Source of the DNA: an uncultured Coriobacteriia bacterium
Lineage (GTDB): Bacteria > Actinomycetota > Coriobacteriia > Coriobacteriales > QAMH01
Assembly: GCA_902475535.1 (NCBI GenBank)
Contig: CABRZR010000006.1
Location: 22,720 to 86,719 of the forward strand
Direction: 5' to 3'
DNA length: 64,000 bases
Shown here: in pieces, positions 1 to 64,000 of the stretch
How positions within the stretch are numbered: position 1 is the stretch's first letter
Layout: each line of letters starts with the position of its first letter
Program-made: the position numbers and the translations under genes
The notes under the pieces: generated by a model
Database searches by the model: none
What the model saw: only the letters and a program-made list of their open reading frames with translations
Told to the model about the DNA's origin: nothing

Positions 1-2
1 GC

Positions 3-173
3 GAACGTCCGGCCGACATGCCTGATGGCCTAAATCCCTCCATCACCATCGGAGCGGCTGCGACCACGCGCTTTCCCGTCACTTTTGACGAGCTCTACCA
101 GATTGCCGACGAGGCACTCTACGTCGCCAAGCGCGCCGGCAAGTCACGCGCCACGCTGCGCAGGCTAGACTGA
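3..173 (+). CDS. C-terminal fragment of a GGDEF-domain diguanylate cyclase (5' part lies outside the window)
   Basis: The frame is open from the window edge to TGA at 171-173. The translation ...SITIGAAATTRFPVTFDELYQIADEALYVAKRAGKSRATLRRLD has the conserved C-terminal end of GGDEF domains (D-x-ALY-x-AK-x-x-GK). It is absent from the ORF track because no start codon lies in the window. Confidence 0.6.
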   Translation, partial: ERPADMPDGLNPSITIGAAATTRFPVTFDELYQIADEALYVAKRAGKSRATLRRLD

Positions 174-199
174 GCACGGCGGCACATAGTGCGCAACGG

Positions 200-1609
200 T
201 TAGCGATCCAGAAGCTCCAGGGGCAAGCGTAGGGTAAAGGTGCTTCCCGCACCCAAAACGCTCTCGACCTCTATGTCCCCACCATGATAGAGGGCGGCAT
301 GCTTCACGATGGCGAGACCAAGCCCCGTGCCCCCCGTCTCCTTCGAGCGGCTCTTCTCGGTACGGTAGAAGCGCTCGAAGATCTTCTCGCGGTCCTGCTC
401 CGAAATGCCAATGCCGTCATCGCTCACGCGCACGGCAATGCATGGCTCCTCGGACATCTCGTCAATTTCGACGCGCACGTTGACCGTGCCCCCATCGTCC
501 GAATAGCGGATGCCGTTTTCCACGAGATTCGAAACAGCTTGCTCGAGAAGCGCCTCATTGCCCATGGCGCGTAAATCGACACCGGAAAACTCGAGGTCGA
601 TGCCATGCTCACGCGCAAGCGGACGCAAGCGCTCGCACGTACGTTGCGCGAGCTCGAGCATGTCGACGGGGACGCGCTCGGCACTCGCAAACGACGACTC
701 GTCGAGACGCGAGAGCGTGAGAACGTCGTTGATGAGCGCTCGAAGGCGCTGCGACTCGAGATAGATACGCCGCCCGAATTCCCCTATGTCATCGGGATCG
801 ACCAATCCACTGGCAATCATTTCAGCCGATCCGGAAATGACCTGCAACGGTGTCTTCATCTCGTGCGAAACGTTCGCGGAAAACTCGCGACGCAAACCAT
901 CCGCTTCCTTCAGTTCCTCGTTCTGTCGCCTGAGCTGCTCCTTTTGCTCGTCGATGCGCAGCAGGAGCGGACGCATCTCCTCGTAGGCATCCCCGGAGAG
1001 CGGATCGTGCACGTCAAGCTCGTCGAGCGGACGCATGATACGCGAGGTGAGGAAACGCGAGAGCATGATGACGAGAATCACGGCGATGACGAGCACGACC
1101 CCGACGGGCAGGGCCATCGAGCCGAGGAAGGCCGGCAAGGAGAGGCGCTCCTCGCTTACGCGCACGAAGTAGCCGTCGGAGAGACGCTCGGCAACATAGA
1201 CGGTATCCCTGTTCAAGGTATCCGAATGGCGCACCAGCACCCCCTCGCCAGCGTGCTCGGCAGCGAGCATCTCCGGACGCTCGAAGTGGTTTTCGAGAGC
1301 GCCGTCCCTGACAGCAGTGTCAAAGATGACGTCACCGGTAGGATCGATGAGCGTGAATCGCTCGGGACCGGCGAACTGTTGCTCGAGCACGCCGACACGT
1401 GCATCGGCGGGATGTTCCTCAAGCACCTGGGCGCACGATCGTGCTTGCTCGACGAGCAGGTCTTCCGAACGCTCCTCCTCGGAAAAGTACGCAACCGTCA
1501 CCAGGGCGATAGCCGTCGCAAGAACGGCGACGAGCGTGAAGACGAGCACCGTCGCCAGGATGCTATGCGAGAGACTACGCACGTGACGTGCGGAAACGGC
1601 GTCGTTCAT
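200..1609 (-). CDS. Sensor histidine kinase (two TM segments, HisKA + HATPase_c; PhoR/ResE-like)
   Basis: 469-aa ORF with H-box SHEMKTPLQVISG and ATPase boxes NGIRYSDDGG, DDGIGI and GTGLGLAIVK. Its start shares a 4-nt ATGA overlap with the stop of the upstream response regulator. Confidence 0.9.
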   Translation of the reverse strand: MNDAVSARHVRSLSHSILATVLVFTLVAVLATAIALVTVAYFSEEERSEDLLVEQARSCAQVLEEHPADARVGVLEQQFAGPERFTLIDPTGDVIFDTAVRDGALENHFERPEMLAAEHAGEGVLVRHSDTLNRDTVYVAERLSDGYFVRVSEERLSLPAFLGSMALPVGVVLVIAVILVIMLSRFLTSRIMRPLDELDVHDPLSGDAYEEMRPLLLRIDEQKEQLRRQNEELKEADGLRREFSANVSHEMKTPLQVISGSAEMIASGLVDPDDIGEFGRRIYLESQRLRALINDVLTLSRLDESSFASAERVPVDMLELAQRTCERLRPLAREHGIDLEFSGVDLRAMGNEALLEQAVSNLVENGIRYSDDGGTVNVRVEIDEMSEEPCIAVRVSDDGIGISEQDREKIFERFYRTEKSRSKETGGTGLGLAIVKHAALYHGGDIEVESVLGAGSTFTLRLPLELLDR

Positions 1610-2331
1610 GCTTCGTCCTCAAGACGCAGACGGTAACCGATACCACGAACGGTCTCGAGCGCGGAACTCGAGCCAGGATCGGCCTGCTCGAGTTTCTGGC
1701 GCAGGGTCTGCATGTGGACGTCTACCGTACGCGTCACGCCGACAAACTCCGAACCCCATACTTCCTCGAAGAGCTGGGCCCGCGAAAGGGCGTGACCCGG
1801 GTTCTCCATGAGCACCCTGAGGAGTTCGAACTCCTTGAACGTGAGGTCAACCGGTCTTCCTCCCACCTCGACCCGTCGGGCGTGGGGGTCAAGCACGATG
1901 GAATCGTAGACGAGATTTCCTCCTCGCACGGTAACGGGCGCACGCCGGGCACGTCGCAAGAGCGCGTTAGCACGCGAGATGAGCTCCATCATCGAGAACG
2001 GTTTCGCGAGGTAGTCGTCGGCCCCGGCGTCAAGTCCGCAAATCGTGTCGAACTCGGTGCCCTTGGCCGTGAGCATGATCACGGGGACGTCGCAAAGTCG
2101 CGTGTCGGCACGCAGGCGAGCGAGTATACCCAGGCCATCGGTGCCCGGCAACATGATGTCAAGAAGCACGAGGGCGGGAACGTCATCAGCGCATGCCGCG
2201 AAAAACGCATCAGCGTCGGGAAAACCCCTTCCCTCGAAGCCGGCCTGCCGGAGCGCATAGAGCGTGAGGTCGCGAATGTTCTCGTCGTCTTCGACGTAGA
2301 AGACGAGCGTGGCGGACTCCCGTGTCGTCAT
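1606..2331 (-). CDS. OmpR/PhoB-family response regulator
   Basis: 241-aa ORF. Receiver domain (LVLLDIMLPGTDG, LTAKG) plus winged-helix output domain (VDLTFKEFELLRVLMENPG...RTVDVHMQTLRQKL). Translationally coupled to the kinase. Confidence 0.92.
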   Translation of the reverse strand: MTTRESATLVFYVEDDENIRDLTLYALRQAGFEGRGFPDADAFFAACADDVPALVLLDIMLPGTDGLGILARLRADTRLCDVPVIMLTAKGTEFDTICGLDAGADDYLAKPFSMMELISRANALLRRARRAPVTVRGGNLVYDSIVLDPHARRVEVGGRPVDLTFKEFELLRVLMENPGHALSRAQLFEEVWGSEFVGVTRTVDVHMQTLRQKLEQADPGSSSALETVRGIGYRLRLEDEA

Positions 2332-2381
2332 GCATGTTCCCTTCGGGTCATCATATACGCGGCAATTCTACCTCAGCATGC

Positions 2382-3428
2382 TCATGCCGCGGAACACTCC
2401 CCGGAACCCAGGGACCCAGACGAGGCGGCGATGTCATGCGGGCGCACCGGACGCTCGGGCAATATCAGCATGACGAGCTTCATCATGAGCGAGACGAGCG
2501 GGAGCCAGATGAGCGTCATCACGACGTTGAAGCAGGTATGCGCGTTGGCAATCTGCCGCGCGATGATCTCGACCCCCTCCCCTGCGGGAGGAATGGCCGC
2601 CACGACAGTCGCAAAGGGGCCGGTCAGACCGACGAAGAGCAGGCAGCCCGACAGGTTGAAGATGCAATGCGCCAAGGCGACGCGCTTGGCATCCCGCGAC
2701 TGGCCGATGGAGGCGAGAAGCGCCGTGACGGTTGTCCCCAGGTTGTCTCCAAGCAGGATGGGGATGGCGCCCTCGAGACCGAGAACGCTCGCTCCATCAG
2801 CACCCGGCTGGGCGGCGAAGTTCTGCAGGACGGCGATGGTTGCGCTCGAGCTCTGCACGACGAGCGTCATCACCGTGCCCACGAGGACTCCGAGAACGGG
2901 CACACCCGCGACCTGGGCGATCATCTCCGTGAAGACGGGGCTCTCGGCCAGGGGCTTCATGACCGACCCCATGGTCTCTATACCGACGAAGAGCAGGCCA
3001 AAGCCGAATATTGCCCGCCCCGACAACTTCACGCGCTCGCCTCTGGCAAGCGTCATGACGAGGAAACCCACCGCGACGAACAACAAGATGTAGTCCGAGA
3101 GCTTGAACGCGATAATCTGCGCCGTGATAGTCGTCCCGATGTTCGCGCCCATGACGATGGGAATCGCCTGCCGAAGGCTCATGATCCTCGCGCTCACGAA
3201 TCCGATGACCATGACCGTCGTAGCGCTCGAACTCTGCAGCACGGCGGTGGCAAGCGCGCCGGCCAGAACACCCATGACCGGATTCTTCGTCACGGCGGCA
3301 AGGATAGAGCGCATCCTCTCGCCTGCCGCTTCCTGCAGGCTACCACTCATCGTGTTCATGCCGTACAGAAAGATTGCCAGACCTCCTGCAAGGCCCAAGA
3401 CGACCTTCATGATTTCGTTGACGTCCAC
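2382..3428 (-). CDS. Na/Pi-cotransporter family membrane protein (short form, no C-terminal PhoU-like domain)
   Basis: 348-aa polytopic ORF. The N-terminus LAGGLAIFLYGMNTMSGSLQEAAGERMRSILAAVTKNPVMGVLAGALATAVLQSSSATTVM and the second repeat VLVGTVMTLVVQSSSATIAVLQ are the duplicated Na_Pi_cotrans signature. It lies first in a co-directional run with the two-component genes. Confidence 0.8.
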   Translation of the reverse strand: MDVNEIMKVVLGLAGGLAIFLYGMNTMSGSLQEAAGERMRSILAAVTKNPVMGVLAGALATAVLQSSSATTVMVIGFVSARIMSLRQAIPIVMGANIGTTITAQIIAFKLSDYILLFVAVGFLVMTLARGERVKLSGRAIFGFGLLFVGIETMGSVMKPLAESPVFTEMIAQVAGVPVLGVLVGTVMTLVVQSSSATIAVLQNFAAQPGADGASVLGLEGAIPILLGDNLGTTVTALLASIGQSRDAKRVALAHCIFNLSGCLLFVGLTGPFATVVAAIPPAGEGVEIIARQIANAHTCFNVVMTLIWLPLVSLMMKLVMLILPERPVRPHDIAASSGSLGSGECSAA

Positions 3429-3681
3429 CTTCGTCCCTCTCCTCCAACATCTACTGCAAGGAGAAGTCTACGGAGGCAATGTACGGGCGGCGTAAGGGGA
3501 AGGTAAAGTCTCTGTAAAGTCATTGCTTCCCATACCGGTAAACAAAATGATGCCCGCGTCGGGCATACCCCCCTGGGTGAAAAGGGCGCTCGCTTACACG
3601 AAAAGCTCTCGACCCTGGCGGCTGGATGAAGGATAATGTCTGGAATGGTACCCCACCACCTGAAAGGCTGGGTCACAGCAT

Positions 3682-6651
3682 ATGAAGAGCATCGACAAGT
3701 CACTTAATATCAGGCGCAACAGAATCCTTGCCGCATGCGCGGCAATCGTCATCGTGATCGCCGCCCTCCTGATGTTCATGAACGTCAACACGGAGCGCAT
3801 CACGCAGCAAAACGCCGACTATCTCGAGGGCACGACCGAGCAGACCTCCCGGCGTGTCAATGACTTGCTCAATAATGGTCTGGCCACGGTCGAAACGGCA
3901 GCCAAGGTATACGGGCAGACCCTGACCAGCCCCAGCGTCGACCCGGACACGGCGGTCCAGATGATTAACTCGACCCAGTTCAACTACACCTTCCTCATCA
4001 CCGCCGATGGCATAGGTCATAACATCGACGGCCGCACCGAAGAAGTGAAGGACAAGGAGTACTACATCAAGGGCATGCAGGGCGAGAGCGGCATCTGCGC
4101 CGTCGAGAACGCCGCCTTCAACGAGCATCGCATCATCGCTTTCTACGCTCCCATCCTCTACCAGGGAACGCCCGTCGCCGTCTTTGCCTGCGTCTACAAC
4201 GAGGCAACGATGGCGCAGTACATGAGCACGAGCTTCTTCGGCGTCGAGACCGCCACCTACCTCTGCGACCGCAACGGCAATGTCCTGGCGAAGTCGAGCG
4301 TGAACGATGAGGTCGACTACTCGGTACTCGACTCGAAGCTCAGCGATTCGCTCAAGGACATCACCCCCGAAGAACTCGCTCAATCCCTTGCCCTGAGCTC
4401 CTCTTTCAACTTCAGCTACAACGCCTCATCCGGCGAGGGTAGCGTGTATGTCGCCCAACTCGCCTCTTCGGATTGGATGATCCTGCGCATCTTCCCCGAA
4501 TCCGTCACGGCAAAGATGGTTTCTTCAGCCAACGCGGCGGGCATCATCCTCGTTGCGGGCGTCGTTGTCGCCTGCTTGCTCTTTATCGTCGTGCTCGTGT
4601 TCCAATCGCGCAAGCAGAAGGATCGCCTGCTGCTTGAGCGTCAGGAGGCAACGCGCATCATCGATGCCTCCACCAACCTGTTCAGCCGCCTGCTCGCCAT
4701 CGACCTCGTAAACGACAGCTACGAGTACCTCAAGCGCGAGGGGCTGGATGACTCCCTCCCCACGGACGGCAAGTTCAGCGATTTGCGCTCGTACTGGAAA
4801 CGCGTGGCAAGCGACAGCGACATCGAGCGCCTCTGCGAGCTGGAAGACATCGAGACGCTGCGAGAACGCCTGCAGCCGGGTGTCCCCTACCTCCAGTGCG
4901 AATACCGTGTCATGCGAGGCGACGAGGAACGTTGGCTGCAGGTCTCCACGCTTTGCATCGCCCGTGACGCTCACGCGCTGCCCACGGACATACTCGTCAC
5001 CATCCAGGACGTCACGGAGCAAAAGGCAGCCGAGCTCGCATCACGTCAGGCCCTCGAGGATGCGTTCCAAGCCGCCGAGCACGCTTCGCAGGCCAAGAGC
5101 GACTTCCTCAACTCCATGAGCCATGACATCCGCACGCCCATGAACTCCATCATGGGCCTCACGGCCATCGCAAGCATGCACGCCGACGACCCCGAGCGCG
5201 TAAGCGAGTGCCTCACCAACATCTCCTCTGCGAGCCATCACCTGCTCGGCCTCATCAACGAGGTCCTCGACATGGCCAAGATCGAATCGGGCTCCATCGG
5301 GCTCACGGACGAGGAGTTCGAACTCTCCGACTCCATCGAGAAACTTCTGGCCATCGTGAACCCCCAGATCGTCGCCAAGAACCTCGACCTGCGCGTCGAC
5401 GTCGTCGACATCAAACACGAGCACGTCATCGGCGACCTCACGCGCCTGCAGCAGGTCTTCGTGAACATCATGGGCAACGCAATCAAGTTCACACCCGAAG
5501 GTGGCAGCATCTACATGCGCATTTCCGAGCTGCCAAGCCGCGTCCACGACAGTGGCTGCTACGAGTTCGTCTTTACGGATACGGGCTGTGGCATGAGCAA
5601 GGAGTTCATGGAGACCATCTTCGAGCCCTTCACGCGCGCCAATGATTCGCGCACCACCGGTATCGAGGGCACGGGTCTGGGCATGGCGATCGTCAAGAGC
5701 GTCGTCAGTCTGATGAACGGCACGGTCGACGTCGACTCCGAGCTTGGGAAGGGCACCACGTTCACCGTGACGGTGCATCTCAAGCTCCGCGATGGCGCGG
5801 CGGTCGATCTCAGCGACCTCAAGGACATCAGAGTGCTCGTGGTCGATGACGACGACATCGCCTGCGAGGGAGCCTGCGCCCTGCTCGAGGATATCGGCAT
5901 GCGCGCAAACTACGAGATGTCCGGCCCGGCGGGCGTGCAGGCCGTGATCGATGCCGACGCATCGGACGATCCCTTCAAGGCCGTCATCCTCGATTGGCGC
6001 ATGCCCGGCATGAGTGGTCTGGAGGTCGCCAAGGCGATTCGCGAGAGGGTCAAGCAGGCGCCCCCCATCATCATTCTCTCCGGCTACGACTGGTCGATGA
6101 TCGAGCAGGAGGCGCGTGAGATAGGCATCGACGCCTTCATTTCCAAACCCCTGTTCCGCTCGCGCCTCATCCAGGTGATGAAGGAGCTCCTCAGTGGCGA
6201 GGTTGCCGAGGGAGTCGATCCCAAGGCAATGCTCGAGGAATGTGCCTTCGACGGATACCGCGTGCTTCTGACCGAGGACAACGTCATGGCGACGGCCATC
6301 GGGCAGGAGATAATCGGTCTCACCGGTGCAGAGGTCGAGCATGCCGAGAACGGCCAGGTGGCGGTCAACATGCTACTCGAGCACGAGCCAGGCTACTACG
6401 ACTTCGTGTTCATGGATATCCAGATGCCGGTCATGAACGGCTACGAGGCGACAACGGCTATCCGCGCGGCGGCGATCGACAGGCCGGACCTTGCGCAAAT
6501 CCCCATCATCGCGCTTTCGGCCGATGCCTTTGCCGAAGATGTCAAGCACGCGCATTCGGTGGGCATGAACGACCATATGGCAAAGCCCATGGAAATCGAG
6601 TCGCTCGTCGCCATCATGCGCAAGTGGATGCCGAAGGGCAACGAGAACTAG
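3682..6651 (+). CDS. Hybrid sensor histidine kinase with extracytoplasmic Cache-like domain, PAS-like segment, HisKA/HATPase_c and two receiver domains
   Basis: 989-aa ORF. N-terminal TM, an approximately 270-aa external region, a second TM (AGIILVAGVVVACLLFIVVLVF), H-box SHDIRTPMNSIMG and GTGLGMAIVK. Receiver 1 is VLVVDDDD...DWRMPGMSG; receiver 2 is VLLTEDNV...MDIQMPVMNG. Confidence 0.9.
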   Translation: MKSIDKSLNIRRNRILAACAAIVIVIAALLMFMNVNTERITQQNADYLEGTTEQTSRRVNDLLNNGLATVETAAKVYGQTLTSPSVDPDTAVQMINSTQFNYTFLITADGIGHNIDGRTEEVKDKEYYIKGMQGESGICAVENAAFNEHRIIAFYAPILYQGTPVAVFACVYNEATMAQYMSTSFFGVETATYLCDRNGNVLAKSSVNDEVDYSVLDSKLSDSLKDITPEELAQSLALSSSFNFSYNASSGEGSVYVAQLASSDWMILRIFPESVTAKMVSSANAAGIILVAGVVVACLLFIVVLVFQSRKQKDRLLLERQEATRIIDASTNLFSRLLAIDLVNDSYEYLKREGLDDSLPTDGKFSDLRSYWKRVASDSDIERLCELEDIETLRERLQPGVPYLQCEYRVMRGDEERWLQVSTLCIARDAHALPTDILVTIQDVTEQKAAELASRQALEDAFQAAEHASQAKSDFLNSMSHDIRTPMNSIMGLTAIASMHADDPERVSECLTNISSASHHLLGLINEVLDMAKIESGSIGLTDEEFELSDSIEKLLAIVNPQIVAKNLDLRVDVVDIKHEHVIGDLTRLQQVFVNIMGNAIKFTPEGGSIYMRISELPSRVHDSGCYEFVFTDTGCGMSKEFMETIFEPFTRANDSRTTGIEGTGLGMAIVKSVVSLMNGTVDVDSELGKGTTFTVTVHLKLRDGAAVDLSDLKDIRVLVVDDDDIACEGACALLEDIGMRANYEMSGPAGVQAVIDADASDDPFKAVILDWRMPGMSGLEVAKAIRERVKQAPPIIILSGYDWSMIEQEAREIGIDAFISKPLFRSRLIQVMKELLSGEVAEGVDPKAMLEECAFDGYRVLLTEDNVMATAIGQEIIGLTGAEVEHAENGQVAVNMLLEHEPGYYDFVFMDIQMPVMNGYEATTAIRAAAIDRPDLAQIPIIALSADAFAEDVKHAHSVGMNDHMAKPMEIESLVAIMRKWMPKGNEN

Positions 6652-6674
6652 AGCCCACATTGGTTTTCAAGACG

Positions 6675-6710
6675 AGGGGTGCCCGTCCGCTTAATCGGAC
6701 GGGCACCCCT
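6675..6710. terminator. Bidirectional stem-loop terminator between convergent genes
   Basis: Perfect 15-bp stem AGGGGTGCCCGTCCG / CGGACGGGCACCCCT with loop CTTAAT. It lies between the stop of the hybrid kinase (6651) and the stop of the minus-strand hydrolase (6731), and is followed by ATATTTA on the plus strand. Confidence 0.7.
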
Positions 6711-6730
6711 ATATTTACGGCGTATCTTCC

Positions 6731-7681
6731 CTAAGCGAAGACGTACAACTCCGAGCCGTCGAGGTCGGCCTTGTCCATAGGATAGGCCTCGATGGCTGGG
6801 TTCTCGTAGGTGTTCATGTAGTACGTCTTTGTCGCCATGGAGATACCGCCGGTATAGACCGTCGTCTCGAATTCGCCGTTTTCCATCTTCGCCTCGCCAT
6901 CGATCATCGCAACACCGGCGAGCGTATGGAACATCCTGGAGACGTTATCTGCCTCGCCGGACTTCTGCGGATAGTGGCTGTTCAGGTAGGCGACCCTTAC
7001 GAAGCGGTCGGGCGAATAGCTCGAACCGGGCAGGCCCACGAGCTGTCCGCCGCTCCCGTAAGGCGCAAGCTTCTGCTTGTCCCACTGAACGTCAGCGACG
7101 TATTCAGGACTCAGGTTCATGTAGCTGCGCAGGTGCTCGACGTGCCAGTCGAAGGTGGGCTGGTTGGTGAGCACGTCGACGTCGTCGTGATGGATGTGCA
7201 TGCCATCGGCCATGTACTCGACCACGATGGAACGGTCCTTGTCACCGATAAGGTAATGGAGAAGCGCGACCGGAAACTGGTCGTTCACGGGCTTGGCGAC
7301 GATGGCAACGTCAGCCAGCGCCTCCTCCACCTCGTCCACCGTCGCGAAGTTGCTGGCTACCCACAGGGGGAACTCGTATGCCGCGAGGTTGGTCTTGCCC
7401 TCGACGGCATCTGCCTCGAACTGGGCGTAGCCAGGGAAGTTGAGCCCGGCGATGGCGAGCCCCTTCTCGTTGGCGCAATCGAAGTAGAGCGGAACGCCCC
7501 CAATCACGATGCACGGGCCGATGACCGCGTAATCCTGCCGGGACTCGACCCCGAAGGCATAGCGGCGCTCGTAGCCGCGGGGAGTCACGGTGACCTTCTG
7601 GCCGTAGCCGCAATTCCAATCGAGATTGCGGGCAAAATACATGTTGCCCTTGTCATCGGTGAACCTGATTCCCGAGCACAT
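6731..7681 (-). CDS. Choloylglycine hydrolase family Ntn-hydrolase (bile salt hydrolase / penicillin V acylase type)
   Basis: The ORF-track start (TTG at 7744) was trimmed to the ATG at 7679-7681, so the protein begins Met-Cys. Cys2, Arg18 and Asp21 (MCSGIRFTDDKGNMYFARNLDW) match the catalytic N-terminal nucleophile set of this family. The length then becomes 316 aa, typical for BSH. Confidence 0.85.
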   Translation of the reverse strand: MCSGIRFTDDKGNMYFARNLDWNCGYGQKVTVTPRGYERRYAFGVESRQDYAVIGPCIVIGGVPLYFDCANEKGLAIAGLNFPGYAQFEADAVEGKTNLAAYEFPLWVASNFATVDEVEEALADVAIVAKPVNDQFPVALLHYLIGDKDRSIVVEYMADGMHIHHDDVDVLTNQPTFDWHVEHLRSYMNLSPEYVADVQWDKQKLAPYGSGGQLVGLPGSSYSPDRFVRVAYLNSHYPQKSGEADNVSRMFHTLAGVAMIDGEAKMENGEFETTVYTGGISMATKTYYMNTYENPAIEAYPMDKADLDGSELYVFA

Positions 7682-7747
7682 GGTTAGCTCCCTCCCACGT
7701 AAAACCGTACGTATCTTTGTTCTTGTAGGAATAGTATATAGCAAAAA

Positions 7748-7855
7748 CTACCGTTCGCTATTTATTTTCTACCGTTCGCCAATAATTTTTGTCACTTTTC
7801 GCTATGAAATCTAGACATTTCGACATTACTTACTCTGATTTGTGCTACCGTACGG
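7748..7855 (+). promoter_or_regulatory. Three copies of a CTACCGT(T/A)CG direct repeat in the divergent hydrolase/trpB2 intergenic region
   Basis: CTACCGTTCGC occurs at 7748-7758 and 7769-7779 (21-bp register), and CTACCGTACGG at 7845-7855. They are embedded in the most AT-rich stretch of the intergenic region. Confidence 0.35.
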
Positions 7856-7998
7856 CGCAACCCGAAAGGACGAATGTGAACTACGTACACGCACATAGCA
7901 TGTTTGCCAACGCGCAGGCGTTTGCCGGTGCTTGGTGGTGGCGTAGTCGAATATCGTAATCGGGTTATCGGACTTCACGCTTCTCATCACATACCTTG

Positions 7999-8032
7999 AA
8001 GGCCCTCGGTAATCCGGGGGCCTTTTTTATTT
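7999..8032 (+). terminator. Strong intrinsic terminator inside the 5' leader of the TrpB2-type gene (candidate attenuator)
   Basis: 11-bp stem AAGGCCCTCGG / CCGGGGGCCTT (one G-U pair) with loop TAAT, followed by TTTTATTT. No plus-strand gene ends upstream. The start codon lies 80 nt downstream at 8112. Confidence 0.65.
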
Positions 8033-8111
8033 CCCAAACCATGAGATGCGTAAGAACGGCTAGCAAGGCAGGAACGTGGACGAGAGTCCGAAGGAAAGAG
8101 AGGAAACGATC

Positions 8112-9518
8112 ATGGCAGACGCAAACAAGAAGCAGAACGAGGAGATTCCCTACAGGCTCTACCTGCGTGAGGACCAGATTCCAACGCAATGGTACAACCT
8201 GCGTGCGGACATGCCCGAGCCGCCCGAGCCCATGCGCCTGCCCAACGGCAAGATCGCCGAGCATGACGACATCGCCCCGGTGTTCTGCGACAAGCTCGTG
8301 GACCAGGAGCTCGACGACGAGACCGCGTACTTCGACATCCCCGAGGGCGTGCAGGAGATGTACAAGGTATACCGCCCCTCCCCGCTATGCCGCGCGTACA
8401 ACCTCGAGCGCTACCTGAACACGCCGGCGAAGATCTACTACAAGTTCGAGGGCAACAACACCTCCGGCTCGCACAAGCTCAACTCGGCGCTCGCCCAGGC
8501 CTACTACGCCCAGGAGCAGGGTCTCGACAAGATCACGACCGAGACCGGCGCCGGTCAGTGGGGCACCGCGCTTTCCGAGGCAGCCGACCACTACGGAGTG
8601 GACCTGGACGTCTTCATGGTGAAGTGCTCCTACGAGCAGAAGCCCTTCCGCCGCTCCATCATGCAGACCTTCAACGCGACCGTCACCCCGTCGCCTTCCG
8701 ACACGACCGAGATCGGCAAGAAGATGCTCGCTGACCATCCCGACTCCACCGGCTCGCTGGGCACGGCGATTTCCGAAGCGGTCGAGCGCGCCCTCAACGT
8801 TCCCGAGAATAAGGGCCGCTATCAGCTCGGCAGCGTGCTCAACCAGGTGGTGCTGCACCAGTCCATCATCGGCTTGGAGAGCTACGAGGCCATGAAGGAG
8901 CTCGGCGAATACCCCGACATCGTCATCGGCTGCGCAGGCGGCGGCTCCAACCTCGGCGGCCTCATCGCACCGTTCATGCGCGACAAGCTGCGCGGTGACA
9001 AGCCGGATACGCGCTTCATCGCCGTCGAGCCCGCAAGCTGCCCGTCGCTCACACGCGGCAAGTACGCCTACGATTTTGCCGACACGGGCCAGACCTGCCC
9101 GCTCGTCAAGATGTACACGCTGGGCAGCGGCTTTCTGCCCTCCCCCGACCATGCCGGCGGCCTGCGCTACCACGGCATGAGCCCCATCGTCTCCAAGCTC
9201 AAGCACGACGGCTACATGGAGGCCGTCGCCGTGAAGCAGACCGACGTCTTCAAGGCGGCCGAGGACTTTGCCCGTCTCGAGACCATTCTGCCGGCACCGG
9301 AAAGCGCTCATGCAATCTTCCAGGCTATGGAGGAGGCGCGTAAGTGCGCCGAGACCGGCGAGGAGAAGACGATCCTCTTCGGCCTCACGGGCACGGGCTA
9401 CTTTGACATGTACGCCTACGAGGCCTATAGCCGCGGCGAGATGACCGACCACATCCCTACCGACGAGGAGCTCGAGGTCGGCTTCGCGACCATCCCCTCC
9501 ATCGAGGGAATTCAATAG
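8112..9518 (+). CDS. TrpB2-type tryptophan synthase beta-like PLP-dependent enzyme (stand-alone)
   Basis: The ORF was trimmed to ATG 8112, which is preceded by GAAAGAGAGGAAA. PLP-lysine motif GSHKLNSA. The long N-terminal extension (IPTQWYNLRADMPEPP) and a length of 468 aa are typical of TrpB2 rather than TrpB1. No trpA or other trp genes lie nearby. Confidence 0.85.
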   Translation: MADANKKQNEEIPYRLYLREDQIPTQWYNLRADMPEPPEPMRLPNGKIAEHDDIAPVFCDKLVDQELDDETAYFDIPEGVQEMYKVYRPSPLCRAYNLERYLNTPAKIYYKFEGNNTSGSHKLNSALAQAYYAQEQGLDKITTETGAGQWGTALSEAADHYGVDLDVFMVKCSYEQKPFRRSIMQTFNATVTPSPSDTTEIGKKMLADHPDSTGSLGTAISEAVERALNVPENKGRYQLGSVLNQVVLHQSIIGLESYEAMKELGEYPDIVIGCAGGGSNLGGLIAPFMRDKLRGDKPDTRFIAVEPASCPSLTRGKYAYDFADTGQTCPLVKMYTLGSGFLPSPDHAGGLRYHGMSPIVSKLKHDGYMEAVAVKQTDVFKAAEDFARLETILPAPESAHAIFQAMEEARKCAETGEEKTILFGLTGTGYFDMYAYEAYSRGEMTDHIPTDEELEVGFATIPSIEGIQ

Positions 9519-9550
9519 CGGAGACTTCGCTTCGTCGCGGGGTCTTGTCC

Positions 9551-9815
9551 CAAAATGCGCTCTGGTGTTCGTCGCGGCGACCACCAGAGCACAGCTCTTG
9601 GCATCGACTCAAGACACCGCCCGGTTTTGTGGTGTGGTGGTCGAGCTCACAGCCACAGGAGCACATTTTGAGGCGAAAATGCCTGGAAATGCTGCGTAGT
9701 GGTCGGGAGCGCAGTCACAGGGGCACAGCTCTTGGCACCGACTCCGGATACCGCCCGGTTTTGTGGTGTGGTGGCCGGGAGCGCAACCGCGAGCACACAT
9801 TTCCTGGCAGCAGTC
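9551..9815 (+). repeat. Two-copy tandem repeat (unit about 125-134 nt) in a 535-bp non-coding region
   Basis: Both units start AAAATGC. They share a highly conserved core, CACAGCTCTTGGCA(T/C)CGACTC..A.ACCGCCCGGTTTTGTGGTGTGGTGG, at 9590-9646 and 9724-9782. The first unit carries a 9-bp hairpin GCTCTGGTG/CACCAGAGC (9558-9590). The second carries a different 5-6 bp hairpin (CTGCG/CGCAG) at the equivalent position. Confidence 0.7.
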
Positions 9816-10052
9816 CGACATTCACGCACGCGCCCCACGACGCACATTATCTAAGCCTCGTTTTGCAAATCGTTTATGTGCCGAAGCCCACCCGTTACCA
9901 GGGGATACTCCACTCAATTGGAGTTGTAGACACCCCTTGAAGGAAAGGTGAGGATACTCTGGTTCGTGCCTCATGAAAGCCACCGCCAGACGCGAGGCTC
10001 GTATACTTCCGTTTGGATATACGCAAACGACATAAGACCAGTCTGGAGATAC

Positions 10053-10910
10053 ATGGGCAAGAACCTCGGCACGCGCGATATGACAAACACGAAGACCAAG
10101 GCCACGTCAGCCAAGCGACAATCGCTCGTCGTCAGGGCGCGTGGTCTTGCCTCGTCATATCTGCGATTGCAGGGCACGGCCATCGCCCACGAGGACACGC
10201 TCGTCATGTCGCCGGTCAAGCTACCCGGTGCCAATCACGCCCGCAAGCTCGACGAGAAGGCATCGTCACTGTGGCGCAAGACCAAGCACTTCTTCTCGCA
10301 GCTTGCGCTCACGAAGGAAGACGAGACCGCCTATTTCGAGCCCCGCACCTGGGCCTTCTGGCGTGGCATCATCATGTACTTCTTCCTCTTCAGCGTCGTC
10401 GGGCACTGGATGGAGATTCCCTACTGCCTTTCGATGGATGCGCTCTTCGGTATCGTCGACGCCGATTACGCCATCTTCCTCGACGAGCTCTATGTCCCCT
10501 ATTGGGTCTACGGCGCCGGCGCCGCGGCGATAACCATATTGCTTTTGCCCCTCAAGATACGGCTCGTTGGTAAGCGCAAGACCATGTGGGGCGCGGCACT
10601 CGAGTTCTTCGTCATGGCGGTCGTGCTATGCGCCGCCCTCGAATGCATCATGGGCTGGATCGTCAACCAGCCAGACGCCCTGGGCGAGTACCCCTATTGG
10701 GACAATTCGCAGCTGCCTCTCAACATCTTCCAGCAGGCCTGGCTCGTCAATGACATCTTCCTGGGCCTCGTCACGCTCGGCTATGTCTGGTTCGCATTTC
10801 CCTTCTGCCAGAAGTTCTGTAAGCTCATCGGCAATAAGGCAGCCGATGGATTGTTCTGGGCTGTCATCGCGGTTTTCGTGATAATCTGCGTTCTCACCTA
10901 CGCCTTGTAG
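10053..10910 (+). CDS. Polytopic membrane protein of unknown function (possibly PF06541-like, the family annotated as putative ABC-transporter type IV)
   Basis: The ORF was trimmed to ATG 10053, just after GGAGA; an in-frame ATG at 10080 is an alternative start. It has several hydrophobic helices and a YPYWDNSQLPLN motif reminiscent of the W-D-Y/N-S motif of that family. The family assignment is from memory only. Confidence 0.55.
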   Translation: MGKNLGTRDMTNTKTKATSAKRQSLVVRARGLASSYLRLQGTAIAHEDTLVMSPVKLPGANHARKLDEKASSLWRKTKHFFSQLALTKEDETAYFEPRTWAFWRGIIMYFFLFSVVGHWMEIPYCLSMDALFGIVDADYAIFLDELYVPYWVYGAGAAAITILLLPLKIRLVGKRKTMWGAALEFFVMAVVLCAALECIMGWIVNQPDALGEYPYWDNSQLPLNIFQQAWLVNDIFLGLVTLGYVWFAFPFCQKFCKLIGNKAADGLFWAVIAVFVIICVLTYAL

Positions 10911-10915
10911 CGGGC

Positions 10916-10954
10916 AAATGAGACAAATCTGCCCAGGGAAGATCTGTCTCATTT
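10916..10954 (+). terminator. Stem-loop downstream of the membrane-protein gene
   Basis: AAATGAGACAAATC / GATCTGTCTCATTT pair at 13 of 14 positions, with an 11-nt loop, 6 nt after the stop codon. There is no clear T-tract, so the terminator call is tentative. Confidence 0.4.
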
Positions 10955-11048
10955 ATCGCAACAACGGGTATCATGCGTCTGTACACTCAACGCGCGGATG
11001 CTTTCGCGCCGACATGAGGCGCGTCAGGCGTCCCGAAGGAGAATGACT

Positions 11049-11744
11049 ATGGAAATCGATCGTAAGGCGTTCCGCTCCCTGAGCAGCGGACTCTACATCA
11101 TCTCGTCTATCGACGCTGATGGCAGGTTGTGCGGATGCGTCGTCAACACACTTCTGCAAGTCGCATCCGATCCCGCCCAGCTGCTCGTGTCCATCAACAA
11201 GCAGAACGCGACGGCAGACGCTGTCGCGACTAGCAAGCGTTTCTGCGCGAGCGTCCTTTCGCAAGACACGACCATGGATCTCATCGGCACGTTCGGTTTC
11301 AAATCCAGCAAGGACATCGACAAGTTCTCCGAGTTCGACCACAGCGTATGCGAATCGGGCCTCCCCCGTCTCACGCACGACACGCTTGCCACGTTCGAGG
11401 TGCGTGTCGATTCCACGGTTGACGTGGGGACCCACCTCGTCTTCATCGGCACCGTCGAGGACGCCGAGGTCGTGGGCGAGGGAACGCCCATCACCTACGA
11501 TTACTACCATCGCGTGCTGCGCGGCAAGACGCCCGCCAAGGCCGCCTCGTACAACGACGGCGACGATCCGGCAAAAGACGAGATCGTCGAGGTCGAGGAG
11601 ACGGCATCCTCGGAGCAGAAGGTCGCGTGGCGCTGCAGGATGTGCGGCTATACCGTCGAGGGCTATCCGGACGGCCTCCCCGAGGATTGGCGCTGCCCCC
11701 TGTGCGGCGCGGGGCGCGACTACTTCGAGAAGGTGCTCATCTAG
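11049..11744 (+). CDS. Flavin reductase-like domain fused to a C-terminal rubredoxin
   Basis: The ORF was trimmed to ATG 11049, 7 nt after GAAGGAG. The N-terminal flavin-reductase-like fold begins FRSLSSGLYIISSIDADGRLCGCVVNT. The C-terminal WRCRMCGYTVEG...DWRCPLCGAGRDYF carries two CxxCG rubredoxin knuckles. Confidence 0.8.
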   Translation: MEIDRKAFRSLSSGLYIISSIDADGRLCGCVVNTLLQVASDPAQLLVSINKQNATADAVATSKRFCASVLSQDTTMDLIGTFGFKSSKDIDKFSEFDHSVCESGLPRLTHDTLATFEVRVDSTVDVGTHLVFIGTVEDAEVVGEGTPITYDYYHRVLRGKTPAKAASYNDGDDPAKDEIVEVEETASSEQKVAWRCRMCGYTVEGYPDGLPEDWRCPLCGAGRDYFEKVLI

Positions 11745-11845
11745 CGAAGCGCATCCCACACGTCGGAATTAACACAGTGGACATATCGGCCCGCTCTATC
11801 ATCACGGTATAATGTGTCAGTTGCTAATCTCGCGAAAGGATAGTC

Positions 11846-12646
11846 ATGGGTTTTCTGGAAGGTAAGACCGCAATCATCACGGGCGGTGGCTTCGCCGCGC
11901 TCAAGAACGGCGAGCCCGGCTCCATCGGCTATGGCATCGCCACGGCATACGCCAAGGAGGGTGCGAACCTCGTCATCACCGGCCGCAACGTGAAGAAGCT
12001 CGAGGACGCCAAGGAGAAACTCGAGGCCGCCTACGGCATCAAGGTGCTCCCCGTTGCCGCCGATGTCTCTGCGGGCTCCGACAACAAGGCGACCGTGCAG
12101 GCGGTCATCGACGCTGCCATCGAGGAGTTCGGCCGCATCGACGTCCTGGTCAACAACGCACAGGCCTCGGCCTCCGGCGTCACGCTCGCTGACCACACGA
12201 CCGACCAGTTCGACCTGGCCATCTACTCGGGCCTGTACGCCACGTTCTACTACATGCAGGCATGCTATCCGTACCTCAAGGAGACGAAGGGATCCGTCAT
12301 CAACTTCGCGTCTGGCGCCGGTCTCTTCGGCAACTACGGCCAGTGCGCCTACGCCGCTGCCAAGGAGGGCATCCGCGGCATGAGCCGCGTTGCCGCCACC
12401 GAGTGGGGTCCCGACGGCATCAACGTCAACGTTGTCTGCCCGCTTGCCTGGACCGCCGCGCTCGAGAACTTCCAGGAGCAGTACCCCGAGGCGTTCGAGG
12501 CCAACGTCCACATGCCGCCGATGGGCCACTACGGCGACGTCGAGAAGGAAATCGGCCGTGTCGTCGTCCAGCTCGCCAACCCGGACTTCAAGTTCATGAG
12601 CGGCGAGACGCTCACACTCGAGGGCGGCATGGGCCAGCGCCCGTAG
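11846..12646 (+). CDS. Short-chain dehydrogenase/reductase (SDR)
   Basis: 266-aa ORF with the glycine-rich motif TAIITGGG, the NNAQ motif and catalytic YAAAK. Confidence 0.85.
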   Translation: MGFLEGKTAIITGGGFAALKNGEPGSIGYGIATAYAKEGANLVITGRNVKKLEDAKEKLEAAYGIKVLPVAADVSAGSDNKATVQAVIDAAIEEFGRIDVLVNNAQASASGVTLADHTTDQFDLAIYSGLYATFYYMQACYPYLKETKGSVINFASGAGLFGNYGQCAYAAAKEGIRGMSRVAATEWGPDGINVNVVCPLAWTAALENFQEQYPEAFEANVHMPPMGHYGDVEKEIGRVVVQLANPDFKFMSGETLTLEGGMGQRP

Positions 12647-12672
12647 GGATTCCCTGCATCATGCGTCACCGC

Positions 12673-12707
12673 GCCCGGTTCGGCACCATGCCGAGCCGGG
12701 CTTTTTT
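12673..12707 (+). terminator. Intrinsic terminator of the SDR gene
   Basis: 12-bp stem GCCCGGTTCGGC / GCCGAGCCGGGC (one G-U pair) with loop ACCAT, followed by TTTTTT. A second palindrome, GTGGGACAGTTGC-CTGA-GCAACTGTCTCAC, follows directly at 12708-12737. Confidence 0.8.
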
Positions 12708-12836
12708 GTGGGACAGTTGCCTGAGCAACTGTCTCACTTACACCTCCGCTTTGCAGCTTGTCTACGCGTATGCGCCCCTCCCCTTCTCTATCTTGCTAGA
12801 ATATAGTTGCAATGATGAGATGACTCCAGGAGACGC

Positions 12837-13847
12837 ATGAAGAAGAAGGACCTCATAACCTTGCTCGCAGGCGTGGCCGTCATCGTCTTTCTCGCGGTTT
12901 TCTTCATGCGTGGTGACCAGTTGCAGCACCTCATCCAGACCATCGAGCGCGGAACTCCCATCCTCCTGCTCGCCGGCCTCCTCTTCCAGCTCGGCAAGTA
13001 CTTCACGCAGGGACTCTCGTTCACCTGGTGTTTCAAGGCGGCGGGCACACGCATGCCCATCGGCGAGAACGTCGTCCTCGTCTTCCAGACCTTCTTCATG
13101 GACACCATCATCCCCTCGTTCAACATTTCGGGAACCTCGGTGGTCATCGAGGCGGCAACCAAGCGAGGCATCGAATCTGGACGCGCCACGGGCGCCGCTC
13201 TGCTGCGGCAGGTCTCGATCAGTGCCGCCTTCGTCATCATCATGATCGTGGGATTTGCCATCCTGCTCGTCATGGGCAAGCTCGAGACGGGTTGGCTCAT
13301 CCTTGGCATCGGCGCCGTCGTGACCGTAGGCGCGATCGTCGCCGCCATGGCGCTCGCCGCGCTGCATCCGCAGCTCCTGCTTAAGATCATCGCGCCTCTC
13401 GAGCACATTATCGACAAGGTGCTCGCGCGCCTGCATCGCCATGACATCGACACCTCGGTCAAGAAGCTCGTGAACACTTACTCCGCTTCCGCCAAGGATA
13501 TGGTCCACAACGTCTCGAGCATCATCATCGAGCTTGCCTGGGCCGTACTCGCCAACGTCTGCGAGATCATCTGCTTCGCCTTCGTAGGACTTGCCTTCGG
13601 CGTGAACGACTTCGCAGCTGTCATCTGCATCTATGTCGTCGTTACGCTCGCGGCAATGGCATCTCCCATTCCCCAGGGCGTGGGCGTCGTCGAGGCAGCC
13701 GCACTCGTCGCGTTCACGATCTTCGGCATACAGCAGGCGACCGGGCTGGCCGTCATCATGGTCTACCGCGTCATCTGCTTCTGGCTTCCCTTCATCCTGG
13801 GAGCCATCCTCATGCGAAAGGTTTCGGACGCGCCAGCAGATAAATAA
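12837..13847 (+). CDS. LPG-synthase-TM / flippase-like (UPF0104) integral membrane protein
   Basis: 336-aa polytopic ORF. The N-terminus MKKKDLITLLAGVAVIVFLAVFF...LLLAGLLFQLGKYF and the overall architecture resemble the lysylphosphatidylglycerol-synthase transmembrane-region family. Confidence 0.65.
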   Translation: MKKKDLITLLAGVAVIVFLAVFFMRGDQLQHLIQTIERGTPILLLAGLLFQLGKYFTQGLSFTWCFKAAGTRMPIGENVVLVFQTFFMDTIIPSFNISGTSVVIEAATKRGIESGRATGAALLRQVSISAAFVIIMIVGFAILLVMGKLETGWLILGIGAVVTVGAIVAAMALAALHPQLLLKIIAPLEHIIDKVLARLHRHDIDTSVKKLVNTYSASAKDMVHNVSSIIIELAWAVLANVCEIICFAFVGLAFGVNDFAAVICIYVVVTLAAMASPIPQGVGVVEAAALVAFTIFGIQQATGLAVIMVYRVICFWLPFILGAILMRKVSDAPADK

Positions 13848-13871
13848 GACAGTTACTTACAGGCGTTATCT

Positions 13872-13949
13872 AGGGGTGGGACAAGGGGACAGGTCATTTG
13901 TCCCACTGGGTTTCGTGGGACAAATGACCTGTCCCCTTGTCCCACCCCT
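13872..13949. repeat. Perfect 35-bp inverted repeat (78-bp palindromic element) between convergent genes
   Basis: The left arm AGGGGTGGGACAAGGGGACAGGTCATTTGTCCCAC (13872-13906), the loop TGGGTTTC, and the right arm (13915-13949) as an exact reverse complement were checked base by base. The right arm ends on the first base (13949) of the stop codon (13949-13951) of the YdbT-like gene. Each arm contains an internal mini-hairpin GGGACA-GGTCATT-TGTCCC. Confidence 0.9.
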
Positions 13950-15793
13950 CATTTTGCGACCCGGGGCTCGAGCCATGTCAGCCAAGTCTCGGCGTCCCCT
14001 TGCGTCACATCGATGAGCGCGTAGGTGGTACCGCCAACACCGGCTGCCGTTCGCGCCTTGATGGTCGCGGTCTGCGCCATGCGCTGCAGCGGATTGGTCT
14101 TGGTGTAGCCATACTGAATCTTCTGACGCGGGAAGGTCACGGTCGATGTCGAAAAGCCACCGTTGGTTACCTGCATAAACCGGCGGTTGAAGGCGAAGCT
14201 CGATGACCGTGCCCATAGAACGGCGCCGATGGCGCTCACGATCGTGATGACGACGGCGAGCACGTAGCAGATCATGCAAATCGAATTGCACAGCCCGTAT
14301 ACATCCATGGTTACGTATCCGCCGGGAACGCGCATGCGCACGATCCCGTCATCGAGCCAAAGCCCCATGGTGAGCTGGAAGACGGCCACGATGACGGCGA
14401 GCCAGAACCCGGCACCCTGCACGATACAGCGGCGCGTGAGGGCGCGGCGCAGCGCAACGGGAGCGACCTTGCGCTGATCGGTCGGAGCGTCTTCGAATTC
14501 GGGGACGAGCCCGGCGAGAATCTGCGGGACCTTGGCGAGCTTCACAAAGGGATGGATGACGACGCCGCGCTTGGCCCGGGCGTTCTTGCCATCATCACCC
14601 TCGACATTCGCATCGACTTTAGCAAGCGACACCTCGCAATAGCCAAAGAGCCTGCGAATGAACGACTGGGTGACCACGACGGCCTGGACGCGCTCGATAT
14701 CGACGCCTTGGAAGGTGTGCTGCAACAGGCCGTACTCGACCTCGATGCGACTCTCGCGACGACGTGCCCTGAACCCACCGTAGCCAATGCACGAACCGAT
14801 GACCGAAAGAATCCAGACAACGAGGATGATGCCGATGACGGTGGCGGCAAGCGCGAACATGCCCGACTGGATGACGTGCATGCCCGTATCCCGCACCATC
14901 GTCGATAGCACATCGACCTCGTCAGCGGGCAAGATGTCAAGAGCCGAGCCGACAAGCTCGACGATACCGATGACGATGCCCATGAGCAGAACAGCGAAGC
15001 TCGTGTTATTGGAAAGCCCCGCCAGGACGAGTTCCTTGTTGGAGAGACCGTATTCGTAACTCACGCGCCCGCCATCATAGGCCTCGCCGGCAAACACGCC
15101 GCCCAGTTCGTCCCATGCTTCCTGGCCTACGTCGAGTATGTTGCGCCCCTCGCGTTCGTCTTGCGGCGGCACGGGAGCATCTGGTTTCTGGGGACGCGTC
15201 GCTTGCGTCTGGGAACGGACGGATTCCTGATAGCTCACTCCGCGAATCGAGGCGTCCTTGCGGGCGAAGAGCTCGCTTCTGAGCCATTCCGCATCGTGTT
15301 TGGTGACGTAGGGAACGACGATGGCCTTGTTGTTGGCACCGCCGGCCGTGTCGATGTAGAGCGTGCGCACGCCGGCGATGCGTTGCAGAAGCGACGCCTT
15401 CTGGTCGACCGACTGCACCTTGTTGTACGGCACGTGCACGCGCTTCTTGGTGATGATGCCGCTATAGAGATTGAACTCGTCGGGGCCTAGGACGTAGTAC
15501 AGGCGCTTGTAGGCCAGCCAGTGAACGAGGAAGACGATACCGGTGAAAACGAGAAACGCGGCAATCGAAATGCCGGCCGTGATCGCGATCACGAAGCCGA
15601 CCTCGGCTCCCCCGCCATGCACCCCCTCGGAAATGGCGCCGATGATGCTCGAGAACATCGAGATGACGACGGCGACGAACACGACGAGGACGACCCGCAA
15701 CGTCCCAAGCCAGATATAGCTATGGTGCACTTGATGCCTGACGGGCTCCGAAGCCGCCGTGGTGTCTTGGCTCTGCATATCTTGCTCGCCCAT
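13949..15793 (-). CDS. YdbT-like membrane protein with repeated bacterial PH (bPH_2) domains
   Basis: 614-aa ORF in which TM hairpins alternate with three cytoplasmic modules of the YdbT type (for example LYYVLGPDEFNLYSGIITKKRVHVPYNKVQSVD). Its start ATG overlaps the TAA stop of the upstream YdbS-like gene by 1 nt (TAATG). Confidence 0.75.
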   Translation of the reverse strand: MGEQDMQSQDTTAASEPVRHQVHHSYIWLGTLRVVLVVFVAVVISMFSSIIGAISEGVHGGGAEVGFVIAITAGISIAAFLVFTGIVFLVHWLAYKRLYYVLGPDEFNLYSGIITKKRVHVPYNKVQSVDQKASLLQRIAGVRTLYIDTAGGANNKAIVVPYVTKHDAEWLRSELFARKDASIRGVSYQESVRSQTQATRPQKPDAPVPPQDEREGRNILDVGQEAWDELGGVFAGEAYDGGRVSYEYGLSNKELVLAGLSNNTSFAVLLMGIVIGIVELVGSALDILPADEVDVLSTMVRDTGMHVIQSGMFALAATVIGIILVVWILSVIGSCIGYGGFRARRRESRIEVEYGLLQHTFQGVDIERVQAVVVTQSFIRRLFGYCEVSLAKVDANVEGDDGKNARAKRGVVIHPFVKLAKVPQILAGLVPEFEDAPTDQRKVAPVALRRALTRRCIVQGAGFWLAVIVAVFQLTMGLWLDDGIVRMRVPGGYVTMDVYGLCNSICMICYVLAVVITIVSAIGAVLWARSSSFAFNRRFMQVTNGGFSTSTVTFPRQKIQYGYTKTNPLQRMAQTATIKARTAAGVGGTTYALIDVTQGDAETWLTWLEPRVAK

Positions 15794-16284
15794 TACACGT
15801 CCTCGCGGGCCAGGCGCGCGAGCTCGGCGGCGCGATCACGCAACGCCTCCGCGCTCTGGGTGTCCAAACCGGGAATCTCGTGCGATCCGGCTGCGGTGGA
15901 AACCGTGACCGAGGCGAGCTTGAAGGCCCGCAAGATGGGCCCTTGGCGCGTGTCGGTGTTCTGCACGCGAATGAACGGGATGATGTAGCGCTTGCGCCAG
16001 ATGATGCCCTTGGCGATGTCGAGGTACTCGTCAGAGAGCTCGTAGCGCCAACGAACGTAGCGGATCGGTGGCAGGATCACGAGGAAGATGACGAGCATGA
16101 CGACGAGTGCGGCGACAAGCGCGATGCACACGGTAGCTACCCACCCTTCGCTGGGATCGACCACGGCGATGATCGCGAATGGGACGAAGCAGCAGACAAA
16201 CGCCAGAACGATCCAGATAGCGTCGTTTATACGCCAAACGTTCTTGATTCTCGGATCCAGCTTCTGTTCTGGCAACGCGCGCAT
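15793..16284 (-). CDS. YdbS-like small membrane protein with one bPH_2 domain
   Basis: The ORF-track start at 16320 lacks a ribosome-binding site. The ATG at 16282-16284 is preceded by AAGAGGTGAG and gives 163 aa. It has two TM helices followed by YELSDEYLDIAKGIIWRKRYIIPFIRVQNTD. Confidence 0.7.
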   Translation of the reverse strand: MRALPEQKLDPRIKNVWRINDAIWIVLAFVCCFVPFAIIAVVDPSEGWVATVCIALVAALVVMLVIFLVILPPIRYVRWRYELSDEYLDIAKGIIWRKRYIIPFIRVQNTDTRQGPILRAFKLASVTVSTAAGSHEIPGLDTQSAEALRDRAAELARLAREDV

Positions 16285-16346
16285 GGACTCACCTCTTTGC
16301 TCGACAACGGGATCGTTCATGAATCGAGAGTATAACAGGAGGGGAC

Positions 16347-16366
16347 TGGGACAAGGGGACAGGTCA
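16347..16366 (+). repeat. Third copy of the TGGGACAAGGGGACAGGTCA element core, upstream of the YdbS/T-like operon
   Basis: This 20-nt stretch is identical to 13877-13896. It is followed by a 9-bp hairpin GTGACAAAA / TTTTGTCAC. Confidence 0.8.
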
Positions 16367-16508
16367 ATGTGACAAAAGTGCTCCGGCGCATTTTGTCACG
16401 TTACAGATTTCAATAACATTCTCATATTATTCCGCGAACGGATACAAATAGCCCATAAACGTGCTATTCTATCTATAGAATATATATGGCGAGAGAAGGA
16501 GGCTCCCC

Positions 16509-17405
16509 ATGAATAAGGAAAGAATGCACGAGCTCGTCGAGGGCATACACATGATAGACGAGATCGACCCCGCGGACTTCAAGACCATCAAGACGGACTT
16601 CGAGTTCGAGGAGCCACCCGCCGTCTCCATCTACATGCCCGTCCAGCACACCGAGCGAGACATGCGCCGCAACAACTGGGATCGCATCGAGTTCAAGGAC
16701 CTGGCAAAGGAGGCCAAGCGCCAGCTGCTCGCCAGCTGGGATGAGCGCGAGGTCAAGCCCATCCTCGAAAAGCTCGACTACATGTCCAAGCGCCAGGATA
16801 TGGAGCTGTGGCTCGAGGCCAAGAAGGGCCTCGCCTTCTTCCTCAACACCAAGACCTGCTACGTCTACAACATGGACATGACGCCCAAGGCCCAGGTCGT
16901 CGTCGGCGACGATTACGACTTCGCCCAGCTCAACGGCGAGATCATCGAGGATACGGCATCACGTTTCAAGCTCCTGCTTCTCAACGCGGATTTCTTCGCC
17001 GTGCTCGACGGCAACGATCAGGGCGTGCACTTCGAGGAGTTCCCGGAAGACGTCAAGCACTACTTCGCCGAGACCTTCCCGGAGTTCGACGGAGAGGTCA
17101 CGGCACTTGACTACTACAGCCTCGAGGACCATCTGCCGCCCTATCACGGCTGGAAGTCTCGCAATGACGTCAAGCAGGAGGAAGCGCGCAAATTCTTCCG
17201 CTATGTCGACAAGGTCATGAACGACGAGATCGTCCGTGACGAGACCGACATCCCCGTCATCCTCGTGACCGCACCTGAGCATCTCCACGATTTCCGCGAA
17301 GTATGCACCTTCAAGGCCCTGTACCCCAAGGCAATCGAGAAGGATCCGCGTGGCCTCACGGGCGGCGAGCTCGTCGCCGACGCGCTCGAGGTGCTCGGTA
17401 ACTAG
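16509..17405 (+). CDS. Hypothetical protein, possibly a bacterial eRF1-like (baeRF3-type) domain protein
   Basis: 298-aa ORF behind a strong RBS (GAAGGAGG) and an AT-rich promoter region. The segment PAVSIYMPVQHTERDMRRNNWDRIEFKDLAKEAKRQL resembles the N-terminal signature I recall for baeRF3-family proteins (...VSIYMPTHR....NPIR.KNLL.EAE..L). The family call is from memory. Confidence 0.5.
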   Translation: MNKERMHELVEGIHMIDEIDPADFKTIKTDFEFEEPPAVSIYMPVQHTERDMRRNNWDRIEFKDLAKEAKRQLLASWDEREVKPILEKLDYMSKRQDMELWLEAKKGLAFFLNTKTCYVYNMDMTPKAQVVVGDDYDFAQLNGEIIEDTASRFKLLLLNADFFAVLDGNDQGVHFEEFPEDVKHYFAETFPEFDGEVTALDYYSLEDHLPPYHGWKSRNDVKQEEARKFFRYVDKVMNDEIVRDETDIPVILVTAPEHLHDFREVCTFKALYPKAIEKDPRGLTGGELVADALEVLGN

Positions 17406-17414
17406 AAAGCTGGA

Positions 17415-18413
17415 ATGCGCATGACGAAGAGCGAGGGCAAGGGCAAAAGGGTCGTGCTATGGGTCGTAGGCATCATAGCCGGCGTGCTTCTCCTTGCCCT
17501 CGTCGTCATTAACGTGTACGTGCGCGTCGCGTACCACACGTACTACTCCGAGGCCCAGCGCGAGTTCAACATTCCCGGCATCCATGACGGCTTCGTGTGC
17601 CAGGACCTCGATTATTACGATGAGGGTAGCTGCTGGTTCTTCAGCGGCTATGATGTAAGCGGTGGCCCCTCGTACATCTATCGTCGCGATGCCGATGGCA
17701 CCGTCGCCCGTCTGCTCGTGATGCTCCCCGACGGCTCGATCTACGATGATCACGGCTCGGCCATAACGACGAACAGCCAATACGCCTTCCTGGCAAGCGA
17801 GGATGGCTACTTCGTCCTCAGTGCGTCAGACCTCGCCTCGGCAAGCGCCGGCAGTGCGGTGCAGACCATCTCCGCAGTCGATCTCGACATCACGCCGGCC
17901 TTCATGAACATCGAAAACGACACGCTCTACGCGGGTACCTTCCACCTCATCCCAAGCTATCCCGCCCCTGCGGAGCATCACCTCATCGCGCCTGACGGCA
18001 GCGAGAATGCTGGGGTCATACTCGCCTATCCGGCAGATGCAAACGGCGCATTTGGCTACGCCACGCAGGCAGCCTATGTCTATTCCATCCCGGATGCCGT
18101 TCAGGGCATGGCAGAGCTTCCCGATGGCAATATCATGCTCTCGAGCTCCTACGGGCTCACGTCCTCGCACCTGCGCACCTACGATGTGCACGATGCGCAG
18201 CAAGGCGCGACCTTCCTCGTCGACGGGCGCGAGGTGCCTCTGTACTTCCTCGATTCGACCAACCTCGTGGCAGACCTCGTTGCCCCGCCCATGAGCGAGG
18301 GCATCGAAAGCCACGACGGGCGCATCTGGATATCGGAGGAGTCCGCAGGCAACAAGTACCTCTTTGGCAAGCTCTTCGGTGCCGGCTCCGTGTACTCGAT
18401 CCTGGCTCAATGA
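17415..18413 (+). CDS. Membrane-anchored hypothetical protein (single N-terminal TM, large extracytoplasmic domain)
   Basis: 332-aa ORF starting 9 nt after the previous stop. TM segment VVLWVVGIIAGVLLLALVVINVYV. The remainder is rich in short beta-strand-like repeats. I recognise no motif. Confidence 0.6.
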   Translation: MRMTKSEGKGKRVVLWVVGIIAGVLLLALVVINVYVRVAYHTYYSEAQREFNIPGIHDGFVCQDLDYYDEGSCWFFSGYDVSGGPSYIYRRDADGTVARLLVMLPDGSIYDDHGSAITTNSQYAFLASEDGYFVLSASDLASASAGSAVQTISAVDLDITPAFMNIENDTLYAGTFHLIPSYPAPAEHHLIAPDGSENAGVILAYPADANGAFGYATQAAYVYSIPDAVQGMAELPDGNIMLSSSYGLTSSHLRTYDVHDAQQGATFLVDGREVPLYFLDSTNLVADLVAPPMSEGIESHDGRIWISEESAGNKYLFGKLFGAGSVYSILAQ

Positions 18414-18415
18414 CC

Positions 18416-19960
18416 CTAATGCCCGGCCTCGTCCTCGTAGAAGGCGTAGCGTCCCTTATCCAAGCGCTTGACCTTGTAGAGCGCTTCATCGGCCTGCGCG
18501 TATAGGTCGGCGAAGCTTACCTTGTCCTCCGATGGATCGTGGACGCGAATGCCCACCGAAACGCTCACCGCCATGTCATCCGCAGGCAAATCGTCGATGC
18601 ATTCGAGACCCTGGTCGATACGCTCGAGAATGGCATGCAAGGTATCCTTGTCAGTCGTCCCGGAGATGGCAATGGCGAACTCGTCACCACCCATACGGCA
18701 GGCAATGTCGGAAGAGCGGATGACCTTGCTGAAGACCTTGGCAACGCTACGCAAGACCTTGTCCCCCACCGCATGACCATAGGTGTCGTTGATACCCTTG
18801 AGATCGTCGAGGTCGATCATGAGCAAGGCGAAGGGCTCCTCGCGCTCGATCATGGCGTTGACCTGCATCGTGAAAGCCTGGCGACGCATGAGATGAGTCA
18901 ACTCGTCAAGATATAGACAGTCTGACCAAAAACGGTTGTAGAGATCTCGCAGGGCGTAGCGGACCTGTTGCACATCACGTACATCCTCGAGCGTAAGCAC
19001 CTGCGCCTCGCAACGCACGTCTTCATCGAGCCTGCTCGGCATGGGCAGCGACTCGGGCATGGACGTCGTGCCCCGCCAGCGTGGCACCGGCAACACGAGC
19101 AGCACGTTATCGGTGAAGGTGCCGCACATGAAGCCGCTGCCCGCATATGCGACCTGCTCGTTGACCGCTTTCATCGCGCGCACGACCTCGGACTCATCAC
19201 CAAAGAAGAGATAGCAGCCAAGTTTGACCTCGTCAGACTCGGCGATGCGTTCCTGAAGCATGGTGCTGCAGGCCAGGAAGTTGTAAAGCCCCGTCTTGGG
19301 CGAGATATAGAGACGCGCATCTTCCATGGTGACCATGAGCCCGATCATGATCATGACAAGACCAGGACTCGTGATGAGGATGTAGGGCCAGATCATCTGC
19401 ACGATGGCGACGGCAATGAGCACGAGGAAGGACGCGAGGAGCACGAGATTGTTGATGTGCCCGAGCACCGCGCGATAGCGCACGAGCAACACGATGAGCA
19501 GGATGATCGTATAAGCCACCATGACGTAGAGCACGTAGGCCTTGGGTCCGAGCGAATACGAGCCTTGTGGCGTATCGACATACTCGATGGGCAGGACAAG
19601 CTGCGCCGCGATGACGAGCACGCAAATCGCGCAGCTGAAGATGATGAGGTTTCGCTGGCTTCCCCCGCCCATGCGCTCGATGAGCATGAGCACGTAGATG
19701 AGCAGCAGGGCACACCACAGCGCGAGCGTGACGAGAAAGACGAGATGCCATCCGTAGTTGAAGGCATCGGGAACGAGCGCGCGATTGTTGACGGTGTACT
19801 CCGTCACCGAGGCGGCGCAGAGATTCGCGATGCTCACATAACCCATGCAGGAAAAGACACGAGATGCCTTCGTGGGCAGGCGGCGCTTGCGCAGGAAGAG
19901 CAGCAGGCAGTAGAGCATGATGACGAGGCACGCCAAAGGCAGGCGAATCTGCATGTACAT
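18416..19960 (-). CDS. Membrane-bound diguanylate cyclase (polytopic N-terminal sensor region + GGDEF domain)
   Basis: 514-aa ORF with about 6-7 N-terminal TM helices. The C-terminal FALLMIDLDDLKGINDTYGHAVGDKVLRSVA...RMGGDEFAIAI...ADEALYKVKRLDKGRY has an intact GGDEF active site. Confidence 0.9.
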   Translation of the reverse strand: MYMQIRLPLACLVIMLYCLLLFLRKRRLPTKASRVFSCMGYVSIANLCAASVTEYTVNNRALVPDAFNYGWHLVFLVTLALWCALLLIYVLMLIERMGGGSQRNLIIFSCAICVLVIAAQLVLPIEYVDTPQGSYSLGPKAYVLYVMVAYTIILLIVLLVRYRAVLGHINNLVLLASFLVLIAVAIVQMIWPYILITSPGLVMIMIGLMVTMEDARLYISPKTGLYNFLACSTMLQERIAESDEVKLGCYLFFGDESEVVRAMKAVNEQVAYAGSGFMCGTFTDNVLLVLPVPRWRGTTSMPESLPMPSRLDEDVRCEAQVLTLEDVRDVQQVRYALRDLYNRFWSDCLYLDELTHLMRRQAFTMQVNAMIEREEPFALLMIDLDDLKGINDTYGHAVGDKVLRSVAKVFSKVIRSSDIACRMGGDEFAIAISGTTDKDTLHAILERIDQGLECIDDLPADDMAVSVSVGIRVHDPSEDKVSFADLYAQADEALYKVKRLDKGRYAFYEDEAGH

Positions 19961-20058
19961 CCCGTGCCCCTCCCCTCGTGAACGCCAAGAGAATCAAGCG
20001 CAGATTATACCATCACAGCCGCTCTACGCGCTTCGAGGGGAACGCCGACACGCTGCCG

Positions 20059-21336
20059 TCATGCGGCGGCGGACTCGACCCTGATGCCCGGTGCCCCGAG
20101 CTTCACGAGCATGCAGGCCCCGATGCCAAGCAGGCTCTCGATGCGCTTCACGAAGGGCTCGACCTTGTCATTGGGCACGACCACCTGGATGGTGCCGCCA
20201 AAGCCGCCGCCATGAATGCGTGCCGAACCGCACAGCGTGCCGTCGACGGGAACGGTGAGCTCCGCGAGCACGCGCTGGCACAGGGCAAGCGTGACCATGG
20301 CGTCCTCGTGATCTCCGGGGAAGCCGACGTTTTGCAGGTGCTCTGCCGACACGATGCTCGAGCGATTGGTCAGGTATACGAAGCTTTGGGCATCATCGCG
20401 ACGCAAGGCCTCGACGCGCCGCTGCACGAGACGAAACTCCTCGAAGAAGGCCAGGCCGCGCAAGGCAACAAGATCGCCGTACTCTGCACGAACGCGGCCG
20501 ATGTCGTTGACGTATTGGTCCATGGAGATGTCACGAAGCTGCGCGACGCCGAAGGCATCGGCCGCATCTTGCATGTCCTGCGCGACGCTCGCGAAGGAAC
20601 TCGTCGCATTCTCGTGTCCGCTTCCACAGTTCACGAGAAGATAGGTGTAGCCATCGCAGGAAGGCGGCAAGATGACCTTGCTTATCGCAGGATTCACGCG
20701 ATTGGCGAAATCCATGAGAATGACGCCGCCAAACGCGCAGGCGATTTGGTCCATGATGCCACAGGGTTTGCCAAAGAAAGCCCGCTCGGCATGCAGGGCC
20801 ATCTGAGATAGATGCAAGGGCGTAAGACGCTTCTCGCGAATGTCGTCCTCGAGTGAGACGCCATCCCTGTGCGCGATGATGCGCCAGCCACCGATGACGG
20901 CAAGTGCGGCACCCACGCAAAGCTCGAAGGCAGCCGAGCTGGAAAGCCCCGCCCCAGAGGGTATGTCCGAGTGGATGTCGAGCGTGCAACCTTGCAACTC
21001 GACGCCCTGCTGCATGAGCTGGGCAGCCATTCCGCGCACGAGCGAGACGGTCGTGTTGCGCTCACTTGCCCGCGAGGTCCAGCAATTGGGATCGGCAAGG
21101 TTGATGGAGCATTCTCCATGCCCGTGGGAACGCACACGAATGCGGCTACCGGCATCCACATATGCATCGCAGACGATACGCCTGTCGACGGCCGAGGCGA
21201 TGACACAGCCACCTTGATGATCTTGGTGGTTTCCTGCAACTTCGGTTCTGCCGGGAACGCTTACGCGACAGTGGTCGATGAATCCAGACGCCTGATGGTG
21301 CTCGGGTGACACAATATCCATGGCCGGCCCTTCCAC
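20059..21336 (-). CDS. GHMP-family sugar kinase (galactokinase-like, divergent signature)
   Basis: 425-aa ORF with the GHMP ATP motif PSGAGLSSSAAFE. Its N-terminal galactokinase-signature equivalent, GRTEVAGNHQDHQGG, differs from the canonical GR.NLIGEHTDY.GG. Confidence 0.75.
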   Translation of the reverse strand: MEGPAMDIVSPEHHQASGFIDHCRVSVPGRTEVAGNHQDHQGGCVIASAVDRRIVCDAYVDAGSRIRVRSHGHGECSINLADPNCWTSRASERNTTVSLVRGMAAQLMQQGVELQGCTLDIHSDIPSGAGLSSSAAFELCVGAALAVIGGWRIIAHRDGVSLEDDIREKRLTPLHLSQMALHAERAFFGKPCGIMDQIACAFGGVILMDFANRVNPAISKVILPPSCDGYTYLLVNCGSGHENATSSFASVAQDMQDAADAFGVAQLRDISMDQYVNDIGRVRAEYGDLVALRGLAFFEEFRLVQRRVEALRRDDAQSFVYLTNRSSIVSAEHLQNVGFPGDHEDAMVTLALCQRVLAELTVPVDGTLCGSARIHGGGFGGTIQVVVPNDKVEPFVKRIESLLGIGACMLVKLGAPGIRVESAAA

Positions 21337-21450
21337 ACGTATTATGATTTTTGAATTGTTCGTCTGGCAAATAATCTATATCGCGTATGATTGTACCACC
21401 AGACGTTCCGAATTACCTGCAGGCGAGATAAAAAGGATGGGGCAGCGAAG

Positions 21451-23295
21451 ATGTTCGATTTCAGACGCGCGCTCAAGAGCGCCCTGCAGACCCATCCCGA
21501 TGACGAGCTCGTGCAGCTCCTCACGCCTTGGGGAGAGGCACTTGACCCCCACGACCTGCTCCAGGAATATCCGCGTCCCCAGATGCGCCGCGAATCATAC
21601 GCGAACCTCAATGGCTGGTGGGAATGCACGATACGCACAGACCAGCAGGAGGGAAACGAAGCCGACCCCGTCTACAGCGGGCGGATACTCGTTCCCTTCT
21701 CCCCTGAATCAGCGCTCTCCGGAGTAGGCCACCAACTGCTTCCCCACGAGACCATCTGGTATCGCCGCAGCGTCTCGATGCTCAAGCGCCCGGGCAAACG
21801 CTATCTCCTGCACTTCGGAGCAGTCGACTTCGCGTGCGAGTGCATCGTCAACGGGCATCCCGTCGGAAGCCATCGCGGTGGCTACACGCCTTTCAGCTTC
21901 GATATCACGGACGCCCTGCAGGCCTTCGGCGACGCAGAATCGGTCGCCACGATCGACCTCGCCGTACGCGACCCGAGCGAGACGGGCACGCAGCCACGCG
22001 GCAAGCAACGCCTCGACCGTGGCAGCATCTGGTACACCGCCCAAAGCGGCATCTGGCAGACCGTCTGGATGGAGGAGGTCAGCGACCCGTATGTCGAGAA
22101 GCTCGACGTACGCACCAACGAGGACATGCTGCAGCTGCGCGTGCACGTGGCGGGCAACATCGGCGATACCGAGCGTGCGCTCTCGGTCGACGTCTTCGAC
22201 GAAGGTGAGCTCGTCGCGTCTGCAAGCGCATCCGCGCAAGGCCCCGGCCCCCACGATATCGAGCTTACGCTCGAGAATCCCCGTCTCTGGAGCCCCGCTG
22301 ATCCGCACCTCTACGACCTTGGCATCTCCTATGGCGAGGATGCCGTGGGCAGCTACTGCGCATTTCGCAACTTCACCATCGAGCGCGTCGAGGGCAAGAG
22401 CATGCCGGTCTTCTGCTGCAATCACGAGCCGCTCTTTCTCAAGGGCGTGCTCGACCAGGGGTATTGGTCCGATGGCCTGCTCACCGCACCAAGTGACGAG
22501 GCCCTGCGCTACGACATCGAGACAGCCCGCAAACTCGGCTTCAACATGCTGCGCAAGCATCTCAAGGTCGAGCCGGCGCGCTGGTATTACCACTGCGACT
22601 GCCTCGGCATGATCGTATGGCAGGACATGGTCAACGGTGGCGCCCAGAGTTACCCCGCGTTTTGGACCAACCAGCTGCCAACGGTCTTTCCCGGCATCGC
22701 ACGTCATGTCGATGACACGAAGAAACTCGCACGCTTCGGTGCCGAAGACGCATCTACGCGTGAGCTCTGGCTCGAGGAGGCGCGTGCAACCATCGAGCAT
22801 CTCCGCTTCTTCCCCTGCATCGCGAGCTGGACCGTCTTCAACGAAGCCTGGGGGCAGTTCGAAGCGAACGAGATGACGAACGCATTGGCGCAGCTTGACG
22901 ATACGCGTCCCTTTGACCAGGCAAGCGGTTGGTACGACCAAGGTGGCGGAGATTGCGTCAGCGAGCACAACTACTTCCGCGATTTGCGTCTGCCCAAGGG
23001 CCATGGACGCGATGACGAACGTGCGCGCGTCATATCGGAGTTCGGCGGCAGCGCGTTCCGCGTCGAAGGACATAGCGCAATCGAGCGATCCTACGGTTAC
23101 GACAATCACGAGGATGCGGAAGAATTCACCGCTGCCGTCAAGCATAGGCTCGACGAGGCCAATGCGCTTGAAGCCGCGGGCCTTTCCGGCTACGTCTACA
23201 CGCAGCTTACGGATGTCGAGGAAGAGGTCAACGGACTCATCACCTATGACCGACGCATCGTGAAGGCAAGGCTCGCATCCGTTGACGAGGCGTAA
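21451..23295 (+). CDS. Glycoside hydrolase family 2 enzyme
   Basis: The ORF was trimmed to ATG 21451. GH2 sugar-binding region LHFGAVDFACECIVNGHPVGSHRGGYTPFSFDIT. The TIM barrel begins NMLRKHLKVEP. Acid/base motif WTVFNEAWG and nucleophile region ISEFGG. Confidence 0.85.
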   Translation: MFDFRRALKSALQTHPDDELVQLLTPWGEALDPHDLLQEYPRPQMRRESYANLNGWWECTIRTDQQEGNEADPVYSGRILVPFSPESALSGVGHQLLPHETIWYRRSVSMLKRPGKRYLLHFGAVDFACECIVNGHPVGSHRGGYTPFSFDITDALQAFGDAESVATIDLAVRDPSETGTQPRGKQRLDRGSIWYTAQSGIWQTVWMEEVSDPYVEKLDVRTNEDMLQLRVHVAGNIGDTERALSVDVFDEGELVASASASAQGPGPHDIELTLENPRLWSPADPHLYDLGISYGEDAVGSYCAFRNFTIERVEGKSMPVFCCNHEPLFLKGVLDQGYWSDGLLTAPSDEALRYDIETARKLGFNMLRKHLKVEPARWYYHCDCLGMIVWQDMVNGGAQSYPAFWTNQLPTVFPGIARHVDDTKKLARFGAEDASTRELWLEEARATIEHLRFFPCIASWTVFNEAWGQFEANEMTNALAQLDDTRPFDQASGWYDQGGGDCVSEHNYFRDLRLPKGHGRDDERARVISEFGGSAFRVEGHSAIERSYGYDNHEDAEEFTAAVKHRLDEANALEAAGLSGYVYTQLTDVEEEVNGLITYDRRIVKARLASVDEA

Positions 23296-23373
23296 CGTTT
23301 CGGACCCGAATCTTGGCTACAATAGGTAGTCACAATCCAATTTAGACGAATAGCAACGAAGGGCTGATGAAGC

Positions 23374-25374
23374 ATGGCACTGGGTGTGAGCAGAAGAGAC
23401 ATGGTAATGATCGGCGTGCTGCTGGCGGGCACGCTGCTGGCGGTTCTTAATCAGACCTTGCTCTCCCCCGCGCTTCCCGCCATCATGGCAAGCCTCTCGG
23501 TCGATGCGACCACCGTGCAGTGGCTCACGAGCGGTTACTCCCTCGTCGAGGCCGTCATCATCCCGCTATCGGCTTTCCTCATCGGACGCTACACGACCCG
23601 TCAGCTCTTCAACACGGGCTTCGTCATCTTCGCCATCGGCAGCCTCGCCGCCGCACTTGCCCCCAACTTCTGGGTGCTACTGCTCGGTCGCGTGCTGCAA
23701 GCCACATGCACGGGCATGGTCATGCCCATGGCGTTCACGGTGATCTTGCTCGTCTTCCCTCGCGAAAAACGCGGCACCGCCATGGGTGCCATCGGGTTGA
23801 TCATCGGCTTTGCCCCGGCCATCGGTCCCTCGGTTGCAGGCTTGCTCGTCGACTCGGTTGGTTGGCGCTGGTTGTTCGGCATCGTCACGATCCTGACCGT
23901 CGTCGTCCTCGTACTCTCGCTCGTGTTGCTACGCAACTACGGCGACTTCAAGCGCACGAGCTTCGATCCGCTCTCCGTCCTGCTCTCCTCCGCGGGTCTT
24001 ATCTGCCTGCTATATGGCCTCTCGACCTTCTCCTCGAGCGATAACCTCCTCGTAACGGGTGCGCTCATCGTCGTCGGCCTCGTGCTCGTGGGTCTCTTCG
24101 TGCGTCGCCAGCTCAAGCTACCCGTCCCGATGCTCAAGGTCGACATCCTCAAGACGCGCAAGTACGCGACGACCGTCATCATCATCGTCATCGTACAGGC
24201 CGCCCTCATGGGCACGGGCGTCATCACGCCGCTCTACATCCAGGGCGTCTGCGGCTACTCGGCCACGATGTCGGGTGTCGCCATGCTGCCCGGCGCGGTC
24301 ATCGGCGCCTTCATGGGACTCGTGAGTGGCCGTCTCTTCGACCGATTCGGTGTGCGCAAGGTCGTCGTGCCCGGTTCCATCGTCGCGCTCTTCGGCGCGT
24401 TTTGCCTCACGCTTCTGGGTATGGATACCGATTTCATCTTCATCATGCTCGCCTACACGATTCTCACCATCGGCCTGCAGTTCACGATGACCCCGCTCAA
24501 CACCTGGGGCGTCAACTCGCTGCCCAACGACGTCATCCAGCATGCGCAGGGCCTGTCCAACACGCTCAACCAGGTTGCCGCCTCGCTCGGCACGGCCGTT
24601 CTCGTGTCCATCTCCGCACTCGCGCCCGTCTTCGCGCCTGATGCCGTGGGCATCGAGCAGATGTTCATCGGCGACCACATGGCGTTTACCACCACGGCGG
24701 CGATCATGGTCATCGCCGTACTCGTCATCCTCTTCTTCGTACGCGACAAGGCAAGGGAGAAAGGTGCCGTGGAAGTCGAGGCACAGGCAGCCGGCGAGGA
24801 GACCGTCGATTACGCGGCCGGCTTTGACGGCGTGACGGTGGATGCCACGGCAAACGAGAACATCGCGGCCGAGGCTGGCAGTGACGCCTCCGGAGAGATG
24901 CAATACCACGTCTCGGATGCCATGAACCGCAATCCCCTCGCCGTCCTCGCCGGTACGACCATGGACGATGTCATCGAGTTCATGGCGGCGCATGACGCGA
25001 GCGGCTTGCCCGTCATCGACGAAAACGGCAAGCTCGTCGGCTTCATTTCCGATGGCGATGTGGCCTCCTACCTTGGCAGCAACGACATCTCGTTGCTCGA
25101 TTCGACGCTCAACATCTACCGTTTCGAGGATGACACCGCGCTCACCTCGCGCTTGGTCGACCTGCTCAACCTCGACGTCATGGACATCGCGACGAAACGC
25201 GTCATCTCCGTGCACGAGGACACGCCGCTCGACAAGGCAGTCCACACGCTCTCCGAAAAGCGCATCAAGAAGATGCCCGTCATAGACGGGGAAGGCAGGC
25301 TCGTGGGAGCCCTGAGCCGCCGCAACGTCATGCACGCCATCGCCGGCGCAATCGGCGAGCTCAAGAGCAAGTAA
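23374..25374 (+). CDS. DHA2-like (about 14-TMS) MFS transporter fused to a C-terminal CBS-domain pair
   Basis: 666-aa ORF. The N-terminal approximately 470 aa are polytopic, with MFS motifs (GRYTTRQLF, LLGRVLQA). The C-terminal approximately 150 aa hold two CBS repeats (VSDAMNRNPLAV...GLPVIDENGKLVGFISDGDV and VMDIATKRVISV...KKMPVIDGEGRLVGALSRRNVM). Confidence 0.85.
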   Translation: MALGVSRRDMVMIGVLLAGTLLAVLNQTLLSPALPAIMASLSVDATTVQWLTSGYSLVEAVIIPLSAFLIGRYTTRQLFNTGFVIFAIGSLAAALAPNFWVLLLGRVLQATCTGMVMPMAFTVILLVFPREKRGTAMGAIGLIIGFAPAIGPSVAGLLVDSVGWRWLFGIVTILTVVVLVLSLVLLRNYGDFKRTSFDPLSVLLSSAGLICLLYGLSTFSSSDNLLVTGALIVVGLVLVGLFVRRQLKLPVPMLKVDILKTRKYATTVIIIVIVQAALMGTGVITPLYIQGVCGYSATMSGVAMLPGAVIGAFMGLVSGRLFDRFGVRKVVVPGSIVALFGAFCLTLLGMDTDFIFIMLAYTILTIGLQFTMTPLNTWGVNSLPNDVIQHAQGLSNTLNQVAASLGTAVLVSISALAPVFAPDAVGIEQMFIGDHMAFTTTAAIMVIAVLVILFFVRDKAREKGAVEVEAQAAGEETVDYAAGFDGVTVDATANENIAAEAGSDASGEMQYHVSDAMNRNPLAVLAGTTMDDVIEFMAAHDASGLPVIDENGKLVGFISDGDVASYLGSNDISLLDSTLNIYRFEDDTALTSRLVDLLNLDVMDIATKRVISVHEDTPLDKAVHTLSEKRIKKMPVIDGEGRLVGALSRRNVMHAIAGAIGELKSK

Positions 25375-25386
25375 GGAATGACAAAG

Positions 25387-25408
25387 GGGGCGGCCTTACG
25401 GCCGCCCC
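25387..25408. terminator. GC-rich stem-loop between convergent MFS-CBS and CopA genes
   Basis: 9-bp stem GGGGCGGCC / GGCCGCCCC with loop TTAC, lying between the stops at 25374 and 25423. Confidence 0.55.
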
Positions 25409-25422
25409 AGTCGAGATGACGC

Positions 25423-27711
25423 CTAGCGGAAGCGTTTGAGCAGCAACGAGTTGCAGACAACGCTTACGCTCGACAGCGCCATGGCCGCACCCGCCAACGC
25501 CGGTGCCAGGATACCCACGGCAGCCAGCGGAATCATGATGCAGTTGTAGATGAGGGCCCAGAAGAGGTTCTGGCGTATCTTGCGCATGGTCGCCTTGGAG
25601 AGACGCAGCGCCACGACCAGATCACTCAGACGATTGCGCATGAGCACGACGCTGCCTGCATCCAAGGCCACGTCCGTGCCCGATGCCATGGCGATGCCCA
25701 CGTCTGCCGCGGCAAGCGCAGGTGCGTCGTTGATGCCGTCGCCGACAAATGCGACGATGTTCTTTGCCTCGGCGTCTTGCGCCTTCTTCGAAGCCGCTTC
25801 GAGCATGCGCACGTCTTCGGCAGATTTCACTTCGAGTACGCGATCGGCCTTTTCAAGCGGCTTGACCCCCGCAAAGACATGGGCATCCGCGATGCCGACT
25901 TCGGAGGCAACAAGCCTCGCGGTCTTCTCGTTGTCACCCGTCACCATATACGAAGCGATGTCGAAATCCTTCATGAGGGCATGTACCGTAGAAGCCGCAT
26001 CCGGTTTCGGCTCGTCTTTGAATTGGATGTATCCCATAGGCTCGTCATCGACGCTGACGAGAACGCCCGACCCAACACCTTCTGGCGCAACGCTCGTACC
26101 GACAAAGACGTCATGCCCGTCGACCTTTCCCCTCACGCCCTCGCCGATGACGGCTTTGAAGCCGGTGACTTCGGGAAGGTCGCCAATACCTCGCATGGCG
26201 GCATAGGAGACAATGGCATGGGCAAGCGGATGCTCGCTTTTCGATTCAACCGCAGCCGCCATGACCAGTGCCTCGTCTGCGACATCGCATGCGACAACAG
26301 TGGGCTCACCCCTGGTAATGGTGCCGGTCTTGTCGAAGACCATGGCCGAGAGCTTCACGAGCATCTCGAGCACGGAGCCGTCCTTGATCAGAATGCCAAG
26401 CTGGGCGCCCTTTCCCATACCCACCATGAGGGCAGTCGGCGTGGCAAGGCCCAGCGCGCAGGGACACGCCACGCAGATGACCGCGATGGCCGGCATCAAC
26501 GCTTGCTGCAGGCGATGGGACGCCACGTCGGGCTCTACGAAGAAGAACCAGATGCAGAAGACGCAAAGCGCGATGATCAAGATGGCCGGCACGAAGATCG
26601 ATGCAATCTTGTCCGCAATGCGCTGGATGGGGGCTTTCGAGCCCTGGGCATCCTCGACCGCACGCACAATGCGTGCCAACGTGGAATCCGCGCCCACGCG
26701 AAGGGCGCGTACGGTGACGGATCCCGTGGTGTTCTGCGAGCCTCCCGTAACCGCGTCTCCCTCGCCCTTGACGACGGGAAGGGCCTCTCCCGTGAGCATG
26801 GATTCGTCGACTTCGGTCGATCCTTCGATCACGACGCCATCGACTGGCATCTTCTCGCCGGGAAAGACGATGACGGTATCGCCTGCGGCAACCTGTGCCA
26901 GGGGAATCTCCTCCTCTTTGCCGCTGCGAATGACTCGAGCGGTGGGTGGGGTGAGGTTCATGAGGGCCTCGATCGCCTGGTTGGTGGCTCCCTTCGCCCT
27001 TCCCTCGAGGATCTTTCCCAACAAGACGAACGTAATGAGCATGGCACAGGTCTCGAAGTACGGCATACCATCGTTTATCTCCATGGCAGCACTTCCAGGT
27101 CCCCAGTCGTTAGTGATGGCCGGCAGAAACGTGATGTAGACGGAAAACGCGAACGCGATGGTGGTACCCAGGGCGACCAGCACGTCCATATTGGCGGAGC
27201 CGCCCCTAAGCGACCCCCATGCGCCTTTGTAGAATCGTGCGCCACAGCAGAACTGCACGGGAATCGTGAGCACCATGAGCAAGAGATTGCAGGCAAACAT
27301 CGATTGGGCATGTGTAGGATCTGCAACGAAGATTCCCGCAAGTGCGTCTCCCACGCCCATGTGCCACCCGGGAAGCATTCCGATGCAAAAGACGACGACG
27401 GTAAAGACGCATGCCGTCACGAAGACCCTCGTGTCCCGTTTCGCACGCGCCATCTCTTTCGCACGGCGCTTCTCGTCCACGAGAGGGGCATCTTCGGGGA
27501 TGATCTCGGCAGTGAACGAGAGGTTGTCGAACACGGCAAGCATGTCGTCTACGCTTGCTTGCGAGGGATCGAACGTGACCTTGCCCGTGTTGTTTGCCAA
27601 ATTGACCGCGACATCAACCACCCCGGGAGTCGCACGATAGTGCTTTTCGATGTTGGCCGCGCAGTTCGCGCAATGCATTCCATCGATAGCCAGGCGTACG
27701 GTGCTTTGCAT
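25423..27711 (-). CDS. copA: Copper-translocating P1B-type ATPase
   Basis: 762-aa ORF. N-terminal HMA domain with GMHCANC, TM CPC motif [11 protein letters not shown], phosphorylation site DKTGTIT, hinge GDGINDAP. Confidence 0.9.
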
Positions 27712-27834
27712 GAACGCCCCCTTTCGCGTCTTTTCTCTATAATCCTGAGCTTAGCATAAAGAATTCGACACATGAAAGAAAACAGGGTGGCTCCCCCATG
27801 GGGAACCACCCTGGAATTGTCGCAGATGCCTGCC

Positions 27835-28449
27835 TTACAGGCTCTTCTTGAAGTCCTCGAACTTCTGCTTGATCTCGGCACGCTTCTTCTCGATGGCTTC
27901 ATGACGATCGGCCTTGCGCTGGGCGCGAATCTTCTCGCGGGCCTGCTTGGCCAAGTCCTCCTGGATTTGCTCGGCCTGATCGACCTCATCGGCGATCTCT
28001 GCGGCATCCCAGTGCATGACCGCGCAGTCCATGCCCTCGAACTGCATGTCGAAATCCGCGGAATCGTCCTCTTGCACGAGCGCGATGAGGGCCGTCTGCC
28101 CCGGAAGCAGCGAACGACTGCTGTAGGCGAGCAGCGAGGTGTTGTCCGCAGCATCGCTCTCGTCGACGAGGCTTCCCGCGAGCAAGCCCACGCCACCGCC
28201 GAGCAGGATGCCGATGGGGCCTCCGAGTATGCCCACGGCTGCTCCGAGCAAGCCGCCCATCCACGTGTCGTCCGTCGTGTCCTGGCCCGAATCGAACCCG
28301 TCCTTGGGAACGACGTTTCCATCGACGTTCTTCACGATAACCATCTGGAGAATCGTGTAGGACGATGTGACCGGCTTGTTCTTGAGGTGGGAAAACGCCT
28401 CGTATGCCTGGCTCTCGACCGGGAAAGTTACCATCGTTACGTATTCCAT
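27835..28449 (-). CDS. Hypothetical protein with central glycine-zipper segment and C-terminal charged coiled-coil
   Basis: 204-aa ORF. Contains WMGGLLGAAVGILGGPIGILLGGGVGLLAGSL and a C-terminal EQIQEDLAKQAREKIRAQRKADRHEAIEKKRAEIKQKFEDFKK. It may be DUF1269-like, but that is from memory. Confidence 0.6.
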   Translation of the reverse strand: MEYVTMVTFPVESQAYEAFSHLKNKPVTSSYTILQMVIVKNVDGNVVPKDGFDSGQDTTDDTWMGGLLGAAVGILGGPIGILLGGGVGLLAGSLVDESDAADNTSLLAYSSRSLLPGQTALIALVQEDDSADFDMQFEGMDCAVMHWDAAEIADEVDQAEQIQEDLAKQAREKIRAQRKADRHEAIEKKRAEIKQKFEDFKKSL

Positions 28450-28574
28450 GGCATAGCTCCTATTCTTTGCTGCACAAATTGCATGTTACTAGTATACACC
28501 GTTAAACAATTAATACATGCCGTTTACCGAAAACTAGTTGTATCAATAAGATACTAAGTAAACCAAACAATCGA

Positions 28575-28603
28575 TTGAACCTGACTTTAGGTCAAGCTAT
28601 CAT
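28575..28603 (+). promoter_or_regulatory. Sigma-70-like promoter with embedded imperfect dyad upstream of the MerR gene
   Basis: -35 element TTGAAC (28575-28580), a 17-nt spacer, and -10 element TATCAT (28598-28603). The spacer contains TTGAACCT...AGGTCAA, an imperfect inverted repeat that may be the MerR operator. Confidence 0.4.
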
Positions 28604-28628
28604 CACGCAAGGCGAAAGGAGAGCCTTC

Positions 28629-29099
28629 ATGCAGTATTCCATCGGCGAGATAGCGGAGATGACGGGACTCTCGCCTTCGACGCTTCGCTTCTACGATAAG
28701 GAAGGCCTGCTTCCCGGCCTCGAACGCCAAGGTGGTAAGCGGGTCTTTGGCGAGGGTCACATCGAGACTCTACGCATCATCGAATGCCTGAAGCGCTCCG
28801 GCCTGGAAATACGAGACATCCGAAAGTTCATGGAGCTCACTACCAAGGGCAGCGCAAGCTATGCACAGCGTCGGGAGCTGATGGAGGAAAGGCGCCAGAA
28901 GACCCTCGAGCAGATCGAGGAGCTGCAAAAGACGCTTGCCGTGCTCGAGTACAAATGCTGGTATTACGATGAGGCTCTCTCGCGGGGCAACGAGGATTTT
29001 GCCCAAGGTGCTCCCGACAGCCTTCCCCAAGAGGCTCGCGAACTCTACGAGCGTGCGTTTCTCCAAAGTGCGGACCATCTGGAAAGGGAATCGGAATGA
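28629..29099 (+). CDS. MerR-family transcriptional regulator
   Basis: The ORF was trimmed to ATG 28629, after AAAGGAGAG. The N-terminal HTH is YSIGEIAEMTGLSPSTLRFYDKEGLLP, followed by a coiled-coil dimerisation helix. There is no C-terminal Cys pair of the CueR type. Confidence 0.85.
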   Translation: MQYSIGEIAEMTGLSPSTLRFYDKEGLLPGLERQGGKRVFGEGHIETLRIIECLKRSGLEIRDIRKFMELTTKGSASYAQRRELMEERRQKTLEQIEELQKTLAVLEYKCWYYDEALSRGNEDFAQGAPDSLPQEARELYERAFLQSADHLERESE

Positions 29100-29791
29100 T
29101 CGGAACCATCGCGAACACTGCGGCCATTGTCCTGGGAAGCTCGATTGGGGCCGTAGCCAAGCGCGGCCTCGGCGAGAAGTACCAGGACGTGCTTTTCCTC
29201 GCCATGGGTCTTGCTGCCGTGGGCATTGGCGTCAATTCCATCGTCAAGGGCATGGGGCAGAGCGTCTATCCGGTTCTCTTCATCGCAAGCCTCGCCATTG
29301 GCGGCGTCATCGGCACGGCGCTTGACATCAACGGCCGCTTCGACCGCTTCGTCGACAAGCGTTCCAAGTCGGAGTCAAACCTCTCCCAAGGGCTCTCCAC
29401 GGCAATCATGATCTTCTGCTTCGGGGCGCTCTCCATCATCGGCCCCATCAACAGCGCCCTCTACGGTGACGAGACCTTCCTGCTCACGAACGCCACCCTA
29501 GACCTCGTGACCTCGATGGTGCTCGCCTCGTCCTTCGGCATCGGCATCGCACTCGCGGCCATCGTGCTCTTCTGCTGGCAAGGCGCGATATTCCTACTCG
29601 CCGCCCAACTCCAGCCCTTCCTCACGGCAGATCTCATGGCAGAGATCACCATCGTGGGCGGCTTTCTCATCCTGGCATCGGGCCTTGGCATACTCAAGGT
29701 CAAGGAAATACCCGTGATGAACCTGCTGCCAGCATTGCTCGTCCCGCCCCTATGGTTCCTCGCCATCCAGTTGCTGGCGCCCTTCCTGTAG
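29096..29791 (+). CDS. DUF554-family membrane protein (YdfK-like)
   Basis: 231-aa ORF whose start overlaps the merR-like stop by 4 nt (ATGA). The N-terminus MIGTIANTAAIVLGSSIGAVAKRGL is typical of DUF554. Confidence 0.7.
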   Translation: MIGTIANTAAIVLGSSIGAVAKRGLGEKYQDVLFLAMGLAAVGIGVNSIVKGMGQSVYPVLFIASLAIGGVIGTALDINGRFDRFVDKRSKSESNLSQGLSTAIMIFCFGALSIIGPINSALYGDETFLLTNATLDLVTSMVLASSFGIGIALAAIVLFCWQGAIFLLAAQLQPFLTADLMAEITIVGGFLILASGLGILKVKEIPVMNLLPALLVPPLWFLAIQLLAPFL

Positions 29792-29809
29792 ACCACCAGC
29801 GTCCTTGCC

Positions 29810-30499
29810 TCATTTCACGACGGTAAAGTCAACGAGAAACGGATTGACGCTGTTCATGAATTCCTTGCGATGGGCCACGGTTGCCTGACCTTCGGGAATA
29901 GTTTTGAAAGCATTGGCAACTTCGGATGCCTCGCTGAAAAACAGCTCGAGTATCCCATCAAACGGGAGCCTGTCATGAGTAACATGACGACCATTTATCA
30001 TACGGTCGATAATGAGATGCTGGTTATACCCGTAGAAAATGTCAGTAGGCATCTTCGCCATGCATCCCGAATGAACGACAAACCATTCGCGAGTGAAGTC
30101 CTCAAATGACACATCCGGCACCGTGCGGCCCAGCAACGTCATCTTCTTCTGGCATCCATCCTCAACGCGCAGGGGAATGGACACGTTTTCAAGGCAGACG
30201 TAGGTCTCTTCGTACATCACCGCGTTTACGCGCTCACACAAAACCGCTGCATATGCATTGGATCTTCTAGCCTCCTCGTATGCGTCGAGATCGACATAGC
30301 GCTCGATGGTAAACGCATCGGCAAGAATCGCTTCAGAAGAGGCGTCACCGCGTTCCTTGGCAGTGACCCGATCGAACTCGAAGGATTCGAGCTCGGGGAT
30401 TTGAAGACACAGGGGTGCATAGACATCGTGCAGAAATGCGTCAAATTCGCTGTCTGAGATAGTCGGATCTTTGCGTAAGAGGTTAATGCAGGAAATCAT
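29810..30499 (-). CDS. Tandem EthD-domain protein (paralog 1 of 3)
   Basis: The ORF was trimmed to the ATG at 30497-30499, giving 229 aa starting MISCINLLRKDPTISDSEFDAFLHDVY. It shares the MIS.(I/M).LL(K/R) start, the Y(N/A)Q(N/H)L(V/I)IDR motif and the LP(V/F)(E/D)G..E(F/L)(W/F)F motif with the proteins at 32862-33563 and 41948-42643. Confidence 0.6.
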   Translation of the reverse strand: MISCINLLRKDPTISDSEFDAFLHDVYAPLCLQIPELESFEFDRVTAKERGDASSEAILADAFTIERYVDLDAYEEARRSNAYAAVLCERVNAVMYEETYVCLENVSIPLRVEDGCQKKMTLLGRTVPDVSFEDFTREWFVVHSGCMAKMPTDIFYGYNQHLIIDRMINGRHVTHDRLPFDGILELFFSEASEVANAFKTIPEGQATVAHRKEFMNSVNPFLVDFTVVK

Positions 30500-30626
30500 A
30501 GCACCTGCCCTTTCTACTCCAAAAACGGTTTTGGGATTAGCGGAAGGCGCGCAGATATGGCGCGCCCTCCACAGGAAAAGGAATGTGGTTCGCCAGCGTG
30601 GCACGAGGGCGACCCACGACAAACAC

Positions 30627-31118
30627 CTACATCATGAAGACCTTATAGGCATTGGCCGTATCCTCGTAGCGCTTCTTTATCTCGGCTTTACCACGTAGGT
30701 ACGTCAGTGACATCTCGGTAAAGTACCAGCGGCCATCGATTTTCACGTAGGCGTTGTCATAGTGGGCACGTCCGACAAACTCGCCGCCGTTCTCCGCATC
30801 GTAGAGATCGTCCTCAAGTGACCAGTGTGATGTTGCCGTATCTGGCCCCGTGATGTCGATCCAATGATGATGCCCCTGATGACTCGAGGTCACGTTGTCG
30901 CCGAACTTACCCTTCATGGTCTCGAGCATGCCATCGCGTCCTTCGTAACGGCCACCTGTCGTATTGTTGATGAAGACGAAGTCCTCGACAAGGCATGCAG
31001 CAAGTCCATCCCAGTCCTTGGCGTCGAGCGTGTCCCAATACGTCGCTTGAAGTCGCTCGATCGCACGCATGTCCTCGAGAGCCTGGATGCGTTTTTCAAG
31101 ATCCTCCATGGTGCTCAT
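30627..31118 (-). CDS. SnoaL_4 / NTF2-fold protein (BaiE-like dehydratase/isomerase fold)
   Basis: 163-aa ORF beginning with an N-terminal helix (LEKRIQALEDMRAIERLQATYWDTLDAKDWDGL). It has Tyr27-x4-Asp32, a His cluster at 80-85 (SSHQGHHHW), and WSLEDDL...YDNAYVKIDGRWYF, characteristic of the SnoaL_4 family. Confidence 0.7.
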   Translation of the reverse strand: MSTMEDLEKRIQALEDMRAIERLQATYWDTLDAKDWDGLAACLVEDFVFINNTTGGRYEGRDGMLETMKGKFGDNVTSSHQGHHHWIDITGPDTATSHWSLEDDLYDAENGGEFVGRAHYDNAYVKIDGRWYFTEMSLTYLRGKAEIKKRYEDTANAYKVFMM

Positions 31119-31130
31119 GGCAATCGCTCC

Positions 31131-31880
31131 TTACAAGAGGCTGAATCCGCCCTCTTCGTAGATGGTCTCGCCAGTGATGAACGAGGCATCATCCGAGGCG
31201 AGGAAGAGGGCGACGCTTACCATCTCCTCGATCTCGCCATAGCGACCAAACGGCATCTTTGCCAGGAAGGCGGCGTTGCGCTCCGGGTCGAACCTCGTGC
31301 CTTCCGTGATGCGAGTCTTCGAGGTGCCCGGGGCAACGGCGTTGACGTGAATGTCGTATTTGGCGAGCTCAAGCGCCATAACCTGCGTGAGCATGCTCAC
31401 GGCTGCCTTGGAAGGGCCGTAGGGCGTGATGCCGCCGATGGTCTTGCGTGCGCTATTGGAGCTCGTGTTGACGATATATCCCTTGATGCCCTTATCGACC
31501 ATCGTACGCGCAACGGCCTGGCCCACGTAAAACACGCCGTTCAGATTCGTGTCCATGACGTCGAGCCAGCCTTCCTGACTGCACTCGAGGAAAGGCTGAC
31601 GATGGGTGATGCCCGCATTGTTCATGAGGACGTCGATATGACCAAACTCCTCGATGACCTTGGCGACGCTCTCCTGCACCTGCCCATAGTCGCGAACATC
31701 ACAGTGCATGCAATACACGCGCTCGTTATCGGCGTAGACCTCTTCCATGGTATCGTCTTCGATATCGAAGACGATGACCTGTGCGCCTTCCCTCACGAGC
31801 TGCTCGGTCATGCCACGACCCAGACCATTGGCACCGCCGGTCACCAGCGCGATTTTGTCGATGAACCTTTGCTTTTCCAT
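31131..31880 (-). CDS. Short-chain dehydrogenase/reductase (classical SDR, 249 aa)
   Basis: Motifs ALVTGGANGLG, NNAG and catalytic YGPSKAA. It lies 12 nt upstream of the SnoaL_4 gene. Confidence 0.88.
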   Translation of the reverse strand: MEKQRFIDKIALVTGGANGLGRGMTEQLVREGAQVIVFDIEDDTMEEVYADNERVYCMHCDVRDYGQVQESVAKVIEEFGHIDVLMNNAGITHRQPFLECSQEGWLDVMDTNLNGVFYVGQAVARTMVDKGIKGYIVNTSSNSARKTIGGITPYGPSKAAVSMLTQVMALELAKYDIHVNAVAPGTSKTRITEGTRFDPERNAAFLAKMPFGRYGEIEEMVSVALFLASDDASFITGETIYEEGGFSLL

Positions 31881-31898
31881 GGATGCTTCCTTTCGGTC

Positions 31899-32795
31899 CT
31901 ATTGCTTGTCAGCCGTCGCCAGGTGTAGATAGGTTGTGGCACCGCCATCGGCCGCGATGGATTCGCCGTTGATGAAGCTCGCGTCATCGGAAGCGAGAAA
32001 CAGCGCGACCGAAGCGATCTCTTCGGGAAGCGCGTAGCGCTTCATCGACGATGCCTCGCTGAGACCCTTGCGGTTCTGTCCCCTGGGCAGCGTCATGTCC
32101 GTAAGGATGAGCCCGGGGTTCACCGCATTGACACGCACCCCGTAGGCCCCCAGGTCGGTAGCTGCGGCACGGGTTGCGCCCAAAGCCGCGGCCTTGGCCA
32201 TCGCGTAGCCGATAAGATTGCCAGGACCAAAGTGATTGCCCTGGTAGGAGCAGGTATTGACGATAGCACCACCACCTGAGTCGATGATGGCCTGGGCACA
32301 GTAGTGCATGCCGTTGTAGACACCCCAGCAATCGACGTCCATCATGCGCTCGAGATCCTGGCGGGATGCCGTGAGAACCGACCCGTTCACGCAAATGCCG
32401 GCATTGTTCACGAGCACGTCGAGATGTCCTTGCTCGTCGAGTATCTTCTCGACGAGCTTCTGCCAGGCGACCTCGTCGACGACGTCCATGGGAAAGACCA
32501 CGGCCTCTCCCCCGTCATCCCTGATCTGCGCTTCCACACGCCTGAGCCCGTCTTCCTTGACGTCGGTCATGTAAACCGTCGCGCCTTGCTGAGCGAACAT
32601 CTTGGCTTCCATCTCGCCTTGGCCGCCAGCGGCACCAGTCACGATGACCACCTGGCCCTCGAACTTCCCGGAGCCCTTCTCGACCCGAGGCCAGCGCTTC
32701 GCCTGCTCCTCGCCATAGACCTTCTCCTCGAACTCCGCCTGACCAGGCCCCGAGAGGATGACGTCATCGAAAAATTCCGCGCGCTTTGACTTCAT
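31899..32795 (-). CDS. SDR with an approximately 50-aa N-terminal extension
   Basis: The ORF was trimmed to the ATG at 32793-32795, preceded by GGAGAG. Motifs VIVTGAAGGQG, NNAG and catalytic YAMAKAA. Confidence 0.85.
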   Translation of the reverse strand: MKSKRAEFFDDVILSGPGQAEFEEKVYGEEQAKRWPRVEKGSGKFEGQVVIVTGAAGGQGEMEAKMFAQQGATVYMTDVKEDGLRRVEAQIRDDGGEAVVFPMDVVDEVAWQKLVEKILDEQGHLDVLVNNAGICVNGSVLTASRQDLERMMDVDCWGVYNGMHYCAQAIIDSGGGAIVNTCSYQGNHFGPGNLIGYAMAKAAALGATRAAATDLGAYGVRVNAVNPGLILTDMTLPRGQNRKGLSEASSMKRYALPEEIASVALFLASDDASFINGESIAADGGATTYLHLATADKQ

Positions 32796-32810
32796 GGTTC
32801 TCTCCATTCA

Positions 32811-32852
32811 GGAAAAAGCGGCCGCATCGAATTCCATATCCGATGCGGCCGC
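32811..32852 (-). terminator. Strong intrinsic terminator between the EthD gene and the SDR genes
   Basis: Perfect 12-bp stem GCGGCCGCATCG / CGATGCGGCCGC with an 11-nt loop. On the minus strand it is followed by TTTTT. It lies 10 nt after the EthD stop and its T-tract ends 15 nt before the SDR start. Confidence 0.75.
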
Positions 32853-32861
32853 ATGAATCGA

Positions 32862-33563
32862 CTAGTCTTCCAGTTCGACGGGAACCGCTTCGACAAAGTA
32901 GGTCGTCACCGTTCCGATGAACTCGGCGGCATGGACGCTTGCGCGCTTCTTGAAGCCCACGCTGCCATAGCATTCGTCGAAGGCTTCCATGTCCTCGAAC
33001 CAGAACTCGACCATACCCTCGACCGGGAGATCCTTATAGTGGACCTCTTCGTCACCGATGCAGCGGTCGATCACCAGGTTCTGGTTGTAGCCGCAGCATC
33101 CTCCCATCAGTTCCACCAGTATGGAGTGGACGTACCACCACTCGAAGTGGAAGGTCATGGCATCGACGCCCTCGGCGCGGTCGCAGAACGAGACGCGCTT
33201 GATGATGTCGCGACCCTTGAGGTACTCGGGGACGAGCTTGTCGAATTTCCTGACCGTGACAAGCGCGGAGATTGGCTTTTCCACGATGGGTTCGAGCACG
33301 TCGCGAAGGGCATCGCCGGCCTGGGTCATGCACTTTGCCATGTCCCCGTAGCTGTCGAAGATCATCTCTATGAAACCGTCGATGTCAATCGCCCCGCGAC
33401 ACAGATGCGAACGCTGCTGCTTATCGGTCACGAAGTTGATCTCGCACTTGCGCAGCAGGGGCATCTTGGCGATTACGTCACGCGCCTCCCCCATCATCAC
33501 CGCGCGGAATTCCTCTTCGGAAATTCCCTCCTTGCACTTGAGTAGATTAATTCTGGAAATCAT
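32862..33563 (-). CDS. Tandem EthD-domain protein (paralog 2 of 3)
   Basis: 233-aa ORF starting MISRINLLKCKEGISEEEFRAVMMGE. Its second half (IIKRVSFCDRAEGVDAMTFHFEWWYVHS...YNQNLVIDR...LPVEGMVEFWFEDMEAFDECY) repeats the EthD pattern. Confidence 0.65.
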   Translation of the reverse strand: MISRINLLKCKEGISEEEFRAVMMGEARDVIAKMPLLRKCEINFVTDKQQRSHLCRGAIDIDGFIEMIFDSYGDMAKCMTQAGDALRDVLEPIVEKPISALVTVRKFDKLVPEYLKGRDIIKRVSFCDRAEGVDAMTFHFEWWYVHSILVELMGGCCGYNQNLVIDRCIGDEEVHYKDLPVEGMVEFWFEDMEAFDECYGSVGFKKRASVHAAEFIGTVTTYFVEAVPVELED

Positions 33564-33588
33564 GACTACTCCCCTTCTTCAAGGTTGT

Positions 33589-34851
33589 TTAGTTCTCGGC
33601 ATTCTTGGCTTCCATCATGGCAGCATCGCGAGCCTTCATCTTGTTGTAGATCGGCAGACCGATTGCAAGCAGGATGATTGCGATGATGCAAAGGACGCCC
33701 AGGATGGGAAACGCCGTGCTATAGCTGCCCGTTGCGGCGAGCGTGTTGGCGGAGAGCATGGGGCCGATGACGGCCGCAAGCGCATAGCCCCAGTACATGA
33801 AGCCATAGTTCTGGCCCATGTTGGCCGGGCCAAAGGCATCGCCAGTAAGCGAAGGCATGATGGCCATGATGCCGCCAAAGCACATGCCCAGCACGATCGA
33901 CTCGATGATGAAGGGCATCGTGGAATCGGTGTTTCCATAGAGGAACAGGTGAATCACCGCGGTGATGCCGATAACGATGAACAGCGTCTGGAATCGTCCG
34001 ATCTTGTCGGAGAGAGTGCCAAAGCCAAAGCGTCCGGCGGCATTGGCAACGGCGAAGATGCTGACCATCATGGCGCCCGTCGCGGCATCCATGCCCGCTT
34101 GCGTCTGGCCGACGAGGGATGCGGTACCGAGCATGAACACGCCCGTGCATGCGGTGAGCGCGAATACGATGACCATGATCCAGAAGAGCGGGGTCTTCAT
34201 CATCTCGGGCGTAGTGTAGCTCCTGCGGTTCTTGGCCTCCTCGTCAACGGGAGGATTCCAACCCTCGGGCTGGTAGTCTGCAGGCGGCAGAACGTAGCAA
34301 AGCCACGAGAAGATGAGGAACATGACGATGCTGAACGCGCCCACGACCATGAACGAGGGCATGGGACCGATTGCCTGCACGATCATGTTTCCGACCGGGG
34401 CAGTCCACAGCGGCCACAAGGCCATCGTGGCGAGCGAGATACCGTTGACGAGGCCCTTCTTGTCCGGGAACCAGCGCGTGGTCAAGGCCAGCGACGTGTT
34501 GTAGATAATGCCATCGGCAAAGCCGACGATGATGCCGAAGGTGATGAGCAGCATGATGGGATTCGTTGAAAAGCCCGTGAGAATCCAGCCGATGCCAAAG
34601 ACGATACCGCTGACGAGCATGATCTTGTGAGCCGCGAACTTGCGCTGGAACCAGCCGCCAACGGGGCCACCCGCAAAGCCAATGACAACGATGGCGAGCG
34701 TGTAGGCGAGTGCCACGATCTGCGGCGACCAGCCAAACTCGGCCATCATGGGTTTCTGAAAAATGCTGTAGCAATTCAATGATGCGGTGATCGCTCCGCA
34801 CATTGCCGCGCCGACGAGAACTACCCAGCGCGATTTAGGCTTCATTGCCAT
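33589..34851 (-). CDS. MFS transporter, oxalate/formate-antiporter (OFA)-like subfamily
   Basis: The ORF was trimmed to the ATG at 34849-34851, 4 nt after GGAGGA, giving 420 aa. It has 12 predicted TMs and a TTRWFPDKKGL motif shared with the partial MFS at the window end. Confidence 0.8.
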   Translation of the reverse strand: MAMKPKSRWVVLVGAAMCGAITASLNCYSIFQKPMMAEFGWSPQIVALAYTLAIVVIGFAGGPVGGWFQRKFAAHKIMLVSGIVFGIGWILTGFSTNPIMLLITFGIIVGFADGIIYNTSLALTTRWFPDKKGLVNGISLATMALWPLWTAPVGNMIVQAIGPMPSFMVVGAFSIVMFLIFSWLCYVLPPADYQPEGWNPPVDEEAKNRRSYTTPEMMKTPLFWIMVIVFALTACTGVFMLGTASLVGQTQAGMDAATGAMMVSIFAVANAAGRFGFGTLSDKIGRFQTLFIVIGITAVIHLFLYGNTDSTMPFIIESIVLGMCFGGIMAIMPSLTGDAFGPANMGQNYGFMYWGYALAAVIGPMLSANTLAATGSYSTAFPILGVLCIIAIILLAIGLPIYNKMKARDAAMMEAKNAEN

Positions 34852-35152
34852 GTGTTCCTCCAATATAGCTTCCGAAAGATTACGTGCATGCGAAAGGCAT
34901 CGCCTTTCCCCCAAACCGAGACCCCTCCTCCTTTCGTTTCGACGTGCAAACCGTTCTATACGCACATGATTCCGATGCTGCGATACGTGCTGATGTGCCG
35001 GAGTCAATTGATGCCGAAACTGGACTAGATCCTCACCGCTGCGTTGCGGTTCATGCCAAGAAGCCAGAGAAAACAATGAGGAAGATGACCCCACTTGCCT
35101 TGAAGGTATCCCTCCTCACGAGATGTATGCTATGAGGGTTTCAAGATGACCT

Positions 35153-35174
35153 CAATAACGCACTTAAAAGTAAG
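35153..35174 (-). promoter_or_regulatory. Cluster motif copy S1 (CAATAACGCACTTAAAAGTAAG on the plus strand)
   Basis: It matches S3 at 22 of 23 positions including the following A. It sits in the 360-bp non-coding region upstream of the OFA-MFS gene. In gene orientation it reads CTTACTTTTAAGTGCGTTATTG. Confidence 0.55.
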
Positions 35175-35211
35175 AAGCTGCCGTATACGTAAGTACGACA
35201 GCCAAATTTGG

Positions 35212-36609
35212 CTACAGAAAGCCAAGTCCTCTCATGAGCATGACGCTGGCGATGAGAAGGGCTGCGGTGATGACCGCATAGGGCCCGTTCCACTTGAGAC
35301 TCGCCTCCATGGGAGATGCCTGCACCATGTCCGCAACGGCGATGACATTTGCCGAGGCGGGGCAGATCGTATTGCCCAACGCCCAGCTCATCGACAGGAC
35401 AAGCGCAAGGTACGCAGCCGATATTCCGCACAGCGCAGGGTCAATGGCACCTCCTATGACGGCCGTTGCCACGATGGGATGAATCCCCGCCGCACAGGTA
35501 AGCAAGACGATGATGACGATGGCCGTCGTCAGAAGCAGCACGCTTTGACCGGTGGTGAGCACGAGGGCTTGCGCGATGACATCCCCGATGCCCGAATATC
35601 CGATGCTCTGGGCGAGCATGCCCGCTCCCGCGAAGAGGACGATCTGGTTCTTGGCACCGGGAAGCTTCTTCTCGAAATACGCGTTCTTGAGCTCCTTGCG
35701 ATATAGGGAAAACCGCCTGATGAAGAGCATCCAGACAAAGGGCCACACCAGCGATGCCATGGCGACGACGATGATGGCCGAAAGGCCGAACAGTTGGGAA
35801 ACCAGGGCGATGAAGACTATGAGGAGCACGGAGAAGACGGCGAGCTCCGCCACCTTTGCCTTGTCGATGCTTCCGGGGGCATCCTTGGATGCACTCGCGC
35901 CATCGTCCATCGCGGAAGCCTTCCCACCCAGCTTGCGCGAGAGCACCGTCATCAGGATGCCGACGCCCTCTGCGACAAGAGCGCAAACGATTGCGCAGGG
36001 GGCAAAGCTCACCCACTCTGCGCTTGTCACCGAAACGACCAGAGCGATGGTCGCCGACGTGGGCGCCCATATCATGCACGTGACGAACCCGCGCGCAAGG
36101 GCCGTCCCCAGGAGCCTCTTGTTGGCTCCCAGACGGCTTTCACGCGACATCTCGAACGTAAGCGGTACGGCGGCGATGCTTATGAGCGCACCGGCTACAG
36201 CCGCCATGCCGCTTACGAGCGAATAGTATCGTCCCTCCGAGTTGGCATATCGCGCAAACAGGCTCCTCAGCGATTCGTTATAGCCCCCATGTTGGACGGG
36301 TATGCCAATAAGCGGAATCAGGATGAACATGACGATGAGGTCGGCGTTCTTGCGAAGCGCACGCACCCATTCCTCGACCGGTGCCTGGGCATACAGCAGC
36401 AACCCGACGCTTATGACAATGAGGACGATGCCGATGAGCCGTGACGATCCCGTCGAGACGAAAATGCTCATCACGAGCACCACGACCATGAGGACAGCGT
36501 TCACGTCATCGAGCAGCGGAGCATGCAGAAAGACGTTGATGATGTAGCACACGGCGAAGCACAGGGTGATGACGCTACGCGTGGTACGTATGGCAACGGG
36601 CTCTTTCAT
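35212..36609 (-). CDS. Polytopic permease of unknown specificity (two-repeat ion-transporter-superfamily-like architecture)
   Basis: 465-aa ORF behind the RBS AAGGGAGAGGG. It has about 12 hydrophobic helices split by a central hydrophilic loop (LGGKASAMDDGASASKDAPGSIDKAK). I recognise no named motif. Confidence 0.6.
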   Translation of the reverse strand: MKEPVAIRTTRSVITLCFAVCYIINVFLHAPLLDDVNAVLMVVVLVMSIFVSTGSSRLIGIVLIVISVGLLLYAQAPVEEWVRALRKNADLIVMFILIPLIGIPVQHGGYNESLRSLFARYANSEGRYYSLVSGMAAVAGALISIAAVPLTFEMSRESRLGANKRLLGTALARGFVTCMIWAPTSATIALVVSVTSAEWVSFAPCAIVCALVAEGVGILMTVLSRKLGGKASAMDDGASASKDAPGSIDKAKVAELAVFSVLLIVFIALVSQLFGLSAIIVVAMASLVWPFVWMLFIRRFSLYRKELKNAYFEKKLPGAKNQIVLFAGAGMLAQSIGYSGIGDVIAQALVLTTGQSVLLLTTAIVIIVLLTCAAGIHPIVATAVIGGAIDPALCGISAAYLALVLSMSWALGNTICPASANVIAVADMVQASPMEASLKWNGPYAVITAALLIASVMLMRGLGFL

Positions 36610-36714
36610 CGGACCCTCTCCCTTTGAAAAGGCAAACGAGAACTGTAAGGGCGCAGGAGGACGTTTCCCCCTGCGCCCATATGACGGCGCGAGACGAACT
36701 AATCTGTGGCAGGG

Positions 36715-38034
36715 CTAGCTATTAACCGGTGTACCGTCCTTGCGGTAGTAGCGTTTCATGAGGAAGATCGCGACGAGAATCGAAACGACGTCAGCGGCGA
36801 TGATGAAGAAGGCAAGGGAGATCGCATTTCCCGTCCCGGCGATAATCGCGGTCGCAATGGCCGGGGCCATGCCGCCAAAAACCGCGGCCGCAAGGTTGTA
36901 GGCGAGACCGACGCCGCTGTTGCGCGTCTCGGTGGGATACACCTCGGATGCCGCCGTGGCCACCGCCACCGCGTTGAGTGACTGGAAGGGCAGCAGACAT
37001 GCCAGGGCGCAGATCATGATCAGCACGGCATGCCCGTTGATGACGGCCCAGAAGACCGGGTAGGCAAGTACGATGAATCCCAGGCACGCGATGATGACAG
37101 ACTTCCTGCGCCCGAACTTGTCCGCGAACATGCCCGCAAACGGGCAGAGGACCAAATATACAGCAACGACGGCGGTATTGACGATAAAGCCCTCGAGCAT
37201 GGTCCCGCCGACGAACTCCTTGATATAGGTAGGCAGGTAGGTCACCAACAGGTAGTAGGAGACGCTGGTGCCGGCAAGCAGGCCGATGTTGGTGATCATG
37301 GCGACCCAATGCTTCTTGAAGAGGACCTTGACGGGCGTGTGATCTTCCTCGGTGGCCTTCTTCTGCTCCTTCATCTTCTCGAACTCGGGAGGCTCGGGCA
37401 CGCTTTTGCGCAGGTAGACGCCATAGATGGCGACGACGATGCCGATGAGGAACGGAATGCGCCAACCCCAGGCGTAAAGATCGGGCTGGGATAGCACCGA
37501 CGTGCAAATCAGACCGGTGATCGATCCGATGAGCATGCCGACGCCGACACTGAACGGCTGCCAGCTGACGAGGAAGGAGGTGTTCTTGCCGTTGTTGAAC
37601 TCAGAGATGAACGTGAGGGCGGAACCGAACTCGCCGCCAGTCGCCAGGCCCTGCAGCAAGCGCAGGACCGTGAGCAGGATGGGTGCCATGATGCCAATCT
37701 GCTCATAGGTCGGCAGACATCCCATGAGCATGGTGCATATGCCTATCGCCATGATGGTGACGGTGAGCGACTTCACGCGCCCGTGCTTATCCGCGTAGGC
37801 TCCCATGATGAGGCCGCCAATGGGGCGCACGACAAAGCCGACGCCAAACACCATGAAACTCATGAGAATGCCGACAACGGGATCTTCGGACGTGAAGAAC
37901 TCCGCGGAAATGACAACCGCAAAGTAACCGTATAGGCCATAGTCGTACCATTCCAGGACGTTACCCAGGCATCCAGAGAGTATCGACTTGAAAAGCGATG
38001 CGTTCTTCTGGGCGGGTTGAACTTCTTTTGCCAT
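36715..38034 (-). CDS. MFS transporter, metabolite:H+ symporter (MHS)-like
   Basis: The ORF was trimmed to the ATG at 38032-38034, after AAAGGGGAG, giving 439 aa. LEWYDYGLYGYFAVVIS resembles the EW(Y/F)DF..YG motif of MHS carriers (ProP/KgtP/ShiA type). Confidence 0.75.
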   Translation of the reverse strand: MAKEVQPAQKNASLFKSILSGCLGNVLEWYDYGLYGYFAVVISAEFFTSEDPVVGILMSFMVFGVGFVVRPIGGLIMGAYADKHGRVKSLTVTIMAIGICTMLMGCLPTYEQIGIMAPILLTVLRLLQGLATGGEFGSALTFISEFNNGKNTSFLVSWQPFSVGVGMLIGSITGLICTSVLSQPDLYAWGWRIPFLIGIVVAIYGVYLRKSVPEPPEFEKMKEQKKATEEDHTPVKVLFKKHWVAMITNIGLLAGTSVSYYLLVTYLPTYIKEFVGGTMLEGFIVNTAVVAVYLVLCPFAGMFADKFGRRKSVIIACLGFIVLAYPVFWAVINGHAVLIMICALACLLPFQSLNAVAVATAASEVYPTETRNSGVGLAYNLAAAVFGGMAPAIATAIIAGTGNAISLAFFIIAADVVSILVAIFLMKRYYRKDGTPVNS

Positions 38035-38227
38035 GCGTGCTCCCCTTTCGTAAAGACCTCCATGCGCCCCAAAACAAACTGCTCCATGTGCGGGAGTCCG
38101 ATATCGCGAGGCGCCTTCCCATCTGCATCTACGCCCGTGCAAAGCATTGCGATCGACACGATCGGGTTACGGGAAGATGCATGTATCCCATCTAAGGGAA
38201 ATGGTATGGCCGGCAGGAAACGGCGCT

Positions 38228-38249
38228 CAATAACGCACAAATAAGTTAG
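38228..38249 (-). promoter_or_regulatory. Cluster motif copy S2 (CAATAACGCACAAATAAGTTAG) with adjacent perfect palindrome CTTACCAAAAGGTAAG (38252-38267)
   Basis: It shares CAATAACGCAC with S1. In gene orientation it reads CTAACTTATTTGTGCGTTATTG, with a TAAC-N10-GTTA dyad. It lies between the ene-reductase stop (38333) and the MHS start (38034). Confidence 0.5.
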
Positions 38250-38332
38250 TCCTTACCAAAAGGTAAGATATGGAGGGGAAAGGCTCCCCGCCTCGAGCAA
38301 GACGAGAAGTCCTCGAGCAGTGGATCAAGCGA

Positions 38333-40393
38333 CTAAATCCGGCATGCAGCCTCTCTGCCATCGATGATGGCGTGCTTGACGAACGCGTTATCGCCTCCCA
38401 GCGTGGAGCCAATCTCCACGACCTCGACACCCGCGTTCCTGAGCTCATCGCAAAACGCGGCATCGCGCTTCTCGGGAAGCATGACGAGAACGCTGTCGCA
38501 GCCAAAGGTGCGCTCCCTGCCATCCACCTCCGCAATGACGAGACCCTTGCGGATCTCCTTGCATGTGGCATTGCGCACGACCTCGACGCCGTTTTCCTCG
38601 AACCAGGGCTCCAAGCGCACCTTGTAGGGCACGGGAACCAATCCGCCGATGTCATCGTCTTCCGAGAGCAGCGTGACGTCCTTTCCGCAGTGGGCCATGA
38701 ACGTTGCGCACTGCGCGCCCTCGGCACCGGCACCCAAAACGACTATCTTCTTGCCCACGGGCATGAAATGCCTGCTCGCCTTGTGTATGAACTCGGGACT
38801 GAAGAGCTTGAGCGGGAGTTTCGCGAGCTTCGAAAGCCCGGGGATGGTGTACACGTTGCTGCCGTCGATACCGGGAATGTCGGGAATCAGATATGGCGAG
38901 CTGTTGGCGAGCATGACCACATCGGGTTTTTCTCGCCTGACGAGCTCTGCCGAGACCTCCTCGTTGAGATGCACCCGCACGTCGTACTTGCCCACCATGG
39001 TGGTGAGGTAATCGTAGATGGGCATGATGTCCTCGACCTTGTTGCCCTTGATCATCGATGCCAGCTTGAGCCTGCCACCCAGCTCGCCGGACCTCTCGTA
39101 CAAGTCCACGTCATGACCGCGAGCCGCCGCGTCAATGGCCGCCTGCATGCCAGCAGGACCTCCGCCGATGACCATTACCTTCTTCCTTGTCTCAGCGGGC
39201 TTGAGCTCGAGCTCCTTCTCGCGCCCGAGCGCGGGATTCACGCGGCAGATACGCGGTGAGACGAGCGGGTCCTGACACGACCCGCAGCGATTGCACCGGC
39301 GAATCTCGTCGATGCGTTCCTCCTTCACCTTGTTGGGAAACTCGGGGTCTGCCCATAGATAGCGGCCAAAGCCGATGATATCGGCATAGCCTTCCTCGAG
39401 CGCGCGCTCGCCCTTGACCTCGTCCATACGACCGACGCACACGACAGGCACCTTGACGGCATCGTGGATGTACTTTGCCGCCGGAAGCAGCAGTCCCATG
39501 TCCTCGTAGTCCTTCATGTAAGGACGCATGTGGGGCTCGGGGTCGGGATACGGAAAGTAATCCGGAATGAAGCGGAACGGAAGCTCGCCATAACCATATC
39601 CGGTCACGCTGATGTATTGGTATCCAATCATCTCGAGCGCTATGGCGGTGTCGCGCGCCATGTCGGGCGTGATACCGTTATTTCCCGTCAAGGGCGAGAA
39701 CTCGATGCCGTTGATGCGCGTGCCGATGAGAAAGTCGGGACCGCATGCCTGCCGAATCATCTGGTAGAGCTCTGCCATGACACGCGTGCGATTGGCCACG
39801 TTCTCGAAGGCATACTCGTCATCGCGCTTGTTCCATATGGGGCTGAGGAAGCTGTTGAGCAGGTATCCATGTGCGGCATGCACCTCGACACCGTCAAATC
39901 CGGCCTTCTTCATGCGCACGGCGCCCTCGACGATGAGCTTCTCCTTCTCGTGAATCTCCTCGACCGAGAGCCCGCGTGTCGCGCGCCCCTCGGGTTCGGG
40001 AATGGGAAGGTCCTCGGTCTCAATTGTCGACGAGCTGAAGGGTCGCCCTTCGCCGAGCACGGCCGCGGAAGGCCCACCATGGTGGAGCTGGCCTATGATA
40101 TAGCTGTCATGGCGATGCACGGCCTCCGCGAGCTCGGTCAAGCCCGGGATGAACTTGTCATCCCAGACGTTGCAGTAGCGCCCGGGCATGTCATCCCACA
40201 TAACGCCGCCGATGACCACGGCCGCCGCGCCGCCTGCGGCGATGCTCTCGTACAAACCGATTGCCGCGCTTCCATCGGCGGTGCCGTCATCGTTCCAGCG
40301 AAACGTTGACTGGCCCGTCTTCATGATGCGGTTCTTGAAGATAATCTTCGGCGTGATCTCCAGCGGAGACATAAGTTTTTCGAAGCCACCCAT
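38333..40393 (-). CDS. FadH/OYE-type Fe-S flavoenzyme (NADH:flavin oxidoreductase / enoate-reductase family), paralog A
   Basis: 686-aa ORF. The OYE TIM-barrel signature is HAAHGYLLNSFLSPIWNKRDDEY. The Cys cluster is CNRCGSCQDPLVSPRIC. Two dinucleotide folds are present (VMVIGGGPAGMQAA and VVLGAGAEGAQCA). Confidence 0.88.
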   Translation of the reverse strand: MGGFEKLMSPLEITPKIIFKNRIMKTGQSTFRWNDDGTADGSAAIGLYESIAAGGAAAVVIGGVMWDDMPGRYCNVWDDKFIPGLTELAEAVHRHDSYIIGQLHHGGPSAAVLGEGRPFSSSTIETEDLPIPEPEGRATRGLSVEEIHEKEKLIVEGAVRMKKAGFDGVEVHAAHGYLLNSFLSPIWNKRDDEYAFENVANRTRVMAELYQMIRQACGPDFLIGTRINGIEFSPLTGNNGITPDMARDTAIALEMIGYQYISVTGYGYGELPFRFIPDYFPYPDPEPHMRPYMKDYEDMGLLLPAAKYIHDAVKVPVVCVGRMDEVKGERALEEGYADIIGFGRYLWADPEFPNKVKEERIDEIRRCNRCGSCQDPLVSPRICRVNPALGREKELELKPAETRKKVMVIGGGPAGMQAAIDAAARGHDVDLYERSGELGGRLKLASMIKGNKVEDIMPIYDYLTTMVGKYDVRVHLNEEVSAELVRREKPDVVMLANSSPYLIPDIPGIDGSNVYTIPGLSKLAKLPLKLFSPEFIHKASRHFMPVGKKIVVLGAGAEGAQCATFMAHCGKDVTLLSEDDDIGGLVPVPYKVRLEPWFEENGVEVVRNATCKEIRKGLVIAEVDGRERTFGCDSVLVMLPEKRDAAFCDELRNAGVEVVEIGSTLGGDNAFVKHAIIDGREAACRI

Positions 40394-40413
40394 GGATTGA
40401 TTCCTCCAATGTC

Positions 40414-41160
40414 CTAGAACAGCGTGAAGCCGCCATCCTCAACCAAGGTCTCGCCGGTAACGTAGGAAGCGTCGTCACTTGCCAGGAACAGCGCGACGTT
40501 TGCGGCCTCCTCGGGAGCGCCATAGCGGCCCATGGGAATGTTGGCGAGAAACTGCGCGTTGCGCTCGGGGTCATTCCTCGTGCCCTCGGTAATGCGCGTC
40601 ATGCTCGTGCCCGGCCCGAAGGCATTGACGCGGATTCCATGTTCGGCAAGCTCCAAGGCGAGCCATTTGGTCAGCTGGGACACACCCGCCTTGCTGGCGG
40701 CGTACGCGCCGGTGTTCTTGGAGACCGTGCGCGACGTGCATGAGCTCGTGTTGACGATGGCACCCTTGATTCCGCGTTCGATCATCGACTTCGCCACGGC
40801 CTGGTCCATCCAAAAGCATCCATTGAGGTTGATGTCGATGACGCGCCGCCATTCCTCCTCGGTCGTGCTCTGCACGCTCCCGCGTTTGATGATGCCCGCG
40901 TTGCTGAAAAGGATGTCGATATGCCCGTATGCCTCGAGCACCTCGTCTACCACCTTGTTGCACATGGCGTAATCGGCAACGTCGAGGGGATAGATCGTGA
41001 TGTTCTCGTTGCCCTCGAATTCGCGTACCAACGTGTCACCCTCGATATCGAGCGCCGCAACCTTGGCACCCTCTTCGAGAAGGCGGCAGACAATGCAATG
41101 GCCAATGCCGTTTGCCGCGCCCGTCACCACGGCCACTTTATCCTCGAACCTCTTGCCCAT
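40414..41160 (-). CDS. Short-chain dehydrogenase/reductase (248 aa)
   Basis: Motifs AVVTGAANGIG, SNAG and catalytic YAASKAG. It lies 20 nt upstream of ene-reductase A and 24 nt downstream of the HxlR gene. Confidence 0.88.
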   Translation of the reverse strand: MGKRFEDKVAVVTGAANGIGHCIVCRLLEEGAKVAALDIEGDTLVREFEGNENITIYPLDVADYAMCNKVVDEVLEAYGHIDILFSNAGIIKRGSVQSTTEEEWRRVIDINLNGCFWMDQAVAKSMIERGIKGAIVNTSSCTSRTVSKNTGAYAASKAGVSQLTKWLALELAEHGIRVNAFGPGTSMTRITEGTRNDPERNAQFLANIPMGRYGAPEEAANVALFLASDDASYVTGETLVEDGGFTLF

Positions 41161-41184
41161 CGTTTCTCCTTACCTTTAGCTGGT

Positions 41185-41676
41185 CTATTCTTCTGCCTCG
41201 TCCTCGTCACACGCGGTGTCGAAGTACCAGACAATGTGCTCGCGCGTCTTATCGATCTTGCCGTCCTCACCCCCGGTGCCGTATTCGAGCTTCCCATCGT
41301 TGAGGGAGCCCTTCGTTTGCTTGAGTGCCTCAACCGAGAAGTTGCGGTGCACGACGCCCCAATCGCGAATGAGATACAGGAGGTTTGCCATGCTGATGCC
41401 GTCTGGCGTGAGGAGATAGTCGACCCACAGGGGCTTGTCTTCGACCACGACACGTTCGAGCATGCCCGTCTCCTCGAGCTCGTTGAGATGCTGCGAGAAC
41501 ATCTTGTCCGATATCTTGTACGGGATGATTTTCTTGAGCTCGCCGTAGCGCGCACGTTGATGAGGTTGCAAGCTCAGGTACCAGATGATGAACGGCTTCC
41601 ACTTGCCACCCAAGATCTTTGTGAGGACCTGCGTAAGCATGCATGAGGTTAACCTGTCGATACTGTTAGGATCCAT
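41185..41676 (-). CDS. HxlR-family winged-helix transcriptional regulator with an approximately 60-aa C-terminal extension
   Basis: The ORF was trimmed to the ATG at 41674-41676, 8 nt after GGGAGG. The HxlR signature is LGGKWKPFIIWYL...RYGELKKIIPYKISDKMFSQHLNELEETGMLERV. It is the first gene of the HxlR-SDR-ene-reductase run. Confidence 0.85.
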   Translation of the reverse strand: MDPNSIDRLTSCMLTQVLTKILGGKWKPFIIWYLSLQPHQRARYGELKKIIPYKISDKMFSQHLNELEETGMLERVVVEDKPLWVDYLLTPDGISMANLLYLIRDWGVVHRNFSVEALKQTKGSLNDGKLEYGTGGEDGKIDKTREHIVWYFDTACDEDEAEE

Positions 41677-41947
41677 CACAATCGCCTCCCGAGCCACGCC
41701 ATTACCTCGACCGGCCTCTGGTCAAAGACACTCACGGAATCCCTGCGCAATAGAGATGCAAGGAGATTATTATTGCCCCCCCCTGAAAGCAATCACAGAG
41801 CCAGGGGGTTTGTGGTAGATACAGGACCGAAGATATGTCCTCATCGACGCCTGCCCTTCCCCGTCTATAACGACATGGGGCCGGACTCGTCGAGCCCGGC
41901 CCAAACCACCACACTTCAAGCTAGGTTCGCTATCTGGCAATGGCAAG

Positions 41948-42643
41948 CTAGAGTATGTCGTGTACCTCGGTAAGATACGTGTTAATCGCACCGATGAACT
42001 CGCTGCCGTGCTGCGACGTCCTCTTGAACTCGGGAGAGTCGTAGCATTCGTTGAAGGCATCCATGTTCTCGAACCAGAACTCGACGACGCCCTCGACAGG
42101 AAGCTCGTCATAATGGACGGAAACGCCGTTGACGATGCGATCGATCACGAGATTCTGCGCATAGCCAACGTAACCCGGCATGGTGTGCACCATTTCGGTG
42201 TGAACGTCCCACCACTGGTACATCCACTCCTCGGCGCTCACGCCCTCGGCTCGACCCATGAACGACACGCGCTTGATAAGCGGCTTGTCGCCATTCAACA
42301 AGTATTTGGGAGTGTGTTTCACGAACTTCTTCACGCAAACGAGAATGGGATTATGCGGGTCGGCGAACTTCGGAACGTCATCGGCACCCTTGCCGTCTAA
42401 CGACATGACGCCCTCGACCATGTCGCCATAGCTATCAAACTGCAGCTCGGAATAGCCATCGATGATGATGGGACCCTGGCCCAAGGGATGACGATGCTCG
42501 TTGTCGCATACCGCGTGCTGAGAGTAATGGCGCAGGTTCTTCATCTCCGCGGCGATGGGACCATGGACGTTGAGCCAGTAATCCTTGAATTCTTCCTGCG
42601 TCGTGCCCTCTTTGCGCTTCAAGAGACCCATTCTGCTAATCAT
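41948..42643 (-). CDS. Tandem EthD-domain protein (paralog 3 of 3)
   Basis: 231-aa ORF. The N-terminus MISRMGLLKRKEGTTQEEFKDYWLNVHGPIAAEMKNLRHYSQHAV closely follows the EthD-family consensus as I recall it. A second EthD-like half follows. It is divergent from ene-reductase B. Confidence 0.7.
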   Translation of the reverse strand: MISRMGLLKRKEGTTQEEFKDYWLNVHGPIAAEMKNLRHYSQHAVCDNEHRHPLGQGPIIIDGYSELQFDSYGDMVEGVMSLDGKGADDVPKFADPHNPILVCVKKFVKHTPKYLLNGDKPLIKRVSFMGRAEGVSAEEWMYQWWDVHTEMVHTMPGYVGYAQNLVIDRIVNGVSVHYDELPVEGVVEFWFENMDAFNECYDSPEFKRTSQHGSEFIGAINTYLTEVHDIL

Positions 42644-42719
42644 GTGTGACCACTCTCCTTAGACACCTTCATGTAGTCCTGCCTTCTTCCAAGATTCTAG
42701 AAACGGGATTACGCCGAAA

Positions 42720-42741
42720 CAATTACGCACTTAAAAGTAAG
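42720..42741 (-). promoter_or_regulatory. Cluster motif copy S3 (CAATTACGCACTTAAAAGTAAG)
   Basis: It lies about 80 nt upstream of the EthD paralog-3 start. In gene orientation it reads CTTACTTTTAAGTGCGTAATTG, with a TTAC-N10-GTAA dyad. Confidence 0.55.
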
Positions 42742-42791
42742 AGGAGACATGGGAAGTCCCCCGTCATCTCATCGAAGGCTGCGTAGAAGCG

Positions 42792-42813
42792 CTAACAATA
42801 AAGTGCGTACTTG
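42792..42813 (+). promoter_or_regulatory. Cluster motif copy S4 (CTAACAATAAAGTGCGTACTTG), oriented toward ene-reductase B
   Basis: It is inverted relative to S3, 50 bp away, and about 75 nt upstream of ATG 42888. Its orientation relative to the downstream gene is the same as for S1-S3. Confidence 0.5.
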
Positions 42814-42887
42814 GAATGCCCCTATCACGCTCCCTATGATGACAGCCGCACGAACGCATAGTCCCGTGTTGGCCGTCGAAAGAGGAT

Positions 42888-44954
42888 ATGATGCAAGAAT
42901 TCGAACATCTCATGTCACCCATCGAAATCGCCCCGAGCTTCAAGATGAAGAACAGGATCATGAAGGCGCCTCAGTCAACATGGAGGTGGAATCTCGATGG
43001 TACCGCCGATGGCAGCGCGGGCATTGACCTATACGAGAGCATGGCCAAGGGCGGTGTCGGTGCCATCGACATAGCCGGCATCAACTGGGAGCCGCCGGTA
43101 GGTGGCGGCATCTACCTCTGCGCCTACGATGACAGGTTCATCTCGGGCCTCACCGAGCTTGCCGAGCGTCTGCACAAGTACGATTGCCGCGTGATCGGCC
43201 AGCTCCATCATGGCGGTCCGCTCGCTCCCGTGCAAGGCGGCGGCAGGCCCATCTGCGCCTCGACGCTCGAAATAGAGGACCTTCCCACCCCTCCTCCCGA
43301 GGGACTCGCGACCCATGGTCTCACGCACGACGAGCTCATCGAGAAACGCCAGCTCATCGTCGATGCAGCCGTACGCTTATGGAAGGCCGGTTTTGATGGC
43401 GTGGAAATCCACGCGGCCCACGGTTACTTCCTCAACAGCTTCCTCAGCCCCATTTGGAACCACCGCGATGACGAGTACGGCCCCCAGACGGCCGAGAGCC
43501 GCACGCGCATCATGAAGGAGATTCATGACATGGTACGCGACGCATGCGGGCCGGACTTCGTCATAGGCACGCGCATCAACGGCCAGGAATGGTCTCCGCT
43601 CGTCTCGGGCGGCATCACGCCCGAGCTCGCCGTCAAGAATGCCAAGGCCCTCGAATCCTATGGTTACCAGTACATAAGCGTATCGGGATATGGATACGGC
43701 AAGCTCCCGTTCCGCTACTGTCCCGACTACTTCCCCTACCCCGATCCGGAATCCTTCATGGAACCCTATATGGAGGATTTCAACGATCTTGGCATCCTCA
43801 TGCCGGGAATCCGAGCCGTCAAGGAAGCCGTTAACGTTCCGGTCATCGGCGTCGGCCGCATGGACGAGGTCAAGGGCGAGCGCGTGCTGCGAGAGGGATA
43901 TGCCGATATCATCGCCTACGGGCGCTACCTCTGGGCCGATCCCGAGTTCGCCAACAAGGTCAAGGAGGGTCGTACCGACGAGATTCGCCGGTGCAATCGC
44001 TGCGCGAGCTGCGAGGATCCCGTCACGTCCCCTCGCATCTGCCGCGTGAACCCCGCGCTCGGACGCGAACGCGAACTCGAGCTCAAACCCGTCGAGACAA
44101 GCAAGAAGGTCATGGTGATCGGCGGTGGCACGGCGGGAATGCAATGTGCGCTCGATGCCGCCGAACGTGGATTCGACGTGACGATATACGAGAAGAAGGG
44201 CGAACTCGGTGGCCGCATCAAGCTCGCCTCCATGATAAAGGGCGACAAGGACGAAGACGTCATGCCGCTTTTCGATTACCTCACCACCATGATCGAGAAG
44301 TCCAACGTCACCGTCAAGCTCAAGACCGAAGTGACATTGGACCTCGTGAAACGCGAGAAACCGGACATCGTCGCGCTCGCAGACAGCTCTCCCTACTTCA
44401 TTCCCGACATCGAGGGCATCGACCGAAAGAACGTCTTCACGATACCGGCAATGACCAAGCTTGCCTCCATCCCCATGAAGATGTTCGGTCCCAGAAAGCT
44501 CGCGACCATGAGCGAAAAGGTCTTTCCCGTCGGCAAGAAGATCGTGATTCTGGGTGCCGGCGCCGAGGGAGCCCAATGCGCGACGTTTTTGGCTCATCGC
44601 GGGAAGGAAGTCGTCCTCCTTGCCGAGACCGAAGACGTTGGCGGCCTCGTGCCCCAAAAGTACAAGGTACGCCTCGTTCCGTGGTTCGAGGAGCATGGCG
44701 TGCGCATCGTCTATAACTCGCAACTGCTGCGCATCGAGAAGAAGTCGGTGACTGTCGAAGTCGATGGGAAAGCCGAGGAAATTGCCTGCGATAGCGTGAT
44801 GGTCATGCTTCCGGAACAACATGACCCCAGCTTCTACGAACAACTCGTGCAGATCGTGCCCGAGGTCTACGAAATCGGCTCGACACTCGGAGGCGACAAC
44901 GCCTTCCTGAAACATGCGATGCTCGACGGACGCTTGGCGGCCGTGAAGATGTAA
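42888..44954 (+). CDS. FadH/OYE-type Fe-S flavoenzyme, paralog B
   Basis: 688-aa ORF. By eye, 41 of the first 66 aligned residues are identical to paralog A. It has the same Cys cluster spacing (CNRCASCEDPVTSPRIC) and the same dinucleotide folds (VMVIGGGTAGMQCA, VILGAGAEGAQCA). Confidence 0.88.
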   Translation: MMQEFEHLMSPIEIAPSFKMKNRIMKAPQSTWRWNLDGTADGSAGIDLYESMAKGGVGAIDIAGINWEPPVGGGIYLCAYDDRFISGLTELAERLHKYDCRVIGQLHHGGPLAPVQGGGRPICASTLEIEDLPTPPPEGLATHGLTHDELIEKRQLIVDAAVRLWKAGFDGVEIHAAHGYFLNSFLSPIWNHRDDEYGPQTAESRTRIMKEIHDMVRDACGPDFVIGTRINGQEWSPLVSGGITPELAVKNAKALESYGYQYISVSGYGYGKLPFRYCPDYFPYPDPESFMEPYMEDFNDLGILMPGIRAVKEAVNVPVIGVGRMDEVKGERVLREGYADIIAYGRYLWADPEFANKVKEGRTDEIRRCNRCASCEDPVTSPRICRVNPALGRERELELKPVETSKKVMVIGGGTAGMQCALDAAERGFDVTIYEKKGELGGRIKLASMIKGDKDEDVMPLFDYLTTMIEKSNVTVKLKTEVTLDLVKREKPDIVALADSSPYFIPDIEGIDRKNVFTIPAMTKLASIPMKMFGPRKLATMSEKVFPVGKKIVILGAGAEGAQCATFLAHRGKEVVLLAETEDVGGLVPQKYKVRLVPWFEEHGVRIVYNSQLLRIEKKSVTVEVDGKAEEIACDSVMVMLPEQHDPSFYEQLVQIVPEVYEIGSTLGGDNAFLKHAMLDGRLAAVKM

Positions 44955-45041
44955 GTGCGCTCGGTCTGGGGCATATAAGAGCGCAGCGTCCCAAGAGCAT
45001 AGGCGCCACAGGTGTTGGCCTGCCAGCCAGCACGTCACTCC

Positions 45042-45087
45042 GGGCGGGTGAGGGTCCCTCCTCCTCACTCGCCCCCTCCTTTTTTTA
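45042..45087 (+). terminator. Probable intrinsic terminator of ene-reductase B
   Basis: The stem GGGCGGGTGAGG / CCTCACTCGCCC pairs at 11 of 12 positions. It is followed by CCTCC and then a T7 run (45080-45086). Confidence 0.5.
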
Positions 45088-45089
45088 CG

Positions 45090-45488
45090 TTACCAACCTA
45101 CCGTGCGCTTGGAGCCATCTGCCAGAGACTCGAAGGTCGCCGTCGCGTTCTTGAAGTACAGAACGATGGTGTTGTCGTCGTTCTCGTCGTACATGCCACG
45201 CAGCGCGGGATAGTTGTCGAGCATGTGCTTCTTGGCCTCGACACTGTCATCGGGTACGAGCTCGCCGGAAAGACGCAGCCACTCAGGGCCGACACAGGCA
45301 CATATCTCGACCTGCGGATGATCCACAATCTGCCGGTAGACCTTCTTGGACTTGCCCGTCTGGATATACAGCTTGCCGTCGTACAGGTCGACGGTGCCGA
45401 AGGGACGCACACGCGGCTCGCCGTTCTCGACCGTTGCCAGGTAATACGTGGGTGCCTTTTCCTTGAGAAACTCGTAGACCTCGTCCAT
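45090..45488 (-). CDS. Pyridoxamine-5'-phosphate-oxidase-like FMN-binding split-barrel protein
   Basis: The ORF was trimmed to the ATG at 45486-45488, 6 nt after AAGGAG, giving 132 aa. The sequence begins MDEVYEFLKEKAPTYYLATVENGEPRVRPFGTVDLYDGKLYIQTGKSKKVYRQI, typical of the small PNPOx-like family. Confidence 0.7.
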   Translation of the reverse strand: MDEVYEFLKEKAPTYYLATVENGEPRVRPFGTVDLYDGKLYIQTGKSKKVYRQIVDHPQVEICACVGPEWLRLSGELVPDDSVEAKKHMLDNYPALRGMYDENDDNTIVLYFKNATATFESLADGSKRTVGW

Positions 45489-45569
45489 GGAACGCTCCTT
45501 CTTGTGTTTGCTCACTGCAATCATGCCGCCAAAAGGACGACGTGCAGATGCAGTATAGGACAATCCGCC

Positions 45570-46328
45570 CTACAAGAGCGCACCAAACAAATCACTTGCG
45601 AGCTTGATGGCAAAGAGCACGATGACCACGAGCATGATGGGACGCGTGATTGACGAGCCCTTCTTGTGGAAGAGCGTCGCGCCAATCCAGTTGCCCGCGA
45701 TGTTGAAGAGACCCGCTACGAGACCGAGGACGACGATGGCGTTTCCACTCGCCAGAAAGACCACGAGCGCGGCGAGGTTGGTCGAGAGGTTAATCGCCTT
45801 GGTTGTTCCCTGCGCCTGCTCGAGCGGAAGATGCGCAAGCGTGGTAAGCAGCAGAATAAGGAACGTACCCGTCCCGGGCCCGTAAAAGCCATCGTAGATG
45901 CCAATCGCGAATGCTATCAATCCCGTAAGCGCGAAGGTCCTCGTCCGCGAAAGCGGGCTTTCGGCGAACCCATCCAGATCGCGCGTTCGGAGCACGATAT
46001 AGGCAATCAGGGGTAGCGACACGAGCATGAAGACCATGAGCACCACGCTGTCGGCCACGAGGGCGAGGTTTGAACCCAGGAACGAGCCGACCAGACCGCA
46101 GGCGACGCCGAGTATGACGAGCCACTTCACCATGTAGCCGTATATCACGTAGCGAATGGTGGCAACGGTGGTGCCCATCGTGCTCGAGAGCTTGTTGGTG
46201 GCAATCGCGTTGTGGACGGGAAGGCCGGCAAAGAAATAGGCAGGGAGGGAAATCAGGCCCCCTCCGCCGGCTATGGCATCGACCAGGCCCGCCAAGAAGA
46301 CGAGCGGGCAGACGACGAGATACTCCAT
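45570..46328 (-). CDS. TauE/SafE-family anion exporter-like membrane protein
   Basis: The ORF was trimmed to the ATG at 46326-46328, which removes the overlap with the upstream gene. The product is 252 aa with MEYLVVCPLVFLAGLVDAIAGGGGLISLPAYF and a second GxGxF-type repeat (IYDGFYGPGTGTFL). Confidence 0.75.
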   Translation of the reverse strand: MEYLVVCPLVFLAGLVDAIAGGGGLISLPAYFFAGLPVHNAIATNKLSSTMGTTVATIRYVIYGYMVKWLVILGVACGLVGSFLGSNLALVADSVVLMVFMLVSLPLIAYIVLRTRDLDGFAESPLSRTRTFALTGLIAFAIGIYDGFYGPGTGTFLILLLTTLAHLPLEQAQGTTKAINLSTNLAALVVFLASGNAIVVLGLVAGLFNIAGNWIGATLFHKKGSSITRPIMLVVIVLFAIKLASDLFGALL

Positions 46329-46353
46329 GACGCCTTGACGACCCCAGGCTCTG

Positions 46354-46842
46354 CTAGGCCAGACGGCTCTTCTTGGTGACAGGGCAGGTGATGCTCTTGC
46401 CTTGCCTGATGAAGTGGACGAGGAAGCCGACACCCGCGAGAGCGAGTGCGATGCCGAGGCCCGTATAGAAGAACGCGACGAACCAGGTTGGGACGATGCC
46501 GAAGCTCCTGAGCGAAATGCCGCCACCCATCATGACGGCCATGATGATGTACCCCTTCACGTCGAAGAAGCGGAGCACGTGCATACGGTTTTCGCCGTAT
46601 CCCCTGATGCGATCGGCATGCTTGCCGACGAGTTTGCTGAACATCATGTGAAAGAGGACCCAAATGACCGGGATTCCGACGACGAGCATCCAAAGGGGCG
46701 TCGTTCCCTCCTCGATCGCAAGCACGCCGAGACGGGCGATGTTCACACCAGCGATGAACCAGACGGCAGCGGCAATGAGCAGCAAGTACTTCGAACGAAC
46801 CTTGAACACGAGCGAACCTCCCAGATGCGCACGAGAACGCAA
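46354..46842 (-). CDS. Small membrane protein of unknown function (4 TM)
   Basis: 162-aa ORF with four hydrophobic helices. It lies 25 nt upstream of the TauE-like gene. I recognise no motif. Confidence 0.5.
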   Translation of the reverse strand: MRSRAHLGGSLVFKVRSKYLLLIAAAVWFIAGVNIARLGVLAIEEGTTPLWMLVVGIPVIWVLFHMMFSKLVGKHADRIRGYGENRMHVLRFFDVKGYIIMAVMMGGGISLRSFGIVPTWFVAFFYTGLGIALALAGVGFLVHFIRQGKSITCPVTKKSRLA

Positions 46843-46970
46843 TGATACGTCCTGTGATTCTACACCCCATGGGCATGCGCGACGACCCAGAGAGTCAAGT
46901 TGTCACATGGCAGGACTGAGACAGTGAGACATTAGGCGTGGCCCCCTGCTTCACTGCCTCGGTCCTGCCT

Positions 46971-47010
46971 CAAAGAAAAGGAGGGAACGCGGACAAGCCG
47001 CGCTCCCTCC
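46971..47010 (-). terminator. Intrinsic terminator of the transporter/molybdoenzyme operon
   Basis: The stem GGAGGGAACGCGG / CCGCGCTCCCTCC pairs at 12 of 13 positions, with a 5-nt loop ACAAG. On the minus strand it is followed by TTTTCTTTG. It lies 37 nt after the LctP-like stop. Confidence 0.65.
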
Positions 47011-47046
47011 ACGCATCCCTCCAGATGCGATTCCCGGTTAAAAAAC

Positions 47047-48675
47047 CTAGGCGGGAATCGTGATGGCGAATATCTGGGACATGATTACCGAGATGGTCAC
47101 CAACACAAGGGCATAGGGAAGCACCTTGCGCAGAACCTGACTTTCGGCACCGACCTCGTCAAGCGAAGCAGCAGACTGCTGGAGCTTCACCGGCGTGATG
47201 ACGGATGCAAGGCCGGCGGCAATGCCACCGGACGCGATGACCGCCAGCGGATTCAAGCCGAGATCCTGTGCGGAAATCAGGTTGTAATTCGCGAACAGCG
47301 CGATCGTCGAGGTCTCCGAACCAGTCACGAAGCCGGCGAGCAGACCGAGGAAGCCGTTGGCAACCGGATACCACCAGCCAAATGCCGCAGCGGCGGAATG
47401 CGCCCACAGCGCGATGATGTTGGTGTCCTGATTCGCGGGATCGAGGAACCACGTCTCGACACCAGCGGCATTGACGCCAAACTTGTAGCCCGAGTACATC
47501 ATGACGTAAGCGATCATGAAGTAGACGATGGAGCTGATGGTGGGCGGAGCCCAGCGCTTGTTCCACTTCTTGAGGATGGTTCCCCAACTCGAACCATTAC
47601 GCGGCTTGAGCCAGATGGCGGAGATGAGGGTCGAGATGAGCACCCAGAAGTAGGCGTTCCAGATCACGCGCATGGGCTGACCGGCATCGCCAGGCCACAG
47701 GATGACGCGCATCTCGAGCGGACCAGAGTACAGGATGTCCTTGAGCGGACCAACGAAGTTGGTGATCACGCAGAAGAAGATAAGAAGACCCCAGGGAAGC
47801 AGAGCTTTCCAGAGCGGGATTTCCTTCTCGAGCTCCTTGTCCTCTTCGGTCAAACCCGACCTGTCGAAGAACTGGATGCCACGTATCTTCATGTAGAGCA
47901 GCATCACGACCAGCGAGCACGCGCCACAGAGAACGCCCATGAGAACGATGGACTGCGGAACGAGATGGCTGAACATGAACGCGAAGCCACCCATGCACAG
48001 ACCAGTGATCAACGCAGGCAGCCAACCTTGCTTGAGCAGCTTGGCACCACCTGCCATGAAGAGCATGGCGAGGCAGATGCACGGCGTGATGACAGGCAGG
48101 TAATTGGTGAAGTACTGCGCAACAACTTGCAACGTCGGAGCCGTACCGTCTATCATCGTGAAGCCGGCGCCAGTCAGGATGTCCGTAAGCGTGACGACGG
48201 TCGCGCCCAACATGGCAAACGTGCAAAGCGAATCGTAGCCGATGCAAGGCAGTGCAACGGCGATGACGGTCGTGTAGCCCAAGGCGAACATGATCGGCGG
48301 CAAGATGATTGCGGGGGTCGCACCCACGCAAACGAGCATCGAGCCGAGGATGACGTTGATGACCATGATCTGGCAGGGCTTGTCGCCATGCGAGAACGTC
48401 TTGATCCAGACAACGACACGTTGCAAGGCGCCGGTTTCCTGCATGAAGGTGATCTGCAGGAGCGCGAAGAATCCCATACCGGTGATCGCCATCGATGCGA
48501 GCAGGCCCTTGAGCGAGGCGAGCAAGCTGAAGACGAAATCGGTATTGAAGAAGAACACCGCGACGGCAATGGTGAGTATCCAGCCCACCGTACCGGTGAT
48601 GTCACCGCGCACCTTGAAGCCGACGATCATCACGATCATGACGATAATCGGTATAAAAGAAATCAGAAGATTCAT
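47047..48675 (-). CDS. LctP-family (L-lactate/glycolate permease family) carboxylate transporter, divergent member
   Basis: 542-aa polytopic ORF. The C-terminal region GFVTGSETSTIALFANYNLISAQDLGLNPLAVIASGGIAAG aligns by eye to the conserved TGSDTSSNALFA...GG.TGK region of E. coli LldP. Confidence 0.7.
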   Translation of the reverse strand: MNLLISFIPIIVMIVMIVGFKVRGDITGTVGWILTIAVAVFFFNTDFVFSLLASLKGLLASMAITGMGFFALLQITFMQETGALQRVVVWIKTFSHGDKPCQIMVINVILGSMLVCVGATPAIILPPIMFALGYTTVIAVALPCIGYDSLCTFAMLGATVVTLTDILTGAGFTMIDGTAPTLQVVAQYFTNYLPVITPCICLAMLFMAGGAKLLKQGWLPALITGLCMGGFAFMFSHLVPQSIVLMGVLCGACSLVVMLLYMKIRGIQFFDRSGLTEEDKELEKEIPLWKALLPWGLLIFFCVITNFVGPLKDILYSGPLEMRVILWPGDAGQPMRVIWNAYFWVLISTLISAIWLKPRNGSSWGTILKKWNKRWAPPTISSIVYFMIAYVMMYSGYKFGVNAAGVETWFLDPANQDTNIIALWAHSAAAAFGWWYPVANGFLGLLAGFVTGSETSTIALFANYNLISAQDLGLNPLAVIASGGIAAGLASVITPVKLQQSAASLDEVGAESQVLRKVLPYALVLVTISVIMSQIFAITIPA

Positions 48676-48863
48676 TACTCATTCCCTCCTATTCAGAATG
48701 AGCGGGTCGTTCGTCGAGCTGCCATTGAGGCCCGCCTTTCCCCATACACGGACCAGACAGCACGCGAATCATCAAGTTTCTAGAACGTAAAACGAAACCA
48801 ATAGCAAGAAGCTGGAGGCTCCCTCCATACCGAAACCTCCAGCTTCGCCAAGCGTAAGACCGC

Positions 48864-49073
48864 TTACTTGAACTTCCTGTCCTGGTTGCGACGCTCCGAC
48901 TCGTCAATGGGCTTATAGGTAGCACCAGCGATGTCGTCGGTAATCACCTTGTCGGCACCACACTTCTTGCAAGTCGGCGCCTCCGCAGCGTTGAACGTTC
49001 CGCACTCAGGGCACTTCCAAAGGATGTTCCCGATTGGGGGCGGCCTAAAACCGCCTTTCATCTGTTGAGACAT
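48864..49073 (-). CDS. Zinc-ribbon mini-protein (69 aa), paralog 1
   Basis: The RBS GGGAGG lies 5 nt upstream. The sequence contains FRPPPIGNILWKCPECGTFNAAEAPTCKKCGA, with two CxxC knuckles. By eye, 17 of 32 aligned residues are identical to the ORF at 52037-52240. Confidence 0.7.
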   Translation of the reverse strand: MSQQMKGGFRPPPIGNILWKCPECGTFNAAEAPTCKKCGADKVITDDIAGATYKPIDESERRNQDRKFK

Positions 49074-49114
49074 AACAACCTCCCAAGCTAGTCAATACTT
49101 ATGCTTGCCTTCGA

Positions 49115-49537
49115 CTATTTGTCCTGGTCCAGCGTGAAAAGGACCATCTTCGGCTTCTCGGCGGCCTTCTTTGCCAGCTCTTCGATCGGGCCATAGAACA
49201 TGACGCCGGACTGGCAATGATGCACGCACATGGGAAGTCGTCCCTCGGCGACGCGGTCCGCGCAGCCATCGCACAGGTCGGTGGGCATCGGAACATACGT
49301 CCACTCCCAGTCGCCCTTGACGTTCTTGGTGGGACCGTACTCGAGGGTCTTGATTCCCCACTGCTCAGCGTCCAGGCCAAGGTGCATCTGGCACGCAATC
49401 TCGCAGGAGTGGCAATCAGTGCAGAACTCGTAGTCAATGAGCAGACCATTCTGGACGGGCTTCGCATTGTAATCCTTGAACTCGGCCCAGTACTTGAATG
49501 CGTCAAAACCACGGTTCATCTCTTCTGCTGTAGGCAT
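49115..49537 (-). CDS. Small 2x[4Fe-4S] ferredoxin-type electron-transfer subunit
   Basis: The ORF was trimmed to the ATG at 49535-49537, 9 nt after GAGGGGG, giving 140 aa. Cys clusters are CTDCHSCEIAC and CDGCADRVAEGRLPMCVHHC. Its start lies 4 nt after the stop of the molybdoenzyme gene. Confidence 0.8.
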   Translation of the reverse strand: MPTAEEMNRGFDAFKYWAEFKDYNAKPVQNGLLIDYEFCTDCHSCEIACQMHLGLDAEQWGIKTLEYGPTKNVKGDWEWTYVPMPTDLCDGCADRVAEGRLPMCVHHCQSGVMFYGPIEELAKKAAEKPKMVLFTLDQDK

Positions 49538-49541
49538 TCTC

Positions 49542-51905
49542 TTACACCCCCTCAAAGCGCGTGAAGTGGAAGCCGGTAAGGGGCTCGGTCGTGATGAGCT
49601 CGGTCTCGCTATGGTCGTTCTCCGGCGTCACCTTGTAGCACTTGCACAGGGTCGACTTGTAGGGAGCACCATAGTGAGTCGGGCCATAGACGCCCATGGT
49701 GGTGAGGTTGTTGGCGTTGCAGTCGAACACGCCATACAGATGCGGCTCGGCCGCCTCCTCCTCGGGGAACCACCAGCCGTGACGGGCACGGACCAGGTTG
49801 GGCATCAGGCCAGGAGCGATGTGAGCCTGCTGCTTGCACCTACCGCGGGGGTTCTCGAACCAGACCCACTCGCCCTCGACGACGCCAAGCTCCTCGGCGA
49901 GCTCGGGCGAGATGTCGCAGATGGCCGTCGGATGAATCTGACGCATGTGCGGCAACTGACGATGCTCGGAGTGGAACAGGCCGATGTGGCGGTGTCCGGA
50001 CGTGTAGATGAGCGGATACTCCTTGAAGAGCTCCGGAGTGCGATACGGCGACTCGTAGGGCTCCATGTGATGCGGCAGCGGATCGAAGCCCCAGACGTCG
50101 AACAGCGGCGAGTAGATCTCGAAGAGACCGGTCGCGGTAACGAAGCCGGGATTGCCATCCTCGCGGAGCAGACCCTTCTCGTACTTGCGATACGTCTCGT
50201 TCCAATCCCACCAGTCGTACACCTTCTCCTTGAGGTCCTGGAAGGTGTAGTCGACGCCGTTGCCCTCGTCCTGGATCATCCAGGTGAGGAAGTCCTCGGT
50301 CGTCTCGAACTGGCCGTAGAACTCGGGGTTGAAGCGCTTGCCCATCGTGACAACGAGCTCTTCGTCAGACTTGCACTCGTAGTAACGACCGGCGGACGCG
50401 GTGATGGTGCGCAGCGGCTGCCACCAAGAACGATAGGAATCGCGCTCGATGGACATTGCCATCGGAAGGACGCAGTCGGCAAATGCGACGGCAGTCGGGG
50501 TCAAGTAGTAATCGGCAACGATCGTGTACTTGATGTTCTTCCATGCCTTGTAGACGCGCGGAGCATCGCCGGCCATGTTGGCAATCGGGTTGGTCTGCTC
50601 GACCCAGATGAGCTGCGGGCGATAGGGGACGCCAGTCTCCATGGCCTCGAGCAGCAGATCGGGCGGGATGAACGGCGTGTAGCCCGCCTTGTGGATCGGG
50701 GACTGCGTCGTGCCAATGCGGCGGTCGAGCATCTCGGGAGAGATGAACTCGAGGCCGGCGCCATACTTCTTGGAGGAGTTGTAGGCGTAGCGAACCAGCA
50801 CGTTGCCGCCAGGAACGTCGAGATTACCGCAAATGGCGACCATGTCGTCAATGGCGTTGGACGCCTCCATGGCGGAAATCTGCATGTCGATGGCAAGGCC
50901 CCACTGAATGCCAGCGGGCTTGGCCTGGGCGTACATGCGGGCGGCATCGATGATGTCCTGCTCCTCGACCCAGCAGATCTCGGCGACCTTGTCGGTCGGA
51001 TACTCCTGGACACGCTCGACGAGCGACTCGAAACCGTAGGCCCACTTCTCGGTCCAGTCATGATCGTACAGATCCTCGTTGATGATGACGTTGAGCATGC
51101 CAAGGGCAAGCGCGCAGTCAGTACCAGGACGAATCTGCAGCCAGATGTCAGCCTTGGAAGCAAGCCAGGTCAGCGCGGGATCGACGACGACGAACTTCGT
51201 GCCCATGCGCATGAGGTCGATGAGCCAGTGGCCCATGAAACCGTCCGGGTTGGATGCGAGCGGCTGGTTGGCCCATACGATGACGACCTCGGGCTTGACC
51301 CACTCCGCATTGTTATAACGGTCGGGGTGCAGCTGGGCGTTATCGAGAATCCAGCAGTCACCTTCCTGCAGCAGGTTCGCGGTCATGCGCGGCTGATAGC
51401 AGGAGTCTGCCGAAAGGAAGCCAAAGGACATGTTCGGCGAACCGAAAGCGGTACGCAGAACCATGGCGCCCTGCCACATGGCGTTACGGCCAGTACCCGA
51501 AAGGGCGACGACGCCCTCGGGGCCGATTCCGCCAAACTCATCACGAATGATGCGGCAGCAATCCTGGAAGGCCTCTTCGATGAAATCGAGAGCCTCGTCC
51601 CAGGTTACGCGCTTCCACTTGTTCGAACCCTTTTCTCCGTCCAGGAGCAGCGGCCATTTCATGCGATCATGGTTGTAGATCTGCTCAACCATGTTGAGAC
51701 AGCGTAGGCAAAGACGACCCTGGTTGTATGCGAAATTGGGATCGCCCTCAACGCGCTCGAGCTTGCCATCCTTTGCGTAGGCGAGAACGCCGCAGCCATT
51801 GTGACAGCCAGGACCAGTCCAAACAGAAGTACGCGTTACCTCGTATCCATCTTCGAACCAACGCCAATCTGTCTTGTACAAGTCTTTGTTCAGCTCATTG
51901 ATCAT
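49542..51905 (-). CDS. Molybdopterin (bis-MGD) oxidoreductase catalytic subunit, no Tat signal (predicted cytoplasmic)
   Basis: 787-aa ORF. The N-terminal Fe-S region is GPGCHNGCGVLAYAKDGKLERVEGDPNFAYNQGRLCLRC. The body has the typical DMSO-reductase-superfamily layout. The N-terminus MINELNKDLYKTDWRWFEDG has no RR motif or hydrophobic signal. Confidence 0.85.
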   Translation of the reverse strand: MINELNKDLYKTDWRWFEDGYEVTRTSVWTGPGCHNGCGVLAYAKDGKLERVEGDPNFAYNQGRLCLRCLNMVEQIYNHDRMKWPLLLDGEKGSNKWKRVTWDEALDFIEEAFQDCCRIIRDEFGGIGPEGVVALSGTGRNAMWQGAMVLRTAFGSPNMSFGFLSADSCYQPRMTANLLQEGDCWILDNAQLHPDRYNNAEWVKPEVVIVWANQPLASNPDGFMGHWLIDLMRMGTKFVVVDPALTWLASKADIWLQIRPGTDCALALGMLNVIINEDLYDHDWTEKWAYGFESLVERVQEYPTDKVAEICWVEEQDIIDAARMYAQAKPAGIQWGLAIDMQISAMEASNAIDDMVAICGNLDVPGGNVLVRYAYNSSKKYGAGLEFISPEMLDRRIGTTQSPIHKAGYTPFIPPDLLLEAMETGVPYRPQLIWVEQTNPIANMAGDAPRVYKAWKNIKYTIVADYYLTPTAVAFADCVLPMAMSIERDSYRSWWQPLRTITASAGRYYECKSDEELVVTMGKRFNPEFYGQFETTEDFLTWMIQDEGNGVDYTFQDLKEKVYDWWDWNETYRKYEKGLLREDGNPGFVTATGLFEIYSPLFDVWGFDPLPHHMEPYESPYRTPELFKEYPLIYTSGHRHIGLFHSEHRQLPHMRQIHPTAICDISPELAEELGVVEGEWVWFENPRGRCKQQAHIAPGLMPNLVRARHGWWFPEEEAAEPHLYGVFDCNANNLTTMGVYGPTHYGAPYKSTLCKCYKVTPENDHSETELITTEPLTGFHFTRFEGV

Positions 51906-52036
51906 GAATGTACCCCCCTTTCATTTCTAACTCTTACTCTTCTCTTACTCTCCACTTGATGGTGCATCTGGCCTGACCTTGATAACCACCTCCCAATAAC
52001 ACGTCCTACCTAGAGCTAGTGCTCGTGAAATCAGTG

Positions 52037-52240
52037 TTAGGCGCCGGGCGCCTTGGGAGCCGCGCCGGGTGCCTTGGGAGCCGCACCGGGAGCGGTGGGA
52101 GCACCAGTGGGTGCAGCCGCATCGGGCTCGGCAAGAGGTGCGCCGCACTTCTTGCAATTCGTCGCCTCAGGCGGATTGAAGGACCCACACTTCTCGCAGG
52201 TCTTCATCATGTCGTCGAACGATGGTGGTCTAAAACACAT
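52037..52240 (-). CDS. Zinc-ribbon mini-protein (67 aa), paralog 2, with Pro/Ala/Lys repeat tail
   Basis: The sequence begins MCFRPPSFDDMMKTCEKCGSFNPPEATNCKKCGA and continues with AAPTGAPTAPGAAPKAPGAAPKAPGA. The tail is encoded by a 21-nt tandem DNA repeat at about 52041-52082. The RBS-like GGGAAGGGG lies upstream. Confidence 0.65.
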   Translation of the reverse strand: MCFRPPSFDDMMKTCEKCGSFNPPEATNCKKCGAPLAEPDAAAPTGAPTAPGAAPKAPGAAPKAPGA

Positions 52241-52276
52241 TTGCTAATGCCCCTTCCCTTTTCGAAAGAATTAAGC

Positions 52277-52324
52277 GTTCGCGCATCGATCACATGTGGA
52301 GGGTGGGATAAGCGATGCGCGAAC
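52277..52324 (-). promoter_or_regulatory. 12-bp perfect inverted repeat (leader hairpin or terminator) upstream of the molybdoenzyme operon
   Basis: GTTCGCGCATCG (52277-52288) pairs with CGATGCGCGAAC (52313-52324) across a 24-nt loop. On the minus strand it is followed by GCTTAATTCTTTCG. It ends 36 nt before the zinc-ribbon start codon. Confidence 0.45.
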
Positions 52325-52370
52325 AGTGCGAAAGGTAACATCTGGGTAACGTCTCAAACATCGCTCAGGG

Positions 52371-52439
52371 CATACTAAAGACCAGGTCTGTGGCGTTTTA
52401 GTATGTCTGGTACTAGGGTGCTTTCGGCAAAGACCAGAC
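52371..52439. promoter_or_regulatory. Cluster of dyads/repeats (CATACTAAA/TTTAGTATG; TCTGGTACTA; AAAGACCAG x2) upstream of the molybdoenzyme operon
   Basis: 9-bp inverted repeat at 52371-52379 / 52397-52405. TCTGGTACTA at 52406-52415. AAAGACCAG at 52377-52385 and 52429-52437. GTCTGGT/ACCAGAC inverted repeat at 52405-52411 / 52433-52439. Confidence 0.4.
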
Positions 52440-52500
52440 GGCTTTGCGGCCTATAGTGCTCAGAGATATAGACGAGGGTTTGAGATACCGGGCAGACTGC

Positions 52501-52848
52501 TTATTTGCCCTTGACGAAGGCGCGCGCCTTGGGATGAGATGCGAGCCACTCCTCGCTCGGAGGCGTGTTCCTCTCGCACGGCATATCGCCATGATCGTGG
52601 CGGGGCGATTTGGAATTGCCGCACGGGTAGGCGCAGATGTATCCAGAGTAATTGCATTTGACGGGCTTGGGACGAACCGTATCGGTCAAGTCCTCCCCGC
52701 ATCCCTTGCAAACGAGGGGGTCTTTGGAGAGAACGCGTTCCCTTTCGAAGATATTGAGCGTGCCGCATGCCGGGCACGTCGCGGACTTGAGAGGTGCCGG
52801 CTGGCACTTTCCACACATCGGATTGCAGATCCAACATCCACCAGGCAT
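52501..52848 (-). CDS. Cys-rich protein with zinc-ribbon module (third member of the local zinc-ribbon family)
   Basis: The ORF was trimmed to the ATG at 52846-52848, 5 nt after AAGGGAG, giving 115 aa. The sequence begins MPGGCWICNPMCGKCQPAPLKSATCPACGTLN...VCKGCGEDL...CNYSGYICAYPCG. The CPACGTLN...CKGCG module resembles CPECGTFN...CKKCG of the mini-proteins. Confidence 0.6.
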   Translation of the reverse strand: MPGGCWICNPMCGKCQPAPLKSATCPACGTLNIFERERVLSKDPLVCKGCGEDLTDTVRPKPVKCNYSGYICAYPCGNSKSPRHDHGDMPCERNTPPSEEWLASHPKARAFVKGK

Positions 52849-52922
52849 GGACACTCCCTTCTTCATGCAGTCCGGGCAGGGGACCCGTCCCCTGCCCGGA
52901 CCACCGCGCAATTGCCGTTTTC

Positions 52923-53132
52923 CTACTTCGTCTTTCCGTCTGCTATGGATGCCTCTTCGATGTGCTCTTCGGCAGCCTCCACGAAGTTTTCCTCGCTGGC
53001 CGTCCATGCAGAGGGATCCTTGGATTGCTCGGGCTGGGCCTTTGCCCCGCTATCGAGGCCATCGGCAATCGCCGCCTCCTCGATATGCTCGACGGCGGAA
53101 TCGCGCACCTGCTTCTCGTCTTCTGGATACAT
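52923..53132 (-). CDS. Acidic 69-aa mini-protein with internal repeat
   Basis: The sequence is MYPEDEKQVRDSAVEHIEEAAIADGLDSG...FVEAAEEHIEEASIADGKTK. The EHIEEA(A/S)IADG motif occurs twice. It is co-directional with flanking genes and has a weak RBS (AAAGGAAAA). Confidence 0.45.
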   Translation of the reverse strand: MYPEDEKQVRDSAVEHIEEAAIADGLDSGAKAQPEQSKDPSAWTASEENFVEAAEEHIEEASIADGKTK

Positions 53133-53225
53133 GGCTTTTCCTTTCTACGCACCTGACGTTTCTATAGGCAAGGGGAGATGCCTCTCCCCTGCGCTACCGA
53201 CATCATTTACGGGACAAGCATCCTC

Positions 53226-54032
53226 TCATTGCTTCGAGTGGCTTTTCCTCGACGCCTTTTCGGCGGCCTTGATCTTCTGGTCCAGGTCACGCTCCCATTC
53301 CTTGCGCAGCGGTTTCATCTTCACGCGATCGAGAACCGTCGCGATCACGAGAATGGCAAGCGAGACCATGATCATGAGGACGGGAACCGTGACATCGGAC
53401 ATGTTGCGCTGGGCGATGAGGGCGGCGATGATGGTGATGACCGTCGCCGCGGCGATGAGTCCCATCCAAACACGGCGAATCCGTCTAAACTCGGGAGTCG
53501 GAGGCACGTGCTTGTTGCGGGCACGCGAGAGAAAAATCTTGTCGATGTCCGCCTTCGTCGCCCCGTGCTTTCCATGGGACTGCTCGAGGGCCATGGCGTT
53601 GATTCGGTGCCAGGCGTTAATGTCCTCGCGAATCGGACGCGCGCGCCCGAAGGCGATAACCATGCCCGCCACTATCACGATGTTTGCCATGAGCAGGATG
53701 TTGTTTTGGGTATCGCCATCGATGTATCCGTTACTGTACAGATACATCGCGACGAGCATCATGCCAAAGCCAATGACGATGATGACGACCACCAGGATAC
53801 GGTAGAGCTTGAAATCCTTGAAGAGCTGCATGAGGCGCGGGTCGATCTCCATGCCTTGCTTTGCGTTGCGCATGGCGGCATCGACGGCGTTCTTGGTCTG
53901 TTTGGCGTCGCTGTCATCGTCGCGCAATATCTCATCAATACCAACGGCTTGCGCATCCTTGGCGGCAGGCGCACTCGCGGCCTCGCCCGCCTCGCGTCGT
54001 TCGGCCGCTCTCTTTCGCTTCGTGGCACTCAT
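53226..54032 (-). CDS. Four-TM membrane protein of unknown function (tandem paralog B)
   Basis: 268-aa ORF whose start overlaps the stop of paralog A by 4 nt (ATGA). It shares with paralog A the motifs PEFRRIRRVWMGL versus PEYKRLRRIWLAL, and DRVKMKPLRKEWERD versus DRTKMRPMRVEWARG. Confidence 0.7.
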   Translation of the reverse strand: MSATKRKRAAERREAGEAASAPAAKDAQAVGIDEILRDDDSDAKQTKNAVDAAMRNAKQGMEIDPRLMQLFKDFKLYRILVVVIIVIGFGMMLVAMYLYSNGYIDGDTQNNILLMANIVIVAGMVIAFGRARPIREDINAWHRINAMALEQSHGKHGATKADIDKIFLSRARNKHVPPTPEFRRIRRVWMGLIAAATVITIIAALIAQRNMSDVTVPVLMIMVSLAILVIATVLDRVKMKPLRKEWERDLDQKIKAAEKASRKSHSKQ

Positions 54033-54826
54033 TTTTGACCCGCCTTAATCTCGCGCATGTTATCGCGTAACTGCATCTCCGTCATTCCATAGCCACGCGC
54101 CCATTCGACGCGCATGGGCCTCATCTTCGTCCGGTCCATGTAGAACGCCACGATCACCAGGGCAAAGGCAACGAGAAGTAGCAAGGTTGCAGGAATGTTC
54201 AGGGCCGGGTACAGGTAATAGAGCACAAGAGCGGTTACACCGACCACAAGCGCCGCGGCATACAGGGCAAGCCAGATGCGCCTGAGCCGCTTGTATTCCG
54301 GGAGGTCGGGAATGACCTCGGTACGCACATCCCGCTCAAGAATCTTGTAGAGATCGTCCATGTCCCTGAACTGGGCCATGCTGTCGATTTTCACGCCGTC
54401 GGGCGCATTGTCGTCACGAATCTCGGAGAGCGGTTTTCCCTCAAGTTGCTTGATCCTCTTCCTGCACGGACGCGTGCGCGTGAAGATCGTGATGGCCATG
54501 AGGAGAATGAAGAGGTAGGCGACCGACATCGCGATGTTGTAGATCTTCACGGGCATGATACCGTTGAGATTCAGACCGACGGCAATCATCAGAAGCGCAA
54601 AACCGCATGCGCCCAAGACCCAGGCGAGCATGCGGTATCGTCGCAATTCTCCCGTCAAATAGGCGTGAAAACGATCGGCCTCCTCGCCCTCGGCGGTTTT
54701 TCGCGTTACGACGTCATCTTGTCGAGCGTGTGCCTCGTCTTTGCGTGCGGCATCGCCCGTATCGGATGCGGACACACCATCCGTAACGCGCTCGTCTTCT
54801 TCCAGCATGTTTCCTCCCGATGACAT
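54029..54826 (-). CDS. Four-TM membrane protein of unknown function (tandem paralog A)
   Basis: The ORF was trimmed to the ATG at 54824-54826; the ATG at 54806-54808, after GGGAGGA, is an alternative. This removes the overlap with the upstream gene, whose stop lies 2 nt away. The product is about 265 aa. Confidence 0.65.
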   Translation of the reverse strand: MSSGGNMLEEDERVTDGVSASDTGDAARKDEAHARQDDVVTRKTAEGEEADRFHAYLTGELRRYRMLAWVLGACGFALLMIAVGLNLNGIMPVKIYNIAMSVAYLFILLMAITIFTRTRPCRKRIKQLEGKPLSEIRDDNAPDGVKIDSMAQFRDMDDLYKILERDVRTEVIPDLPEYKRLRRIWLALYAAALVVGVTALVLYYLYPALNIPATLLLLVAFALVIVAFYMDRTKMRPMRVEWARGYGMTEMQLRDNMREIKAGQK

Positions 54827-54828
54827 GT

Positions 54829-56136
54829 CTACAGCTCCATCGCCATCTCGAGACCGTTCTCGAGTGGATTTGCGTAATAGGATTCCAAGGTGCCGATATT
54901 GCGAAAACCCAGGGCCTTGTAGAAGGCGATAGCCCCCGCGTTGCTCTCGCGCACGGTCAAGCGCAGCACGTGCGCTCCGCGCGCACGGCTCATCTGCCCG
55001 GCCCTGATGACGAGCAACCTTCCCAGGCCTTGTCGTCGCGCCGTTTGCGCAACGGCAATTTGGCATATGTAGGATTCGTCACCCCGCACCCACACGCCGA
55101 CATAGCCCAACACCGCCCCCGCACGGTCCACGATCACCTCGTAGCGTGCATCGTGGTTGTAGCGCAGCTCGCTTACATAGGCGAGGGGGCTCCACGGGTC
55201 TGGGAATGACGTCGTTTCGATTGCCATGACCTGCCCCAGATGAGACTCGCGCATGGGCAGTGCGGAGATGCCGCCACCGAGCTCTATCGGCAAGATGCCC
55301 ATGGCTTGCTCCGATTCCAGGGCATCGCCCTCATGATCTCCGCCCGGTTTACGAGCCGTGATGACGAAGGTCGGGGTATCGAACAGGTAGTCTTCGTCCT
55401 CGAACATCGACTCCCACTGCGCGAGAAGATCGTCTATCTCTTGCGAGATGTCTTGTTCGAGCCCCCGTGGCTTGGCGCGTCTGAAATACGTCATGCGCTC
55501 GAACAGGCCACGTCTTTGCTCGACGGACATACCCGCCGTATTCGCATGCACGATATCGAGGGCGATGTGCACGAACCCGGCATCGCGCAGAAGAGCGGGG
55601 CATTTCGCCCCGAAGTTCCTATCGGTATGCGCCGTGTGCGCAACCCGGGGCAGCACATGCCCTTCGTACAGACGAAACAAGCGACGCATGACATCGGTAT
55701 CGTCTGGGTGAGAAAGCTTTGCGGAATCATCAACCGCTTTGATGACAATGCTACCGCCAGGATTGAGCAGGGCATATGCCTTCTGGATAGCGGCCTTCTT
55801 GTCATCCAGGTGTTGCAGGACGTGCGAGAAGTAGACAACGTCGAAGGAATCATCCGGGACGTAATCCTGCAGGCTCGCGCACTCCCAGGAGAACCTCGCG
55901 TCCGTCGTGGCATCTTTCGCATCATCTATCGCATCTTGAAGCGGATCTATGCCGACGACCTTCGACAAGCCCGCGTATGGAGCAAACTTGAGCACCGTGT
56001 TGAAGCCGTCGAAACAGCCGACGTCGAGCACGCGGGCGGCATTCATGCCATCAAGCCCGATGCGCTCGAATGCCCGGTAGTCGGCATCGGCGCCCAGGCG
56101 CGCGACGGCATCAATATGTTCCTTGCTCCAAGACAC
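54829..56136 (-). CDS. Fusion protein: class I SAM-dependent methyltransferase (N-terminal) + RimI-like GNAT N-acetyltransferase (C-terminal)
   Basis: 435-aa ORF. The methyltransferase motif I is VLDVGCFDGFNT, with post-I and motif II LNPGGSIVIK. The C-terminal segment, PWSPLAYVSEL...YICQIAVAQTARRQGLGRLLV...LRLTVRESNAGAIAFYKALGF...YYANPLENGLEM, resembles ribosomal-protein-alanine acetyltransferase. Confidence 0.8.
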   Translation of the reverse strand: MSWSKEHIDAVARLGADADYRAFERIGLDGMNAARVLDVGCFDGFNTVLKFAPYAGLSKVVGIDPLQDAIDDAKDATTDARFSWECASLQDYVPDDSFDVVYFSHVLQHLDDKKAAIQKAYALLNPGGSIVIKAVDDSAKLSHPDDTDVMRRLFRLYEGHVLPRVAHTAHTDRNFGAKCPALLRDAGFVHIALDIVHANTAGMSVEQRRGLFERMTYFRRAKPRGLEQDISQEIDDLLAQWESMFEDEDYLFDTPTFVITARKPGGDHEGDALESEQAMGILPIELGGGISALPMRESHLGQVMAIETTSFPDPWSPLAYVSELRYNHDARYEVIVDRAGAVLGYVGVWVRGDESYICQIAVAQTARRQGLGRLLVIRAGQMSRARGAHVLRLTVRESNAGAIAFYKALGFRNIGTLESYYANPLENGLEMAMEL

Positions 56137-56207
56137 CGATACGACACCCCTCGCCTTCTGTCCCTGCCCTCACGATGGAGATCCCGTTCGGGGCAGGCCC
56201 CATATCC

Positions 56208-57080
56208 CTAACTGCGACGACCGCAAGCACCCCTTTGGGCACGCGCAGCTTCCTTCAACATCTCCATTTCGGAATCGGAGAGCACCGCATCGTCCGCGAA
56301 CACGGCAATATCGGATTCGATCTGCTCTACCGAATGAACGTTGCATGACACGCTGCGCACGTTTTCGAGGGATTTCACGAACATGAGCCCCCATTCGACA
56401 CTCGACCTGTGCGCGCCACCCTGGCGAAGCACTGCCAGGGCATCCTCTTTCAGAAGACTTGCGGGGCCCACGCGCAGAGCCCCATGGGCGAGAATGGGCA
56501 CACCGGCCTCGCTGGCGATTTCGTAGGCTTCGCGTGTCCTGCCTTCGAACCAGTCGAAGAAGTTGATCCTCATGCGCACGAAATCCCATGGATAGCGCTT
56601 CAGGAACTTTGCCAGCTCATCAGGGGACAGCTCGGAGTTGAAGCCAATCTGTGCGATCTGACCGGCCTCCTTGCGCTCAAAGAAGTAGTCAATCGCGCCG
56701 GATTCGACGTTGACCTCCTTGTTGATGTCGGTCACGCCCTCAATTGCGTAGAAGTCGATGCACTCCTTGCCAAGCTTCTTGAGCTGCTTCTGAAACACGT
56801 ACTCGTAACGAGGGTCGACCATCTCGAAAAAGCTCGTGCACACATGCAGCGGCTTGGTGACCTTTGCGAATTCATCGCCGAGGAAACTCTCCGCCTCGCC
56901 CTTGTGATTCGAATATGAGGTGTCGAAGAAATCGACTCCCCCGTCAATCGCCGCCTGGAATATCGCCGAAGCCGTCTTTACGTCGAGATGGACGACACGA
57001 GAGCTGTCCTCGGTCGGAAAGCGCTTTGTCCCGAGTCCGAGACGCGATATCTTGCATCCGTTGACCGTGCCGTACTGCAT
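56208..57080 (-). CDS. Aldo/keto reductase family oxidoreductase
   Basis: 290-aa ORF. The N-terminus ISRLGLGTKRF...AIDGGVDFFDTSYSNHKGEAESFLG has the AKR pattern, including the D-x4-Y region. Confidence 0.75.
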   Translation of the reverse strand: MQYGTVNGCKISRLGLGTKRFPTEDSSRVVHLDVKTASAIFQAAIDGGVDFFDTSYSNHKGEAESFLGDEFAKVTKPLHVCTSFFEMVDPRYEYVFQKQLKKLGKECIDFYAIEGVTDINKEVNVESGAIDYFFERKEAGQIAQIGFNSELSPDELAKFLKRYPWDFVRMRINFFDWFEGRTREAYEIASEAGVPILAHGALRVGPASLLKEDALAVLRQGGAHRSSVEWGLMFVKSLENVRSVSCNVHSVEQIESDIAVFADDAVLSDSEMEMLKEAARAQRGACGRRS

Positions 57081-57115
57081 GGGTCCGTACCTCCCTTAAG
57101 CTGACATGCCGTGCG

Positions 57116-59047
57116 CTACTCCTGCATCAACGCGTATACGGCGTTCGAATACCGTGTGAAATCGGGAATGTCGAGCCCCTCGGCGAGCATCGACTGTCCA
57201 TAGAGGATGAAGGCATAGCGCTCGACGAGCTCGTTGTCATGTGCCTCGAACGCCTTGCGCATGACATCGAAGATGCCGTGCTCGGGATTGAGCTCGAGGG
57301 CATGACGTATCTGGGGTAGCGCCGTCGAACGCTCCTGCATGGACGCAAAGTATCTCTCGAGGCCCAGACTCACCTGTCCGATGGACGTGATGCACGCCGG
57401 CTCCCTGTCAAGATGCAGCGTGGAGCGCACCTCCACGACATCGGCCGGCAGGCAATCGCGCACATACGTGAAAAACGCGGAGTTTTCCTCGTCGATCGCG
57501 CGTTTGCGCATGAGGCTTTCGGCATCATCGAGAACGAGGTCATCTGCCGAGACGTTCTTGATGGGAAGGCCATCATATTCTCGCAGGGTCATCAGGCTAA
57601 ACTCGTCGATGCCCTCGGAGCACAGGATGACGTCCCATCCCCTTTCGGTCACGGCCTTCACGGATGTCGTGGATTCGAGCTTGCGTGCCTCGTCGCCGGA
57701 CGCAAACAAGATGCACGGCTGGTCACTTGGCATGGCGTCACGGTATTCGCGCAGGGTCATGGGGTCATCCGATTGGGCGGTAAAGAAAAGCAACAGGTCC
57801 TCGAGCTTCTCATTGAGCGCCCCCAAGGTCGCGTAGATGGCGAACTTGAAGGTGCGTCCGAAGCCCGAGAAGAAATCGACATAGGTCTCGCGCTCCTCAT
57901 CGCGCATGACGGCGAACTCGTGGCAGAGGCGCTTGTCGATTTGCGCGGCGATGTCCTGCAAGAACGGATCTTCCTGGATGCCTTCGCGCGACAGGCTGAT
58001 GCTTATGTCGGGACTATCGACAACGCCACGGACGAAGCCAAAATACTCAGGAACCAAGTCGGCGTAGAGCTCGTCGATCATGACGCCCGAGCTATAGAGC
58101 TTGAGGCCCTTCTTGTAGTCCCTGCTGTAGAAGTCGCCCGAGGGCTCGGACGGCACGAATAGAAGCACGTCGCAATTGTGCAGACCACGTGCATGCATCG
58201 TGATGATACGTAACGGCGGATGGGGATCGCCGAACTCCTCTTGGTAGAACGCCGCGTATTCCTCGTCGCTCACCTCGCTGCGGGGCTTTGCCCAGATGGG
58301 AACCATGGAATTGAGGACGCGACGCTCGACGTATTCCTCGAACTCGGGCTCGGCGTCAATGGCTCCATCTTCGGGAACGACCTGACGCACGCCGCTCGTC
58401 TCGAGGTAGATCGGATAGCGGATATAGTTGCTGTGACGCTTCACGAGCTCCTCGAGCGCGGGATACGACAGGAACTTGGTGTAATCGTTGGCCGCGTCAT
58501 TGGGACGAAGGTGCAAGATGACGTCCGTGCCCGCATGGTCCCTTTCGGCACGGTCGATGGTGAAGCCCTCGATGCCGTCGCTTTCCCAGACAAACGCCTC
58601 GTCCGACCCCTGCGCGCGCGAGATGACGCTCACGTGATCGGCCACCATGAAGCTGGAATAGAAACCCACGCCAAACTGCCCGATGATATCCGCATCGCCT
58701 TCGCCATCGGTCATCTCGGCGAGTTTTGCCTCCTGGCTTGACGAATGGGCAATCGTTCCCAGTTCGCGCTCGAGGGCGACATCGTTCATGCCGATGCCGT
58801 TATCGCTCACGGTGATGGTGCCAGCATCGACATCGAAGGCGAGCTCGATGGCGGGCTCCCAGCCATCCTCGACGAGCTGGGATTCGCCATCCGCATGGTC
58901 GGCAGCCTGGGACCGCATAATCATGACCTTGTCGATCGAATCCGAGGCATTCGATATCAGCTCGCGCAGGAAGACTTCCTTGGTCGAGTAGATGGAGTTG
59001 ATGACAATATCCAGAATCTTCTTGCTCTCGGTCTTAAACTCGTGCAT
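57116..59047 (-). CDS. htpG: Hsp90-family molecular chaperone HtpG
   Basis: 643-aa ORF. The N-terminus FKTESKKILDIVINSIYSTKEVFLRELISNASDSIDK and the motifs GQFGVGFYS and NLSRE-like SLSRE are HtpG hallmarks. Confidence 0.92.
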   Translation of the reverse strand: MHEFKTESKKILDIVINSIYSTKEVFLRELISNASDSIDKVMIMRSQAADHADGESQLVEDGWEPAIELAFDVDAGTITVSDNGIGMNDVALERELGTIAHSSSQEAKLAEMTDGEGDADIIGQFGVGFYSSFMVADHVSVISRAQGSDEAFVWESDGIEGFTIDRAERDHAGTDVILHLRPNDAANDYTKFLSYPALEELVKRHSNYIRYPIYLETSGVRQVVPEDGAIDAEPEFEEYVERRVLNSMVPIWAKPRSEVSDEEYAAFYQEEFGDPHPPLRIITMHARGLHNCDVLLFVPSEPSGDFYSRDYKKGLKLYSSGVMIDELYADLVPEYFGFVRGVVDSPDISISLSREGIQEDPFLQDIAAQIDKRLCHEFAVMRDEERETYVDFFSGFGRTFKFAIYATLGALNEKLEDLLLFFTAQSDDPMTLREYRDAMPSDQPCILFASGDEARKLESTTSVKAVTERGWDVILCSEGIDEFSLMTLREYDGLPIKNVSADDLVLDDAESLMRKRAIDEENSAFFTYVRDCLPADVVEVRSTLHLDREPACITSIGQVSLGLERYFASMQERSTALPQIRHALELNPEHGIFDVMRKAFEAHDNELVERYAFILYGQSMLAEGLDIPDFTRYSNAVYALMQE

Positions 59048-59139
59048 TGAAACCCTCCATCAACTCGTGCCCGAAACTCCTGTCCTGACCAGATACGTCG
59101 ATGCGATGACGACTCGCAACCAAACAAACCCTCACGTTG

Positions 59140-60462
59140 CTAGGAAGCGGCACCGATGCGCGTGATATCCGCCTCCTCGACGGCCCGCTTGGCCGCCTTG
59201 AGCCTGAGGGCCGCACAACGTGCGGCATAGATTCTGCCGTCCCTGTTGAAGTCGGCATGCGCGATATTCGCGTTTCCGGGCGCAATGGATTCGAAGAACG
59301 CGTTGAGGTCATCCTCTTCCACGACAAGCCCCTTGTGCTTCGCGTACGCATTCATCGCAAATTGCCTGTTGAGCTGCGTTCTCACCTGGAGCATGAGGGC
59401 GTTGGAGAGCTCTTCCTGCGTCATGCCCTGGGCTGCAAGGAACTCGTCGAGCGTCTGGTTCTCCGATTGAAGCTTCCAGTTGAGGTTCTCGCGCGCCTCC
59501 TTCATCGCGACGCCGTAGATGAGATCGGGGATATCGCCCACGATGCGCTTGGCGAGCTCGTTGCCCGCGAGCATTTGCGCGCTTCTCTGGAAGTCGTCTT
59601 CGTGTTGGGAGCGAATCTTCTCCTCAACCTCGGCCCTGAGTTGCTCGAGGCTCTCGATGCCCGGTTTCGTGCTTCGCGCCCAGGCATCATCCGGCTCGGG
59701 TGCGACCGACTTGATGATGCGTTTGACGGTCACCGTCGTCTCGTAGCTATCCATTTTCACGTTGCCATCGGCATCCGGAACGATATCGGGGCCCTCGAAG
59801 CCGAAGGTCTTGGTCTCGCCCACCTTCATGCCGATGATGGCCTCGTCAAAATCATCGGGCATGGCAAATGCGCCGGTCGTATACTCGCGACCATCGGTGC
59901 ACAGCGTCTTGACGGGAGCGCCGTCCATGGTGGTCTGCATGGCAAGCTCGACCTTATCGCCTTTCATGACCTCGTCGTGACTCGTGTCGGTCATGCCCGT
60001 GGCGGCAAACTGCACCATGCGATCTATCTCTGCGTCGATCTCCTCCGTCTTGACCTCGTACGAGGGAACGGAGATGGAGACCGGATCGTAGCTCTCGAGC
60101 TCGTACTCGGGAACGGGTACGCAAACGAGCTGGTACTTGAATGGCTTTCCGATTTGAGCATGCTCCGAGCAGCGGTACACGGGCGCGCCGATGGTGTCCA
60201 CGCGCTCGGCCGTCAAGGCAAAGGGCGCGCGCCTGCGCATGATGCCCTCATCTATGAGAAACGATGCCTCGGAAGCCCCCACCAGGTTTGCCAGAAACTC
60301 CGACGGGGTCACCCCGGATGCCTTGAGGTCATCTTGGCCAGCGCCCCTCTTGGCAATCTCGTTTCCGGCCGCACGTTGCATTTCCTCGGCTGTCTCGGCA
60401 GGCGAAAGCTCCACCAGCAACTCGAGTTTGCCGTCCTTTTCCCTGACCTTCTCTACCTTCAT
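59140..60462 (-). CDS. Trigger-factor-like chaperone (N domain + FKBP-type PPIase + C-terminal arm domain), lacking the canonical ribosome-docking signature
   Basis: 440-aa ORF. A TF-like order of domains can be seen, including an FKBP-like segment (GDKVELAMQTTMDGAP...FDEAIIGMKVGETKTF). I could not find the TF signature G-F-R-x-G-x-x-P in the N-terminal domain. Confidence 0.65.
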   Translation of the reverse strand: MKVEKVREKDGKLELLVELSPAETAEEMQRAAGNEIAKRGAGQDDLKASGVTPSEFLANLVGASEASFLIDEGIMRRRAPFALTAERVDTIGAPVYRCSEHAQIGKPFKYQLVCVPVPEYELESYDPVSISVPSYEVKTEEIDAEIDRMVQFAATGMTDTSHDEVMKGDKVELAMQTTMDGAPVKTLCTDGREYTTGAFAMPDDFDEAIIGMKVGETKTFGFEGPDIVPDADGNVKMDSYETTVTVKRIIKSVAPEPDDAWARSTKPGIESLEQLRAEVEEKIRSQHEDDFQRSAQMLAGNELAKRIVGDIPDLIYGVAMKEARENLNWKLQSENQTLDEFLAAQGMTQEELSNALMLQVRTQLNRQFAMNAYAKHKGLVVEEDDLNAFFESIAPGNANIAHADFNRDGRIYAARCAALRLKAAKRAVEEADITRIGAAS

Positions 60463-60464
60463 GC

Positions 60465-61226
60465 CTACCTCCCCATGACGAAGCCGAAGTCGTCTGATTG
60501 CTCTGCACCGGGAAGGACGCCGTTGACAATCGCGGTATCGACGATGCGTCTCATGACCTTGATGCGAACGGCGGCCCTACGGGCGTTTTCGACCTGGTCC
60601 TTCTCGCGTATTTCAGCAAGGAAGGCTTCCGGATCGGGAGCCGAGAGATACTCCGTCAGCTCGTGGTTGCCCACCTGCGTGCCCAGCACGTTGGCCATGA
60701 GATCGAGGGCGACGTTGAGCTTGAGCTGGTAGATCGCCTCGTCGCGGAGCTTGGCCTCATATTGGTCGGCGGTCATGTGCTCTTCGCGCAAGAACTGCTC
60801 GAAGCTCATGTGCATGCCGTCCAGAAGGCGCTGGTTGTTCTCGCGCATGAAATCGACGTTGTTCTGGATGATGTCCTCGGGGACCTCGCCCTCCAGCCTG
60901 TCGATGAGCGCCTCGCAGCAGTTCTGGAGCTTTACATCATTGAGCTGGTACTCCATCTCCTTGTCATATTGGTCTTTGATGGACTGGCGAACGTCTTGCA
61001 CCGTCTCGAGACCGTCGAAGTTATCGCGCACCCATGCATCGTCCAAATCGGCGATGCTCTGGATTTGCTTGCCTCCGCTTATCACGTATTCGAACAGCTG
61101 TGCATCGATGTCCTCTTCCGTTATGGAAGGAGGCTCGGGCATCTCGATGCGTATGTTGTCGTAGTCGTTGAGCTTGAAGTCCGCCATATCAAGGTTCTTC
61201 AGTTCGGCAGAATCGGACATGGTCAC
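60465..61226 (-). CDS. Trigger-factor C-terminal-domain-like protein (no PPIase domain)
   Basis: 253-aa ORF whose stop lies 2 nt before the next start; the RBS GGGGAGG for the downstream gene lies inside its 3' end. It is a helical, acidic protein. Segments such as EEDIDAQLFEYV... and LNVALDLMANVLG resemble the TF linker/C-terminal arm region. Confidence 0.5.
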   Translation of the reverse strand: MTMSDSAELKNLDMADFKLNDYDNIRIEMPEPPSITEEDIDAQLFEYVISGGKQIQSIADLDDAWVRDNFDGLETVQDVRQSIKDQYDKEMEYQLNDVKLQNCCEALIDRLEGEVPEDIIQNNVDFMRENNQRLLDGMHMSFEQFLREEHMTADQYEAKLRDEAIYQLKLNVALDLMANVLGTQVGNHELTEYLSAPDPEAFLAEIREKDQVENARRAAVRIKVMRRIVDTAIVNGVLPGAEQSDDFGFVMGR

Positions 61227-61333
61227 CCTCCCCCATATTCGGCCTCCCGGAATGCGAGCATCCGAAAAGCCACCATTGCATCTTCACTACGCATGGTTAT
61301 ACAAAAGCCTTGAACCATAGTCGTGACCATGCG

Positions 61334-61373
61334 GGTACTAAATCTGGTACTAAGCCAGTACGCATTTAGTACC
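61334..61373. promoter_or_regulatory. 40-bp dyad region in the divergent promoter between the TF-like operon and the LuxR gene
   Basis: GGTACTAAAT (61334-61343) pairs with ATTTAGTACC (61364-61373) as a perfect 10-bp inverted repeat. TCTGGTACTA at 61343-61352 is identical to 52406-52415. Confidence 0.45.
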
Positions 61374-61475
61374 AAGAGCTATAGGCGTCTGGCATTGTTC
61401 GTAGTACATCCAAGGTGAGGAGAGCGCCTATCATATGGGTGTGCTAGTTCGAAAAGCAAGCGAGCGGGGGGACGC

Positions 61476-63113
61476 ATGGCTACTTCAGAACACGAGCAGC
61501 AAGACTCAAGCACCGTCAGGATTATCCTTATCAGCATTGGCTTTAGCTTGATGTTGGCATGGCATTACCTCATCCTGTTCTCTCCGGTATTCGGAGACAT
61601 CGGAGCTTTGGGAGAGGTCGACGGGGATTATCTGTTTGCCCGGCAGCTCACACTCTACATCATGATTGCGTTGGCCTTCGGCACCCTGTTGCTGCATGGC
61701 AGATGGCGCATGGCGCATCCAAAGCCTGATAGCCGTCGGACGGCATACATCTACATCATCGGCATGTTCTCGCTTGCCGTCGGAACCCTCTATGTTCTGG
61801 GGCCGCATCTGGAGCTTCCGTTCCCCGTGCGACTGGCTCTCATCGGCATACTTGGAGTATTGCAGGCAATCATGATGGTCCTCTGGATGCGATGCCTGAT
61901 GAAGCAGCATGATGGGCACGTGCTTTCCTCATTTGGCATCTACATGATTTCCGGAGGGACGATCGCCGTAATCGTTTGCTACTTCCAGTGGCCCATATCG
62001 CTTATCGCGGCAGTCATCCTTCCCTTTGCCTCCTCCCTCATCCTCGCATACATCAAGACGATGAACGTGCGCAGCGAAGAGAGAGGCGAATATGAGAAGG
62101 ACGGCAACGACGAGAACGGTCTCGGAGATGCCAATCATGAGGAGAACGGAAAATCTTCCATCCAGGAAGACAAGATCACGAAGGCAAGAAACGTCCGCCT
62201 CATTTTGTTCTCGGGCGTCTTTGCCTTTTCCTTTGGATTGCTCCAGGGATCGTTCATCATCGTGAACATCCCCATCCTCATCGTCACGAACGCCGCCGTG
62301 CTTCTTGGCCTCGTCTGCGCGGGCCTCATCATTCACCTGCTTCCTAAAAGCACCAGTGCGATTCTTGCCGTCGACCTCATGCATCGCTATTCCGTAATCC
62401 TCTTCATTACGGGCACAGCCGTGATCATGTGGTACAACATGGGCCGCTTCCCCATGGTCGTGTCGCAAATCGCCCTGCTCGCTGGTTTCAACCTCTTCGA
62501 TTTTGGCCTTTTCGTCTTTGGCGTCGAGGGAAACTGGAACATGAAGAACCAAGCTCCCGGTTGTGACCTCGCGCGTCCCGTCGTGTACCTCTCCATGTCG
62601 TTGGGTCTGCTCATCGGGTACCTTATCCTCAGGCTCACGCCAGGTTCCTCGATGTTCCAGTCTTTGCTTGTCATCTGCGGAGTCTGCATCATCATGATTG
62701 TCGCCACCACGCTCTTTCCCCTGCTCAGGCACAGTGGCAACAAGACCTCGAACACGGAGGAAGACGGCGAGGGAGCGCGTCTGGAGGGCTCTGTGACCAG
62801 TCCTGCGGTGATGAGCCTCTCCGCATTTCCCACATCGACGAGCACTCTGGAAGAACTCGAGTCCCGTCCGGTGTCGCCCTGGAAGAACGCTTGCCGCGAG
62901 ATTTCGGAACAATACAGGCTCTCCCCACGAGAGACCGAGATCTTCTTCCTCATCGCACGCGGTCGAAATGCGGATTACATACAGAAGGAGCTCGTCATCT
63001 CTCCGCACACCGCCAAGACCCATATCGCGAACATCTACCACAAGCTCGACGTCCACTCCGCGCAGGAGCTGCTCGATCTTGTCGAGGAATGCAAGTACGC
63101 GCGACGTGCCTAG
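61476..63113 (+). CDS. Polytopic-membrane LuxR-family transcriptional regulator
   Basis: 545-aa ORF with about 10-12 TM helices. The C-terminal LuxR-type HTH is LSPRETEIFFLIARGRNADYIQKELVISPHTAKTHIANIYHKLDV. Confidence 0.88.
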   Translation: MATSEHEQQDSSTVRIILISIGFSLMLAWHYLILFSPVFGDIGALGEVDGDYLFARQLTLYIMIALAFGTLLLHGRWRMAHPKPDSRRTAYIYIIGMFSLAVGTLYVLGPHLELPFPVRLALIGILGVLQAIMMVLWMRCLMKQHDGHVLSSFGIYMISGGTIAVIVCYFQWPISLIAAVILPFASSLILAYIKTMNVRSEERGEYEKDGNDENGLGDANHEENGKSSIQEDKITKARNVRLILFSGVFAFSFGLLQGSFIIVNIPILIVTNAAVLLGLVCAGLIIHLLPKSTSAILAVDLMHRYSVILFITGTAVIMWYNMGRFPMVVSQIALLAGFNLFDFGLFVFGVEGNWNMKNQAPGCDLARPVVYLSMSLGLLIGYLILRLTPGSSMFQSLLVICGVCIIMIVATTLFPLLRHSGNKTSNTEEDGEGARLEGSVTSPAVMSLSAFPTSTSTLEELESRPVSPWKNACREISEQYRLSPRETEIFFLIARGRNADYIQKELVISPHTAKTHIANIYHKLDVHSAQELLDLVEECKYARRA

Positions 63114-63319
63114 GGCAAGAGCACCCCTGACCGTGGCATCTAGTACCACGGGTGGTAAGGTGTCTTCTCTTTTTCATGACTATTTACCCCGTGCGGCTAT
63201 AAGGCCCGCGCGTGCATCCGTTCATAATCGACACCGCACGATTCGATTCGATTCCACAACAAGCAGCCGGCTGGACATGAGGAGATTCCCGTCGCGCGCG
63301 TGGAGGGAGGAAAGCACGC

Positions 63320-64000
63320 ATGGAAGAAATGACGGCATCCCAGATCAAGGGACGCAGGGCCCTGTACCTGACGTTATCGACGATAACGCTCCTGTTTCTA
63401 GGACTCATCTACGCATTTTCGATGTTTGCGGCGCCAATGTGCCAGGCATTTGGTCTAGAACGGGCGCAGATAGGCCTGACGTTCAACATCATGATGATAT
63501 TGTTCTGCATCGGAGCGGTCGTCGGCTCCCAGATCGAGAAGGCCCTTGGCGTCAAGGTGACGATCATAATCGGCGCCGTGCTCTTTGCCGCCGGATTCAT
63601 CGGGACCGCGTTGCTCGCACAGGGCAATATAACGATCGTCTACGTCTTCTACGGCGTCCTTGCCGGCACGGGCGTGGGCATCGGCTACAACTCCATCATC
63701 GCGACCACGAACGTCTGGTTTCCGGATAAGGTCGGCTTCTCGTCCGGTGTGCTCATGATGGGCTTTGGCCTTGGCTCGCTGATTCTGGGAACGCTTTCCG
63801 TGAACCTGTACAAGTCCGGCGTCGACCTGACGACGGTATTTCTGGGAATCGGCGTAGCCGGTGGTGTCGTGGCCGTCATCGCCGGCATCCTCCTGCGCAG
63901 GCCGCCCGCGAACATCGTCGAGCTCATGGCTCCCGAAAAGGCCGGCGAAGGTGGCTACGACCCCGCCGAGGATGACAAGGCCCTCAAGACGCCCCTGTTC
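63320..64000 (+). CDS. MFS transporter, OFA-like subfamily (5' part; continues beyond the window)
   Basis: I translated this by hand. ATG 63320 lies 9 nt after GGAGGGAGG, and the frame stays open to the window end (227 codons). The sequence runs MEEMTASQIKGRRALYLTLSTITLLFLGLIYAFSMFAAP...TTNVWFPDKVGF.... It is absent from the ORF track, which reports a shadow ORF in another frame (62968-63729). Confidence 0.8.
   Translation, partial: MEEMTASQIKGRRALYLTLSTITLLFLGLIYAFSMFAAPMCQAFGLERAQIGLTFNIMMILFCIGAVVGSQIEKALGVKVTIIIGAVLFAAGFIGTALLAQGNITIVYVFYGVLAGTGVGIGYNSIIATTNVWFPDKVGFSSGVLMMGFGLGSLILGTLSVNLYKSGVDLTTVFLGIGVAGGVVAVIAGILLRRPPANIVELMAPEKAGEGGYDPAEDDKALKTPLF

Follow-up and report, generated by a model that had tools for sequence, protein, structure and literature searches.

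A 22-bp motif abutting the -35 element of four operons is a probable operator of an HxlR-family regulator in a reductive gene island of an uncultured Coriobacteriia bacterium

Among the described relatives of the regulator discussed here, YodB (B. subtilis) and QsrR (S. aureus) are quinone-sensing repressors in which an N-terminal Cys is alkylated and whose targets are electrophile reductases. They bind palindromic operators that overlap core promoter elements and whose half-sites are spaced by 10-12 bp; that of YodB reads TACT-N7-AGTA. Moreover, in a 2005 study by Yurimoto B. subtilis HxlR was reportedly found at two adjacent sites upstream of the promoter. For both HxlR and HypR, experiments have established activation from sites 5' of the -35 element (PMC7835342; PMC3351151). 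The DNA in the HxlR crystal, CAGTATCCTCGAGGATACTG, is of the AGTATCC..GGATACT type (PMC7835342). HypR (YybR), which carries a Cys14 thiol switch, activates the hypO promoter in vitro from a site 5' of the -35 element, and a HypR box is also present 3' of its own promoter, i.e. in an autorepression geometry (PMC3351151).

The stretch of DNA analysed here (64 kb, referred to as the window) has one HxlR-family ORF, positioned at 41185-41676 on the minus strand and encoding a 163 aa regulator with a PF01638 domain. Its closest solved relatives are YtcD, HxlR, YdzF and HypR. The same PF01638 domain is present in B. subtilis HxlR, the formaldehyde-responsive activator of hxlAB (PDB 7BZD, 7BZG; E = 9e-13 to the window protein), and YodB and QsrR are more distant (E = 1.7e-7 and 6e-9, respectively). 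All 57 clade members compared share Cys12 of the window protein, and in the alignment it corresponds to the sensing cysteine in helix 1 of B. subtilis HxlR (Cys11); a conserved N-terminal cysteine in helix 1 is expected of a thiol-switch DUF24 regulator. The two proteins differ in that the window protein reads C12-M13-L14 and is without a Lys two residues past the Cys, which in HxlR forms the formaldehyde bridge. Furthermore, it bears a clade-specific C-terminal extension of about 50 residues and would act at four promoters, whereas B. subtilis HxlR acts at one.

An earlier note on this window had described four copies of a 22-nt motif, placed only in promoter regions of a reductive island and always in the same orientation to the downstream gene, and had proposed the HxlR-family protein as its reader. 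Coordinates and strands of all four copies were borne out and each copy faces the next gene start. S1 (35153-35174, minus strand; CTTAC-N6-GTGCG followed by TTATTG; 38.1 bits) faces MFS2 (ATG at 34851), S2 (38228-38249, minus strand; CTAAC-N6-GTGCG and TTATTG; 31.8 bits) faces MFS1 (ATG at 38034), S3 (42720-42741, minus strand; the putative proximal HxlR box and TAATTG; 37.5 bits) faces EthD (ATG at 42643) and S4 (42792-42813, plus strand; CTAAC-N6-GTGCG and TACTTG; 33.5 bits) faces ene-reductase B (ATG at 42888). As noted earlier, S1 and S3 are near-identical with a single base differing, S3 and S4 are back to back in a divergent region, and the common core, given as (A/G)TGCGT, is present as GTGCGT in S1-S4. 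The distance from S1 to the real MFS2 start is however approximately 300 nt and not a few tens.

For the 22-mer, CTWACWWWWWWGTGCGTWMTTG, the chance expectation in 64 kb is no copy at all; tolerating up to 3 mismatches gave the same four matches only, and none in 100 dinucleotide-preserving shuffles of the window. Using a position weight matrix (PWM) based on 25 distinct Coriobacteriia sites, S1-S4 score between 31.8 and 38.1 bits, the runner-up site in the window 11.2 and shuffled windows 6.6-18.5. Given this gap to all other window sites, the motif is restricted to the island within the 64 kb. The PWM scan of the window gives no site directly 5' of hxlR, in keeping with the earlier observation.

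The unit behind S3 (38333-42643, minus strand) comprises EthD (41948-42643), HxlR, an SDR (40414-41160) and ene-reductase A (38333-40393). These genes are presumably co-transcribed; in relatives hxlR is located 26 nt after the preceding gene in one unit. The S2 unit (35212-38034, minus strand) consists of MFS1 (36715-38034) and a 465-aa membrane protein (35212-36609) for which the Pfam search was without match, and the S1 unit (29810-34851, minus strand) encompasses MFS2 (33589-34851), an EthD-like protein, two SDRs, a SnoaL protein and a second EthD-like protein. Ene-reductase B (42888-44954, plus strand), with an OYE-type FMN domain and a FAD/NAD domain, is positioned behind S4, and a strong terminator-like hairpin is present 3' of this gene at 45042-45074. 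That HxlR is the sole regulator holds true inside the island, but a MerR-family gene (28575-29099) is located just past its left edge.

All Eggerthellaceae islands examined carry the motif together with hxlR, and in all those fetched, with HxlR identities of 58-90%, the motif precedes every transcription unit. At orthologous promoters, including the S1 locus, the motif is kept while flanks and spacers have diverged, and where the gene order is rearranged among related islands, none of the new transcription units is without a site. Of 42 distinct Eggerthellaceae instances, 39 have a TAnnnT -10 box 20-21 nt 3' of the motif, compared to 0.9% at random positions, and promoter positions were assigned from this -10 spacing. 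With the spacing fixed, the motif covers about -54 to -33 and its closing TTG forms the first half of the -35 element; the dyad centre falls near -46.5, and the spacer between -35 and TAnnnT in the predicted promoters is 17-18 nt. The predicted -10 boxes in the window are TAGCAT for S1 (35127-35132, minus strand, 20 nt past the motif; start at ~35120), TACCAT for S2 (38201-38206, minus strand, 21 nt past; start at ~38194), TAGAAT for S3 (42694-42699, minus strand, 20 nt past; start at ~42687) and TATGAT for S4 (42835-42840, plus strand; start at ~42847), the latter promoter having TTGGAA and an 18-nt spacer. For S1, with the MFS2 ATG at 34851, this means a leader of about 270 nt. The earlier note had raised the question whether the motif is part of a leader RNA; it is situated 5' of the predicted -10 boxes and, given the fixed spacing, 5' of the predicted start sites and outside the leader.

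To find the motif elsewhere, one genome per species was scanned using an exact-match pattern derived from the window sites. At least 119 stretches from many phyla have the 22-mer, and an HxlR-family ORF is present in 99 of the 119 listed. Among the matches listed, this ORF is positioned upstream and divergent within 300 bp in 89 of 120 motif instances, and ten out of ten sampled ORFs were identified as PF01638 (E-values between 1e-22 and 4e-33). A -10 signal in the other phyla appears at motif positions 43-48 (A44 in 84 and T48 in 88 of the 102 listed). Downstream genes in other phyla (n=105 listed) code for SnoaL-like proteins in 48 cases and FMN reductase or flavodoxin-like proteins in 17; further types among the matches listed are SDR, NmrA, nitroreductase and aldo-keto reductase.

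The presence of the same 22-mer beside HxlR-type genes in many phyla makes it a very probable landing site of the island HxlR. Together with the conservation at orthologous loci, the fixed -10 register and the divergent PF01638 neighbour in 89 of the 120 listed instances, this supports the earlier operator proposal. On the basis of these sequence comparisons, we consider it quite probable that each 22-mer constitutes a promoter-proximal site of the island HxlR, joined to the -35 element of a housekeeping-sigma promoter. Among the characterised family operators compared, the motif matches neither the HypR box, GTATCAAAATTGATAC, nor the HxlR crystal DNA. The latter has GTATC-type half-sites in the opposite orientation, and the HypR box (GTATCAA-AA-TTGATAC; footprint -53 to -95) serves a single target gene. 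The YodB operator has the TAC...GTA orientation in common with the window motif, while the YodB and QsrR operator sequences otherwise differ. Since family operators differ among themselves, this mismatch is not counted against HxlR membership. In the literature searched, neither the motif string nor an account of such a conserved site next to HxlR genes was found. The recognition helix of the window HxlR reads ISDKMFSQHL compared to the consensus I(S/T)QKMLAQQL of motif-associated regulators. Beyond its own clade the window HxlR is not notably near any of these regulators, and it is about equally similar to YdzF and to B. subtilis HxlR, which binds another sequence.

With respect to site architecture, the dyad originally suggested, TWAC-N10-GTWA, fails outside the clade: of the 102 sites among the matches listed, 94 have C at position 19. 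Better supported is a 16-bp pseudo-palindrome, CTWAC-N6-GTGCG, followed by TWMTTG. In this proximal box three of the five half-site positions are symmetric and the half-site centres are 11 bp apart. In a metagenome scan with the right half left unspecified, GTGCG was recovered in 26 of 120 matches compared to 0.12 expected, and TWMTTG follows in 23 of these 26; hence, the GTGCG asymmetry of the proximal site is itself conserved. The extra palindrome reported next to S2, CTTACCAAAAGGTAAG, was confirmed at 38252-38267, that is 2 bp 5' of S2 with its centre at about -65.5. It has the form CTTAC-N6-GTAAG and is predicted to be a second, perfect HxlR site. Orthologous S2-type sites retain this distal box in the form CTTACyTTTnGGTrAG, as do three of four Rubneribacter sites, and in other phyla the distal element is positioned 2-4 bp 5' of the 22-mer in 44 of the 97 sites listed (chance ~0.1%). 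In both boxes the half-sites are related by a dyad and spaced by about one turn of the helix, which is what a dimeric winged-helix protein would call for. By analogy only, a perfect palindrome near -65 combined with a degenerate asymmetric site beside -35 is reminiscent of LysR-type promoters, where a recognition site near -65 is paired with an activation site beside -35, as is the divergent regulator gene in other phyla with its leader/promoter overlapping the sites. LysR-type regulators are however of unrelated fold, the window sites are 16 bp, and tetramers and site sliding are LysR features that would apply here only by analogy.

How might HxlR act from these sites? If HxlR binds, activation from a site abutting the -35 element seems to us the likeliest mode, a view we hold with some reservation. 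The sites have a constant position and orientation directly 5' of the -35 element of a sigma-70-type promoter and all face a gene; such a placement, with no exception in orientation, points to activator-type sites more than to plain repressor operators. HxlR dimers on S1-S4 would then turn on the four operons together, the targets being two ene-reductases, SDRs, EthD and SnoaL proteins, two MFS transporters and, via the S3 unit, hxlR itself. The invariant Cys12 may serve as a thiol switch that responds to an electrophile or an oxidant, and enone or quinone substrates of the island reductases are candidates for this signal.

Alternatively, HxlR bound to the 22-mer could cover the -35 TTG and block RNA polymerase until alkylation or oxidation of Cys12 frees the promoter. 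We regard such repression as possible, albeit clearly less probable than activation. It would fit with well-studied thiol-switch repressors in the family (QsrR and YodB are among the PDB relatives), with the overlap between the motif and the -35 element, the first three -35 bases being the last three of the 22-mer, and with the operator being within the hxlR leader at divergent loci, an autorepression geometry. In addition, a third GTAAG half-site, absent from the window's sites, is present inside the promoter spacer in 29 of the 97 other-phyla sites listed, which is a repressor-like position. This half-site and the fact that YodB and QsrR repress temper our preference for activation. However, the 16-bp dyad itself is upstream of the -35 hexamer, at -54 to -39, and leaves spacer and -10 untouched in the island's four promoters. 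Moreover, orthologous S4-type sites swap TTG for TGG or TAG with the -10 register kept, as is typical of factor-dependent promoters, a conserved additional site near -65 is unnecessary for occlusion, and the closest relatives of solved structure (HxlR, HypR) work as activators.

That something other than HxlR reads the motif, i.e. the neighbouring MerR-family protein, a regulator encoded elsewhere or an alternative sigma factor recognising GTGCGT..TTG as an extended -35, is improbable in our view. The MerR-family gene at the island edge (28575-29099) speaks for it, but MerR sites are placed between -35 and -10 and not, as here, 5' of -35. The -10 box belongs to the housekeeping TAnnnT type, there is no sigma factor gene among the island genes, and a PF01638 gene adjoins the 22-mer in the 89 of 120 listed instances, with the islands always carrying hxlR. 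We consider it very improbable that the motif acts at the RNA level, in a leader or as a processing element co-transcribed with the downstream genes. S1 and S2 are intergenic and 3' of same-strand genes, such that read-through transcripts would include them, and the T-rich half of S1 is also the tail of a terminator-like hairpin. Conversely, the Rfam search of the window gave no match, the motif keeps its constant 20-21 nt distance 5' of a -10 box, S3 and S4 are back to back, and in other phyla it resides in divergent promoter regions beside the gene of a DNA-binding regulator. Given four near-identical copies inside 8 kb, a short dispersed repeat or mobile-element remnant lacking a regulatory role was also considered, but hardly any weight is left for it; the similarity ends at 22 nt with unrelated flanks, and the copies are present solely before operons in one orientation, with orthologous positions kept while the surroundings diverge.

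Returning to HxlR as the reader, we offer as speculation that the composite site is a portable promoter cassette conserved across phyla. Its order would be an optional perfect CTTAC-N6-GTAAG, the asymmetric CTWAC-N6-GTGCG-TWCTTG, a 17-nt spacer and TAnnnT, and the conserved proximal-site asymmetry would encode the activation geometry specific to one subfamily of HxlR proteins. The Eggerthellaceae regulator, which has gained a C-terminal domain, may have multiplied the cassette so that one switch governs a 15-kb reductive island; through covalent modification of Cys12 this switch would respond to electrophiles (e.g. enones or quinones) that are substrates of the island itself. A small stress regulator, usually with one target, would have been recruited here to coordinate four operons. 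Eggerthellaceae have many reductase islands that act on gut compounds of dietary and host origin; the operator/promoter module with its regulator provides a handle for inducer screening via reporter fusions or regulator-DNA release assays. The PWM can be used for regulon definition in any genome of the family.

For YdzF-type regulators, the exact conservation of the 22-bp site next to HxlR genes in many phyla allows an immediate prediction. YdzF (Bacillus; PDB 9WVG, 9X3C), for which our literature search found no open paper, is 112 aa long and is without the C-terminal extension, with one site and one target. In B. paralicheniformis, the ydzF ortholog (2.4e-60 to the PDB chain) has the exact 22-mer, CTTACTAAAAAGTGCGTACTTG, directly after it, followed by a -10 box and a YdeN-like gene.

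We report that the motif CTWACWWWWWWGTGCGTWMTTG is present four times in the window, as judged by sequence reading and a pattern search: at 35153-35174 (S1), 38228-38249 (S2) and 42720-42741 (S3) on the minus strand and at 42792-42813 (S4) on the plus strand, which bears out the four copies listed in the earlier note. No additional copy was detected in the 64-kb window when up to three mismatches were allowed, and 100 dinucleotide-preserving shuffles gave no matches. Using a position weight matrix (PWM) based on 25 distinct Coriobacteriia sites, S1-S4 score 31.8-38.1 bits and the runner-up position in the 64 kb 11.2 bits, which is inside the range of the shuffled windows (6.6-18.5 bits).

The island extends from approximately 29810 to 44954 and, on the basis of Pfam, comprises four units. 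Three are on the minus strand, and these encode EthD (41948-42643), the HxlR-family protein (41185-41676), an SDR and ene-reductase A (unit 1), MFS1 and a 465-aa membrane protein (unit 2), and MFS2, an EthD-like protein, two SDRs, SnoaL and a second EthD-like protein (unit 3), while ene-reductase B constitutes the plus-strand unit. By orientation, the first gene of each unit is the target of one motif copy. The island has no regulator gene besides hxlR, as the earlier note had it, and hxlR is also the sole HxlR-family ORF in the window.

Homologs of this HxlR protein were found, by homolog search, in Eggerthellaceae and other Coriobacteriia only. Comparison of twelve loci around homologs with 58-90% identity revealed the same kind of island in all twelve, with the gene order shuffled, and each transcription unit in these loci is preceded by a motif oriented towards the gene, with divergent spacers and flanks. 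Specifically, a relocated gene for a 699-aa ene-reductase in two of the loci (L007 and L011) has its own site, and in Rubneribacter (loci L009 and L010) the island begins with hxlR, which likewise has its own site. In locus L003 hxlR lies 26 nt after the preceding gene and lacks a site of its own; in the window hxlR is most likely transcribed from the S3 promoter. In close relatives we also noted a fifth site of slightly degenerate sequence, CTTACTTTTAAGTGGGTAGTTG (L001, 12624-12645; L026, 1278-1299; L122, 1247-1268), which precedes an SDR gene and comes after an extra gene for a 626-aa ene-reductase without counterpart in the window.

Every copy terminates in TTG, and 20-21 nt further on there is a TAnnnT hexamer. 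The predicted -35 and -10 elements are TTGAGG and TAGCAT (17-nt spacer) for S1, TTGAGC and TACCAT (18 nt) for S2, TTGTTT and TAGAAT (17 nt) for S3, and TTGGAA and TATGAT (18 nt) for S4. Predicted transcription starts are near 35120, 38194 and 42687 on the minus strand and near 42847 on the plus strand. Considering all Coriobacteriia loci collected, TAnnnT is present at offset 20 or 21 in 39 of 42 distinct site-plus-flank instances, compared to 0.9% at random positions. With the predicted -10 box set at -12 to -7 the 22-mer spans approximately -54 to -33, and this fixed register argues against the case which the earlier note had named as refuting an operator, i.e. that the motif is transcribed as part of a leader. 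An RNA element was also rejected on its position upstream of the predicted -10 boxes and on the lack of any Rfam family in the window. An alternative-sigma promoter was rejected because the -10 box is of the housekeeping TAnnnT type and the island has no sigma factor gene. That the copies represent a mobile repeat was likewise rejected: in the alignment of the four regions the likeness ends at the edges of the 22 nt, and copies are kept at orthologous positions while their flanks diverge.

Scanning with the pattern CTWACTWWWWWGTGCGTWMTTG, one genome per species, gave at least 119 stretches; position 6 of the pattern is fixed to T and the matches are therefore biased away from S4-type sites. 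Besides ten Coriobacteriia islands, the matches listed include Clostridia, Enterococcus, Bacillus, Burkholderiales, gamma- and alphaproteobacteria, Streptomyces, Actinoplanes, cyanobacteria, Armatimonadota, Saccharibacteria and others. A search of E. coli genomes gave nothing similar, and three matches on plasmids were without annotation. With a profile generated from the Coriobacteriia HxlR proteins, 99 of these 119 listed stretches were found to contain an HxlR-family ORF, and for 89 of 120 motif instances the ORF is situated less than 300 bp upstream on the opposite strand (PF01638 was confirmed by Pfam in ten of ten sampled ORFs). The rest of the listed stretches, roughly 800 kb, has only about six more HxlR matches, and chance adjacency of motif and HxlR gene is therefore negligible. 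The genes targeted in the matches listed encode SnoaL-like small proteins (48/105), FMN reductases or flavodoxin-like proteins (17/105), and also SDRs, NmrA-like proteins, nitroreductases, aldo-keto reductases and DsbA-like proteins; genes of these kinds commonly accompany regulators that respond to electrophiles and quinones. Moreover, the -10 signal is likewise placed in the other-phyla sites listed (A44 in 84/102 and T48 in 88/102). Among the matches is the Bacillus paralicheniformis ortholog of YdzF, and the next gene there is YdeN-like; recent PDB entries exist for YdzF, and our literature search did not find an open paper on it.

Outside the search pattern, the flanks of the other-phyla sites listed carry GGTAAGTA at -9 to -2 and CTTnCTT at -19 to -13, which together form a perfect palindrome, CTTAC-N6-GTAAG, that ends 2-4 bp before the 22-mer. 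This distal site is present, with at most two mismatches in ten, at 44 of the 97 distinct other-phyla sites listed (about 0.1% by chance). The extra palindrome that the earlier note had recorded beside S2 (38252-38267) coincides exactly with this distal site. Orthologous S2-type sites and three of the four Rubneribacter sites retain it in the form CTTACyTTTnGGTrAG. Nucleotides 1-16 of the 22-mer, the proximal site, share the distal layout (CTWAC-N6-GTGCG, with a consensus left half and a deviant right half), and we therefore interpret the 22-mer as a single dimer site, whose half-site centres are separated by 11 bp and whose dyad is at approximately -46.5, followed by TWMTTG leading into the -35 element. 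The dyad initially suggested, T(T/A)AC-N10-GT(T/A)A, was rejected; its half-sites are 14 bp apart, and its right end is unconserved outside the clade, position 19 being C in 94 of 102 listed sites. A metagenome scan that leaves the proximal right half free (CTTACNWWWWNGTAAGN{2,4}CTWAC) gave at least 120 matches; in the 120 listed this half is GTGCG in 26 (0.12 expected) and GTAAG in only two, and TWMTTG is next to GTGCG in 23 of the 26, indicating that the proximal asymmetry is not an artefact of the search pattern. At 29 of the 97 other-phyla sites listed (e.g. the proteobacterial loci L016, L024, L030 and L032; motif positions 19-34) we also noted that the target promoter contains a third GTAAG half-site in its spacer, so that as many as three 16-bp sites follow one another in tandem at intervals of approximately 18-19 bp.

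In silico, the motif is thus a conserved, protein-sized pseudo-palindrome at a fixed spot by the -35 element of four promoters, and tied to one regulator family across genomes. Its assignment as an HxlR-family operator was tested for co-occurrence, symmetry and position, each of which was found, and is strongly supported by these sequence comparisons; CTTACTTTTAAGTGCG and CTTACCTTTTGGTAAG are candidate DNA targets of the HxlR dimer. HxlR dimers would bind the 22-mers and thereby coordinate the island.

Given such binding, we lean towards activation as the mode of action. The dyad is upstream of the -35 element and leaves the core promoter uncovered, all four promoters show the motif in strict orientation and register (even S3 and S4, which are back to back and have one site each), and at orthologous S4-type sites, which have TGG or TAG instead, the -35 TTG is dispensable. 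Furthermore, a conserved site at approximately -65 is found at S2, a promoter with no divergent gene that it could regulate, and the nearest solved relatives, HxlR (PMC7835342) and HypR (PMC3351151), are demonstrated activators from upstream sites. For HxlR, an hxlAB-gfp reporter system functions in E. coli (PMC7835342). That HxlR instead represses at the 22-mers we consider less likely; in its favour, YodB and QsrR are repressors, the 22-mer extends into the -35 element, and those 29 of 97 listed other-phyla sites have the third half-site in the promoter spacer. In the other-phyla divergent loci listed the hxlR start codon is 6-25 nt past the motif and an opposite-strand -10-like TAnAnT is present at motif positions 38-33, which places the operator within the hxlR leader, the arrangement described for autorepression by HypR. 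In many loci with a third half-site the start codon is just 6-16 nt from the motif, too close for a separate ribosome-binding site to fit in between.

With respect to the regulator itself, Cys12 is invariant in 57 of 57 clade members and corresponds in the alignment to the sensing Cys11 of the solved HxlR, and a thiol switch operated by an oxidant or a Michael acceptor at Cys12 is plausible. The solved HxlR uses a Lys for its formaldehyde bridge, in contrast to the window protein, which lacks it. The AF2 model has a confident winged-helix core, whereas the C-terminal extension is modelled as a small beta-sheet at a pLDDT of only ~60. This extension of about 50 residues (~110-163; F113, S114, W150, F152 and D153 invariant) is conserved in the Eggerthellaceae HxlR clade and missing in typical members of 105-130 aa; it may act as a ligand-binding or oligomerisation module.

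The HxlR protein family, thiol switches and palindromic operators are well known. The motif differs in sequence from the published HypR and HxlR sites; a literature search with the motif string returned unrelated primers only, and searches on HxlR-family operators, YdzF and the island enzymes gave nothing on the motif, which curated regulon databases may list. Less ordinary are the near-exact conservation, in many phyla, of a 22-bp module of operator and promoter whose asymmetry is itself conserved, and its multiplication, in an actinobacterial lineage of the gut, to four promoters over a reductive island of 15 kb.

MFS2 starts at ATG 34851 and its product has 420 aa, as in relatives; a 501-aa ORF from 35094, which would place S1 near the start codon, was rejected since the upstream extension is stop-interrupted or length-variable in relatives. 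The S1 leader is consequently approximately 270 nt (34852-35120, minus strand, from the predicted S1 start to the ATG). It is conserved in orthologous loci, is predicted by RNAalifold to form a multi-hairpin structure in which ten pairs are kept via changes on both sides, and has a conserved GAAAGGAGGAGGG that pairs with CCTTTC. It has no match in Rfam and may function as a structured regulatory leader for the operon encoding the transporter. The left half of S1 provides the T-rich tail of a terminator-like hairpin (35176-35203, minus) that follows the gene for the 465-aa membrane protein; the stem end GGC(A/G)GCTT is present ahead of all S1-type sites in relatives, and terminator and operator thus overlap. 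Directly left of the island a MerR-family gene and a DUF554 membrane-protein gene (28575-29791) run in the same direction, and neither showed a link to the 22-mer. Finally, GGTACTAA(A)T occurs three times at 61334-61374 (two direct copies and one inverted, with fully complementary 10-nt arms) within the divergent intergenic region 61227-61475, and these repeats are a candidate operator for an unrelated regulator.

Follow-up and report, generated by a model that had tools for sequence, protein, structure and literature searches.

The window analyzed here is a 64,000-nucleotide stretch of DNA from an uncultured Coriobacteriia bacterium. Within it, a cluster of ~15 kb (29810-44954) comprises a pair of Fe-S flavoenzymes (ER_A and ER_B), three short-chain dehydrogenases (SDRs), three EthD-like tandem barrels, a BaiE-like dehydratase, three organic-acid carriers, and an HxlR regulator:

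29810..30622, minus strand: EthD3, EthD-like, 270 aa, last gene of the cluster (Pfam EthD 9.2e-11)
30627..31118, minus strand: BaiE-like NTF2/SnoaL_4 dehydratase, 163 aa (Pfam SnoaL_4 5.4e-24)
31131..31880, minus strand: SDR3, 249 aa
31899..32807, minus strand: SDR2, 302 aa, with a conserved 45-aa N-terminal extension
32862..33563, minus strand: EthD2, tandem EthD-like, 233 aa (Pfam EthD 1.5e-07)
33589..35094, minus strand: MFS501, monocarboxylate/OFA-type MFS transporter
35212..36609, minus strand: weakly DcuC-like carrier, membrane protein, 465 aa (NCBIfam DcuC 7.5e-07), syntenic
36715..38142, minus strand: MFS475, metabolite/H+ symporter by Pfam (MHS family; TcuC, ProP, ShiA-like)
38333..40393, minus strand: ER_A, Fe-S flavoenzyme, 686 aa (ORF and Pfam domains)
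39245..39295, minus strand: ER_A Cys cluster CNRCGSCQDPLVSPRIC, C367/C370/C373/C383, predicted [4Fe-4S] ligands
40414..41160, minus strand: SDR1, classical short-chain dehydrogenase, 248 aa (Pfam adh_short_C2 5.6e-66)
41185..41697, minus strand: HxlR-family regulator, heading the HxlR-SDR1-ER_A unit (Pfam HxlR 5.2e-17)
41948..42643, minus strand: EthD1, tandem EthD/MmlI-like ferredoxin-fold barrel, 231 aa (Pfam EthD 4.4e-24, MmlI 2.5e-07)
42888..44954, plus strand: ER_B, ER_A paralogue, 688 aa (ORF and Pfam)
43992..44042, plus strand: ER_B Cys cluster CNRCASCEDPVTSPRIC

The coordinates and lengths of the two ER reading frames (686 and 688 aa) agree exactly with those of an earlier note on this DNA, and its description of the enzymes as clear paralogues is borne out by BLASTP, with 445/688 identities over the full length (65%, E = 0). 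The paralogues agree at 42 of the first 66 aligned positions, where 41 had been counted by eye. The operon that the note had described for one paralogue runs from HxlR through SDR1 to ER_A on the minus strand, the genes lying head to tail and 24 and 20 bp apart. ER_B looks monocistronic and, also as described, is divergent from an EthD gene (EthD1), across a 244-bp spacer. An independent metagenome contig has the same arrangement around the ER pair. The start of HxlR is placed elsewhere in the gene call of locus L080, which gives a 151-aa protein with a start equivalent to about 41640.

ER_A contains the Pfam domains Oxidored_FMN (2.5e-43) and Pyr_redox_2 (2.8e-20), and ER_B has the same two. 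In both enzymes, an OYE-type FMN barrel is followed by a four-Cys linker and FAD/NAD(P)H domains. This domain order, and presumably the electron path, is common to the Fe-S flavoenzyme superfamily (E. coli FadH, 2-naphthoyl-CoA reductase, clostridial 2-enoate reductases, BaiCD/BaiH, BilR, DZNR, and IsmB), whereas clade-specific insertions, GYGYG and PDYFPYPDPEP, are found on the ER side. The AF2 model of ER_A (pLDDT 93.1, pTM 0.92) is matched over its full length by NCR, FadH, TMADH, and HADH with TM 0.80-0.86 (0.81-0.86 for NCR and FadH), and the sequence E-values are 1.7e-45 and 6.4e-41 (NCR and FadH).

The three-domain fold is shared with trimethylamine and histamine dehydrogenases, as is a C-x2-C-x2-C start of the Cys cluster, but the last spacer is x11/12 in the solved structures of trimethylamine dehydrogenase (TMADH), histamine dehydrogenase, and 6-HPON amine oxidase and x9 in the ERs. 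These three enzymes match the predicted ER_A structure with TM 0.76-0.81, which would be consistent with amine dehydrogenases of this type. Such an assignment is nevertheless exceedingly improbable. Sequence scores are weaker than for NCR and FadH (1e-34 vs 1e-45), and the flavin-linking Cys is replaced by Ser29, at a position that we take to be equivalent to Cys30 of TMADH and that is invariant or nearly so across the clade. In the ER_A/ER_B alignment, neither dinucleotide motif (GGGPAG, GAGAEG) is disrupted, whereas the corresponding region of TMADH binds ADP only. The gene context also differs, with SDRs and dehydratase-like proteins as neighbors and no amine metabolism.

For the FMN domain alone, the nearest relatives are of the YqjM and GkOYE class (1e-23 to 1e-20). 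His172, His175, and Tyr177 of ER_A align with His164, His167, and Tyr169 of YqjM (HAAHGY), whereas FadH has SEGY at this position, and neither FadH nor NCR has the classical OYE His-x-x-His-Gly-Tyr. Because the ERs have HAAHGYL-N-FLSP in common with these "thermophilic-like" OYEs, they are predicted to have a His/His substrate anchor and a Tyr proton donor. Judged by these residues, the active site is of the YqjM-type old yellow enzyme kind and not of the FadH kind. YqjM and GkOYE are single-domain proteins of about 340 aa that NAD(P)H reduces directly, whereas the ERs add the Fe-S linker and FAD/NAD(P)H domains. By homology, we infer a cofactor content and electron path in which electrons would pass from NAD(P)H to the FAD of the C-terminal domains, to a [4Fe-4S] cluster at C367/C370/C373/C383, and to FMN in the N-terminal TIM barrel. 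The FMN would then transfer hydride to the beta-carbon of an alpha,beta-unsaturated carbonyl compound, with His172 and His175 anchoring the substrate carbonyl or carboxylate and Tyr177 donating the proton.

A neighbor-joining tree of 95 ERs gives 100% bootstrap support to the A+B group and to clades Ia, I, and I+II. With FadH as the only characterized anchor, and with BaiCD, BaiH, DZNR, BilR, and clostridial enoate reductases compared outside the tree through NCBIfam profiles and literature only, clade I contains no characterized protein. The ERs are under every curated family cut-off, and far below those for BaiCD (287-291 bits; cut-off 825), BilR, and mycofactocin OYE. The tree identifies ER_A and ER_B as a recent, lineage-specific duplication within an uncharacterized clade of Fe-S flavoenzymes that has the architecture of 2,4-dienoyl-CoA reductase and clostridial enoate reductases. 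Because clades I and II are without a characterized member, we can only infer activity, cofactors, and substrate.

Both Cys clusters read C-x2-C-x2-C-x9-C, exactly as quoted in the earlier note, and that of ER_A lines up with the corresponding motif in FadH, NCR, and TMADH. None of the four Cys varies across an alignment of 69 sequences with identity down to 44%, so the pattern is not due to chance. The note had set this spacing against that of named ene-reductases, and correctly: FadH and NCR (PDB alignments) and BaiH, BaiCD, BilR, and DZNR (PMC11574389) have C-x2-C-x3-C-x11-13-C. Calling the spacing of the pair non-canonical is correct only in part. An x9/x10 last spacer is found in 107 + 11 of 118 close homologues and is strictly conserved in clade I together with the signature C-x-R-C-x-x-C-[EQ]-D-P; the exact spacing is, in these alignments, clade I-specific. 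C-x2-C-x2-C, however, is common, not only in the amine-oxidizing enzymes above. Of the 141 closest representatives of 50%-identity clusters, 108 have x2 as the middle spacer and just 30 have x3, and their last spacer can be as short as 5 or as long as 18 residues; the "canonical" motif thus mirrors the small number of enzymes studied so far. The separate subfamily proposed in the note stands as a clade of its own, but the spacing is no true departure from the family.

As the note implied, the short Cys loop could signal a different metal center (altered potential, [3Fe-4S], or a new electron partner) and a mechanistically distinct subfamily. The strictness of the clade I pattern would fit, as would the linker being the best-conserved segment between ER_A and ER_B (82.5% identity). 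We nevertheless find this very unlikely: all four Cys are still present, close relatives vary the spacer with the motif kept, and FadH and NCR superpose on the full length of the predicted ER_A structure. The x9 spacer is best described as a length variant of a hypervariable loop, with no different Fe-S chemistry indicated and no evident mechanistic consequence of the shortening.

More interesting than the Cys spacing, and the main new result, is the conserved multi-enzyme cluster. Two ERs, two SDRs, two EthD proteins, and an MFS carrier make up a core that is found again in Eggerthellaceae and, outside this family, in both Edwardsiella ictaluri and E. hoshinae as well as in two proteobacterial MAGs. 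Gene order is kept in Gordonibacter sp. An230, Rubneribacter badeniensis, and Ellagibacter. Orthologues of SDR2 in Eggerthellaceae clusters are 77-87% identical, MFS475 is syntenic in loci L002, L004, L006-L008, and L036, and the Edwardsiella module contains an MFS501 homologue and a 273-aa counterpart of EthD3. Where an Ia locus has sufficient flanking sequence, a further ER of clade I/II is usually found within 8 kb (about 15 of 19 loci), and the partner is lineage-dependent (A, II, or Ib). This conserved pairing of ER paralogues is compatible with two related substrates or two sequential C=C reductions, as the earlier note had suggested. Transporter contexts are organic-acid carriers throughout, including a TRAP system at a Peptococcaceae locus.

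The synteny bears on whether the ERs could be promiscuous ene/quinone reductases that a redox-sensing HxlR-type regulator turns on against electrophiles. Bacillus quinone and azo reductases are under HxlR/YodB-type regulators, an HxlR gene comes first in the ER_A operon, and the His/His/Tyr site is generic for OYEs. We give a stress or detoxification role little credence, however, as gene order kept this tightly across phyla, with dedicated carriers, several SDRs, and dehydratase/isomerase-like proteins, is typical of a pathway and not of detoxification, and two or three different ERs are kept in each cluster.

The top PDB matches of the BaiE-like protein are three BaiE bile-acid 7alpha-dehydratases (1.6e-16 to 3e-15; next match 1.9e-05). 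In the alignment, it retains the catalytic Tyr/Asp/His residues Tyr30, Asp35, His83, Asp106, and Tyr126, whose roles in BaiE have been described (PMC11110704). The cluster has further parts similar to those of the bai operon of Clostridium scindens, namely two Fe-S flavoenzymes, SDRs, and MFS carriers (PMC11574389), one of them the monocarboxylate-type MFS501 (353 bits to NCBIfam "L-lactate MFS transporter SfMCT"; cut-off 320). The hosts are gut-associated, and some are bile-exposed (Eggerthellaceae, Mailhella, Edwardsiella). The cluster could thus carry out CoA-independent bile-acid or steroid dehydroxylation, with the BaiE-like protein dehydrating a 3-oxo-delta4 hydroxysteroid acid and ER_A and ER_B reducing delta6 and delta4 bonds like BaiH and BaiCD. 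We consider this improbable. By their BaiCD scores, ER_A and ER_B are not orthologues of BaiCD or BaiH; no CoA ligase, CoA transferase (BaiB- or BaiF-type), or other CoA-handling gene is found in the ER neighborhood; and the SDRs resemble sugar-acid and FabG-type enzymes, with no hydroxysteroid dehydrogenase among their top relatives (PDB neighbors of SDR1 are generic FabG and glucose dehydrogenase types). The three EthD-like proteins have no counterpart in the bai operon, whose host belongs to the Clostridia, and Coriobacteriia are not tied to 7-dehydroxylation in the literature found. The Edwardsiella and proteobacterial modules have no BaiE-like gene, so dehydration by its product cannot belong to the universal core.

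The compound reduced could instead be a plant-derived hydroaromatic or polyphenolic acid, such as quinate or shikimate, which would yield cyclohexanecarboxylate, or a flavonoid/chalcone-type compound. The EthD-like proteins would then be isomerases resembling chalcone isomerase or muconolactone isomerase. Eubacterium ramulus and Flavonifractor plautii couple chalcone isomerase to an Fe-S enoate reductase, and the fold neighbors of EthD1 (AF2 pLDDT 94.7; 46% identical to EthD2) are an anthrone-oxidase-like protein, the bacterial chalcone isomerase of E. ramulus, and MmlI. The family of MFS475 (372 bits to NCBIfam TIGR00883, under the cut-off) includes shikimate, tricarballylate, and proline carriers, the SDRs have sugar-acid dehydrogenases as their nearest relatives, and Eggerthellaceae are known polyphenol converters (PMC11572103). 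This substrate class is possible but still unlikely: the EthD1 fold matches are generic for tandem ferredoxin-like barrels (TM 0.5-0.64, 8-15% identity), the fish and reptile pathogen Edwardsiella is an odd host for plant compounds, and no such pathway was found in the literature.

We favor, as the probable explanation overall, a duplicated ER pair with a neutral loop variant in a conserved pathway cluster that follows bai-like logic without CoA. Most likely, each ER reduces a C=C bond of its own in a reductive pathway that works on a hydroxylated carboxylic acid and needs no CoA. In the order of reactions that we propose, the carriers would import this acid, probably an alicyclic one, and an SDR would oxidize its hydroxyl to a ketone. 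The BaiE-like and EthD-like proteins would eliminate water or shift a double bond to give an enone or dienone, ER_A and ER_B would each reduce a different C=C bond, and an SDR would finally reduce the ketone. The overall logic would be that of bile-acid 7-dehydroxylation minus the CoA steps.

Several regulatory features are predicted in and beside the cluster:

35154..35173, minus strand: operator-like motif, second copy, upstream of the MFS501-EthD2 unit
41878..41902, minus strand: GC-rich hairpin, 46 nt past the EthD1 stop
42721..42740, minus strand: operator-like motif TTACTTTTAAGTGCGTAATT, upstream of EthD1
42801..42812, plus strand: half-site variant AAGTGCGTACTT, overlapping the -35 of the ER_B promoter-like site
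42811-42840: promoter-like site ahead of ER_B
45042-45074: terminator-like hairpin past ER_B

Intergenic copies of the motif AAGTGCGTWMTT number 19, spread over 12 cluster loci of Eggerthellaceae, and no locus outside these has one; the TTACTTTTAAGTGCGTAATT site is kept at the equivalent place in L002, L004, L036, and L045. The EthD1, MFS501, and (through the half-site) ER_B units are joined by this conserved operator-like motif. It is missing ahead of the HxlR-SDR1-ER_A operon, and ER_A may thus be regulated separately and could serve a substrate other than that of ER_B. The GC-rich hairpin is likely a terminator between EthD1 and the HxlR operon.

Both ene-reductases were recovered at the positions and lengths described in the earlier note, ER_A at 38333-40393 on the minus strand (686 aa) and ER_B at 42888-44954 on the plus strand (688 aa). 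They are identical at 445 of 688 positions (65%) with three gap positions in a BLASTP alignment, and the N-terminal likeness that had been noticed by eye comes to 42 identities in the first 66 aligned residues. An Oxidored_FMN domain occupies the N-terminal part of each protein (Pfam PF00724, 2.5e-43 and 7.7e-45) and a Pyr_redox_2 region the C-terminal part (PF07992, 2.8e-20; PF00070, 1.2e-13), and the dinucleotide motifs GGGPAG (410-415) and GAGAEG (554-559) are intact in both. The best sequence matches among solved structures are 2-naphthoyl-CoA reductase (NCR, 1.7e-45) and E. coli FadH (6.4e-41), followed by trimethylamine and histamine dehydrogenases (1e-34 to 1e-32). ER_A was modeled confidently with AlphaFold2 from a 69-sequence alignment (pLDDT 93.1, pTM 0.92), and the model superposes over its full length (Foldseek) on NCR (TM 0.83/0.86), FadH (0.81/0.83), trimethylamine dehydrogenase (TMADH, 0.80), and histamine dehydrogenase (0.81). 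These sequence matches and full-length superpositions together establish the architecture of the Fe-S flavoenzyme superfamily. As far as sequence can tell, ER_A and ER_B are members of that superfamily, with every defining feature that is open to such a comparison in place. For the ER_A/ER_B system we infer the cofactors, the electron path, the reaction order, and the substrate; bound FMN, bound FAD, and a redox-active [4Fe-4S] cluster are predicted. At 82.5% identity the linker is the best-conserved part of the pair (the two halves reach 65% and 63%), which fits a structural role at the domain interface.

When residues 1-234 of ER_A are searched alone, the best matches are old yellow enzymes (OYEs) of the YqjM and GkOYE type (3e-23 to 1.5e-20). 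The ER_A stretch VEVHAAHGYLLNSFLSP aligns with IEIHAAHGYLIHEFLSP of YqjM, placing His172, His175, and Tyr177 on YqjM His164, His167, and Tyr169, and the His-x-x-His/Asn anchor and Tyr proton donor of the classical OYEs of the YqjM class are present. His172 and Tyr177 are invariant; His175 is at least 90% conserved in an 11-sequence alignment and absent from the conserved list of the 69-sequence alignment, and His/Asn variants occur. At the same position ER_A reads HAAHGY, whereas FadH reads MGSEGY and NCR reads CAIVGY, and the catalytic domain of ER_A and ER_B is not FadH-like in detail. From the His-pair site, we would expect the substrate to be an α,β-unsaturated ketone, aldehyde, or acid and not a dienoyl-CoA.

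The Cys strings quoted in the earlier note match exactly (CNRCGSCQDPLVSPRIC at 39245-39295, minus strand; CNRCASCEDPVTSPRIC at 43992-44042, plus strand), and both proteins have the spacing C-x2-C-x2-C-x9-C. C367, C370, C373, and C383 are invariant in 69 homologues with identities down to 44% and align with the motif of FadH, NCR, and TMADH; the four Cys of ER_A and ER_B are the predicted ligands of a [4Fe-4S] cluster. The different spacing stated in the earlier note for characterized reductases is borne out by FadH (CIGCNQACLDQIFVGKVTSC) and NCR (CTACNQGCFYYVFIDAIMGC), both x2-x3-x11; for BaiH, BaiCD, BilR, and DZNR, the motif listed as conserved in a 2024 review is CX2CX3CX11-13C (PMC11574389). 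The amine dehydrogenase branch already has C-x2-C-x2-C, with x2-x2-x12 in TMADH and x2-x2-x11 in two histamine dehydrogenases and the 6-HPON amine oxidase. When 1.84 billion cluster representatives were searched without a profile, the 150 nearest clusters (50% identity) were retrieved, among which 141 full-length proteins had an identifiable motif when counted with an expression anchored on the C-x-x-N signature. Of these 141, 108 have x2 and 30 have x3 as the middle spacer. The last spacer varies between 5 and 18 residues and is most often 11 (59 proteins) or 12 (35 proteins); the combination x2-x9 is found in only 6. Within the close family (the best 120 matches, at least 44% identity) the spacing is fixed, with x9 in 107 and x10 in 11.

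The idea that a distinct motif sets the pair apart as a separate subfamily therefore survives in one respect, namely that x9 marks one clade, but the spacing itself is no anomaly, given the amine dehydrogenases, the predominance of x2 among the representatives, and the range of the last loop. The state x2-x2 is the commonest in the family. The supposedly non-canonical motif of ER_A and ER_B is ordinary, and the "canonical" CX2CX3CX11-13C describes the few studied enzymes and not the family as a whole. On these counts x9 serves as a good marker of one clade, and it represents the shortening of a loop whose length is free to vary. Spacing by itself should not define subfamilies in this superfamily, and a tempting shortcut is thereby corrected.

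Characterized families were compared with the pair in turn. FadH sensu stricto has C-x2-C-x3-C-x11-C, which ER_A does not match, and no beta-oxidation or CoA genes were found within 29810-45563. Scores of ER_A and ER_B fall far short of the NCBIfam cut-offs for BaiCD (NF041087; 291 and 287 bits versus 825), long-form bilirubin reductase BilR (NF045599; 303 and 289 bits versus 750), and mycofactocin OYE-2 (316 and 307 bits versus 793); judged by profile score, the two proteins belong to no curated NCBIfam family. The amine dehydrogenases (C-x2-C-x2-C-x11/12-C) share the first two spacers with ER_A but differ in the last. TMADH and histamine dehydrogenase have a Cys for 6-S-cysteinyl-FMN, whereas ER_A has Ser29 at the flavin-proximal position, which we take to be equivalent to that of the flavin-linking Cys. 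Because the defining features of FadH sensu stricto, BaiCD, BilR, and the amine dehydrogenases were looked for and are absent, ER_A and ER_B are none of these. The resveratrol reductase RER of Eggerthella lenta was also considered and set aside, as the preprint describing RER places it in a separate class that shows very little similarity to the OYE family or the enoate reductases. Neither Coriobacteriia members nor Cys motifs were found in the papers on steroid 5β-reductase and Δ6-reductase or in the IsmB preprint. Most clades of the superfamily are uncharacterized, with about ten clades of known function among thousands of sequences (PMC7371122; bioRxiv 10.64898/2025.12.29.696961). The survey of Fe-S flavoenzyme clusters by Pascal Andreu et al. 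reports an expansion in Eggerthella, without analysis of function or motif.

To place the pair, one genome per GTDB species was scanned, which gave 78 loci (labeled L002 and so on below) with relatives at 32-98% identity. From these loci 113 ene-reductase ORFs were extracted, and 95 non-redundant sequences were used in a distance-based, neighbor-joining tree with 50 bootstraps, in which the outgroup, E. coli FadH, is the sole characterized sequence; BaiCD, BaiH, DZNR, BilR, and the clostridial and E. ramulus enzymes were compared through NCBIfam profiles and published statements alone. Clade I (100% support) holds every x9/x10 protein, nearly all with H-x-x-H-G-Y. It divides into Ia (100%), with Coriobacteriia, Mailhella, Edwardsiella, and proteobacterial MAGs, and Ib (76%), with the second copies of Edwardsiella and the proteobacterial MAGs, a Desulfovibrionaceae x10 group, and a Peptococcaceae pair. 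Its sister (I+II, 100%) is clade II (100%), with spacings of x10-x12 and the His/Asn site HAANGY. ER_A and ER_B fall in a single eight-sequence group (100%) nested within the Coriobacteriia part of Ia (100%). Orthologues of ER_B occur in L002, L004, and L036 at 85-88% identity, and ER_A-type copies are limited to the lineage of the window, Eggerthella sp. CAG:298 (71%), and one gut bin (68%). From this nesting and the restricted spread of ER_A-type copies it follows that A and B arose by a recent lineage-specific duplication and not by an ancient split.

The pair is part of a larger gene unit of about 15 kb, the genes of which are as follows.

Genes of the cluster around ER_A and ER_B
29810-30622, minus strand: EthD3
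30627-31118, minus strand: SnoaL_4 protein (BaiE-like)
31131-31880, minus strand: SDR3
31899-32807, minus strand: SDR2
32862-33563, minus strand: EthD2
33589-35094, minus strand: MFS501
35212-36609, minus strand: 465-aa membrane protein
36715-38142, minus strand: MFS475
38333-40393, minus strand: ER_A
40414-41160, minus strand: SDR1
41185-41697, minus strand: HxlR
41948-42643, minus strand: EthD1
42888-44954, plus strand: ER_B

As had been described, HxlR, SDR1, and ER_A are packed (gaps of 24 and 20 bp) and ER_B diverges from a two-domain EthD gene; an identical local arrangement is found on an independent metagenome contig (L080). A tblastn comparison of the window proteins with the loci recovered the same gene set, its order almost unchanged, in three genera of Eggerthellaceae (Gordonibacter sp. 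An230, Rubneribacter badeniensis, and two Ellagibacter MAGs). The Eggerthellaceae order is HxlR, EthD, MFS475, 465-aa carrier, EthD1, clade II enzyme, clade Ia enzyme, MFS501, an optional x3-type ene-reductase, EthD2, SDR2, SDR, SDR3, and SnoaL. A compact core of a clade Ia and a clade Ib enzyme, two SDRs, EthD proteins of 241 and 273 aa, and an OFA-type MFS carrier occurs in Edwardsiella ictaluri, E. hoshinae, and two proteobacterial MAGs. In Edwardsiella, this core adjoins nrdR-ribD and looks like an inserted island; the module (L021 5158-16723 in E. ictaluri ATCC 33202; L023 in E. hoshinae) also lies beside a class I/II aminotransferase and an amino-acid permease.

Some loci carry additional genes. 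An extra x2-x3-x11 Fe-S flavoenzyme lies inside the cluster of close relatives of the window (L002 5222-7135, L045 1320-3233, L005 10071-12011, L007 11565-13529); the L007 enzyme reaches 480 bits with the BaiCD model, for which the cut-off is 825. An extra SDR stands between EthD1 and HxlR in L002, L004, and L036. The window has neither. The window has a G+C content of about 58-60%, and its closest relatives are uncultured human-gut Coriobacteriia MAGs. A 90%-identity cluster look-up grouped the 686-aa ER_A with the 248-aa SDR1, which looks like a merging artefact of the output and not biology.

A second clade I or II ene-reductase lies within 8 kb in about 15 of roughly 19 Ia loci with enough flank, and its identity depends on lineage: ER_A in the lineage of the window, a clade II enzyme in other Eggerthellaceae (including L036), and a Ib enzyme in Proteobacteria and one Mailhella. 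Clade II enzymes (L006 5852-7975; L007 5786-7897; L008 5870-7969; L036 174-2345; L037-L039) adjoin the Ia enzyme in Gordonibacter, Rubneribacter, Ellagibacter, and a mouse-gut Eggerthellaceae MAG, where the window has ER_A instead. Such paralogous displacement of the partner speaks for a pathway that would require two distinct ene-reductase activities, a sharper form of the earlier suggestion of two sequential C=C reductions. A clade II enzyme is also present in a bin labeled Subdoligranulum sp. CAG:314. In a Peptococcaceae MAG (L050 21-13409), a clade Ib pair and an SDR are flanked by ETF-alpha, an ETF-QO/FixC-like protein, and a metallo-beta-lactamase-fold protein, with a TRAP DctPQM carboxylate transporter and a sigma-54 activator also in the flank; the ETF genes might hint at an alternative supply of electrons.

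A possible operator was spotted by eye and then tested by pattern search. The 12-mer AAGTGCGTACTT from the spacer between ER_B and EthD1 has six matches in the window at two or fewer mismatches, three of which are in intergenic regions of the cluster, and its extended form, the imperfect palindrome TTACTTTTAAGTGCGT, has exactly two copies in the 64 kb, upstream of EthD1 (42721-42740, minus strand) and of MFS501 (35154-35173, minus strand). A half-site (42801-42812, plus strand) overlaps the -35 element of a promoter-like TTGGAA-18-TATGAT before ER_B. The pattern AAGTGCGTWMTT has 19 sites in 12 of 80 loci, every one an Eggerthellaceae cluster locus (L002, L004, L006-L009, L011, L012, L024, L036, L045, L080), against an estimated 0.5 or so matches expected by chance in about 1 Mb on both strands. 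All 19 are intergenic and upstream of EthD1, EthD2, MFS475, or MFS501 units, and the operator-like cTTACTTTTAAGTGCGTwmTTG stands about 35 nt upstream of a -10-like TAGAAT, TAGCAT, or TATGAT. Through this shared putative operator, ER_B would form a single regulon with the remainder of the cluster, and HxlR is the obvious candidate regulator. Upstream of the HxlR-SDR1-ER_A operon the motif is absent, and for this reason ER_A may be under the control of another signal.

Unit boundaries are marked by hairpins that follow EthD1 (41878-41902), ER_B (45042-45074), and the 465-aa carrier, and by one that separates EthD2 from SDR2; scans for intergenic inverted repeats gave one terminator-like hairpin and nothing else. 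The EthD2-SDR2 hairpin (32818-32852, minus strand) has a GC-rich 15-bp stem and a T-run and lies 10 nt before the SDR2 start; it could be either a terminator/attenuator or a stabilizing stem. No riboswitch or other Rfam family reached its gathering score within 29000-46000.

The neighboring genes offer clues to the chemistry. The best solved relatives of the SnoaL_4 protein are three BaiE bile-acid 7α-dehydratases (1.6e-16 to 3.2e-15; next, 1.9e-05), and BaiE Tyr30, Asp35, His83, Asp106, and Tyr126, the catalytic roles of which have been described (PMC11110704), are all kept in the alignment. Its family is tight (57-93% identity) and occurs in Eggerthellaceae alone; Eggerthella sinensis and Ellagibacter are among the carriers, E. 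lenta has a truncated copy, and members are everywhere annotated only as "NTF2 family protein." The gene is absent from the Edwardsiella-type core and is thus not universal to the module. The EthD1 model is a tandem ferredoxin-like barrel (pLDDT 94.7), and its fold neighbors, generic for tandem barrels, are cofactor-free enzymes of enol/enone chemistry. TM scores are 0.64 for an anthrone-oxidase-like protein, about 0.5 for E. ramulus chalcone isomerase, and about 0.8 for 4-methylmuconolactone methylisomerase, which matches one half. At 8-25% identity, these neighbors give a hint at the level of the scaffold and no more. The three SDRs are classical, and PDB searches gave FabG, 2-deoxygluconate 3-dehydrogenase, gluconate 5-dehydrogenase, and butanediol dehydrogenase as nearest solved relatives, with no hydroxysteroid dehydrogenase, the type of BaiA in the bai operon (3α), among the top ones; the N-terminal extension of SDR2 (45 aa) is shared by its orthologues. 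The carriers are all of organic-acid type: MFS475 belongs to the MHS family of symporters (TcuC, ProP, ShiA-like), MFS501 scores above the cut-off of the "L-lactate MFS transporter" model, and the 465-aa membrane protein is weakly DcuC-like.

Domain searches of the cluster ORFs found no CoA ligase (BaiB) or CoA transferase (BaiF). The window cluster thus has a counterpart of the BaiE-type NTF2 dehydratase of the bai operon but none of BaiB or BaiF, and its combined gene features fit the logic of the bai pathway minus CoA. In such a pathway, a hydroxylated carboxylic acid would be imported and oxidized by an SDR, dehydration or double-bond migration would follow, and two ene-reductions would precede re-reduction by an SDR. 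We offer a joint reading, tentatively and as one that, taken whole, we consider rather unlikely: that the cluster and its relatives in Eggerthellaceae, Edwardsiella, Mailhella, and proteobacterial MAGs encode an undescribed CoA-independent pathway ([quoted passage not shown]) that dehydroxylates or saturates a host- or diet-derived alicyclic carboxylic acid (a bile/steroid acid or one of quinate/shikimate type), that the two clade I/II ene-reductases are not interchangeable and reduce one C=C bond each, and that the EthD-like tandem barrels act, without a cofactor, as enone isomerases or dehydratases of a new class. If this were true, bai-like chemistry would extend to Actinomycetota and Pseudomonadota.

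Fe-S flavoenzymes stand behind several of the best-known gut microbial transformations, those leading to secondary bile acids, urobilinogen, equol, and coprostanol. Full-text searches of the literature found no description of a clade I or II member or of such a cluster; ER_A and ER_B are further members of the known superfamily, and the conserved cluster around them offers a credible starting point for finding a gut transformation not yet described. Cultured carriers are Rubneribacter badeniensis, Gordonibacter sp. An230, Eggerthella sinensis, and Edwardsiella ictaluri. A delimited clade, fixed partner genes, a candidate regulator and operator, and these cultured carriers together make the system a directly testable candidate for a missing gut transformation.

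At the edges of the cluster, a PNPOx-like FMN-binding split-barrel protein (45090-45563, minus strand) is convergent with ER_B and adjoins it on L080 too. Genes just outside the cluster lie at 23374-25374 (plus strand), 25423-27711 (minus strand), and 28575-29099 (plus strand); an MFS transporter-CBS fusion, a P-type ATPase for heavy metals, and a MerR regulator accompanied by a DUF554 membrane protein, all outside the cluster, are apparently unrelated to it.

Follow-up and report, generated by a model that had tools for sequence, protein, structure and literature searches.

A probable ortholog of the Gordonibacter pamelaeae dodh operon in an uncultured Adlercreutzia-like gut bacterium, with an LctP-family permease and neighbouring zinc-finger microproteins

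A 64,000-nucleotide stretch of DNA, below referred to as the window, carries a locus which, judging from its genes and their order, is probably the ortholog of the dodh operon of Gordonibacter pamelaeae in an uncultured human-gut Eggerthellaceae species near Adlercreutzia. The reading of the locus as a new member of a published kind of gut-bacterial operon, and of its molybdoenzyme as a catechol dehydroxylase, as the original prediction had it, is supported; new here are a transporter of another family and zinc-finger genes absent from the searched literature. The dodh block, the permease and the small ORFs all lie on the minus strand, the block being ordered as zinc-finger microprotein ZnUp, dodh, ferredoxin and zinc-finger microprotein ZnDn, followed by the transporter. 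This order recurs in Raoultibacter, in a Gordonibacter-type contig carrying a 99.5%-identical Dodh, and in some 20 genomes.

The catalytic subunit (787 aa; 49542..51905, minus strand), a bis-MGD enzyme composed of the three MopB domains of Pfam (Molybdop_Fe4S4, Molybdopterin and Molydop_binding), is 80.8% identical over 787/788 residues to Dodh of G. pamelaeae 3C, whose reference sequence was taken from the source alignment of eLife Fig. 6, and 45.6% identical to Cldh. The field calls two proteins the same enzyme at 75% identity and 90% coverage, or at 75% and 85%; the subunit exceeds both thresholds and falls into the Dodh orthologous group (at least 75% identity, at least 85-90% coverage). 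In a neighbour-joining tree with Kimura distances, which includes Cldh and uncharacterised paralogues and no Gp Hcdh, Gs Vadh or Eadh under their own names, the window enzyme and Dodh form one clade with 200/200 bootstrap support, outside of which Cldh, two G. pamelaeae paralogues and one Desulfitobacterium homologue stand at 46-49% identity. The best match among solved structures is acetylene hydratase (2e7z, E=1.9e-68), and the relation to that enzyme and to catechol dehydroxylases, proposed from the sequence at first sight, is supported. An identical protein (100%) is present in the human-gut MAGs HGM04055 and MGYG-HGUT-04247 and a 93% identical one in Adlercreutzia sp. Marseille-QA1605; the 90% cluster of the enzyme holds 322 sequences.

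As was expected, the subunit bears no Tat signal: on sequence inspection its N-terminus (MINELNKDLYKTDWRW...) contains no RR motif, and since no start codon lies between the preceding in-frame stop and the one used, the N-terminus cannot be longer, and revising the start codon yields no such signal. A cytoplasmic location is therefore predicted. The cysteine spacing C34-x3-C38-x27-C66-x2-C69 was found exactly as described, with Gly31 at the canonical position of the first cluster Cys; the Cys set is invariant in 167/167 relatives and is thus a signature of the whole clade, not of this locus. The [4Fe-4S] ligands are C34, C38, C66 and probably C69. C169 aligns with a conserved Cys of the thiosulfate/polysulfide reductase 2vpw, which we take to be the Mo ligand there, and C169 is probably the metal ligand here; the protein contains no selenocysteine. 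In Gordonibacter, tungstate failed to inhibit the dehydroxylation of DOPAC, which leaves both Mo and W as possible metals.

The small electron-transfer subunit, a ferredoxin of 140 aa with eight Cys (49115..49537, minus strand), starts from an ATG 4 nt past the TAA of the catalytic gene, in agreement with the original prediction. Its cysteines are arranged as CxxCxxCxxxC ... CxxC-x11-CxxxC, and it is predicted to hold two [4Fe-4S] clusters. Matches to Pfam Fer4_9 and Fer4_11 and to the NCBIfam DmsB C-terminal model are all below cut-off, and the protein resembles a DmsB-type protein cut down to its first and last Cys groups. Ferredoxins follow dodh in all loci and are 64-100% identical to the window one, which has an N-terminal extension of about 24 aa in comparison with the 116-117-aa Gordonibacter and Raoultibacter forms. 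Its counterpart in G. pamelaeae 3C is C1877_13900, one of the genes that DOPAC induces together. The absence of a membrane anchor was confirmed, as no NrfD/DmsC-like gene occurs anywhere in the conserved block, and a search for an electron-donor system among the window ORFs scanned gave no hydrogenase, formate dehydrogenase or Rnf.

Dodh is the candidate DOPAC dehydroxylase of G. pamelaeae 3C (eLife 2020). The five genes C1877_13890-13910 of this strain respond to DOPAC with log2FC of 10-11 in the first experiment (>1000-fold) and about 7 in the second, and ZnUp, dodh, the ferredoxin and ZnDn match by position C1877_13910, 13905, 13900 and 13895. Lysate of DOPAC-grown Gordonibacter converts DOPAC and, more weakly, hydrocaffeate (<45% conversion). 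The assignment of Dodh is based on induction, comparative genomics and qPCR correlation, its authors saying that biochemical confirmation is awaited, and we found no later purification of Dodh in the literature. Among isolates, DOPAC metabolism went along with presence of the gene at a 75% identity cut-off. The Gordonibacter type is defined by no Tat signal, about 780 aa, a small ferredoxin, no anchor and an adjacent transporter (eLife 2020, PMC7028382; JACS 2025, PMC11887054), so the architecture first put forward as unusual is already the defining description of published catechol dehydroxylases. The window enzyme agrees with it in size (~770-800 aa), relation to acetylene hydratase, lack of Tat and a ferredoxin without anchor. 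The adjacent transporter is here of the LctP family, MFS filling the slot in sister lineages; MFS is also the adjacent transporter of the described Gordonibacter-type examples.

We propose that the LctP-family permease would carry DOPAC (3,4-dihydroxyphenylacetate) or a very similar catechol carboxylate across the membrane, and that the cytoplasmic 787-aa bis-MGD enzyme would then reductively remove the para-hydroxyl, at the expense of two electrons and two protons, to give 3-hydroxyphenylacetate and water. Electrons would flow from the 140-aa ferredoxin through the [4Fe-4S] cluster of the enzyme (C34, C38, C66 and probably C69) to the Mo (or W) centre. The promoter would lie ahead of the first zinc-finger sORF, and expression from it, as Gordonibacter RNA-seq suggests, is probably substrate-induced. 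This type of reaction was shown for Gordonibacter cultures and lysates, the enzyme assignment there being genetic and transcriptomic. The earlier expectation of an acidic aromatic substrate fits, as DOPAC, the substrate assigned to Dodh, is an aromatic carboxylate.

The permease (542 aa; 47047..48675, minus strand) matches Pfam Lactate_perm with 125.7 bits (cut-off 27) over profile positions 2-519 of 522 (E=3e-36), so the family was named correctly at the start; the divergent orientation given to the gene was not, as it reads in the same direction as the enzyme genes and follows them downstream. With 98 bits against the NCBIfam lctP subfamily, far under the cut-off of 341, it is a divergent member of the LctP family, TC 2.A.14. 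Its position is that of the DOPAC-induced MFS gene in Gordonibacter, and it presumably carries the aromatic carboxylate, as substrate, product or both. In Dodh-clade loci the transporter is an exchangeable cassette: LctP follows ZnDn also in L004, L005, L006, L018, L015 and L023, MFS stands instead of it in L001, L007-L012, L021 and L022, and DNA homology to MFS-type loci stops at 48864-48870, exactly at the ZnDn stop codon, returning past the junction at ~48702 in LctP-type loci only. The MFS loci include relatives with an enzyme 91-96% identical to that of the window, and such exchange argues that both carriers serve the same carboxylate. We also considered LctP as a Dodh-specific transporter family and rejected it, because relatives of 65-70% identity sit in glutamate-mutase/PrpD/FAD-enzyme clusters and one of 43% identity has an unrelated context as well.

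Between ZnDn and the permease, in the non-conserved cassette junction, RNA folding finds a strong hairpin (48802..48850, minus strand; 15 bp, -34.1 kcal/mol, z=-4.27, 0/200 shuffles folding as well) with a tail that is only T-rich. It may act in partial termination or in processing/stability of the transcript, and, as it stands between the permease and the enzyme genes, the permease may be partly uncoupled transcriptionally. The unit ends with the intrinsic terminator that was predicted (46971..47010, minus strand), its 13-bp stem (10 G-C) at 47010-46980 being followed by the T tract TTTTCTTT (fold z=-3.34). Recent horizontal transfer of the locus was considered and found no compositional signal, the G+C content being 0.575-0.588 over the locus and its flanks.

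The transporter bears on the alternative that survives best, namely that this is a Gordonibacter-type catechol dehydroxylase for a different physiological catechol carboxylate (hydrocaffeate, dihydroxyphenyl-lactate or -valerate, or protocatechuate) and that the change to LctP reflects this shift; we regard it as unlikely. Members of the family are described as strictly substrate-specific (PMC11887054), so 81% identity is no guarantee of the same substrate, and specificity shifts between close relatives. The DOPAC-induced Gordonibacter lysate acts on hydrocaffeate too (<45% conversion), the transporter and regulator context is unlike that of Gordonibacter, and the LctP relatives at 65-70% identity serve unrelated organic-acid clusters. 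However, relatives with a 96% identical enzyme (L007, L021) keep the Gordonibacter-type MFS, with an N-terminus 80-94% identical, and others at 95-97% enzyme identity carry LctP, so that the transporter varies without matching divergence of the enzyme; 81% identity also stands above the 75% cut-off that tracked DOPAC metabolism in isolates.

It is very improbable that the protein is no reductase at all, being a non-redox acetylene-hydratase-like hydratase or a hydroxyl-transferase. Acetylene hydratase is its closest solved structure, but identity to it is low (23.9% for Dodh itself), the catalytic Asp beside the second cluster Cys is replaced by His35, invariant in the clade, a strictly conserved dedicated ferredoxin subunit would be needless for a non-redox enzyme, and AthL-like transhydroxylases are of a different domain family. 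It is hardly credible that the enzyme is a reductase, respiratory or assimilatory, of an inorganic or small substrate such as formate, thiosulfate/polysulfide, tetrathionate, nitrate or DMSO, because the weak partial matches to Fdh-alpha, PhsA and DmsA models score far under curated cut-offs (e.g. 196 vs 666 and 186 vs 694 bits), the NCBIfam equivalogs for formate dehydrogenase and for tetrathionate, polysulfide and thiosulfate reductases all stay below cut-off, Tat signal, membrane anchor and selenocysteine are lacking, and the placement in the Dodh clade is robust.

Along with the probable Dodh ortholog the locus encodes three small Cys-rich ORFs which the original prediction overlooked (52037-52240, 48864-49073 and 52501-52848, all on the minus strand); the 67-aa ORF at 52037-52240 explains where the interval first delimited came to its end. 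All three, two encoding zinc-finger microproteins and one a Cys-rich protein, are part of the conserved unit. ZnUp (67 aa; 52037..52240, minus strand), the first gene of the conserved block, begins with MCFRPPSF and continues with C-x2-C-x3-N-x6-C-x2-C and a Pro/Ala-rich tail. Its paralogue ZnDn (69 aa; 48864..49073, minus strand) consists of GGFRPPP, a RanBP2-type W-x-C-x2-C-x3-N-x6-C-x2-C (WKCPECGTFNAAEAPTCKKC) and a charged tail, the signature of RanBP2-type zinc fingers being W-x-C-x2-4-C-x3-N-x6-C-x2-C. ZnDn passes the Pfam cut-offs for Zn_ribbon_RanBP (PF00641, 28.0 vs 27) and Zn_ribbon_3; ZnUp shares the Cys/Asn spacing without the Trp, and its PF00641 score of 17.7 is below cut-off.

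ZnUp is found upstream of dodh in all Dodh-clade loci having enough sequence, and a metagenome scan yielded 90 members of its family. ZnDn is 60-100% identical in all Dodh-clade loci; just 33 clusters of it were recovered from 5.8 billion proteins, and those with a source name are all 'hypothetical' except one JGI mislabel. The genes matching by position in G. pamelaeae 3C respond to DOPAC with log2FC of 10.3 and 7.3 (ZnUp, C1877_13910) and of 10.1 and 7.1 (ZnDn, C1877_13895). Among 68 metagenomic copies of the MCFRPP gene that are unfused and whose downstream sequence is long enough, 41 are immediately followed by a gene for a bis-MGD catalytic subunit, pyrogallol-transhydroxylase-like enzymes included; elsewhere the gene stands before a carboxylate transporter or is fused to a glyoxalase/VOC domain. 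In the searchable literature we found no FRPP zinc-finger microproteins, including in connection with catechol dehydroxylase.

The Cys-rich protein (52501..52848, minus strand), a conserved neighbour of dodh, is encoded in an ORF open from 53007 (168 aa), the conserved part of about 115 aa starting from M54 (MPGGCWICNPMCGKCQP...) and the protein carrying CWxCNPxCGKC. By tblastn the ORF occurs upstream of the zinc-finger sORF in most Dodh-clade loci, with 55-70% identity over its C-terminal 64-76%. The Firmicutes Dodh-like locus L025 has a 93-aa homologue (MCWVCNPFCGKCKPP...), and the G. pamelaeae locus L024 a related ORF of 78 aa; no Pfam family matches the window ORF. We suggest, tentatively and at somewhat less than even chances, that ZnUp, ZnDn and the Cys-rich protein are so far unrecognised working parts of the cytoplasmic bis-MGD enzymes that transform aromatics. 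They could serve as extra subunits, in maturation or cofactor insertion, as rubredoxin-like modules for electron entry, or as RNA-binding/translation-coupled regulators. If they are true components, the two-subunit model published for Gordonibacter-type dehydroxylases would lack some of the parts, and the zinc-finger microproteins may explain the difficult heterologous expression of these enzymes.

A candidate promoter/operator (52372..52420, minus strand) may lie ~130 nt upstream of the first sORF, where TAGTAY half-sites (CTAGTAC ... ATACTA) accompany a -10-like TAGTAT. When the upstream regions of eight Dodh loci, Gordonibacter and Raoultibacter among them, are aligned, no other block shows even partial conservation; the call is weak, since a consensus sigma-70 scan gave no promoter on the operon strand and what speaks for it is weak cross-species conservation. 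A tentative regulator candidate is a membrane-type LuxR protein with a GerE domain (545 aa; 61476..63113, plus strand), the nearest LuxR-type gene at ~9 kb from the operon, which is 32% identical over its full length to the dodh-adjacent LuxR of Raoultibacter and 71% identical to the Gordonibacter LuxR in the HTH region. In the literature the pairing of regulators with dehydroxylases rests on adjacency, and in the window a substrate-specific regulator is not co-localised, this LuxR being non-adjacent. A Trigger_C-like gene adjoins dodh in Gordonibacter and Raoultibacter, is weakly induced in Gordonibacter (log2FC 3.4), and in the window lineage is found 8 kb off, beside trigger factor and htpG; we rejected it as a dedicated Dodh chaperone, a housekeeping neighbour being the likelier reading.

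In the gut, dopamine and quercetin-type flavonoids both give rise to DOPAC as a major metabolite, and its dehydroxylation alters which phenolic acids reach the host. The Dodh operon of the human gut is not confined to Gordonibacter, as an abundant uncultured Adlercreutzia-like lineage carries one too; the catalogue match of 81.7% identity that the original prevalence estimate took for dodh probably represents this lineage. The reverse primer published for dodh qPCR does not match the window gene, and qPCR surveys may therefore undercount the function. The transporter swap represents a natural experiment hinting which carriers move aryl-acetates.

Among known systems, the Eggerthella-type enzymes (Dadh, El Hcdh, Cadh) belong to the same superfamily and carry out the same type of reaction, para-dehydroxylation of catechols. 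They run to ~1000-1200 aa, bear a Tat signal and come with a four-cluster subunit and a membrane anchor; accessory genes of TorD-like, helicase and ferredoxin type are required in addition, and identity to Dodh is ~16-22%. Acetylene hydratase of Pelobacter acetylenicus (2e7z) shares with the window enzyme the three domains, the Cys metal ligand and the lack of Tat; it differs as a non-redox monomer without a ferredoxin partner, with the canonical C-x2-C-x3-C...C motif and a catalytic Asp where the clade has His35. The Gordonibacter-type enzymes (Cldh, Gp Hcdh, Gs Vadh, Eadh1/2) have, as here, a two-subunit cytoplasmic architecture and adjacent transporters, and the PGCH-x2-C ... C-x-R-C motif is common to the window enzyme, Cldh and all 167 relatives analysed. 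Purified Gp Hcdh contained one Mo per protein, accepted methyl viologen as donor and supports ATP formation. Cldh and the two G. pamelaeae paralogues are just 46-49% identical to the window enzyme, and the paralogue loci (L024) have a LysR-type regulator and no FRPP zinc-finger sORFs beside the enzyme.

The closest system is the Dodh operon itself (C1877_13890-13910, with Dodh as C1877_13905, UniProt A0A369LV65), whose catalytic subunit has 788 aa vs 787 here and the same Cys signature; 19% of residues differ between the two enzymes. Both operons run in the order sORF, catalytic subunit, ferredoxin, sORF, transporter, and both are without Tat and anchor. They differ in the transporter (MFS in Gordonibacter, LctP here), in the window ferredoxin, which is 24 aa longer at the N-terminus and does not overlap the catalytic gene, and in the LuxR and Trigger_C-like genes, which in the window are not adjacent, ~8 kb with tig, htpG, an aldo-keto reductase, a methyltransferase/GNAT gene, two membrane proteins and the Cys-rich ORF lying between. 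The host differs as well, being of another, Adlercreutzia-like genus with ~58% G+C.

The operon on the minus strand of the window belongs to an enzyme class that has already been published, and in this sense the locus re-discovers it. Two architectures of gut catechol dehydroxylases were described by Maini Rekdal et al. (eLife 2020, PMC7028382), and the Gordonibacter type has a smaller, likely soluble enzyme without a TAT signal, a co-localised small 4Fe-4S protein and an adjoining MFS transporter; this class was given a name in JACS 2025 (PMC11887054). Our enzyme is 80.8% identical over all 787 residues to Dodh, the candidate DOPAC (3,4-dihydroxyphenylacetate) dehydroxylase of Gordonibacter pamelaeae 3C, and 45.6% identical to Cldh, another dehydroxylase of this type (both sequences taken from the Figure 6 source alignment of the eLife paper). 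With respect to Dodh it thus lies within the 75% identity with 85-90% coverage by which the field, as a working rule, recognises the same enzyme. Given the 81% identity and the conserved operon structure, the function published for Dodh most probably occurs here in another genus, and the catechol-dehydroxylase function of the original prediction is upheld; we consider it likely that the operon encodes a DOPAC-type catechol dehydroxylase that works as described.

In a neighbour-joining tree of 43 sequences (200 bootstraps) the window protein forms a clade with Gordonibacter Dodh, a Raoultibacter homologue and two Coriobacteriales MAG homologues, and both this clade and a 16-member subclade containing the window protein received 200/200 support. 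The next relatives outside the Dodh clade are 56-71% identical to the window protein (a Firmicutes homologue, 64%), and Cldh, two other G. pamelaeae paralogues and a Desulfitobacterium homologue, at 46-49%, all fall outside of it. At 99.5% to Dodh, the database match P0004 represents the Dodh cluster, and graded relatives link it to the window protein. No NCBIfam equivalog reached its cut-off for the 787-aa enzyme (top models Fdh-alpha, 196 vs 666 bits, and PhsA, 186 vs 694 bits), and among solved structures the top match is acetylene hydratase (E=1.9e-68).

All genes of the operon lie on the minus strand, and listed in the direction of transcription they are a zinc-finger ORF, ZnUp (52037-52240, 67 aa), followed by the molybdopterin enzyme (49542-51905, 787 aa, three MopB domains in Pfam), an eight-Cys ferredoxin with Pfam ferredoxin-type motifs (49115-49537, 140 aa), a second zinc-finger ORF, ZnDn (48864-49073, 69 aa), and the LctP-family permease (47047-48675, 542 aa, Pfam Lactate_perm); only 4 nt separate the enzyme TAA from the ferredoxin ATG. 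A scan and RNA fold placed a strong hairpin at 48802-48850 and an intrinsic terminator at 46980-47010 plus a T tract, so that the clear terminator predicted after the permease stands. The permease itself had been called divergent, the sole factual error, as it is co-directional with the enzyme genes; the small ORFs were absent from the original prediction, though one of them begins at 52240, the end coordinate that it gave. The proposed absence of a Tat signal holds, since the enzyme N-terminus (MINELNKDLYKTDWRW...) lacks a twin arginine and the ORF starts at the first start codon past an in-frame stop, so that start revision cannot create such a signal.

An alignment of 167 relatives, Dodh and Cldh among them and with identities as low as about 43%, confirmed the unusual C34-x3-C38-x27-C66-x2-C69 spacing that had been read from the sequence, with the first canonical Cys missing and an extra one last. 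C34, C38, C66, C69 and C169 are invariant in all 167, as are P32, G33, H35 and R68, and where canonical enzymes have their first Cys, these proteins have only G, A or P; the motif is therefore characteristic of the Gordonibacter-type clade as a whole and not peculiar to the window locus. HMMER alignments place C34, C38 and C66 with the second, third and fourth Cys of acetylene hydratase and thiosulfate reductase, in which Ser or Gly takes the place of C69, and the natural reading is that C69 would replace the missing first Cys as a cluster ligand. C169 aligns with a conserved Cys of thiosulfate/polysulfide reductase, which we take to be the Mo ligand.

A Cys-rich ORF, ZnUp, dodh, the ferredoxin gene, ZnDn and a transporter gene recur in this order across a Gordonibacter-type contig, Raoultibacter contigs and 20 genome loci. 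In G. pamelaeae 3C, DOPAC induces all five genes 13890 (MFS), 13895 (hypothetical), 13900 (4Fe-4S partner), 13905 (dodh) and 13910 (hypothetical), with log2FC of 10.1-11.2 and 7.1-7.3 in two experiments, and the flanking 13915 and LuxR gene 13920 are up by only about 3.4. By their position in a 99.5%-identical contig, rather than in the annotated 3C genome, we infer that the two hypothetical genes, induced about 1000-fold, are the zinc-finger ORFs. The main residual alternative, which we regard as rather improbable, is a shifted preference among catechol carboxylates; in lysate of DOPAC-grown G. pamelaeae, DOPAC was converted quantitatively and hydrocaffeate partly.

The transporter gene of the operon behaves as an exchangeable cassette. 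An LctP gene follows ZnDn in the window species and three further loci (L005, L006, L018; enzyme 95-100% identical to the window) and in L015 (enzyme 80% identical, the permease itself only 56%), and the Gordonibacter MFS (N-terminus 80-94% identical) occupies this place in L007-L012, L021 and L022, where the enzyme is 91-96% identical. One MFS-type locus is nested among the LctP-type loci in the tree, at a weakly supported node. DNA homology of the window to MFS-type loci (L007, L021, L022, L008) ends at 48864-48870, the ZnDn stop codon, beyond which it picks up at about 48702 for LctP-type loci only. The slot is filled by an auxin-efflux-carrier-family (AEC) gene in a Firmicutes relative. 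The LctP branch is small (67 matches), and its 65-70% identical members serve unrelated organic-acid clusters. We read the exchange as a non-orthologous replacement of presumed carriers for the same carboxylate, and this supports the original idea of a transporter that fits an acidic aromatic substrate.

Together with this cassette, the conserved zinc-finger microproteins are the parts of the locus that deserve follow-up. The RanBP2 zinc-finger signature is W-x-C-x2-C-x3-N-x6-C-x2-C; ZnDn (...GGFRPPP...) matches it and scores above the Pfam threshold, and it has only 33 clusters among 5.8 billion proteins, of which those with a source name are called "hypothetical" bar one JGI mislabel. ZnUp (MCFRPPSF...), its paralogue, always starts with MCFRPP and has a tail rich in Pro and Ala, and both are kept in every Dodh-clade locus. 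The Firmicutes locus has ZnDn and the Cys-rich protein in short versions. The MCFRPP gene is widespread: a metagenome scan with the ZnUp signature gave 97 stretches (loci L030-L126; for example, L052 752-3427, L063 2850-5417, L065 9658-11217 and L096 1271-2137), 90 of which encode a true MCFRPP zinc-finger ORF, six of these fused to tandem glyoxalase/VOC domains. Among the 68 unfused copies with sufficient downstream sequence, the next gene encodes a Dodh-like bis-MGD enzyme in 27, one like the pyrogallol-hydroxytransferase large subunit in 13 and another bis-MGD enzyme in one; the rest are followed by an LctP, CitMHS or MFS transporter (8), a metallo-beta-lactamase-fold protein (7), the Cys-rich protein of the conserved gene order (3), a chemoreceptor (MCP; 1), or another gene or none (8). 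Our literature search found no description of FRPP zinc-finger microproteins. They may be additional subunits or assembly factors, may let electrons enter as a rubredoxin does, or may regulate by binding RNA or by pausing translation; prolines stand side by side in the FRPP(P) motif.

Two MAG loci, L014 (3481-3687, 10917-11123) and L017 (6918-7124, 14334-14540), carry a second ZnDn copy, 85-96% identical and about 7 kb off. The block between the copies (GNAT/methyltransferase, aldo-keto reductase, htpG, tig and a Trigger_C-like gene) is inverted vs the window, apparently through a rearrangement between the repeated copies of ZnDn. The Trigger_C-like gene adjoins dodh in Gordonibacter and lies in the window beside trigger factor and htpG, and is more likely a housekeeping neighbour.

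Upstream of ZnUp, the Cys-rich protein (52501-53007, minus strand; CWICNPMCGKCQP... and further CxxC pairs) matches no Pfam family and is a conserved neighbour of Dodh-type loci in Coriobacteriia and Firmicutes (homologues at L025 9083-9364, Firmicutes, and L024 456-692, minus strand, G. pamelaeae); translation of the 168-aa ORF probably begins at M54. The presumed 5' leader of ZnUp holds a perfect 12-nt inverted repeat, GTTCGCGCATCG / CGATGCGCGAAC (52277-52288 / 52313-52324, 24 nt apart). A weakly conserved block about 130 nt upstream of ZnUp contains TAGTAY half-sites and a -10-like TAGTAT, and a consensus promoter scan gave no support there. Published pairing of dehydroxylases with regulators rests on gene adjacency; the product of the membrane-type LuxR gene nearest to the operon (61476-63113) shares 32% identity with the dodh-linked regulator of Raoultibacter.

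Elsewhere in the window, a gene cluster at 31899-45488 resembles the polyphenol or isoflavone reductase clusters that Eggerthellaceae carry. Two of its products, each about 687 aa long, are flavoenzymes of the OYE-plus-FAD/NAD kind (38333-40393, minus; 42888-44954, plus) that stay below the cut-off for BaiCD and bilirubin-reductase models; the others are three EthD/MmlI-like proteins, two SDRs, two MFS transporters, an HxlR regulator and a PNPOx-like protein. At 6731-7744 on the minus strand, a gene of the choloylglycine (bile salt) hydrolase family (CBAH, E=2e-95) fits a gut origin.

Two human-gut MAGs, HGM04055 and MGYG-HGUT-04247, encode an enzyme identical to that of the window, and Adlercreutzia sp. 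Marseille-QA1605, whose genome is complete, encodes one that is 93% identical, in a locus of MFS type. The cluster of the enzyme at 90% comprises 322 sequences, and those of them that are named carry the label Eggerthellaceae. The best Dodh match in the human-gut gene catalogue was 81.7% identical (eLife 2020, PMC7028382), and because the lineage of the window shows identity to Dodh at about this level, it is probably what the published metagenomic dodh prevalence counted. The published dodh qPCR forward primer has two mismatches to the window gene (50770-50789, minus strand) and the reverse primer has no site in this gene at up to three, so this Gordonibacter-based assay would probably miss the lineage.

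Compared with known systems, the enzyme differs from acetylene hydratase in the residue after the second Cys, which is His35 here and Asp, the catalytic residue, in that enzyme. At 49% identity, a homologue with a ferredoxin in a Desulfitobacterium hafniense-type locus (L026 6001-11413) has an uncalled ZnUp homologue upstream; downstream come genes for O-demethylase components (pterin-binding methyltransferase, corrinoid protein, URO-D-type methyltransferase) and then for an MFS transporter, an arrangement that suggests a demethylate-then-dehydroxylate route for methoxylated aromatics. The assignment of Dodh awaits biochemical confirmation according to its authors, who found no inhibition of DOPAC dehydroxylation by tungstate (eLife 2020, PMC7028382). 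Purified Gp Hcdh, a sister enzyme of Dodh with the same architecture, has one Mo per protein, takes electrons from reduced methyl viologen and supports the formation of ATP.
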